The notes under the pieces are model-generated. The model searched no databases. It had not been told where the DNA came from and worked only from the letters and a program-made list of their open reading frames with translations. Below are positions 1 through 32,000 of a stretch of 32,000 bases of DNA, piece after piece. This DNA is from Thermodesulfobacteriota bacterium (GTDB lineage: Bacteria > Desulfobacterota > Desulfarculia > JACQYL01). The stretch's first letter is position 1. Every line of letters starts with the position of its first letter. The stretch lies in NCBI GenBank assembly GCA_963675595.2, contig CAXXLZ010000002.1, forward strand, positions 3,931,900-3,963,899, in the 5' to 3' direction. Position numbers and translations under genes: made by a program.

Positions 1-39
1 CATGTATTGGGCTGCATCATAGGCGAGTTCGGAACGCAC

Positions 40-75
40 CGCTGTAGCACACGCTACATGGAAGCGTTTTTTTTT
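40..75 (+). terminator. candidate intrinsic terminator of a gene lying upstream of the window
   Basis: Interrupted hairpin cgct-gtagc / acac / gctac-(atgga)-agcg at 40-66, followed directly by T9 (67-75) and then G6. The stem is short and bulged, so support is weak. Confidence 0.3.
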
Positions 76-308
76 GGGGGGATGGAGGAAACCGGCCGCC
101 CCGAGGCATAACCATCGGAATTTCGGTGCGGAGAGGGACCTGAGAGGACCTTTCTTGACACGCATCCAACACAAAGAGAAGATAAGAGGGCCTTGTCGCG
201 GGTCTTTCCCCGCGTTTATGTTGCTAGGATTCTCATGCACCTCCCGGTCTTGAACCGGGCCGCCGGTTAATGCTCGAAAAAGCGGAAGGGATTGTCGGGG
301 AAGGGGTT

Positions 309-2528
309 ATGCGTCGGATTCAGCCACTACGAGTCGTCTTGCTCCTGCTGTGGGTCCTGTTTTTGCAGGCCGTTCCGCTCCCGCCTCCAGCCGGGGCCGT
401 GGAGGAATACGCTTTGGCCACGGGCAAGGCCTGCATTTTCTGCCACGTGGAATCCACCGGGGGCGACCTGAAAACCATGGGTTTCGCCTACATCCGCAAC
501 GGGTACCGCTACCCCGTCCCTGAACGGATTTTCAAGAAGGTGGCGTCGTTCCGGGACCCGGTGCACAAAGCCGTCCGCTTTGGGGTGGGTTACCTCCATT
601 TGCTGGCCGCCGTGGTGTTTTTCGGAGCCATCTTCTATATCCACATCTTCGTGAGGCCGAAACGATTCCGAGGGGGCATTCCCAGGAACGAGAGAATCCT
701 TGGAGTCTCCTGCATGGCGATGTTGGCCGGTACCGGCGCCTACCTCACGTGGTTGCGTATCGAGCGTTGGGAGCAGTTCTTCGACAATACCTTCGGTCTG
801 ATGCTGTTCTGCAAGATCATCCTATTTGTCGTTATGGTCCTGGTGGGACTTACGGCCGCCACCGCGGTGAATCACCTCATGAAGAAAGAGGCGAGGGAAG
901 CGTCCGATTCCCAAAACAAAGCCTCGGGCTCCGATCTTTCCGGTTTCGACGGATTGGAGGGCCGGCCCGCCTATATCGCCTACCAGGGGAAAGTCTACGA
1001 CGTTACCGAGAGCCTCAAGTGGAAGGACGGAAAACATTTCGGCAAGCATGCGGCCGGCGGGGATCTGACCGAAGCCCTGAAAGGAGCGCCTCATGGGCCG
1101 GAGGTCCTCGAACGGATGAAGGCGGTGTCCGGCATGGAGCCGGATACGGCGAAGAAGGTTCCCTCCAGTCCCGCCCATTCCGTTTTCGTCTGGATGGCTT
1201 ATGTCAACCTGATCATCGTATTCCTGATTCTCGCCTGCATCAGTGTGTGGCGTTGGGGGTTTCCCATTCGCTTGGTTCCCGAGCAACGGAAAGCGGCCGT
1301 CGTGGCGGCCGGTTGCATTGCGTGCCACGAGAAAAGAAACCCGGGTTTGGTGAGCGACTGGAGAAACGGGGTGCACGCACGCGTCGGCGTGGACTGCTAC
1401 AAGTGTCACAAGGCAGGGGCGGATTCGAGCGAGTCGGCCAACGGGGCCCATTTCGAGCATGACCCGAATCCCGTTTCCGTGGTGGTCGGTCCGAAGACGT
1501 GCTCAGGATGTCACCCCAAACAGGTTGCGCAGTATGCTTTGAGCAAACACGCGCGTACACGGGAAATCATGTGGAAAGTGGATCCGTGGATCAAGGACGG
1601 AATGAACAACGAGATCGAAAGGATCACGGGTTGCTTTGCCTGCCACGGCACCGAGGTGACCCTTGCCGACGGCAAACCTTTTCCGGGCACCTGGCCCAAC
1701 GTGGGAGTGGGAAGAGAGAATCCGGACGGGACCCGTGGAAGTTGTTCGAGCTGTCACACTCGCCACAGATTCTCCGTGGAGGAGGCGCGCAAGCCCGAGT
1801 CCTGCGGTCAGTGCCACCTCGGCCCGGATCATCCTCAGATCGAGATCTACAACGAATCCAAACACGGCGCCGTCTATCATACGGAGGGTGCGCAATGGAG
1901 TTGGAGAGGAGAGGACGGCCAATGGCTGGCGGGACGTGATTATCGGGCGCCCACGTGCGCCGCATGCCACATGTCGGGTTCCCGGACGGCGGAGGCAAGC
2001 CATGACGTAACCGGTCGACTCTCCTGGGAGCTGCAGACCGCCCTGACCGTGCGGCCTTCCGATTTCGAACCGCTACCCTCATCGGTGGGATGGAAAGACG
2101 CGCGAGCCGCCATGCAGTCCGTGTGTTTTCAGTGTCATTCGAAGACGTGGACCGAGCACCACTTCTCGAATCTGGACGCGGTTGTGGACAACTACGACCG
2201 CAACTACTTCGCCCCGGCCCGCGAGCGAATCGCCCGATTGTATTCTCAAGGGAAGCTTTCCGGAACGTTGTATTTCGACGAACCTCTTGAATGGGATTAC
2301 TACGAACTTTGGCATCATGAGGGGCGCAGGGCCCGCATGGGAGCGGCCATGATGGCCCCGGACTATGCCTGGTGGCACGGCTTTTACGAAGTGAAACATC
2401 GTTTTTTGAATCTCATGAGGCATGCGGACCACATCGGAGATACGGGGGCGGAGACGCGATTTCCGCTCTTTCCGGGGCGACATGAATCGGTGAGGCCCCG
2501 GACTTTGGAGGAGGATTTACCGGAATAG
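309..2528 (+). CDS. membrane-anchored multihaem cytochrome c: N-terminal monohaem c + polytopic membrane module + cytochrome b5-like haem/steroid-binding domain + octahaem HAO (hydroxylamine oxidoreductase)-family domain
   Basis: ORF 270..2528. I prefer the ATG at 309 (MRRIQPLRVVLLLLWVLFLQAV.., signal-peptide-like, purine-rich ggggaagggg just upstream). There are nine CxxCH motifs: CIFCH (aa 55 of the 752-aa ORF), then CIACH, CYKCH, CSGCH, CFACH, CSSCH, CGQCH, CAACH and CFQCH between aa 349 and 623. The C-terminal WHHEGRRARMGAAMMAPDYAWWHGFYE block is typical of the HAO family. AYQGKVYDVTESLKWKDGKHFGKHAAGGDLTEAL matches the cyt-b5-like domain. Four hydrophobic helices lie at about aa 104-128, 143-162, 175-199 and 303-327. 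Confidence 0.85.
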   Translation: MRRIQPLRVVLLLLWVLFLQAVPLPPPAGAVEEYALATGKACIFCHVESTGGDLKTMGFAYIRNGYRYPVPERIFKKVASFRDPVHKAVRFGVGYLHLLAAVVFFGAIFYIHIFVRPKRFRGGIPRNERILGVSCMAMLAGTGAYLTWLRIERWEQFFDNTFGLMLFCKIILFVVMVLVGLTAATAVNHLMKKEAREASDSQNKASGSDLSGFDGLEGRPAYIAYQGKVYDVTESLKWKDGKHFGKHAAGGDLTEALKGAPHGPEVLERMKAVSGMEPDTAKKVPSSPAHSVFVWMAYVNLIIVFLILACISVWRWGFPIRLVPEQRKAAVVAAGCIACHEKRNPGLVSDWRNGVHARVGVDCYKCHKAGADSSESANGAHFEHDPNPVSVVVGPKTCSGCHPKQVAQYALSKHARTREIMWKVDPWIKDGMNNEIERITGCFACHGTEVTLADGKPFPGTWPNVGVGRENPDGTRGSCSSCHTRHRFSVEEARKPESCGQCHLGPDHPQIEIYNESKHGAVYHTEGAQWSWRGEDGQWLAGRDYRAPTCAACHMSGSRTAEASHDVTGRLSWELQTALTVRPSDFEPLPSSVGWKDARAAMQSVCFQCHSKTWTEHHFSNLDAVVDNYDRNYFAPARERIARLYSQGKLSGTLYFDEPLEWDYYELWHHEGRRARMGAAMMAPDYAWWHGFYEVKHRFLNLMRHADHIGDTGAETRFPLFPGRHESVRPRTLEEDLPE

Positions 2529-2564
2529 GTCGGGTGCCCCTTTTTCCGGCGAGGAGACGTATCT

Positions 2565-3101
2565 GTGTCCGGAACCGGATATGGAGAGCTTTTCGTCGGG
2601 TTTTGGAGGGTGAAATTTGCCGATTCACCGATACGGATCGTATGGTTTTCACCGATGACTCCTTTTTTCTATTTTCAAGATGACGTGACGGTTTCCGGGA
2701 ATTGCCTGGGATGCGGAAAGTGCTGCCGGAATCTGGTTCTGGTTCACCGCGGGAAGCCCGTGCGACTGGAGGCCGAATTCGAGGCGCTCAAGAAGACGAA
2801 TCCGTTCTACGAGAACATGGAGCCCGTCGGCCGATCGAGAGAGGATGCTCTCCTATATTTTTGGTGTCGGCTGCTCCGTGAAGACAACAGCTGCGGAGAT
2901 TATGAACGTCGGCCGGCCATGTGCAGAAGTTATCCGGATCCCAAGGTCTTCCGATTGGGGGGGAGGTTGTTGTCCGGCTGCGGATACCGGGTTTCTCCCC
3001 GGAAGGACTTCGCGCGGGTTCTGGAGGAATCGCTGAACCGGAGTCCGACCATGTGGGGCCGATTACTCAATTATCTCAAAGGAACGCTGAATTCCCCATG
3101 A
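2565..3101 (+). CDS. YkgJ/UPF0153-family cysteine-cluster (CxxCxxCC) putative Zn/Fe-binding protein
   Basis: Motif CLGCGKCCRN followed by a distal C..C / CRSYP region, typical of PF03692-type proteins. GTG start at 2565 with GAGGAG 8 nt upstream; the ATG at 2655 is an alternative start. The stop overlaps the next gene start (ATGA at 3098-3101). Confidence 0.65.
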   Translation: MSGTGYGELFVGFWRVKFADSPIRIVWFSPMTPFFYFQDDVTVSGNCLGCGKCCRNLVLVHRGKPVRLEAEFEALKKTNPFYENMEPVGRSREDALLYFWCRLLREDNSCGDYERRPAMCRSYPDPKVFRLGGRLLSGCGYRVSPRKDFARVLEESLNRSPTMWGRLLNYLKGTLNSP

Positions 3102-4072
3102 TCGAGCTTCCCTGGATCAAACGCGCTTCCAAAGCCGAGCTCCATCTGCATCTTGAAGGAAGCATTCCTCTGGAAATCCTGCGAAGCGCGGCAAACCGTA
3201 AGGGCCTTCCTTCCGTGCCCCGGAACTTTTACGCTTTCCGGGATTTCCATGAATTCGACACGATTTTTTCCCGCTTGCCCGGCCTTCTCTACGAGGAGGA
3301 GGATTTTTACCTGATTGGTTTGGCCCTCGCTTCAAGACAGGCTGCGGACGGTGTGGCGTATACCGAAACGTTCACCATGCCGGTGGCCTGGGAGAAGGCG
3401 GGCATACCGCTGAAGGCGGTGCTCGGCGGCGTGGATGCCGGCCTCAAGGAAGGGGAACGCATCCACGGAGTCTGCGTGCGCCTGATCTACTCGATTCCGA
3501 GGCTTTGGGGTGAAGGGCCCGGCTTGCGAACCCTGGAAATCATTCGGGAATTTCCCCTCGACCGTGTGGTGGGAGTGGATCTGACGGGGCCGGAACACCC
3601 GGGTACCGTGGCGCCCTTTCGGCGGATTTTTCGGCAGGCACGGTCCATGGGGCTGCAGACCGTGGCTCATGCCGGCGAGTTTTCTTCGCCGAAACAGGTG
3701 TGGGAGACCTTGAGGCTGCTCAAACCCCGGCGCATCGGTCATGGAATCTGCTCCGCGGAGGACGAATCCTTGATGGAACATTTGGCGCGGGAGGATGTGC
3801 CTCTGGAGATTTCCCTGGGAAGCAACGTGCTCTTGGGCGCCGTACCCGCCCTGGAGGATCATCCGGTGAGGAATCTGTTCGAGCACGGCGTACCGATCGT
3901 GATCAACACGGACGATCCGGCCTTCTTCGGCGTTTCGCTCACTGGGGAGCTTTCGCGTCTGGTGACGAACCTGGGATTTGTTCGAGAAGAAGTGGAAGGA
4001 TTGATGGAGAACGGATTCCGGTATGCTTTCTCGAAAAACGCACAAGGATTTTGCGCTCCGAGGACTTGCTGA
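3098..4072 (+). CDS. add: adenosine deaminase family protein
   Basis: KAELHLHLEGSIPLE (HxHxxG metal motif), HAGE, and a C-terminal VINTDDPAFFG motif, all hallmarks of the adenosine/AMP deaminase fold. About 324 aa from the ATG at 3098. The longer ORF from 2921 only adds a low-complexity overlap with the upstream gene. Confidence 0.9.
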   Translation: MIELPWIKRASKAELHLHLEGSIPLEILRSAANRKGLPSVPRNFYAFRDFHEFDTIFSRLPGLLYEEEDFYLIGLALASRQAADGVAYTETFTMPVAWEKAGIPLKAVLGGVDAGLKEGERIHGVCVRLIYSIPRLWGEGPGLRTLEIIREFPLDRVVGVDLTGPEHPGTVAPFRRIFRQARSMGLQTVAHAGEFSSPKQVWETLRLLKPRRIGHGICSAEDESLMEHLAREDVPLEISLGSNVLLGAVPALEDHPVRNLFEHGVPIVINTDDPAFFGVSLTGELSRLVTNLGFVREEVEGLMENGFRYAFSKNAQGFCAPRTC

Positions 4073-4432
4073 ATCGGGCTCGCCGACCTGTCGGGAAGCG
4101 CCTCAAAAGTGGCTGAATGTCCCTGTAGTGAGAAAGTCTTTTCTTGTACCTCATGGATGAATCGTTTCTTTTCCCGCCTTAAAATGACGGGTACTACCTA
4201 TTGATATCCTTTTCAAATCAGGCGAAAATAGATCATTTGGGTGGAATTTTCGGTGATGACGGCCTTGGGTCGGCCTTCGGCGTGCTCCGTCCATGATCAT
4301 GAAATGCTCGGGCTCAGACGGCGAGAGTTCCGAGTCACGGGCTGATCCGTATCTTCCGTTCATCGACCATTTCTTCGCGGGCCACTTGCATAACGGTTCC
4401 ACTTTCGCCGGCCGGCGGCGATTCGGGAGCGC

Positions 4433-5575
4433 ATGTACGTCTTTCGGGATTTCAAGAGTTTCGCGCATGCGGAAGCTGATTTGGTACGTCCGCTGACGCT
4501 GATAACGGGGCCCACGGGTTGCGGGAAGACCAACTTGGTGGAAGGTCTGGAGCTCGCCTCTTTCTTGGCGAGAGGAATCTGCTTTGATGACCTTCTCAGG
4601 AGCCGGGGACCCGGCATTCGTGGGGGGATTGCGTGCTGTCCTCGGGGAGAAGGTCACTCTTTCACCATAGGTTACGAGGGCCGGTTTCATTTTTTGGGAT
4701 CGCGGCGACGTTTTCGTTACCGGATTACGCCGGTGTGCGGATCCGGATTGGACATCGCCGAGGAACGACTCGAATTGGAGGACGGCACCCTGTTCTTTCA
4801 AACGTTACCTCAGGAACAGGGTGATTCTGCCGATGAAATGATAGTAAGATGTAATACATTCGGCAAAGACCGTTTCGGTCTCCGGATTTCCGTTTGCCGG
4901 AACCGCTCCTTCCTATCCCGGTTTCCGCATTGTCGTTTTGAAGTGAAACCTCATCCCGACTGCTACTCGGTGGTGGACGGCTTGCTCCGAAAGTTTTTGC
5001 CGGTGTACCGGTTTGATCCACAACCTCACTCCATGAGGGAGTACGTGCGTATCGGGGATCGATCACTAAATTTGGACGGATCGAACCTTGCCTCGCTGCT
5101 GTTTTCCATGAGTCGAGATACGCAAGAGAAACAGGACGCCGTTCGGAGGATTTTCCGGAATGCCAATGAGCTCCTGGGCGAAATCTACGAGACTTTGGAC
5201 TTCGTTGCGACTCCCCTGAAGGATGTCCTGTTCATGGTGTACGAGAAGTATGGAGAGTCTTGGTTGGACATGCGCCTTCTTTCCGACGGGACGCTTCGAA
5301 TTTTGGCTCTCTTGGCCTCTCTCGAAACCGTTCCGCCGGGCGCTTGCCTGGTGTGGGACGCCTTTGATCGCTTCTTGCCCGTGGATGTGGCCGTTTCTCT
5401 TCTGGATCGGGCAAGGGGAGTCGCGGCGGACCGTTCGATCGGGATCGTTGCCACAACGGGCCGCGAGGAGACGGCAGATGAGATTGTCGGTCGGTCGGGG
5501 TTTCACGTGCTGTCCTGCAGACGTGGGAGCCAAGGAATGAGTGAGCTTAAGGACCGGAAGAGGGAAGGTCCTTGA
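4433..5575 (+). CDS. ABC/SMC-type (AAA_21 / COG4637-like) ATP-binding protein with degenerate Walker B and H-loop
   Basis: N-terminus FRDFKSF...LTLITGPTGCGKTNLVEGL (Walker A). LDGSNLASLL and LLSDGTLRILALLASL are the family signature blocks. Where this family normally carries EEPE..LHP and THSP, the sequence reads VWDAFDRFLPVD and VATTGRE. Confidence 0.8.
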   Translation: MYVFRDFKSFAHAEADLVRPLTLITGPTGCGKTNLVEGLELASFLARGICFDDLLRSRGPGIRGGIACCPRGEGHSFTIGYEGRFHFLGSRRRFRYRITPVCGSGLDIAEERLELEDGTLFFQTLPQEQGDSADEMIVRCNTFGKDRFGLRISVCRNRSFLSRFPHCRFEVKPHPDCYSVVDGLLRKFLPVYRFDPQPHSMREYVRIGDRSLNLDGSNLASLLFSMSRDTQEKQDAVRRIFRNANELLGEIYETLDFVATPLKDVLFMVYEKYGESWLDMRLLSDGTLRILALLASLETVPPGACLVWDAFDRFLPVDVAVSLLDRARGVAADRSIGIVATTGREETADEIVGRSGFHVLSCRRGSQGMSELKDRKREGP

Positions 5576-5630
5576 TTTCCGTACCTTGATTTTCGTGTTT
5601 TTGGCACCGCCGGATTCGAGGAGGAAGTTC

Positions 5631-6704
5631 ATGGAGAGACTGCCCATCGAGGAACTTCAGCCGGGCATGTACGTCAATGGAGTGGACGGCCTTCCCGGTC
5701 TGGTGGTGCGGCCTGGAAAGGTCGACAAGAACGACATCGAACGTCTTTGCTCAAAGGGAGTGCGGACCGTCTACGTGGTCCGATCCTACGAAGTGGACCT
5801 GGAATCCTTTTCGGACGAGATCAAGGCGTCCGGGAAGGCCATGAACAAGGTGAAAGCGGCGTTTTCAGGAGTGGCCCACACCTTGAAGATCAATAATCAT
5901 GTGCCCATGGAAAAGGTCGGCGAAATGTGCGATCTCCTTCTGGACGAGGTGGAGACGCGCTCCGAAATTGTCCTGAACACCTTACGCCTCAGAGACAAAG
6001 ACAACTACACGTATGAGCATTCCGTTCGGGTGGGGGTTTATTCCATCATTATGGCCAGGATCCTGGGCATGAATCGAGCCGAACAGGCGGATTTCGGCAC
6101 GGCGGGATTGCTCCACGACATCGGCAAGCTCGTGATCCCCAAGAGGCTGATTAAGAAGAAAGGGAGTCTTTCCCCACAAGAGTTCGAGGTCATGCGGTTG
6201 CACCCCGCAGCCGCTGAAGAACTCCTGTCCCGTACACCGCACATCACCAAGAAGATCGTGGACGGGGTGGCGCAACACCATGAAAGAATGGACGGCAACG
6301 GCTATCCCAAAGGGCTGCGGGGAGACCGAATCAGCCTCTTGGGCAAGTGCCTCGGAATCGTGGATACCTACGACGCCATGACCAGCGACCGGCCGTACCG
6401 CAGAGCCAAGACATCCTGGTCGGCCTTTTCGGAAATGCGGACGCACTATCTCCACGCTTACGACCCGGAACTTATGGACCGGTTCATCAAAGAAGTGGGC
6501 ATCTTCGCGCCGGGTACCTACGTCAAACTGGCGGACGGACAAAGCGCCACCGTGGTGGGCAATAACCGGAACGCCCTGCTCAAGCCCTGGGTCATCACCT
6601 ACGGCGTCGACTACAACCCGGACAGCATCGTCAACTTGGCCGAAACGGAGGTCAAAATCGAGGAGGTGCTTCAGCCGGAACAGCTGATTCCCGGCCTCTG
6701 CTGA
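5631..6704 (+). CDS. HD-GYP domain cyclic-di-GMP phosphodiesterase (DUF3391-like N-terminal domain)
   Basis: HSVRV, LLHDIGKLVIP, HHERMDGNGYPKGL and DTYDAMTSDRPYR motifs. N-terminus MERLPIEELQPGMYV is typical of DUF3391-HD-GYP proteins. ATG at 5631 is preceded by GAGGAGGAAG. The ORF-track start at 5541 overlaps the previous gene and lacks an RBS. Confidence 0.9.
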   Translation: MERLPIEELQPGMYVNGVDGLPGLVVRPGKVDKNDIERLCSKGVRTVYVVRSYEVDLESFSDEIKASGKAMNKVKAAFSGVAHTLKINNHVPMEKVGEMCDLLLDEVETRSEIVLNTLRLRDKDNYTYEHSVRVGVYSIIMARILGMNRAEQADFGTAGLLHDIGKLVIPKRLIKKKGSLSPQEFEVMRLHPAAAEELLSRTPHITKKIVDGVAQHHERMDGNGYPKGLRGDRISLLGKCLGIVDTYDAMTSDRPYRRAKTSWSAFSEMRTHYLHAYDPELMDRFIKEVGIFAPGTYVKLADGQSATVVGNNRNALLKPWVITYGVDYNPDSIVNLAETEVKIEEVLQPEQLIPGLC

Positions 6705-6805
6705 ATCCATCTCGCGAGTCAACGACAGTTCGAGCGCATTCCTCCAGTGCGATATATTCGCAGGGATTCTCTGGAGTTCCCCACGCGATTCCGGCATAAT
6801 ACATT

Positions 6806-6917
6806 CCATCGGTTTTTCTCCGAATAGAGCTTGGCGGAGTTCCTCTAGGCTTCACCGATCCGGCGTGTCGGCCCTCTTTACCGAAGGTTTTAGAGCCCCA
6901 TCGGTTTTTGTCCCGAA
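6806..6917. repeat. direct repeat pair in the leader of the cyclase gene
   Basis: ccatcggtttttctccgaa (6806-6824) and ccatcggtttttgtcccgaa (6898-6917). The first 12 nt are identical, followed by 1 mismatch and 1 indel. The copies are 92 nt apart, and the second ends 27 nt before the ATG at 6945. Confidence 0.6.
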
Positions 6918-6944
6918 ACCCCCACAGCCTCACCCCTGGGAACC

Positions 6945-8492
6945 ATGAAACTCAAATACTACCTGCTTCGCAACGCCATGGGGTTCGGCAATTTCACCGC
7001 CAATTTGGTCGGCTGGGCCGCCGTGGAGATTCTTTCCCGATCCTGGCTACCGGAAGCCTTCTTTCATGCGGGCGAAACCCGGCGGATGTTGGCCATTCTG
7101 TTCCCGCCGGCAGCCTTTTTCTTTGCCTCTCTGGCCAACGTCGCCTACGAGCTTCCTTTTCGTTCCTGCTTTCGGGCGATCACCGAGGGCAAGGCGGTCT
7201 CTCCACAACTCCTGCAGCGAGCACGCCGCAGGACGCTCAACCAGCCCTATTTTGCGGCGGGACTGGACTTCGCAATCTGGCTCGTGGCCGGTATTTCTTT
7301 CGGTCTGGTAGTGCATCGTTCATCGGAAATTGGTTACCTGGCTTTGGCCAGTTTTCTGCAACCCGTGGTCACGGGACTGCTCACCGCGATCCTGGCGTTC
7401 TTTTTTATTGAACACGTTATTCAGCATCGGCTAGCTCCCATCCTTTTCCCCAACGGAGCCCTGCATGCCGTCCGAGGCACGCTTCGCATCCGCATCGGCA
7501 CGAGAACGGCTGCTTTGGTGTTTGCCACGAGTCTGGTTCCCCTTTGCGCCATACTGTTGACCATCTATGGATTTTCTCGGATAACGGCCAAGGGCGTGTG
7601 GCCGCCGGCAGTCGTCTTTCAGAAACTCCAGGTGGCCATTGTTGTGGAGACTATCGGCTTCATCTTGTTCGCGGTCTGTTCCGCGTTTTTTGTGGCCGTG
7701 AACCAAGTCCGCGCGCTGGGTGAAATGACGCGTGTTCTCAAGCGGGTGAGCCGGGGCGATTTCGGGCAGCGTGTGCAAGTGGTTTCCAACGACGAAATTG
7801 GCTACGTGGGAGACGTAATCAACGAGATGGCGGAAGGGCTCGAAGAACGTGAATTCATCAAAGATACTTTCGGAAAGTACGTAACGCGGGAGGTACGGGA
7901 CGAAATTCTCGAGGGGCGCATTCCTCTGGACGGCGAAACCAAAGAAGTCACTTTGCTGTTTGCGGATCTCCGGGAATTCACCCGTATGGTGGAAACCACG
8001 ATTCCGAAAGCCGTGGTGAAAGTGATCAACCGCTATTTCGCCGAGATGTCCTCGGCCATTCGGGATCACGGTGGTTTGGTGCTTCAGTTCATCGGCGACG
8101 AGATCGAGGCCGTTTTTGGAGCACCACTGGCTCTGGTCGACCATCCTCAAGCCGCGGTGCGGGCGGCTCTTGAGATGCGAGAGCGCCTCGTGAAGCTGAA
8201 CGAGGAATTGGAGGCGTGGGGCGGTCCCGTGTTGAGGCACGGTATCGGCGTGCACACGGGGAGCGTGTTGGCGGCGAATATCGGAAGTCCGGACCGCCTG
8301 TCCTATGCCATGGTGGGAGACACGGTGAACTTGGCGTCACGGATTCAGGAACTGAATAAGAACTTTGGAACGGATATTCTCATCAGTGTGGCGACGTTCG
8401 AGCGGTTGGACGGGAGCGTGCACGCGGGAAAGCTCCCGGAGGCCAAGGTAAAGGGAAAGACCGCTCCGGTGGAGGTGTTTCAGGTTTTCTGA
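6945..8492 (+). CDS. membrane-bound HAMP domain class III adenylate/guanylate cyclase
   Basis: Several N-terminal hydrophobic helices, a HAMP-like segment (LGEMTRVLKRVSRGDFGQRV..NDEIGYVGDVINEMAEGL), then a CYCc domain: VTLLFADLREFT, FIGDEIEAVFGAP, GIGVHTGSVLAANIGS, YAMVGDTVNLASRIQ. Confidence 0.9.
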   Translation: MKLKYYLLRNAMGFGNFTANLVGWAAVEILSRSWLPEAFFHAGETRRMLAILFPPAAFFFASLANVAYELPFRSCFRAITEGKAVSPQLLQRARRRTLNQPYFAAGLDFAIWLVAGISFGLVVHRSSEIGYLALASFLQPVVTGLLTAILAFFFIEHVIQHRLAPILFPNGALHAVRGTLRIRIGTRTAALVFATSLVPLCAILLTIYGFSRITAKGVWPPAVVFQKLQVAIVVETIGFILFAVCSAFFVAVNQVRALGEMTRVLKRVSRGDFGQRVQVVSNDEIGYVGDVINEMAEGLEEREFIKDTFGKYVTREVRDEILEGRIPLDGETKEVTLLFADLREFTRMVETTIPKAVVKVINRYFAEMSSAIRDHGGLVLQFIGDEIEAVFGAPLALVDHPQAAVRAALEMRERLVKLNEELEAWGGPVLRHGIGVHTGSVLAANIGSPDRLSYAMVGDTVNLASRIQELNKNFGTDILISVATFERLDGSVHAGKLPEAKVKGKTAPVEVFQVF

Positions 8493-8529
8493 CACGTAGG
8501 CGTTCCCGCGATCGGCGGACTGATTCCAC

Positions 8530-8557
8530 TTGACGTGCGGAGGCGGTTCTTCATAAT
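8530..8557 (+). promoter_or_regulatory. candidate sigma70-type promoter for the 8.7-15.7 kb cluster
   Basis: TTGACG (8530-8535), 16-nt spacer, CATAAT (8552-8557). Each hexamer matches consensus at 5/6. It lies about 170 nt upstream of the KAS start. Based on sequence match only. Confidence 0.35.
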
Positions 8558-8728
8558 GGAGTTATGGGGCTATGGAAGGGTTTGCGTTTGAACGATCGGA
8601 CGGAAAAGTGAATCGGCTCCCGCGCCACGCCCTCGTCACCCCCCAGTAAAGCATCCGAAACGATATCCGATAAAGAGGATCGATTCTGTGGACGACCTTG
8701 AGCGGGCGAGGCGTCCGGGAGGAGAAGA

Positions 8729-9973
8729 ATGCTGCAAGCCGCGCGAGACGGCGGTCGTCGTGTCGTGATTACCGGAATGGGCGTGGTTTCTTGTCTGGGC
8801 GCGACTCTCGATGAAGTGACCCGAGCTCTTCAGGAAGGCAAATCGGGAATCGCCGTGGTGCCGGAACGCATCGAATTGGGCTTTCGCTCTCCTTTATCCG
8901 GTGTTCTGCCTCCTTTCAGCATCAAGGATCGGCTAAAAAGAAAAGATCGAAAAGGGTTGAGCGAGGCGGCTTCCTACGCAATGGTCGCTGCGCTTGACGG
9001 GCTCGACGGTTTCGGAGACGCGAGCCTGTTGGATAGCGAGAGGGCGGGAATCCTCATCGGCAACGATTCCTCTTCCGATCAATCGATTTATACTTTGGAC
9101 ACGGTACGGACGGAGAAGCGAACCGGCACGTTGGGCGCCGGTCTGGTGCTCAAGTCCATGAACTCGAGTCCGACCATCAACATGACGCCCTTCTTCAAGA
9201 TCAAAGGCCTGAGCCTGACCATCAGTGCGGCTTGTGCCAGCGGAGCACACGCAACGGGCCTGGCGTACATGCTCATCAAGTCGGGATTTCTTGATCTGGC
9301 GCTTGCCGGCGGATGCCAGGAATTGAACTGGCAGTCCATGGCCTCCTTTGACGCCTTGATGACTTTCTCAACCCGTATTTCCGAACCGGAAAAGGCTTCC
9401 CGTCCCTTCGACGCGGATCGGGACGGATTGGTCCCCAGCGGAGGAGGAGCCGCACTCTACGTCGAGGAATTGGAGCACGCTCGTCGGAGGGGAGCGGATA
9501 TCTTGGCTGAAATCGTGGGCTACGGCTTCACCGCGGACGGCACTCATCCGACCAATCCGGACGGCTTCGGGGCGGAGCGCTGCATACGCTTGGCTCTTGA
9601 TCACGCACGGATGGATCCGGAAGAGGTGGATTACATCAATGGTCATGCCACGGGGACTTACGTGGGAGACCGTGCTGAGGCACAGGCCATCCACGCGGTA
9701 TTTAAGAACCACGACACCCCGGTAAGTTCCACGAAATCCATGACGGGTCATGAGTGTTGGATGGCCGGAGCGAGCGAACTGATCTACTGCATCTTGATGA
9801 TGCGACACGGTTTCATGGCTCCCAACATCAACTTTGAAAGACAGGGCCCCGACGAACCCCCCATCCATGTGATTCCTGAAACACGAGAAAAGCAATTGAA
9901 GACTGTTTTATCCAATTCGTTCGGCTTCGGCGGCACCAACGCGTGCGTCGTTTTGCGGAGCTTCGAGGGATGA
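8729..9973 (+). CDS. beta-ketoacyl-[ACP] synthase, KAS I/II (FabB/FabF-like, Cys-His-His type)
   Basis: VVITGMGVVSCLG, active-site ISAACASGAHATG, NGHATGT, STKSMTGHECWMAG and SNSFGFGGTNACVVL motifs. GGGAGGAG RBS at 8717-8724. Confidence 0.9.
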   Translation: MLQAARDGGRRVVITGMGVVSCLGATLDEVTRALQEGKSGIAVVPERIELGFRSPLSGVLPPFSIKDRLKRKDRKGLSEAASYAMVAALDGLDGFGDASLLDSERAGILIGNDSSSDQSIYTLDTVRTEKRTGTLGAGLVLKSMNSSPTINMTPFFKIKGLSLTISAACASGAHATGLAYMLIKSGFLDLALAGGCQELNWQSMASFDALMTFSTRISEPEKASRPFDADRDGLVPSGGGAALYVEELEHARRRGADILAEIVGYGFTADGTHPTNPDGFGAERCIRLALDHARMDPEEVDYINGHATGTYVGDRAEAQAIHAVFKNHDTPVSSTKSMTGHECWMAGASELIYCILMMRHGFMAPNINFERQGPDEPPIHVIPETREKQLKTVLSNSFGFGGTNACVVLRSFEG

Positions 9974-9977
9974 CGGA

Positions 9978-11447
9978 GTGACGGCGGGCCAAGCGGTGAT
10001 CATCGGCGCCGGACTGGGTGGATTGTCCTGCGGCGTGTTGCTGGCGGAAGCCGGTTGGCGGGTGACTCTCCTGGAGCAGTTCCGCAAGCCCGGGGGATAC
10101 ATGGCCCGGTTCCGTCGAGGTGGCGCGGTCTTCGACACCGGATTTCATTTTGTGGGAAGTCTGGGGCCGGGCGAGGCTTCACGGCCCTACTTCGAGGACT
10201 TGGGAATTCTGGAACGCGTGAAGCTCATCCGCTTCCCTTCCGACCGGTTCTTCAGGTACTTGATTCCCGGGTCCTCGCCCCTGGAACTTCCCAACGGATT
10301 GGACGCGGCTTTCGACGTGCTGAATACCCGCTTTCCCGGCAATACCGCAGGCTTGGATTCCTTCAAATCGCAAGTTCGGGAAACCATGGCCACCTTTCCC
10401 TGGTTCAATTTGGAGCCCGTTCCTTCGGAACAGGTTCATCGGCACATGCGTACTCCCCTCAAGACGATGGTCGATCAAGCCACCGAAGATGCCGGACTAA
10501 GACGGGTCCTCATGCTCATGTCCTGGGGAACTTCCTTGCGACCCGAGGTATGTCCTTTTGCTCTGGCGGCCATCCTCAACGGTTCCATGATTGCCGGTGC
10601 GTGGCGGATTTCGGGAGGAGGAGAGGCCCTGACCAAGGCTTTGGTGGATCGTTTTCTTGAACTGGGCGGAATCCTCGAATGTTCCGCCGAAGTGACCGGT
10701 TTCAAAATCAACGGGCTGAGGGCCGAGTCGGTACAAACTTCCGACGGCCGTCAATTCGAGGGAGACCTGTTCATCGCGACGCCTCATCCCAAGACGATCC
10801 TGGAAATCGCGGGACCGGAAGCTTTTCGTCCCACCTTCCGCGAAATGGTTCAAGACTTTGAAGACGCCCCCGGAAGTTTTTGTGTGTTCCTGGAGACGGA
10901 TCGATCCCCGGATTCCCTTTGTCGCACCAATAATTTTTTGTTGGGAGAATCTTGGGAAGACACGATTTACCTGTTATCTCCGTCCGCCGTTGAAGGAGCG
11001 GATAAAGGACACACGCTGCATGCGCTCACCTGGATGGACTTCGACAAAGTGTCTGCGTGGGCCGAGTCGAAGCCGGGGAGCCGCCCCCCGGCGTATCTGG
11101 AATTCAAAGCCCGTCGGACGGAACGGATTCTGTCCCGAGTCAAGGCCTGCTGTCCGGAAATCCGGGAGGGCATTCGGTATGTGGAGGCCTCGACACCACT
11201 GACCAATCAGTATTATACCCGGAGCCATGGTGGGGCGGCCATGGGAGTGAGTCAAGGAGTGCATCAACAGGGCGCTCGGAGAATGAGGCCGAGGAACAAA
11301 CTCCGGAATTTGTTTTTCGCCGGTCAGTCGGTGGGCACGCCGGGAATCATAGGAACGCTGATTACTTCCTATATGCTTTGTGACCAGATCTTAGGCGAAG
11401 GTGTGTTGTGGAACAGATTGCGAAAACGGGCGGGGAAAGCCCCATGA
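9978..11447 (+). CDS. NAD(P)/FAD-dependent oxidoreductase, phytoene desaturase (CrtI/COG1233)-like
   Basis: N-terminal dinucleotide fold VIIGAGLGGLSCGVLLAEAGWRVTLLEQFRKPGG. C-terminal FFAGQSVGTPGIIGT motif typical of the CrtI family. GTG start 4 nt after the KAS stop. Confidence 0.85.
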   Translation: MTAGQAVIIGAGLGGLSCGVLLAEAGWRVTLLEQFRKPGGYMARFRRGGAVFDTGFHFVGSLGPGEASRPYFEDLGILERVKLIRFPSDRFFRYLIPGSSPLELPNGLDAAFDVLNTRFPGNTAGLDSFKSQVRETMATFPWFNLEPVPSEQVHRHMRTPLKTMVDQATEDAGLRRVLMLMSWGTSLRPEVCPFALAAILNGSMIAGAWRISGGGEALTKALVDRFLELGGILECSAEVTGFKINGLRAESVQTSDGRQFEGDLFIATPHPKTILEIAGPEAFRPTFREMVQDFEDAPGSFCVFLETDRSPDSLCRTNNFLLGESWEDTIYLLSPSAVEGADKGHTLHALTWMDFDKVSAWAESKPGSRPPAYLEFKARRTERILSRVKACCPEIREGIRYVEASTPLTNQYYTRSHGGAAMGVSQGVHQQGARRMRPRNKLRNLFFAGQSVGTPGIIGTLITSYMLCDQILGEGVLWNRLRKRAGKAP

Positions 11448-12712
11448 GAATCCACCTCGTCTATCCGGCCTGGCCCAAAATGCCCCACCAAACTCGGTTC
11501 GATCTTCCGCCGCACGGTCCCGTGTGTTTCGCCTCGTCCGTTCCCCCGGGAACCGAGATTGTATTCACCGATGAAAACGTGCAACCGCTGGACTTCGAGA
11601 CTGAATCCGACCTGGTGTGTATTTCCATGATGCTCACGTGTCAGGCTCCTCGGGGATGGGAAATCGCCGATGAATTCCGAAGGAGAGGGCGCACGGTGAT
11701 TGTGGGGGGCATTGCGGCCATGCTTCACGCCGAGGAATGCGCCATGCATGCCGACAGCGTCTTCGTGGGTGAAGCGGAAGGATTTTTTTCACAGACGATC
11801 GATGATTTCAAGAATGGGCGGCTTCGGAGATTCTACCGACCGGAAAGTTTCCCGGACGTGACGGAACTTCCCTTCGCCGATCGAAGCATTTTGGACTATG
11901 ACTGTTACACCTACAAAGGTGTACGCATGGTGGATCTGATTCATGGGAGCCGGGGATGCCGTTTCAACTGCTATCCCTGTTGCGTTCCCATGCTCGGCGG
12001 ACGGAAGTTTCGTCCCAGACCGCCCGCGCGGGTGGCCGCGGAGATCGCTTCCGTGGATAATGATCGCTTTTTTCTGGTCGACAATTCCCTTGCACAAGAC
12101 CGGGATTGGGTGCTTGCCTTGTTCAAGGCCCTCGCGCCCCTCGACATTCACTGGATATCCCATCCGTTGTTCAACACCGATCAGGTGGTGGAAGCCGCGG
12201 CCGCGGCCGGATGCTGGTATGTTTACCAGGCGGTGTACGATATGAGTGAGAAGACCCGAAACCGGATTCGCAGATTGAAGGATCACGGGATCGGTGTTGA
12301 GGGAACCGTGTTGTTGGGACTGGACGACCAGACGGAAGACGACGTTCTTCGCATGGTGGATTTTCTTCTCGAATTGGACCTGGACTTGGCCGAATTCACG
12401 GTCCTCACTCCTTTCCCACATTCGAAGGCCTATGAGGACCTGGAGCGGGAGGGACGGATCCTGCACAAAGATTGGAGTAGGTACACGGCTTCCGAGGTGG
12501 TGTTTCAGCCCAAACACATGACGCCGGGACGATTGCAGGAACTCCACGATTATGCGTGGGAGGCCTTCTATCGCGACGAGAGTCAGCAGCAGCGCATGTT
12601 TCGGCTGTTCATGAAGCTCATGAAGAAACAAGGCCGGTCGGACGCCGGACGGAGACGCGGTAGACGGTGCGCGGCCTCCAACGGAGTCGCGGGAAGCAAC
12701 GGAGAAAGCTGA
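11444..12712 (+). CDS. B12-binding domain radical SAM protein
   Basis: N-terminal Rossmann-like cobalamin-binding-type region (RIHLVYPAW...DLVCISMM...VIVGG). Radical SAM cluster motif GSRGCRFNCYPC (CxxxCxxC, about nt 11957-11980). The ATG at 11444 overlaps the upstream stop (ATGA). Confidence 0.9.
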   Translation: MRIHLVYPAWPKMPHQTRFDLPPHGPVCFASSVPPGTEIVFTDENVQPLDFETESDLVCISMMLTCQAPRGWEIADEFRRRGRTVIVGGIAAMLHAEECAMHADSVFVGEAEGFFSQTIDDFKNGRLRRFYRPESFPDVTELPFADRSILDYDCYTYKGVRMVDLIHGSRGCRFNCYPCCVPMLGGRKFRPRPPARVAAEIASVDNDRFFLVDNSLAQDRDWVLALFKALAPLDIHWISHPLFNTDQVVEAAAAAGCWYVYQAVYDMSEKTRNRIRRLKDHGIGVEGTVLLGLDDQTEDDVLRMVDFLLELDLDLAEFTVLTPFPHSKAYEDLEREGRILHKDWSRYTASEVVFQPKHMTPGRLQELHDYAWEAFYRDESQQQRMFRLFMKLMKKQGRSDAGRRRGRRCAASNGVAGSNGES

Positions 12713-12835
12713 GGAACAAGGCGGAGTTTCACTGGGATGCGGTGTCCAAGGGTGAAATGCGGTCCGTCTTCGGCGGGCGGTTCGTGTTTTTCATGGACCG
12801 GTTGATGTTCCACTCAACCTATTGGGGATGAATTC

Positions 12836-14137
12836 TTGGAAGTGATTACTACGCACACGAGCACGGATTTTGATGCCCTGGCTTCGCTGGTCGCAGCTTC
12901 GATCATCTACCCCGAAGCCGTTGTGGTGTTGCCCAGGAGCCTGAATCCCAACGTTAAAGCGTTCTTGTCCATTCACAAAGACCTTTTCGATCTGGAAACC
13001 GTTCTTGACATCGACCTGGATTGGGTCACCAAGCTGATTGTGGTGGATACCAACCGTTGGGGTCGTTTGGATAAGATGGACGCCCTGGCGTCCAAGGAAG
13101 GACTGGTGGTTCACCTTTGGGATCATCATCCCGAAATCGGCGATATTGTGCCTCACTGGTCCTGCCAGGAACTCACCGGCGCGGCGACGACCCTCCTGGT
13201 GCAGCAGCTGGAGGAGGAAAAGAAGGAGCTGCTGTCTCCCATTTTTGCGACGCTCTTCCTGGCGGGGATCTACGAGGACACGGGAAACCTATCCTTTCCC
13301 TCCACCACGGCGGAGGACGCCCGCGCGGCCGCTTACCTGTTGGATCAGCAAGCGGACCTCAACGTGCTCAACAGCTTCCTGCGCCCAACCTACGGACCCA
13401 AACAGAAAGACATCCTTTTCGAGATGCTCAGGAGCGGCAACCGGACGGTCATTGATGAGCAGCGTATCGGGCTTTCAATGGTGGAAGTAAATGGGCATAC
13501 GCCCGGCCTTTCCCTGGTGGTCCAGATGTATCGGGACATCGTCAACGTGGACGCGGCCTTCGGAATCTTCGTTGACCCGAAAAAAGATTCCTGCATGATC
13601 ATCGCACGCAGCGCATCCGACGCCATCAACGTGGCGACCGTGCTCCGAGGTTTGGGAGGCGGGGGGCATCCCGCCGCCGCCTCGGCGTTTCTGAAATCGG
13701 CCAATCCGGAGGCGGTCCAAGACACGATCCTCGGACTCGTCAGAGGAAACCAGCAGTCCTCGATCCAGATCAGCGACCTCATGTCCTTCCCCGTGGTGAC
13801 CGTCCCCCCCGATATGACGATGACGGACGTGGCCCAGCTGCTCAACGACACCGGGCATTCCGGCGTGCTCGTGGTCGAAGAGGGGCGACTTGCGGGAGTC
13901 ATTTCCAAGAGGGATTTCAACAGGATCAAAAAGAAGTCCGGATGGAGGTCCCCCGTCAAGGCTTTTATGTCCAGAGACGTGCTTACCATCGATCCGGCGG
14001 TGAGCCCCATCAAGGCGGCGCGGATCATGCTCAAGCACGACATCGGGAGGTTGCCCGTGATGGAGGACGGTCATATCATCGGAATTCTTACCCGATCGGA
14101 CCTGATGATCTTCTTTTACGACCTCTTGCCCGATTGA
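12836..14137 (+). CDS. DHH/DHHA1 family phosphoesterase fused to a CBS-domain pair
   Basis: EVITTHTSTDFDALAS (DHH motif I region), VVDTN, WDHH, GIYEDTG and GGGGHPAAASA (DHHA1 GGGH) motifs, followed by two CBS-like repeats (MSFPVVTV...GVLVVEEGRLAGVISKRD; MSRDVLTI...LPVMEDGHIIGILTRSD). TTG start at 12836 as in the ORF track; GTG at 12842 is an alternative. Confidence 0.85.
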   Translation: MEVITTHTSTDFDALASLVAASIIYPEAVVVLPRSLNPNVKAFLSIHKDLFDLETVLDIDLDWVTKLIVVDTNRWGRLDKMDALASKEGLVVHLWDHHPEIGDIVPHWSCQELTGAATTLLVQQLEEEKKELLSPIFATLFLAGIYEDTGNLSFPSTTAEDARAAAYLLDQQADLNVLNSFLRPTYGPKQKDILFEMLRSGNRTVIDEQRIGLSMVEVNGHTPGLSLVVQMYRDIVNVDAAFGIFVDPKKDSCMIIARSASDAINVATVLRGLGGGGHPAAASAFLKSANPEAVQDTILGLVRGNQQSSIQISDLMSFPVVTVPPDMTMTDVAQLLNDTGHSGVLVVEEGRLAGVISKRDFNRIKKKSGWRSPVKAFMSRDVLTIDPAVSPIKAARIMLKHDIGRLPVMEDGHIIGILTRSDLMIFFYDLLPD

Positions 14138-14213
14138 GCCCCGTACGCGGAACCATTCAGGGGGCGCAACCGTTCGGAAAGAGGGGTCCCCATGATGTTC
14201 TTTCCAAGCGCCT

Positions 14214-15743
14214 ATGAACGAACACATGAATAAAGGAAAAATCCGATCCGGCCCCAGCAGGGTGGTGCTGATTCACCCTCGTGGTTTCGGCTATGTCAAA
14301 GGTAAGCCGGACGTCACTCATTTGGCCAACCGCATGCCTCCTTTGGGCTTGCTGAGTATCGCCGCGTACCTGCGTGCCCAGGGCGTCGCCGTCTCTGTGG
14401 TGGATTTGTGTGCGCGGCCGGAGCCCATGGAGAGTCTCCTGCGAAGGCTGGAAACCATGCGTCCGGATTACGTGGGGTTCAGCTGCACCACGGCGAGTTT
14501 CCTGGATGGAACGGTTGTCGCCGAGGCCGTCAAAGACCGTTTGCCCGGCGTAGGGATTGTATTCGGCGGTGTCCATGTGTCGGCGCTAAGAGATGGAATA
14601 CTGGATTCTTTTCCCATTGTCGACTTCGTGGTCGCCGGTGAAGGGGAACAAACCATGCTCGAGCTGGTCCGTGGAGAGGACCCGCGGCATATTCGAGGTT
14701 TGACCCACCGCGACAAAGGGACGAACGGGGAATCGGAGGAAAAGCGGCGTCCTCTGGACCCGGATGCGCTGCCCTTTCCGGCATATGATCTTCTGGAAGG
14801 TTTCCCGAAAGACTACCTGCTTCCCATCTTCAACTATCCTCGCTTCCCCGGAGCCACCCTGGTGACGAGCCGGGGCTGCCCCTACCAGTGCACCTACTGC
14901 GACAGGTCGGTTTACGGCAGGTCTTATCGGTACAACTCGCCTGCATACGTTTACGAACACATGCGCATGCTCCGCAGGCGGTTCGGGGTTCGGCACATCA
15001 ATATTTACGACGATCAATTCACCTTTCATCGCGGCAGAGTCGGAGAGTTTTGCGAGCAGATGGCCCGGCGTCCCTTAGGAGTGACGTTCAATTGCGCCGT
15101 TCACGCCGGTCATGTGGATCCGGAACTCCTGCGTCTTTTGAAAAAGGCCGGCTGCTGGATGGTCAGTCTGGGCATCGAGTCCGGGGATGCCGAGCTGGTG
15201 GCACGCCATAAGCGGAACACGGACCTATCCAAAATTTACCAAACCGTCGGAATGATCAAAAGTGCGGGCCTGCGGGTCAAGGGACTTTTCATGATGGGAT
15301 TGCCGGGGGAGACCGAAGAAAGCATCCGGCGCACCATCCGTTTCATCCTCTCTCTCGACCTCGACGATATGAATATGTCCAAGTTCACACCTTTCCCCGG
15401 TGCTCCCATCTACCGAGATATCCGGGAATACGGGAGTTTCGAGGAGGACTGGAACCTGCTCAATTGCCTGAATTTTACGTTCGTGCCTAAGGGGATTCGG
15501 TCAAAAGAACGCCTGGATGAGCTCTATAGTCTGTTCCTCAAGAGTTGGTACCAGCGGCCCGCCGTTCGCAGCAAGTATGTGCGGATGTTTTGGCAGTCGC
15601 CCCATTCCTGGTGGGTTCTCCTGAGACATCTTCCCGCATTCCTACGTGCTCGAAACGACTGGAACGCCGGGTCCGGGGAGAGAATTCGCATCCGGCCGCC
15701 ACGATCTTCGACATTCCGTAAAGATATGGTAAATCCTTTGTGA
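14214..15743 (+). CDS. B12-binding domain radical SAM protein
   Basis: VVLIHPRG...LGLLSIAAYL...VGFSCTT...IVFGGVH...VVAGEGE (B12-binding-like domain). TSRGCPYQCTYC radical SAM motif (nt 14877-14900). Confidence 0.9.
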   Translation: MNEHMNKGKIRSGPSRVVLIHPRGFGYVKGKPDVTHLANRMPPLGLLSIAAYLRAQGVAVSVVDLCARPEPMESLLRRLETMRPDYVGFSCTTASFLDGTVVAEAVKDRLPGVGIVFGGVHVSALRDGILDSFPIVDFVVAGEGEQTMLELVRGEDPRHIRGLTHRDKGTNGESEEKRRPLDPDALPFPAYDLLEGFPKDYLLPIFNYPRFPGATLVTSRGCPYQCTYCDRSVYGRSYRYNSPAYVYEHMRMLRRRFGVRHINIYDDQFTFHRGRVGEFCEQMARRPLGVTFNCAVHAGHVDPELLRLLKKAGCWMVSLGIESGDAELVARHKRNTDLSKIYQTVGMIKSAGLRVKGLFMMGLPGETEESIRRTIRFILSLDLDDMNMSKFTPFPGAPIYRDIREYGSFEEDWNLLNCLNFTFVPKGIRSKERLDELYSLFLKSWYQRPAVRSKYVRMFWQSPHSWWVLLRHLPAFLRARNDWNAGSGERIRIRPPRSSTFRKDMVNPL

Positions 15744-15770
15744 ACTCTTCTCGGTAAGCCCTCCGACCGT

Positions 15771-15800
15771 TTGGAATCTTTCGAACCGCTCTGTTAGAAT
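15771..15800 (+). promoter_or_regulatory. weak candidate promoter ahead of the fusion gene
   Basis: TTGGAA (15771-15776), 18-nt spacer, TAGAAT (15795-15800), about 85 nt upstream of the ATG at 15886, which has an AAGGAA RBS. Based on sequence match only. Confidence 0.25.
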
Positions 15801-15885
15801 CACGAAGAACTCACCGGCGCCGCACGAATGCTCCAAAGTCCGTTCGACCCGAGAAACCTCTATCTCTTACCTCAAGGAAAATTTC

Positions 15886-18800
15886 ATGACGGACATCGCT
15901 CGTCCACAAACTCCCTATTATGACGCATCTACCCGCCATACAGTGCGGATTCTCTCGCCTGATTCCACCGAAAGCCGTGTGGAATTGGTGCGGATGGCCG
16001 GAGCTGCCGTGCCCGTTTATGTTCAGCCGGAAACGCCGCTTTGGTTCGTACCGAGCCCCTCTTTGGATCGGATGCTTCTGGACGGCTCGGACCGCCCGCC
16101 GCGGGGAGCGGAGACTCCGGACCGGGTTCTGGACCGATGGGACCTGGAGCGCATATTGACGTCCTGTCGTCGGGAACCCTACTCCGGACCTCGAGTGATG
16201 GAACTGAAGAAGCTGCGTGAGCTTTGGCTGCACGTGACCAATGCCTGCAACCTTCGTTGCGCGCATTGTCTTTTTTCCTGCGGCCCCGGTCCCGCCCCAT
16301 CTCTTCCTCTCGCGCGCATGTCCTCCCTCGTTGAAGAAGCTTACGGGCTGGGTTGCAGGCTGGTGCTGTTTACCGGGGGAGAGCCCCTTTTGGTTGAAGG
16401 CCTGTCGGATTTGTTGGCAACGTCGCAGGCGCGTCCGGATCTCACCTTGGCGGTGCTCACCAACGGTCTTCTGATTCCCTCTTTGTTCCGGAAGATGCGA
16501 TTTCCGGATCCTGAACGGTTGCACTTCCAGGTGAGCCTGGATGGTTCTCGAGACTTTCATGAAGGTCTCAGGGGGAAAGGTTCCTATGATGGGGCGATTC
16601 GGGGCCTGAATCTGCTGATGGAACAGGGATTTCCCTGCAGTATCGCCATGACCGTGACATCGGACAACGTCGGTTCCATGGCTGAGGTGGTGCGCACGTC
16701 ACACGCAATCGGCGTTCGGGCGGTTCACTATCTGTGGTGTTTCCGTCGTGGCAAAGCGGAGGGCCTTGATTTTCCATCCATGGAGTCCTTGATTCGGAAC
16801 TTGAGCTTGGCCGAGTCCGAAGCCCGGCGGCTCGGAGTGGTGATCGACAACATCGAGGCGATGCGCAGCCAGGTTTTCTCTCCGCCCGGCACCAGGTTCG
16901 ATTTGGGCAATGCCGGCTGGGAATCCCTTGCCGTCGGGCCGGACGGCTTTGTCTATCCCACCCCCGCCCTTGTGGGGAGAGAAGCCTTGCGAGCCGGATC
17001 GATCGATGTCGGTCTCGAACGGATATGGAGACACAGCGAATTATTCGAACGAATCCGTCGCTTCTCTCTGTTCGATATTCCTGAAATGGCGGAGGACCCC
17101 TGGCGGTTGATCACCGGTGGAGGGGACTTGGACCACTGCCTTTCACTTGCCGCACAACCGGCCGGTTCCGAATTCAACCCGGGCCCCGATCCCTATGCCC
17201 CCCTGTATCGGGCCATGGCCCGGATGGTGATCGAAGAAGAAACGGCAGGTCTTCCCGCGCCCCCGTCGTCGGGATTGATACTTAAAATGGGCGATGTCAT
17301 GCCGGAATGCCCGCCGGAGCGGGAATTGAATTTCACCCACTGCAACTGCCTGCTTTCCGTCGGAGGAAGCACCACTCACCTGGTTCGAGAATTCTATTCC
17401 GAACGCGCGGCAACCACGGACGCCTCCATCCGGAATCCGGTGCACTATTCCGATGAGGAGGCCGGATTTATTCCGGAAGAAGCTCGTTTGCGGGCCTACG
17501 GATGCGGCAGCCCCGTGGGGGAGGCCGCCCTCGTGGAGGGCGAGACGGTGGTTGATTTGGGGTCCGGCGCAGGCGCCGAATGCTTTGTAGCCGCACGTGC
17601 CGTGGGACCCAGGGGAAGAGTGATCGGTGTGGACATGACAGCGGAGATGCTGGCCCTTGCGCGACAGACGTCGGTGAAGGTAGCCGAACGTCTGGGCTAT
17701 TCGAACGTGGAATTCGTCGAGGGCTTCCTTGAGGATATTCCACTCGAATCGCGAAGTGCCGACGTGGTCGTCTCCAACTGCGTGGTCAACCTGAGCCGGA
17801 ACAAACGACGAGTGTTTCAAGAAATCTTTCGGATATTGAAGCCGGGGGGGAGAATCGTCATCTCCGATGTGGCCACCGAAACGGAGCCACCCTTGGAGGT
17901 CCGGTCGGATCACCGACTCATCGGTGAATGCATCGGCGGGGCTCAGGTTCAGGACTACCTGTTCGGCATGCTGCGGGATACGGGATTCCAAGGAGCAAGG
18001 GCGCTGAAGCGGTTCCCGTATCGTTCCGTGGGAGGCCACGATTTTCATTCTCTGACCTTTGCCGCGTCCAAACCGCCGGCGGCGTCTTCGGCGCCGATGG
18101 ACGTGGTTTACGCCGGTCCGTTTCGGGCCGTTGTCCTGGACGACGGCACCGTGCTGAACCGGGGAGTCCGCCGGACGCTGCGGGCGGCGTGGCAGGGTTC
18201 CCCGGAGGACGCGGCTCGGGCCGGGATATTCTTTCTTGATCAGGATACGGGAGCGATCACCAATGTGGACGCGGTGTGCGACTGCAACTGCGGTTTGCCT
18301 CCGGAACCGGCCGTGGAGGAGGAGACGTCGGACAGGCCCGCCACAGGCTGCCTCGAATGCGGCGCCCCGCTGGTCTATCAATCCGTGCCGGAAGATCGGG
18401 TATGCATCCGTTGCGGCAGGGTCGCTCCCTCCGACGCGATCTGCGAGAACGGTCATTTCATCTGTGATTTCTGTCACGCCAAGGATCCCTCCGAAGTCAT
18501 CGAGCGGGTGTGTCTGCTCAGCATGGAAACCGACATGCTCCGGCTGTTTGAAGAGGTCAGATCACATCGATGTTTTCCCATGCACGGACCGGAACACCAT
18601 GGGCTTGTCCCGGGGGTGATTTTGTCGGCGTTTCGTAACTCGGGAGGCGATCTCACCCGGGAAGCGATCGTCGCGGGCATTCGACGCGGCGCCATGGTTC
18701 CGGGAGGCGCCTGCGCTTTCATGGGGACCTGCGGAGCCGCCACAGGTGTCGGGGTTGCGTTTTCCATGATTCTGGAGGCCACTCCCCTGACTCCGTCGAA

Positions 18801-19077
18801 GCGGCGGGATATCCAATCCCTGGTGGCGGACGTCATCAAAGCGATTGCCGAGCGCAAAGCGGCACGCTGCTGTCGGCGCGAAAGCTATATCGCCTTGAGG
18901 ATTGCGGCGGCTCGATCCAAGGAACTGCTGTCCGTCACACTCAAGGCGGAAGACGACTTCTCGTGTTCTCAGTACGCCGCCAACAGGGAATGTATCGGAT
19001 CCGCCTGTCCGGTGTTTCCCAAAAGAGAAGATGTCTCGTTGAGTCCGATCAAAATCGTGAGGGCGGCGAAAGGCTGA
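15886..19077 (+). CDS. tri-domain fusion: radical SAM with Cys-less SPASM-like extension + ArsM-like class I SAM methyltransferase + Cys-rich C-terminal (DUF5714-like) domain
   Basis: Single uninterrupted 1063-codon ORF. Radical SAM: LHVTNACNLRCAHC (nt 16246-16269) and FTGGEPLL. Methyltransferase: RAYGCGSP, VVDLGSGAGAECF, VVSNCVVNL, ILKPGGRIVISDV, GECIGGA. C-terminus: CLECG..CIRCG, CENGHFICDFCH, HGPEHH, GACAFMGTCGAATG, ARCC. Confidence 0.85.
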   Translation: MTDIARPQTPYYDASTRHTVRILSPDSTESRVELVRMAGAAVPVYVQPETPLWFVPSPSLDRMLLDGSDRPPRGAETPDRVLDRWDLERILTSCRREPYSGPRVMELKKLRELWLHVTNACNLRCAHCLFSCGPGPAPSLPLARMSSLVEEAYGLGCRLVLFTGGEPLLVEGLSDLLATSQARPDLTLAVLTNGLLIPSLFRKMRFPDPERLHFQVSLDGSRDFHEGLRGKGSYDGAIRGLNLLMEQGFPCSIAMTVTSDNVGSMAEVVRTSHAIGVRAVHYLWCFRRGKAEGLDFPSMESLIRNLSLAESEARRLGVVIDNIEAMRSQVFSPPGTRFDLGNAGWESLAVGPDGFVYPTPALVGREALRAGSIDVGLERIWRHSELFERIRRFSLFDIPEMAEDPWRLITGGGDLDHCLSLAAQPAGSEFNPGPDPYAPLYRAMARMVIEEETAGLPAPPSSGLILKMGDVMPECPPERELNFTHCNCLLSVGGSTTHLVREFYSERAATTDASIRNPVHYSDEEAGFIPEEARLRAYGCGSPVGEAALVEGETVVDLGSGAGAECFVAARAVGPRGRVIGVDMTAEMLALARQTSVKVAERLGYSNVEFVEGFLEDIPLESRSADVVVSNCVVNLSRNKRRVFQEIFRILKPGGRIVISDVATETEPPLEVRSDHRLIGECIGGAQVQDYLFGMLRDTGFQGARALKRFPYRSVGGHDFHSLTFAASKPPAASSAPMDVVYAGPFRAVVLDDGTVLNRGVRRTLRAAWQGSPEDAARAGIFFLDQDTGAITNVDAVCDCNCGLPPEPAVEEETSDRPATGCLECGAPLVYQSVPEDRVCIRCGRVAPSDAICENGHFICDFCHAKDPSEVIERVCLLSMETDMLRLFEEVRSHRCFPMHGPEHHGLVPGVILSAFRNSGGDLTREAIVAGIRRGAMVPGGACAFMGTCGAATGVGVAFSMILEATPLTPSKRRDIQSLVADVIKAIAERKAARCCRRESYIALRIAAARSKELLSVTLKAEDDFSCSQYAANRECIGSACPVFPKREDVSLSPIKIVRAAKG

Positions 19078-19226
19078 CGAATAACCGGCTCACGGCGTTC
19101 GGAACGATCCCGCCCACGGCACGGCGGCCAGCGGCTCGATGTTGGACGTCCGAGAAGACCGTATCACAAGGGGTGACCGTGCCTCTGCAAATCGGCGCCG
19201 GCGCATGAACGACTTTGTTCAAATAA

Positions 19227-19399
19227 GTCGGCTTCCATAAGCCGACCTATCCGACCTCCGACTGAACAAGGAAGGGGAGAAGGGGCGGGCCGACCTTGAC
19301 AAGGTCCGGTTCGTGATTAGCGAACCTTAGAAGCATCAATAACAAAAGGTCTACAAGACCGTATCCTCAACTTTCGACCGCAGTTTCGGGAGGTGTGAA
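19227..19399 (+). promoter_or_regulatory. structured 5' leader of the mop gene; possible Moco/Tuco-type riboswitch
   Basis: Three perfect hairpins: gtcggctt/ccat/aagccgac (19227-19246), gacctt/gac/aaggtc (about 19292-19306) and ggttcg/tgattag/cgaacc (about 19308-19326). An ACCUCCGA element (about 19254-19261) resembles, from memory, the conserved CCUCCGAG of the Moco RNA motif. The GGGAGG RBS at 19388-19393 could be sequestered. Molbindin genes are typical Moco-riboswitch targets. No covariance model was run. Confidence 0.35.
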
Positions 19400-19609
19400 T
19401 TGAACCTGAGCGCCAGGAATGTATTCAAAGGAAAAGTCGTCGATGTAAAAGAAGGCACGATCATGGCGAAGGTGAAAGTGGACATCGGCAGCGGCAACAT
19501 CATCACTTCCCTCATCAGTTCGGAGGCTGTCAACCAACTCGGAGTCAAGGTGGGGGAAGAAGTTTCCGTGCTGGTCAAGGCCACAAGCGTCATGGTTGCA
19601 AAGGGCTAG
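19400..19609 (+). CDS. mop: molybdenum-pterin/molybdate-binding protein (Mop, single TOBE domain molbindin)
   Basis: 69 aa: NLSARNVFKGKVVDVKEGTIMAKVKVDIGSGNIITSLISSEAVNQLGVKVGEEVSVLVKATSVMVAK matches the TOBE/Mop pattern (SARN..G.V......V.......I.A.IT......L.L..G..V.A..KA..V). TTG start 6 nt after GGGAGG. Confidence 0.85.
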   Translation: MNLSARNVFKGKVVDVKEGTIMAKVKVDIGSGNIITSLISSEAVNQLGVKVGEEVSVLVKATSVMVAKG

Positions 19610-20226
19610 GTCGTCGCCTATCCGAGCCTGCGCCGGCAACGACCGACCGACGCGCATAATCGGTTTGTGCCGATGGGCGTTCATGAGCGCAGGCCTTTCA
19701 AATCGAAATGAGGCAAGGATTGCCTCAGGCAATGAAAAGGCCGTATCCAAGTCGATCATTCTTCCGTAATGCCCCGGGCCCAATGTGCCGGAAGATCGTT
19801 GATCTTTTCGGAAGGCATGTCGACTCGTTCATACGAACCTCCCGGGGAGACTCCCTCTTGCCGGTTATCCCAAACTTTCCGGTCTCCCAAACGCCTACCA
19901 CCTATCCTCCGGTCGATGCATGCCGGAGCCCATCGTTCCCTACCCGATTTTTGCTGAATGTCCTTGTCTGAAGACCTCCGGCTGTTTCGCGTGAGTGTCC
20001 GGATGTCGCTTGATTCAAGGATTGAAAGGCAGTAAGCGTATTCTTATTTCAAACACGACTCAGACCTGTCTTCGCGTTTCTCACGTCGATTCGGCATGCG
20101 GATACGGCGTCTCGATCCGTCCCGATGCGATTGCGCTATGAATTGATCGACAACCCCCTCCGGGCCCCACGGCCGCCGTGTCCGGGAAGTCGTCTGAAAC
20201 GCGGCGTCGGTTGGGAGGTTGTATCG

Positions 20227-20991
20227 ATGAGGTTAATCGAGAATCTTTATCGTCATTTTCATGAAAAGGCTCGGCATACCAGAGTATCACATGTTTCCGT
20301 AGGCCTAAGATATACGGCCGTATTGACCGACGACGGCGGTATGGGACTCGCCTATACCAATTTGAGCTCTTCCGGCTGCTGTGCGACCAAAGGAGCTTAC
20401 CGAGACTACGAAGAACGGCCCGCCGTCGAGTTGTTGGAGCAAATCAAGGATTCCTCACCTTTGCATCGCAGTATGGGGCTGGCACTCGTCAATGCCATGA
20501 ACTACCGGCAGGCCTGTGAACTCCGGGAGGACTCGGGCGACGGCTATTGGATGGATGCGTTCGGTGTCGGGAAAGAAACGCGGGTTGCCATGGTGGGGTT
20601 TTTTCGTCCCCTCATGAAGTTGTTCAAGGAGCGCGGCGCTCTGGTGGAAGTATTGGACGATCAGCAGGGAGTCGGCGATCGGGTTTCCTTCTATGGGAAG
20701 CTGGACGGGTGGGCGGATGTGTTGTTGCTTACCTCGACTTCCATTTTGAACGCGAGCACCGAGGAAGTGCTCGGTCGTCTCGGTCCGGAGGTAAAGGTCG
20801 TCATGCTGGGGCCGAGCACTCCTTTGATCCCCGAAGCTTTCTCTCATCTTCCCGTTCACGTGCTGGCGGGAACCGTTCCCATCGACAAGAACGGCGTGTT
20901 GAAAGCAGTCCGGCATGGAGAAGGAACGCCCGTGATCCATCGATTCAGTCGGAAGGCTTATACCGTTTTGCCGGGGCGAGAGTTTCATTGA
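20227..20991 (+). CDS. DUF4213/DUF364-type protein (putative heavy-metal chelation / Rossmann-like domain)
   Basis: About 254 aa from the ATG at 20227 (GGGAGG RBS at 20213-20218). N-terminus V.HVSVGLRYTAVLTDDGGMGLAYT, then VAMVGFFRPL....VEVLD...........LLLTSTSILN, as I recall for DUF4213+DUF364 proteins. The family assignment is from memory of the motif pattern. Confidence 0.65.
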   Translation: MRLIENLYRHFHEKARHTRVSHVSVGLRYTAVLTDDGGMGLAYTNLSSSGCCATKGAYRDYEERPAVELLEQIKDSSPLHRSMGLALVNAMNYRQACELREDSGDGYWMDAFGVGKETRVAMVGFFRPLMKLFKERGALVEVLDDQQGVGDRVSFYGKLDGWADVLLLTSTSILNASTEEVLGRLGPEVKVVMLGPSTPLIPEAFSHLPVHVLAGTVPIDKNGVLKAVRHGEGTPVIHRFSRKAYTVLPGREFH

Positions 20992-21409
20992 GCCTTCGCC
21001 AAAGTGACCGGCCCACCGTCGATGGGAATAATTTCCTTTGGATGGTTATCGGTGCCGGCTTCCCGAAGGATTCTCCTTCAGGCTCCCGGGGCCTGAGAGC
21101 GGGCGGTACGGTACGGCCGGACGGCAGATCCGTGGGGAAGGCTGCGAGAACGAGGGATGCCGTGAGTTCTCGATGCCGGGGCGACTCGAGCGGATGGGCG
21201 TTGCAGGGCGTCCGAACGGCAGGTGGGTTTATGAAGCATTTAACGGAAATGCCGTGTTGTCGCCCTCTTGGGGCCTGATTTCATGGCACCGGGCTCGGGC
21301 TGTTCCGTCGGGGAGCGACCGGTTTTTTCGTTGCGTTCTCCCATGGTCTGCCTTATCATTTTTGTAGTGGTGTTGGTTTTTTCATCCGGACTCGAAAGGA
21401 AGCCCAGAT

Positions 21410-22018
21410 ATGTTTAGAAGAGTTTCGTTTCTCATTGTTCTTGTTGTTTTTGCCCTGTCGATGGGAGTGGTGTGGACGATGCCGGCGTATGCCGACGACA
21501 TCTCCGACGCCATTGAAGAAGGCTTGGCGCTCTACAAGAAGGGCGAGTTCTCCGAGGCGGTTCAGAATCTGGATTACGCGTCTCAGTTGATTCGCCAGAA
21601 GAAGAGCGACAAGTTAAAGACCTTGCTTCCCGAGGCCCCGGAAGGATGGACTGCGGAGGAGTCGTCGTCCGAAGCCATGACCGGCGCCATGTTTGGAGGA
21701 GCTGTCGCGGCCAGGCGGACCTACATCAAGGACTCGAGCCGGATGAATATCGAGATCATCACCGATTCTCCCATGTTACAGGGCATGATGATGATGTTTA
21801 ACAATCCTATGTTCGCGACGTCCGATGGGGGAAGACTCACCAAGATCGCGGGTCGGAAGGCCATTATGAAATACTCCGATTCCGGCCGCGAAGGGGATAT
21901 CCGGATAGTGGTGGCGGACCGTTTCCTGGTCAATGTCTCGGGAACCGACGTGTCCAAGGAAGAACTCACGAATTTTGCGGAGAAGATCAACTACGAGGAA
22001 ATGGCCAAGCTGCCCTAA
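21410..22018 (+). CDS. secreted hypothetical protein
   Basis: Clear signal peptide MFRRVSFLIVLVVFALSMGVVWTMPAYA/DD. The ORF is well defined and Lys/Glu/Met-rich, with GAAAGGAAG upstream. I recognise no catalytic motif. Confidence 0.6.
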   Translation: MFRRVSFLIVLVVFALSMGVVWTMPAYADDISDAIEEGLALYKKGEFSEAVQNLDYASQLIRQKKSDKLKTLLPEAPEGWTAEESSSEAMTGAMFGGAVAARRTYIKDSSRMNIEIITDSPMLQGMMMMFNNPMFATSDGGRLTKIAGRKAIMKYSDSGREGDIRIVVADRFLVNVSGTDVSKEELTNFAEKINYEEMAKLP

Positions 22019-22045
22019 GGAGTTTGTCAGGGAAACCGGCATAGG

Positions 22046-22372
22046 ATGGAAGAGGGCTGCGCCATGGAAGAAGACAGGAACGACCGGAATTCGGAAGGCA
22101 AGAGGGTAAAAGTATACTGTGCCAATGCCCGATGTCTGACGGAAGAAGAGGTTCAGGCCCTGCCCGAGGACAAACGAAAGCAGATGGAGGAATCGGGCGG
22201 AAAAGGTCTCTGGATGGAATTCTTCTGTCCGGACGAAAGTTGTCTTAGGGAAGAAGAAAGAATCGATCTTCCCGTGAGAATGGTCGCGGATGAGAAGAAA
22301 AAGGGAATGTGGTTGAATTTGTTCTGCCCGGAAGACCGATGTGTCATCGATGACGAAACCGACCTTCCCTGA
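22046..22372 (+). CDS. small acidic protein with three tandem Cx4C repeat units
   Basis: 108 aa (102 aa if the ATG at 22064 is used). Repeats: VKVYCANARCLTEEEVQALP / GLWMEFFCPDESCLREEERIDLP / GMWLNLFCPEDRCVIDDETDLP. It starts 27 nt after the secreted-protein gene. Coding status is inferred from the repeat conservation at protein level despite DNA divergence. Confidence 0.5.
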   Translation: MEEGCAMEEDRNDRNSEGKRVKVYCANARCLTEEEVQALPEDKRKQMEESGGKGLWMEFFCPDESCLREEERIDLPVRMVADEKKKGMWLNLFCPEDRCVIDDETDLP

Positions 22373-22708
22373 GGCGGAAGCGCCGTGAAGGGGCCCGGGG
22401 GAGCGTGGTTCTCCCGGCGACCCCATGATCAAATACCGAACATCGGCTCCCCTCAATCGGAGTGCCGCCTATTCTCCCGCACTGGCTGGGCGGCCCCGGT
22501 CGGCACAAGAACGACTATCGTGATAATTTGTGTAACCGTATGGTAATAGAACAGCTCATCTACTGAAGGCGTCAAAACGCAATGGGTTCGGCCCATTCGC
22601 CGTTAGGCCTCATCTCGTTGGGAAGGATTGGGCTCCCCTTTTGTCGGGGGGCGGGATCCGACCGGCGTTCGAAGGCTTCCCATCCCTATTATTGGAGACA
22701 AGGGGCTC

Positions 22709-23623
22709 TTAGAGCAGTTTTCTCGCCAGGTTTTCGATCAGCTCTCGGTTCTCCAGTTTTTCCCGCCACAACAAAGGAACGGCGTCCACACCAAGGTAGG
22801 CCCCGGAGAGTGCGCACGCCATGGCCCCCAGTGTGTCGCGGTCTCCGCCGTTCAGGATCGCGCAGAAAAGGCAGTCCTCAAACGACATGGGATACCTGAG
22901 AAAGGCATAGAAAGCGAACGGCAAGGATTCATTCACCGCGACGGAACGGCCGAGGGCGTTCGCCGCCGGTTCCGCATCGGAGCTTTCGCTTACCAGCTCC
23001 GCCAAACGTTCCATTTTTTCCCGCATCTGTTGGGTTTTCGGGAATCTCACGAGGCTGTTCAGAAAACGATCGGTGGGGAAAGGGTGGTCGGGGTCGATCT
23101 TTACCGCTTCGCCCACGGCGAAAGCCAGTGTGGCCGCACCGTCCATCCCTACGGGGTGGGTGTGCGTCACCCTCGCGGAAGCACACGCCTCATCGTAGAG
23201 TAACCGAGAATCGTGGTAAAATAGCCCGACGGGCGACACACGCATGGCGGCGCCGTTTCCGAAGGAGCCTGCGCCCCCGAACAAGCGCGCCGCCGCTTCG
23301 GGGTATGGAATTCCTTGTGAAGCCACGATTTGGAAGATCATGGGCGGCCCCGGGGCGTAGCCCCTCCATGGCTCCGCATCGTAATTTCGCCGGAAAACGT
23401 CCCCCAGCCGCTGGACGTCGATCTTTCGGACTTGGCCCAGCGTTTCGGCGATCCCCAAAGCCATGGCCGTGTCGTCGGTATATCGCAGAACGGGAATCTC
23501 TTCCAGAACCGAGGTCAATTTGGCACGATCGGGACACTCAAAGGCCATCTCGCCGATGGCGTCTCCGATTCCGGATCCAAGCATGGAACCCAGGAACTTG
23601 GATTCAAGATCGGGTCGGTGCAT
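22709..23623 (-). CDS. ADP-ribosylglycohydrolase family protein (DraG/ARH-like)
   Basis: FLGSMLGSGIGDAIGEMAFE, YTDDTAMALG, SFGNGAAMRVSPVG and a C-terminal GGDRDTLGAMACALSGAY motif, all characteristic of PF03747. The ATG at 23623 is preceded by AAGGAG. The ORF-track extension to 23728 is low-complexity. Confidence 0.9.
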   Translation of the reverse strand: MHRPDLESKFLGSMLGSGIGDAIGEMAFECPDRAKLTSVLEEIPVLRYTDDTAMALGIAETLGQVRKIDVQRLGDVFRRNYDAEPWRGYAPGPPMIFQIVASQGIPYPEAAARLFGGAGSFGNGAAMRVSPVGLFYHDSRLLYDEACASARVTHTHPVGMDGAATLAFAVGEAVKIDPDHPFPTDRFLNSLVRFPKTQQMREKMERLAELVSESSDAEPAANALGRSVAVNESLPFAFYAFLRYPMSFEDCLFCAILNGGDRDTLGAMACALSGAYLGVDAVPLLWREKLENRELIENLARKLL

Positions 23624-23852
23624 AGGTGCTCCTTTCGTTCTGATGAACCGGAACAAGGGACCCGCTGCCGAATGCGGGGCCCGCCCGAGGCGGGCCGGTG
23701 GGATGATTCTTAGTGTTTGACGGATCATTGCAGAATTCCTTTCCGGTGTCCATGGATTCCGGAAACACGGGTGCCCGGAGCCGGCTTAATGAGTCCGGGC
23801 TCGCGAACGAGTAACGCGCTGTTTGGAATAGGCACAACGTGCCGGCGGAGGG

Positions 23853-26800
23853 ATGATCTTGCTCAAAACCTACGTGAGTAATCGTCAGGAACTACTGCTG
23901 GACCGTTTGGTCCAAGTGCTGGAAGCTCCATCTCCGTCCGTACTTTGTCCGGAAGTGATTCTAGTGCAAAGCAAGGGAATGGAACGCTGGATCTCTCTCG
24001 AATTGGCTGCTCGGTGGGGGATTTGCGCCAACTGCAGATTCCTGTTTCCCAACACCCTGGTCGAAGAAGTATTCGAGGCTTATTTCTCCGGATCCTCACA
24101 AGATGATGGGTTTTCCAAGGACAGGCTCGCTTGGCGGATCATGGGACTTCTTCCCACGTTGTCCAAGGAACGAGCCTTTGAGGACATACGCCGATACCTG
24201 TCCGAAGATCCTACCGGACTGAAGCTGTACCAGGTATCTGCGAAGGTTGCCGATCTGTTCGATCAATATCTGACCTTTCGCCCCGACATGCTCCTCAAGT
24301 GGGAAAGGACCCGAGATTCCAGCTGGCAAGCCGTGCTTTGGCGCAAGATCGTGGGTGATTCCACGGGCACGCACCGAGCAGCTCTCTTGGAACGCTTTCT
24401 GGAATGCGCGGCGCGTGGGGAGACTCCCGGGTCCCACCTGCCGGTGAGGATCAGTGTTTTCGGTATTTCCTACTTGCCCGGGTTCCACCTTGAGGTGCTC
24501 AATGCGATTTCCAGGTTTTCCGATGTCCACTTCTTTCTGATGAATCCGTGCAAGGTCTACTGGGGAGATATTCGGTCGAGCCGTGAAATCGCGGGCATCG
24601 AAGCCGCGGCGGGACGGAAGGAGCAATCGGAGCCGGAGCTTCACTTCGAGGAAGGAGCCCTGCTTCTGGCCTCTCTCGGGGTTCATGGAAGGGAGTTCTT
24701 CAATCTGGTCCAGGACATGGACGTGACGGAAGAATCGCAGGATTTCGAGGATCCCGGGACCGACACTCTCTTGGCGAAAACTCAGTCCGAGATTCTCAAC
24801 TTGGGGGACGGAGAAGTTCAAGAGCCTTCCAGCGTTCCGCTCTCTCCGCCGGACCATTCCATCGCGATACATTCGTGCCACAGTCCCATGAGGGAAATCG
24901 AAGTGCTTCACGACGCGCTTCTTTCCCTTTTCCAGTCCAATCCGGAACTCCGGCCCGAAGATGTGGCCGTCATGACGCCCGACATCGATATCTATGCCCC
25001 TTTCATACGGGCGGTGTTCGACGCTCCCGAAGAGGTCGACGAGAGGATTCCGTACACGGTTGCCGACCGCAGCCTAAGAAATGAGGGGCGGCTCGCGGAA
25101 CCGTTTTTGGCTCTATTGGCGCTATGGGAAGGCCGCCTTGGGGTATCGGAGGTTCAGGCCATTGCCGAGGCGCTCCCCGTCCGACAAAGATTCGGATTTT
25201 CCGAAACGGACATGGAATTGCTCGCGCGGTGGGTTTCGGAGACGGGAATACGATGGGGACTGGACGGAGAGGAGCGGGCACGCTTGGGGTTGCCGCGAAC
25301 GGAGGAGAACACCTGGAGAGCGGGCTTGGACCGACTTCTGTTGGGCTTGGCCATGCCGGACGGACAGGGTTGTGAATTCGCCGGCATTATCCCCTATGAC
25401 GCAATCGAAGGTGCTTCGGCGTCGATCCTGGGTGCGTTTCTTGAATTTGCCGAACGGTTGTTCCGATGGCGAGCTCAATCGGGTGAAGCAAAGACCCTCG
25501 AAGAGTGGGGGCGGCTTCTCTTGGAGGTACTGGATGCTTTTTTCGAGCCCTCGGCGGAAACCGAAAGGGAAATGCAGACCATCCGAGGAATGATCCAACG
25601 CCTTTCGTCGCAGCAGGCGGACCTGGGCGAGGGACACAAAGTGGGCCCCACCGTGGTTTCGGCTTTTTTTAAACAGCGTTTCCAGGGAGAGTATCTTGGA
25701 TCCGGTTTTCTAGGTGGAGGGGTGACTTTCTGCTCCATGCTTCCCATGCGCAGCATTCCTTTTGAGGTAATCTGCCTGTTGGGAATGGACTCGGAGGCTT
25801 TCCCCAGGAAGTCCAAAGTCATGGAATTCGATCTCATCGCCAGGCATCCCCGACCGGGTGACCGATCCCGAAGGCATGACGATCGCTATTTGTTCTTGGA
25901 AACTCTGTTGTCGGCGCGCCGCAAGCTTCACATCAGCTATGTGGGGCAGAGAATCCAGGACAACGAAGAGATTTCACCTTCCGTGGTGGTCAGCGAGCTG
26001 CTTGATTCCCTGCAACGAACCATCGGAGAGGCGCATGAGGCGACGGTGGAAAGACTCATAGTGACCAAGCATCGTCTTCAGGCCTTCAATCCCGCCTATT
26101 TCCGAGAAGAGGGAAACCTGTTCAGCTATTCCAAGGTCAATTGCCGCGCCGCGCAAAGCCTGAACTCCATTCATGAACTCCCGCCGTTCTTTGGTGTGCC
26201 TTTGGATGAGCCCGGAGAAGAATGGAGAACCGTCGACCTGGACTTCCTGTGCGATTTCTTCTCCAATCCCTGCAAAGTGCTGCTGAAGAATCGGCTGGGG
26301 GCGGCACTCGAAGAAGAGGTTCCGAGTCCCGAAGATCGAGAGGTTTTCGCTCTGGACGCCCTTCAAGCCCACAAGGTCCGGGAGGAAATGTCGCGGGCGT
26401 TGTTGGCCGGGGAAGCGGAGCAGGACGTCTTGCGGCGCATGGTCAAGTTAGGACGACTGCCACACGGCGTTGTGGGATTGTGCGGGTTCGACAGGCTGAA
26501 GTGGGAAGTAAAGGCATTCGTGGAACGAGTTCGGGAGAGCATGACGGAAGAAAGACCTCCCATGGAAGTGGATATGACATTCAATCATTTTCGTCTGGTC
26601 GGCGGGATTCGGGGAATTCGTGGGCAGGGACTGGTTGGATTTCGTTGCGCCAAAATCAAGCCCAAAGATCGTCTGCGCATGTGGATTCGCCACTTGGTTT
26701 TGTGTGCGCTGAGCGTCGAACCGCCTTACTCGGAAAGCTTGCACATTGGGCTGGACCTGACCTGCGGATATGCTCGACCGCAAGATCCCCGCGCCGTTTT

Positions 26801-27098
26801 GGCCTCACTTTTGGAGCTTTACGGGGAGGGGCTCCGCCGGCCTATTCCCTTTTATCCCGTCGCCTCCTTCACCTACGCCGCTGAGCGCCTTAAGGACAAG
26901 AGCTCGGAAGCGAAGGCTTTGCGAAAGGCATTGAGAGAATGGGTGAGCGGAGACTTTCCAGGTCAACAAGGAGAAGATCGGGACCCGTATTTCGATGCGT
27001 GCTTTCGCGATAAGATTCCGCTGGGCGACGAGTTTCGGAGCTTGGCCGAACGGATATTCTTTCCCATGCTGGAGCATGAAAGGGAACTCAAAGCATGA
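23853..27098 (+). CDS. recC: exodeoxyribonuclease V gamma subunit RecC
   Basis: 1081 aa. N-terminus LKTYVSNRQELLLDRLVQVL is typical of RecC. The size and its position immediately upstream of recB, overlapping it (ATGA at 27095-27098), support the call. Confidence 0.9.
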   Translation: MILLKTYVSNRQELLLDRLVQVLEAPSPSVLCPEVILVQSKGMERWISLELAARWGICANCRFLFPNTLVEEVFEAYFSGSSQDDGFSKDRLAWRIMGLLPTLSKERAFEDIRRYLSEDPTGLKLYQVSAKVADLFDQYLTFRPDMLLKWERTRDSSWQAVLWRKIVGDSTGTHRAALLERFLECAARGETPGSHLPVRISVFGISYLPGFHLEVLNAISRFSDVHFFLMNPCKVYWGDIRSSREIAGIEAAAGRKEQSEPELHFEEGALLLASLGVHGREFFNLVQDMDVTEESQDFEDPGTDTLLAKTQSEILNLGDGEVQEPSSVPLSPPDHSIAIHSCHSPMREIEVLHDALLSLFQSNPELRPEDVAVMTPDIDIYAPFIRAVFDAPEEVDERIPYTVADRSLRNEGRLAEPFLALLALWEGRLGVSEVQAIAEALPVRQRFGFSETDMELLARWVSETGIRWGLDGEERARLGLPRTEENTWRAGLDRLLLGLAMPDGQGCEFAGIIPYDAIEGASASILGAFLEFAERLFRWRAQSGEAKTLEEWGRLLLEVLDAFFEPSAETEREMQTIRGMIQRLSSQQADLGEGHKVGPTVVSAFFKQRFQGEYLGSGFLGGGVTFCSMLPMRSIPFEVICLLGMDSEAFPRKSKVMEFDLIARHPRPGDRSRRHDDRYLFLETLLSARRKLHISYVGQRIQDNEEISPSVVVSELLDSLQRTIGEAHEATVERLIVTKHRLQAFNPAYFREEGNLFSYSKVNCRAAQSLNSIHELPPFFGVPLDEPGEEWRTVDLDFLCDFFSNPCKVLLKNRLGAALEEEVPSPEDREVFALDALQAHKVREEMSRALLAGEAEQDVLRRMVKLGRLPHGVVGLCGFDRLKWEVKAFVERVRESMTEERPPMEVDMTFNHFRLVGGIRGIRGQGLVGFRCAKIKPKDRLRMWIRHLVLCALSVEPPYSESLHIGLDLTCGYARPQDPRAVLASLLELYGEGLRRPIPFYPVASFTYAAERLKDKSSEAKALRKALREWVSGDFPGQQGEDRDPYFDACFRDKIPLGDEFRSLAERIFFPMLEHERELKA

Positions 27099-30000
27099 AT
27101 CCGGAGATGCGGAACGGCAAACGGAACAGCGCGGTCGGGCAAGAGGAGTTGGATCTGTTTGCCGCCCCGTTGGAGGGGGTCAATCTCATCGAGGCTAGTG
27201 CGGGGACGGGGAAGACTTTCGCCATCGCCGCGCTTTACCTTCGCCTGATACTGGAGAGGGAACTGAGCGTCGACCGGATTCTGGTTGTGACGTTCACCAA
27301 GGCGGCCACCGATGAGTTGAGGAGTCGGATTCGAAAGCGTCTTGTCGGTGCCTTGAAGGTCATGGAGGGAGGATCCTCGGATGACCCTTTCGTTGTTCGA
27401 TACCTGCAAGGAGGTTCCGTAACCTCCCTGTCGATAAGGCTGCTGCGAAACGCCATTGTGAATTTCGACGAAGCGGCGATCTTTACCATTCATGGATTTT
27501 GTCGACGGGTGCTGCAGGAAAACGCTTTTGAAAGCGGAAGCCCCTTCGACACCGAGCTGGTGTCGGACCAAAACGACTTGGCCCGAGAGGCGGCGGAGGA
27601 CTTCTGGCGTTCCCACATGTACTCGGCTCCGTACGATTTCGTCCATTTCGTCACGAATTGCAGGAACACCGGGGTCGAGACTTTCGTAGGTCTGGCGAAC
27701 GATTACGGCTCCAAATGGGATTTAAAGGTTCTTCCGGACCCGATTGCCGGCGTGGAGCGGGTGGAACCCTCGCTTTTTCAACCCGTCCGCCTTGCGGCGG
27801 CCCAACTGGGCGACCTCTGGAGAGGGAGAAGGAGCGAGATTGCGGAGGCCGTGAAGTCACCGGCCATGAACGGAAATCTTTACAGAAAGAGCAGTATTCC
27901 GTTTTGGATTAAAGAAATGGACGCTTATTTCGACCGAGACCCCTTCGTTCCATTTCCGCTTCCCAAATCTCTGACTAAGTGGACGGCCGAGTCCATTGCG
28001 GGAGGAACAAAAAAGAACCAAAAACCTCCCGAACATCCGTTCTTTCATGCCTGCGGCGATTACCTGCGGGAGGCCTCGGCGCTGGAAACCGTATTGGACG
28101 AGGTGCTGCTGGGATTGAAAGTCAAATTCCTGAGAGGATTGAAGGAGGAACTCGATTTCAGGAAGGAGCGGAGGAACCTTCAGCACTTTGATGACCTATT
28201 GCTGAAGGTTCGAAAATCTCTGGCTCAGGGCGGAGGCTCGCCTTTGGGAAAAGCGGTGCGCGGAAAATTCGCGGCGGCGCTTGTGGATGAATTTCAGGAC
28301 ACGGATCCGGTTCAATATGCTATTTTTCGTACCGTTTTCGCAAAAGGCCGAAAGCCTTTGTTCCTGATCGGCGATCCGAAGCAGGCTATTTATAGTTTTC
28401 GTGGCGCAGACCTGTATTCCTACCTTAAAGCTTCGGGACAAGTGGACCGTAGGTTCACTTTGCCCGTCAATCGGCGCTCCGTGCCGGGCTTGATCGAGGC
28501 GGTGAACACCTTGTTCTCGGCAGTCCCCAATCCCTTTCTGTATCAGGAGATCGCGTTTCATCCCACCAGGCCCCCGGAGGCCGGACTTCCCCGCCTGCTC
28601 ACGGAGAGCGGTGAGACCGGAAAGCCCCTGCAACTTTGGATTGTGGATTCGGAGAGCGACAAGGCGGAATCGGGACTTACGGAAAAAGAGAGTGATGTTT
28701 TGTCCGCGGTCGTCGGAGACGATGTCGATATCCGAATCTGTGATGCGGTGGCGGTCGAAATCCACCGCCTGCTTACCGGAGCGCGTGAGTCTCGAATCCT
28801 TTTGGGCGGTGAGCCGTTGAAGGAAAGCGACATCGCCGTGCTGGTACGTACCCACATTCAGGCGCGCAAAGTTCAGAAGGCCCTGAACGGGGTGGGGATC
28901 AACAGTGTGCTGTATAAGCAAGGGAACGTTTTTGCTTCAAGAGAATCGGAAGAGCTCTGTCGGGTAATGGAGGCGGTTCTGGAGCCCGCCGCGAGCCGGG
29001 TGCTTAAAGCGGCTCTCATTACGCGACTTCTGGGGTTGAACGGAGAGGACCTGGGAGCTTTCCACGAAGAAGATGCCGATTGGAGCGGGTGGGTTTCCAG
29101 GTTCAGCGAATACCGAGAACTTTGGGTTCGTTTCGGCTTCGCACGTATGTTCCGCACCTTGCTTCTGAGAGAGGGTATTCGAGAGTGTCTAGTGGCGAGG
29201 ACCGGGGGCGAGAGGGCTCTGACCAATCTTCTCCACTTGGCGGAATTGCTGCAGGAACAAGAAACAGGATCGAGCCTGCCTCCTCGGGGACTACTCAAAT
29301 GGTTTTACGAGAAGCGACACGAGGACACGGCCTTGGAGGAACACGAGCTTCGTCTGGAAAGTGACGAGCGGGCGGTTAATGTGGTCACGATTCACAGAAG
29401 CAAGGGGCTCGAGTTCCCGGTGGTCTTCTGCCCATTCACTTGGGATGCTTCGGTCGAAAGCCGGAATCGGAGAATCATTTTTCACGATGCGCAAGACCAT
29501 GATCGGCTGACTGCGGACTTGGGATCTCGGGAGCGAAATCGTCATCTTGCGCAATCGCTCAAAGAAAATCTCGCTGAAGACGCTCGGCTCCTATATGTGG
29601 CGCTGACTCGAGCCGTAGCGCGTTGTTACCTGATCCAACCGAAAGGAGTGAGACTGAGGATTTCCGCGCAGGCGCTGCTCTCGGCGGGACCCGATCCTCT
29701 CGACCCGGAGGATCCCGTAGCCGACCTCTCAGCCCGGACGACGCAACTGGGAAGCGAAGGATTGGCGGCCAACCTGGAGAACCTGGCTCGTCGCGCACCT
29801 CTAAGCATGGAGGTGACTCATCCACGCCGGGAGGTAACGGGCAAGATGCCGCCTGTGACGGACGGGAGGCCTGTTCTCGTCTGTCGTGAATTCACGGGAA
29901 GCATTGTGAGGGATCGCCGACTGCTTAGTTTTACCTTCCTGGCCACCCGGGCGGAGGCCGAACCCGATCTGCCCGAACACGATGCCTTGCCCGCTCCGGA

Positions 30001-30793
30001 GGAGCGAGAGGAGATCGAAGAATCGGGGGAAGACCCGGACGAACGTTCCATCTTTCGCTTTCCCAAAGGAGCGGTTACGGGGAACTGTTTTCATGAGATT
30101 CTCGAGCGACTGGATTACACGGACGCTGATTCTCCCTCCGTGAAAGAACTCATTGCGGAAACATTGGACAGTTACGGATTCGACGATTTTTGGCTGGACT
30201 CCGTATTTCGGATGGTACGCAACGTAATCGAGGTGCCCCTGGTCCGCGGTCGCTCCGATTTCTCTTTGTCACTGATCGATCGCCGGCATCGGGTCAACGA
30301 GATGGAATTCACCTTTCCGTTGGATGGTTTCTCATCCAAAGGCCTAAAAGAGGTCCTTCGTTCGGTAAGTCGGGACACGGAACACGCCTTGGGGGTCGTC
30401 GATGTTTTGGAACGACTAGAGTTCTCTTCGTGCAGCGGTTTCATGAGGGGGTTTGTTGATCTGGTTTTCGAATTGGACGGGCGGTTCTTCTTGGTGGACT
30501 GGAAGACCAATCACCTCGGGAACCGCATCGGCGAGTACGGTACGCAAGCCCTGGAGTCCGCCATGATTCGGGAATTATACGTGCTTCAATACCTGATCTA
30601 TACGGTGGCCGTGGATCGTTATCTCGCCCGGCGCCTTCCGGGATACCGTTATGAAGAGCACTTCGGAGGCGTGTTCTATTTGTTTCTCCGTGGTATCGAC
30701 GCCCGGGTCGGGCCGGATTTCGGGGTGTATGCCGACCGACCATCGGCAAGGTTGGTGGCCGGGTTGTCCGAAGCGTTTGGGGGATACGGATAG
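27095..30793 (+). CDS. recB: exodeoxyribonuclease V beta subunit RecB (UvrD-type helicase + PD-(D/E)XK nuclease)
   Basis: LIEASAGTGKTFAIAALYLRLIL (motif I), LVDEFQDTDPVQY (motif II), FLIGDPKQAIYSFRGAD, TIHRSKGLEFPVVF. C-terminal nuclease block GFMRGFVDLVFELDGRFFLVDWKTN. Confidence 0.95.
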   Translation: MNPEMRNGKRNSAVGQEELDLFAAPLEGVNLIEASAGTGKTFAIAALYLRLILERELSVDRILVVTFTKAATDELRSRIRKRLVGALKVMEGGSSDDPFVVRYLQGGSVTSLSIRLLRNAIVNFDEAAIFTIHGFCRRVLQENAFESGSPFDTELVSDQNDLAREAAEDFWRSHMYSAPYDFVHFVTNCRNTGVETFVGLANDYGSKWDLKVLPDPIAGVERVEPSLFQPVRLAAAQLGDLWRGRRSEIAEAVKSPAMNGNLYRKSSIPFWIKEMDAYFDRDPFVPFPLPKSLTKWTAESIAGGTKKNQKPPEHPFFHACGDYLREASALETVLDEVLLGLKVKFLRGLKEELDFRKERRNLQHFDDLLLKVRKSLAQGGGSPLGKAVRGKFAAALVDEFQDTDPVQYAIFRTVFAKGRKPLFLIGDPKQAIYSFRGADLYSYLKASGQVDRRFTLPVNRRSVPGLIEAVNTLFSAVPNPFLYQEIAFHPTRPPEAGLPRLLTESGETGKPLQLWIVDSESDKAESGLTEKESDVLSAVVGDDVDIRICDAVAVEIHRLLTGARESRILLGGEPLKESDIAVLVRTHIQARKVQKALNGVGINSVLYKQGNVFASRESEELCRVMEAVLEPAASRVLKAALITRLLGLNGEDLGAFHEEDADWSGWVSRFSEYRELWVRFGFARMFRTLLLREGIRECLVARTGGERALTNLLHLAELLQEQETGSSLPPRGLLKWFYEKRHEDTALEEHELRLESDERAVNVVTIHRSKGLEFPVVFCPFTWDASVESRNRRIIFHDAQDHDRLTADLGSRERNRHLAQSLKENLAEDARLLYVALTRAVARCYLIQPKGVRLRISAQALLSAGPDPLDPEDPVADLSARTTQLGSEGLAANLENLARRAPLSMEVTHPRREVTGKMPPVTDGRPVLVCREFTGSIVRDRRLLSFTFLATRAEAEPDLPEHDALPAPEEREEIEESGEDPDERSIFRFPKGAVTGNCFHEILERLDYTDADSPSVKELIAETLDSYGFDDFWLDSVFRMVRNVIEVPLVRGRSDFSLSLIDRRHRVNEMEFTFPLDGFSSKGLKEVLRSVSRDTEHALGVVDVLERLEFSSCSGFMRGFVDLVFELDGRFFLVDWKTNHLGNRIGEYGTQALESAMIRELYVLQYLIYTVAVDRYLARRLPGYRYEEHFGGVFYLFLRGIDARVGPDFGVYADRPSARLVAGLSEAFGGYG

Positions 30794-30882
30794 TTGGATG
30801 GACTCCCTGCTGATCGTGCCGTCCTTTCATTCCTTACCGGCCGTTGCGACGCCGTGACGGAGACCCTACCGACGGGAACTGT

Positions 30883-32000
30883 ATGGATCTGGATGCTCTT
30901 ACATTCTTGAGTTCATCGGGACTATTGTCCCCTCTTGACGTTCATTTCGGCCGTTTCATCGCCGGGAAGCACATTCCCGGGGGGATATGCGCCTATGCCG
31001 GGATGGCCGGAGCTTTGGCCGGAAGATACACCGGCATGGGGAACGTGTGTGTGGACTTGAAGCGGCTTTCCGGCCGATTGTGGCCTCCCGACGCCGCCCC
31101 TTCGGAGGGCGTGCGATTGCCGGACTTCAGCGTCTGGCGGAGACGTTTGTTGGAAGGTGAGGCCGTGGGGCGTCCGGGAGAAAGAAAGCCTTTGATCCTG
31201 GATTCGAAGGGGCGGCTGTATCTGTTTCGATACTGGAATTATGAAAGGCGGCTTGCCGAGGCCATTCTTGGACTGGCGGCGGAACCCGTCCGGGTTCCGG
31301 ACGTGGACGGGCTCAAGGAGGGATTGTTACGCTTGTTTCCTTCCGACGGGGTTGAAGAGACGGACCGGCAGCAAGTGGCTGCGATGTGCGCTTTGACCCG
31401 GAGGTTCTGCGTGATTACCGGAGGGCCGGGTACCGGCAAGACCACGACCGTGGCCAAGATTTTGGCGCTGTTTGTCGAGCGGCAACCGGAGATCGCCGCG
31501 AAGATCGCATTGGCGGCGCCTACGGGTAAGGCTGCGGCCCGGTTGAAAGAGTCTCTTCGATGGGCCGTGAGCGGGCTTGATTGCCGAAAAGAGGTGGTTG
31601 AAGCCGTCCCCATGGAGGCGTGCACGATTCACCGCCTTCTAGGAAGTCGTGTGGGCACTCCTTATTTTCAACACCACAAGGAAAACCCTTTGTCCAAACA
31701 GCTCGTCATCGTGGACGAGGCTTCCATGGTGGACCTGCCGCTGATGTCCAAACTCATTCAGGCCCTTCCGGAACAGGGTCGTCTGATTCTTCTGGGAGAC
31801 AAGGACCAATTGGCCTCGGTTGAAGCGGGCGCGCTGTTGGGAGATATTTGCTCGGACGAAGCAACGGACTGTTTCTCCGAAGGATTCGAAAGGCTGTGCC
31901 GATCCCTTACGGGAAGGCCGCTTTCCGGATGGGTGCGTCGGGAGGACCAAAGTGGATTGTGCGACGGCATCGTCGAACTCACGCGGAATTACAGGTTTTC
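30883..32000 (+). CDS. recD: exodeoxyribonuclease V alpha subunit RecD (5' part; runs off the window end)
   Basis: Absent from the ORF track because no stop codon is reached. My translation from the ATG at 30883 gives MDLDALTFLSSSGLLSPLDVHFGRFI..., VITGGPGTGKTTTV (Walker A), LAAPTGKAAARL, TIHRLLG, LVIVDEASMVDLPLM and LILLGDKDQLASVEAG. An in-frame TTG at 30844 is an alternative start. Confidence 0.9.
   Translation, partial: MDLDALTFLSSSGLLSPLDVHFGRFIAGKHIPGGICAYAGMAGALAGRYTGMGNVCVDLKRLSGRLWPPDAAPSEGVRLPDFSVWRRRLLEGEAVGRPGERKPLILDSKGRLYLFRYWNYERRLAEAILGLAAEPVRVPDVDGLKEGLLRLFPSDGVEETDRQQVAAMCALTRRFCVITGGPGTGKTTTVAKILALFVERQPEIAAKIALAAPTGKAAARLKESLRWAVSGLDCRKEVVEAVPMEACTIHRLLGSRVGTPYFQHHKENPLSKQLVIVDEASMVDLPLMSKLIQALPEQGRLILLGDKDQLASVEAGALLGDICSDEATDCFSEGFERLCRSLTGRPLSGWVRREDQSGLCDGIVELTRNYRF

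Follow-up and report, generated by a model that had tools for sequence, protein, structure and literature searches.

The radical SAM enzyme ArsS (TIGR04167), a known enzyme of the arsenosugar pathway, has been shown to act on DMAs(III), which it adenosylates, and it needs no auxiliary cluster, because the electron passes back from an As-centred radical to the radical SAM cluster (PMC13598754). A two-step route to a C-As compound involving a radical SAM enzyme and ArsM is also found in arsinothricin biosynthesis, in which the separately encoded ArsL transfers a 3-amino-3-carboxypropyl group. The solved ArsM/AS3MT enzymes used for comparison were CmArsM (4fr0/4fsd), CrArsM (5evj) and human AS3MT (8xt7), and the SPASM/twitch maturases, which carry a seven-cysteine auxiliary-cluster motif, were represented by CteB (5why), SkfB (6efn), anSME (4k36), PqqE (6c8v) and BlsE (7vob). 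DUF5714 (PF18978) exists in stand-alone proteins of ~230-300 aa. We describe here a gene uniting a radical SAM enzyme, an ArsM-type methyltransferase and DUF5714 in a single polypeptide, in a stretch of 32,000 nucleotides (hereafter referred to as the window) from a Thermodesulfobacteriota bacterium.

Architecture and distribution of the fusion

The initial annotation described an ORF of 1063 codons on the forward strand (15886..19077) encoding a four-part protein. This ORF is present, and its translation contains all the motifs quoted: CNLRCAHC (aa 121-128), GGEPLL (164-169), YGCGSP (538-543), VVDLGSGAGAECF, ILKPGGRIVISDV and GECIGGA (680-686), followed, in the C-terminal part, by CENGHFICDFCH (853-864), HGPEHH (900-905) and GACAFMGTCGAATG (941-954). 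Profile searches with Pfam matched Radical_SAM (aa 117-262, 3e-18), Methyltransf_31 (551-689, 1e-32) and DUF5714 (872-1043, 7.5e-56), with SPASM remaining sub-threshold, and these matches, together with collinear homologues, bear out the four-part organization. The first 110 aa, in which no motif had been recognized, matched no Pfam or NCBIfam family. The features of the locus are as follows:

15771..15800, +, promoter-like site (TTGGAA-18 nt-TAGAAT, TG-extended), from a consensus scan only, 86 nt upstream of the ATG
15886..19077, +, rSAM-ArsM-DUF5714 fusion gene (1063-aa ORF with ATG start; domain matches, 115 collinear full-length homologues, model)
15886..16215, +, N-terminal domain, aa 1-110, four strands followed by two helices (predicted secondary structure)
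16216..16875, +, radical SAM core, aa 111-330 (Pfam Radical_SAM, 3e-18)
16246-16269, +, cluster motif C121-x3-C125-x2-C128 (Cys invariant in 115 sequences)
16876..17295, +, SPASM-like region, aa 331-470, without auxiliary-cluster cysteines (sub-threshold SPASM, fold matches)
17296..17460, +, junction and ArsM N-terminal segment, aa 471-525 (conservation counts)
17461..18075, +, ArsM-type class I SAM methyltransferase domain, aa 526-730 (PRK11873, PDB and Foldseek matches)
18076..18276, +, ArsM C-terminal beta domain, aa 731-797 (NF040538 and Foldseek alignments)
18277..18333, +, flexible linker, aa 798-816 (pLDDT below 50)
18334..19077, +, zinc-ribbon-like hairpin, second Cys/His site and helical DUF5714 core, including the stop codon (DUF5714, 7.5e-56)

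Full-length homologues, at least 115 in number and drawn from independent assemblies, share this architecture at 42-54% identity and align collinearly over both junctions. A query restricted to the junction (aa 330-560) retrieved 33 cluster representatives at E≤1e-30, with matching positions, and an AlphaFold model of the whole protein had a mean pLDDT of 89.6 and a pTM of 0.76, with disorder confined to the linker. The junctions are therefore genuine, and the assembly artefact or chimeric ORF considered in the initial annotation is excluded. Foldseek searches with this model assigned the N-terminal half to the SPASM-maturase fold and the methyltransferase to ArsM/AS3MT.

Relatives of the fusion are encoded in at least 587 species genomes and are annotated in databases only as “DUF5714 domain-containing protein”; we found no paper on the rSAM-ArsM-DUF5714 architecture. 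The architecture is uncharacterized, and it is common rather than rare. Its carriers include the isolates Desulfoluna butyratoxydans, D. spongiiphila and Sulfurospirillum arcachonense. There are also sister architectures, in which rSAM-ArsM carries a Cys-rich tail or is joined in one ORF to a TIGR04283-type glycosyltransferase (GT; P0253, 45% identity, 9.5e-35). A two-domain rSAM-ArsM form (P0292) adjoins PHO4, DUF2064 and GT2. Three architectures thus retain the rSAM-ArsM pairing but differ in the third module.

The methyltransferase and its C-terminal partner

The methyltransferase domain belongs to the ArsM/AS3MT lineage, as first proposed, and not to that of UbiE. The NCBIfam arsenite methyltransferase model PRK11873 scored 231.9 bits, versus ~60 for UbiE, the five best PDB sequence matches (3e-36 to 1e-30) were all ArsM/AS3MT, and so were the top 13 Foldseek matches. 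The likeness in fold and sequence extends over aa 526-797 and includes the C-terminal beta domain, with Foldseek alignments to ArsM of 260-300 columns and positions 168-343 of the NF040538 ArsM model aligning with aa 621-788. Three motif cysteines, C540 (YGCGSP), C632 (SNCVxNL) and C682 (GECIGGA), are invariant in the 115 homologues, and in the alignments with 5evj and 8xt7 the YGCG, SNCV and GECxGGA motifs are in register at every residue. The fusion nevertheless differs from ArsM/AS3MT in several respects. The domain is embedded in a protein of 1063 aa, its score lies below the curated NCBIfam cut-off (231.9 vs 263, NF008823), with other ArsM models far under theirs, and the Cys-rich C-terminal tail, retained in sister forms, is replaced by DUF5714. 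It also appears to have no cysteine at the N-terminal catalytic position, that of the fourth conserved ArsM cysteine (Cys44 in CmArsM); by motif register (FY...NPV), the fusion has N-P here, and the HMMER alignments begin after this position. In the segment immediately upstream (aa 471-525), C475 and C488 are invariant and H485 is near-invariant, in the pattern D-C-P...T-H-C-N-C, and a junction-specific search found this region only in the rSAM-ArsM fusion family. Judging from conservation, C475 and C488 could substitute for the missing N-terminal cysteine, or the C475/H485/C488 segment may be a ligand site for a metalloid or a cluster.

Homologues carry insertions of variable length in the linker, in which C800 is kept in 99% and C802 in 83% of sequences. 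The C-terminal 230 aa correspond to a full-length DUF5714, with 188.8 bits (gathering 26.2) over profile positions 1-172 of 173, in agreement with the initial description of this domain as DUF5714-like. This region comprises a zinc-ribbon-like hairpin (C822, C825, C840, C843), a second Cys/His site (C853, H857, C860, C863, H864) and a helical core (HGPEHH, GGxCxFxGxCGAA, RCC, C1036, C1041), and in the homologue alignment 14 Cys and 4-5 His show complete or almost complete conservation. Modeled separately, the domain had a pLDDT of 91.5; Foldseek found no PDB fold match for it (best E 1.1). MbdU (NF045648, “metal-binding double selenoprotein”) and C_GCAxxG_C_C (PF09719) are relatives, and the fusion scores below both cut-offs. 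Membership of MbdU was ruled out by a score of 125-132 bits (positions 31-272 of 468) against a cut-off of 600 and by the lack of selenocysteines, the gene having no in-frame TGA for selenocysteine, with C995 and C996 standing at the C-C pair. One stand-alone DUF5714 gene (L083) is flanked by those for an ArsR-type regulator and a CobW GTPase, with a radical SAM gene and one for a heavy-metal P-type ATPase close by, and this neighborhood suggests a metal-related role for DUF5714.

The radical SAM half

The core of the N-terminal half is a radical SAM domain of the partial TIM-barrel type, with a PF04055 match of 3e-18, invariant CxxxCxxC and GGE motifs and a fold matching SkfB, CteB and anSME. 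The GGE motif occupies aa 164-166, and T163-P167, like C121, C125 and C128, are invariant in 115 sequences. The best named relatives of the core are the Rv1681 family, ScmF, StsB, MftC and AhbD, and its PDB relatives are SkfB, BlsE and CteB. Over aa ~1-470, the overall fold matches that of the SPASM/twitch maturases, with TM values of 0.57-0.72 normalized to the target. The Foldseek alignment to the sactisynthase CteB spans 461 columns (TM 0.72), and the N-terminal domain, in which a PxWFVP motif is conserved and W53 is invariant, therefore probably overlaps the N-terminal peptide-binding domain of CteB in the model.

The SPASM-like extension reported initially is supported by its fold, which aligns with those of CteB, anSME and PqqE, but not by auxiliary-cluster cysteines. 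The SPASM profile scored 15-19 bits, versus a cut-off of 21.5, no conserved Cys was found in aa 331-470 among 115 homologues, and the SPASM/twitch cysteine motif, which binds one or two auxiliary [4Fe-4S] clusters, is not present in aa 285-500. Of the cysteines in this stretch, C475 and C488 alone are invariant across the 115 sequences, C486 being present in 63% and C418 in 47%. These observations bear on whether the radical SAM and methyltransferase domains modify a peptide, or DUF5714 itself, in the manner of a RiPP-like maturase. Sactisynthases and other peptide maturases indeed give the N-terminal half its best matches in fold, and the alignments are long enough to include a recognition-like domain. 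However, the auxiliary-cluster cysteines used by such maturases are absent, the methyltransferase is specifically ArsM-like, and no conserved small precursor gene, peptide substrate gene or RiPP partner was found in 80 fusion loci, making such a function highly improbable.

ArsS family membership of the radical SAM domain was tried and ruled out. The pairwise alignment with a true ArsS (416.9 bits) covers no more than 141 aa of the core, at 25% identity, and TIGR04167 (cut-off 300 bits) is not among the best 25 NCBIfam families listed for aa 1-500 or aa 285-500. The C-terminal region, Cys/Sec-rich in ArsS, differs, with no DUF3641-like C-terminus in the fusion, and the fusion is about three times longer, with its own ArsM. 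Both are nonetheless radical SAM proteins, and canonical auxiliary clusters are missing from both, as expected from ArsS chemistry; by analogy, the cysteine-less SPASM region of the fusion fits ArsS-like chemistry. The ArsL NCBIfam model was not among the top matches listed for the fusion, and no arsQ-like context was seen.

Genomic context and proposed function

In the window, the fusion gene starts 142 bp after a B12-radical SAM gene, and the promoter-like site constitutes weak evidence for independent transcription. This unrelated upstream gene gave a weak match to the ArsL model (45.5 bits). The proximity of a lipid-type cluster, used initially as a context argument, carries no weight: none of the upstream genes (KAS, CrtI-like, two B12-radical SAM) nor the downstream DUF364 gene recurs beside the fusion in 80 other loci. 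The window contains no ArsS-cassette genes, and this copy of the fusion stands alone.

The context in other genomes, by contrast, strengthened the initially suggested link to organoarsenical biosynthesis by ArsM and a radical SAM enzyme. Genes for TIGR04282/TIGR04283 “arsenosugar biosynthesis glycosyltransferases”, families named for co-occurrence with ArsS rather than from experiment, were present above NCBIfam cut-offs in 20 of the 80 loci centred on the fusion, distributed over Desulfobacterota, Planctomycetota, Campylobacterota and Bacteroidota, and were mostly adjacent and co-oriented; the association was also seen in L082, L128 and L166/L167. None of these 20 loci contained ArsS. Conversely, 13 TIGR04283-centred metagenome loci had a candidate ArsS, all 10 of those tested scoring 355-417 bits (cut-off 300), one (L128) had the fusion instead, and no locus sampled had both. 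ArsS and fusion cassettes have accessory genes in common (DedA, MerA-like reductase, Fe-S/CCG, DUF3047, FA_hydroxylase and DUF547), and the commonest operon-like neighbors of the fusion in the 80 loci were VTT/DedA (16), DUF2064 (12), GT2 (12), Pyr_redox_2 (7) and DUF3047 (5). The fusion thus takes the ArsS slot in the cassette of other genomes. A methylthioribose (MTR)-kinase paralogue (229.9 bits) lies beside TIGR04282/3 in Sulfurospirillum-group loci, and single loci contain a GalT-like sugar-1-phosphate nucleotidyltransferase (L032) or an aquaglyceroporin (L030), which would agree with an intermediate of the 5-substituted 5-deoxyribose type and with the uptake of arsenite.

Sixty of the 80 fusion loci had no accessory genes within 10 kb. 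Such stand-alone loci, that of the window included, would be expected of a detoxifying ArsM for which methylation is the sole arsenic chemistry, with the other domains supplying electrons, acting in regulation or having an unrelated, co-regulated role, and ArsM joined to Cys/Sec-rich redox domains is a recurring theme in annotations (ArsM/AhpD and ArsM/DUF2284 selenoproteins). This explanation is quite unlikely, given the invariance of the radical SAM catalytic motifs, the persistence of the rSAM-ArsM pairing with variable third modules, the specific substitution for ArsS, and the absence of an ars operon context, no ars resistance or regulator genes being enriched in the 80 loci.

Alternatively, the physiological substrate could be a soft metalloid or chalcogen other than arsenic (Se, Te, Sb), as in a selenosugar-type pathway. 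Thiol/selenol-redox proteins abound in the cassette (rhodanese, MerA-like, Fe-S/CCG “near-Sec” protein, thioredoxins), DUF5714 is related to a predicted selenoprotein family, and an EgtD-like methyltransferase follows the fusion in L040. We consider this unlikely, as the closest characterized relatives of the methyltransferase are all arsenite methyltransferases, the As(III)-binding cysteines are conserved, the replaced ArsS acts on an arsenical, and an aquaglyceroporin and a PHO4 transporter are among the neighbors.

From the observed architecture and its conservation, the ArsM lineage, the intact radical SAM and As-binding motifs and the occupation of the ArsS slot, we propose, with a probability of about 0.5, that the fusion is a member of a large uncharacterized family of self-contained organoarsenical-forming enzymes, acting by methylation followed by radical C-As bond formation. 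Because it replaces ArsS in other genomes, its products in anaerobic bacteria are probably carbon-arsenic compounds. In the sequence of steps that we infer, As(III) would be bound by C632 and C682, with C540, and methylated with SAM by the ArsM domain, probably to dimethylarsenite. The [4Fe-4S] cluster held by C121/C125/C128 would then reductively cleave another SAM, with the radical forming a further C-As bond, most likely by the 5'-deoxyadenosylation known for ArsS, yielding 5'-deoxy-5'-dimethylarsinoyl-adenosine. The tethered Cys/His-rich DUF5714 would probably capture or relay the metalloid, or provide thiol redox equivalents. In cassette-bearing genomes, the product would be processed to an arsenosugar-type conjugate by the TIGR04282 nucleotidyltransferase-like protein and the TIGR04283 GT2, sometimes with the MTR-kinase paralogue or GalT-like enzyme.

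The nearest relatives of the radical SAM domain are peptide or cofactor maturases, not ArsS, and this counts against the organoarsenical reading. So do the 60 loci devoid of accessory genes, the lack of enriched ars genes in the neighborhood, the sub-threshold ArsM score with N-P in place of the N-terminal cysteine, and the naming of TIGR04282/3 from co-occurrence. The maturase relationship would also be compatible with a different radical step in the same pathway, such as ArsL-like transfer of another SAM fragment, linkage of As to a carbon of a lipid or sugar, or a change to the sugar moiety, giving a new organoarsenical. C475, H485 and C488 have no counterpart in ArsS, and FA_hydroxylase, patatin and DedA in the cassettes hint at lipid chemistry. 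We judge such a step rather doubtful, because the cassettes of ArsS and the fusion are otherwise identical, with the two never seen together, and the kinase and nucleotidyltransferase-like genes point to a 5-deoxyribose intermediate requiring adenosylation.

It is possible, at somewhat less than even odds, that the rSAM-ArsM core represents an independent evolutionary route to C-As bonds, in which a SPASM-derived, non-ArsS radical SAM domain and ArsM, with a varying third module, would convert arsenite to an adenosyl- or alkyl-dimethylarsenical in one polypeptide at the expense of three SAM, DUF5714 being a new metalloid-handling fold. The family would then be where arsenosugar-type compounds, or new organoarsenicals, originate, so far unrecognized, in anaerobes, including sulfate reducers, Geobacter relatives, Sulfurospirillum and anammox-related Planctomycetota.

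Architecture and spread of the fusion protein

The fusion of a radical SAM domain, an arsenite methyltransferase (ArsM)-type domain and DUF5714 is encoded by a single ORF in the window, with a 142-bp gap between it and the upstream gene:

15771-15800, promoter-like site upstream of the fusion gene
15886..19077, + strand, fusion gene, one ORF of 1063 codons (ORF call)

Every motif listed for this protein in the initial annotation was found in the ORF. The Pfam domains identified were Radical_SAM (aa 117-262), Methyltransf_31 (aa 551-689) and DUF5714 (aa 872-1043), and no family was matched by the first 110 residues. A search of 5.8 billion proteins found this combination of Pfam domains in at least 120 cluster representatives (42-54% identity, about 95% coverage), the named sources including Desulfoluna, Thiovibrio, Desulfomonilaceae, Desulfobulbaceae and Planctomycetota. 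The 115 full-length homologues were collinear, with invariant residues flanking each junction on both sides, and a query spanning the radical SAM/ArsM junction (aa 330-560) was matched by 149 of 1.84 billion representatives, 33 of them at E≤1e-30, and the match invariably fell at the equivalent position in the target protein. The architecture is real: the collinear homologues rule out an assembly or frameshift artefact, and the same fusion, for which a search in other genomes had been proposed, is present in many independent sequences. A relative is encoded in at least 587 species-representative genomes, and the anaerobes that carry the family, from sediments, aquifers and bioreactors, number hundreds of species. 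The AlphaFold2 model, obtained with the homologue alignment as input, had a mean pLDDT of 89.6 and a pTM of 0.76, disorder being confined to the termini and a linker at aa 798-816. Homologues are named “DUF5714 domain-containing protein” or “radical SAM protein” in databases, and our literature search found no paper mentioning DUF5714 or this fusion.

Split versions, also proposed as a search target, proved to be artefacts. In a long-read metagenome contig (L082, 3768-6897), the fusion appears as three called genes lying directly 3' of DUF2064 and GT2 genes; it was rejected as a split system because the fusion is broken by frameshifts (tblastn frames 3/2/3/1), probably reflecting sequencing error or a pseudogene. 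P0189, with methyltransferase and DUF5714 domains, is encoded by a gene truncated by the contig end, and many short matches to DUF5714 only were discounted because they came from contigs of 1-3 kb.

Domain relationships and alternative third modules

The methyltransferase domain is assigned, by sequence and modelled fold, to the ArsM lineage, as first proposed, rather than to UbiE: the NCBIfam arsenite methyltransferase model scored 231.9 bits (below its cut-off of 263), versus about 60 bits for UbiE. The best PDB sequence matches were CrArsM, human AS3MT and CmArsM (3e-36 to 1e-30), with which the motifs YGCG, SNCVxNL and GECxGGA line up, and the top 13 Foldseek matches were all ArsM/AS3MT, over 260-300 columns that included the ArsM C-terminal domain. 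Residues C540, C632 and C682 were invariant in 115/115 homologues. The N-terminal catalytic cysteine of CmArsM appears, by motif register, to lack an equivalent in the fusion; the invariant C475 and C488 lie just upstream.

In the radical SAM half, the CxxxCxxC and GGE motifs are invariant. Its sequence relatives are SPASM/twitch maturases (the Rv1681 family, ScmF, StsB, MftC and AhbD), and Foldseek on the model identified CteB (TM 0.72, 461 columns), SkfB, anSME, PqqE and BlsE as fold relatives. The SPASM-like extension initially described was borne out in fold, but the Pfam SPASM profile scored below threshold and the auxiliary-cluster cysteines of these maturases are absent.

The DUF5714 domain (pLDDT 91.5) is built from a helical core, a Cys4 hairpin and a further Cys/His site; 14 of its cysteines are conserved. 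A Foldseek search of the PDB found no fold relative; distant relationships were detected to MbdU, a predicted “metal-binding double selenoprotein”, and to C_GCAxxG_C_C. Genuine stand-alone DUF5714 proteins occur at two loci (L081 and L083). In the second, an Oscillospiraceae MAG, the gene run at 4582-7832 encodes a radical SAM protein (329 aa), an ArsR-type HTH protein, the stand-alone DUF5714 and a CobW GTPase, with a TOBE protein and a heavy-metal P-type ATPase nearby; this setting hints at a metal-related role of DUF5714, independent of ArsM. The C-terminus of the arsenosugar radical SAM enzyme ArsS (...RHCFGCTAGFGSSCGGA...; L147, 388-1353) loosely resembles the DUF5714 motif GGACAFMGTCGAATG (aa 941-954 of the fusion in the window); the spacing is not the same, and the likeness may be due to chance.

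The junction search revealed three radical SAM-ArsM forms: proteins of about 1000-1080 aa with DUF5714, proteins of about 780-850 aa with a Cys-rich tail (...CDPSTGCC, ...NCCGPSCC) and a glycosyltransferase-fused form. Examples of the last two are:

L165, 7183-10026, P0253, radical SAM-ArsM fused to a TIGR04283-type GT2 instead of DUF5714, single ORF
L166, 8001-10532, and L167, 5611-8142, P0292, complete two-domain radical SAM-ArsM, 843 aa, with the Cys-rich tail ...SCDPSTGCC

The glycosyltransferase part of P0253, listed by Pfam as Glycos_transf_2, was 45% identical to the TIGR04283 type (9.5e-35); the gene is incomplete at the contig end and was found in two samples. Upstream of the P0292 gene, which lies between a patatin gene and PHO4-DUF2064-GT2 genes, are Pyr_redox_2 and Fe-S/CCG genes, and the flanking region also encodes thioredoxins and an HMA protein. 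Across these three architectures radical SAM-ArsM is retained as the core and the third module can be exchanged, which speaks for DUF5714 binding or relaying a metalloid.

Gene neighbourhoods and the ArsS slot

The copy in the window stands alone: tblastn over the 32 kb found none of the genes normally surrounding ArsS (TIGR04282/TIGR04283, DedA, MerA-like, Fe-S/CCG and DUF3047; hereafter the cassette), and Rfam matched no riboswitch or other RNA element. Its neighbours, upstream and downstream, are:

8729-15743, + strand, co-oriented run encoding a beta-ketoacyl-ACP synthase (KAS), a CrtI-family flavin oxidase, a degenerate B12-radical SAM protein, a DHH-DHHA1-CBS protein and an HpnJ/BchE-like B12-radical SAM protein
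19400-19609, + strand, Mop/ModG-type molybdate/tungstate-binding TOBE protein, 69 aa (PDB 1h9j, 3.5e-20; 1gug, 2.9e-15)
20125-20991, + strand, DUF4213/DUF364 protein (“putative heavy-metal chelation”), after the Mop-like gene (PDB 3npg, 3.6e-7)

The upstream run, with weak matches to the TIGR04072 “lipid biosynthesis B12-binding/radical SAM” (ladderane-type) model, looks like an unusual lipid-modification cluster. The Mop/ModG-type ORF lies in the 1-kb “gap” 3' of the fusion gene and is overlapped by a 138-aa ORF (19367-19783, - strand) with no family match, which is probably spurious. Elsewhere in the window, 270-2528 (+ strand) encodes a 752-aa protein with an unusual combination of CopD-like, cytochrome b5-like and multihaem cytochrome c (CxxCH) parts. 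None of the upstream and downstream neighbours listed above recurs beside the fusion at 80 other loci. A functional link to the KAS/CrtI-like/B12-radical SAM cluster or to DUF364 was therefore rejected, and the argument initially drawn from proximity to a lipid-type cluster fails.

ORFs were called and clustered for 80 fusion-centred loci, among which there was no universal neighbour. Genes scoring above the NCBIfam cut-offs for TIGR04282 and/or TIGR04283 were present in 20/80, usually adjacent and in the same orientation, in Desulfobacterota, Planctomycetota, Campylobacterota and Bacteroidota; 75% of the 80 loci had no cassette within 10 kb. Both families are named “arsenosugar biosynthesis glycosyltransferase”, a name itself inferred from co-occurrence. 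The most common families among 150 operon-like neighbours were VTT/DedA (16), DUF2064 (12), GT2 (12), Pyr_redox_2 (7), Fpg (7) and DUF3047 (5). An ars operon context was rejected, ArsR, ArsC, Acr3 and ArsB falling outside the 25 most frequent families. Individual loci contained a GalT/HIT-like nucleotidyltransferase, an aquaglyceroporin with CobW, or an EgtD-like methyltransferase. In Sulfurospirillum and related Campylobacterota (L069, L070, L072, L075 and L077), a methylthioribose-kinase paralogue (TIGR01767, 229.9 bits, below the cut-off of 275) was always paired with a fused TIGR04282+TIGR04283 gene, and a rhodanese/DedA/Fe-S-CCG set lay between the paralogue and the fusion in all of these loci except L070.

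In a reciprocal test, metagenome contigs were scanned for TIGR04283 relatives with a narrowed TIGR04283 alignment. At 13 loci the gene next to the TIGR04283 relative encoded a radical SAM protein of some 320 aa, and all 10 such proteins tested matched ArsS (TIGR04167) at 355-417 bits (cut-off 300). In one TIGR04283-centred locus (L128), the fusion was present in place of ArsS. The two were not found together in any scanned TIGR04283 locus, and ArsS was present in 0/20 of the fusion loci with TIGR04282/3 genes. The ArsS and fusion cassettes have TIGR04282, TIGR04283, DedA, MerA-like, Fe-S/CCG, DUF3047, FA_hydroxylase, DUF547 and LysR genes in common. ArsS and the fusion are just 25% identical, over 141 core residues. 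Mutual exclusion in the sampled cassettes, shared accessory genes and low identity are what would be expected if the fusion had taken over from ArsS as a non-orthologous replacement. The organoarsenic role initially suggested thus gains independent support from the occupation of the ArsS slot in other genomes.

Proposed chemistry and implications

During adenosylation of dimethylarsenite by ArsS, the As-centred radical hands its electron back to the radical SAM cluster (PMC13598754). By analogy with this chemistry, a three-step route is proposed for the fusion, in which the substrate, step order, chemistry and the part played by DUF5714 are all inferred: the ArsM domain would produce dimethylarsenite; the radical SAM domain would then transfer 5'-deoxyadenosyl (less probably, a different radical) to it; and any accessory enzymes encoded alongside would convert the product into an arsenosugar-type conjugate.

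The fusion is best classed as a variant within the known ArsM and radical SAM organoarsenical theme. The only radical SAM routes to carbon-arsenic bonds described are those of ArsS (arsenosugars) and ArsL (arsinothricin), and bacterial arsenosugar production has been reported for cyanobacteria only. With the fusion family there would be a third radical SAM solution, not orthologous to these two and covalently joined to the methyltransferase making its substrate. This prediction lends itself to direct testing: the gene is found in isolates in culture (Desulfoluna butyratoxydans, D. spongiiphila, Sulfurospirillum arcachonense, Hydrosulfovibrio ferrireducens and Desulfurivibrio dismutans). If confirmed, it would provide the first functional context for DUF5714 and for the widely annotated TIGR04282/TIGR04283 cassette, present enzymologists with one protein performing polar and then radical SAM chemistry on a single metalloid atom, and alter which organisms of anoxic environments are credited with making complex organoarsenicals.
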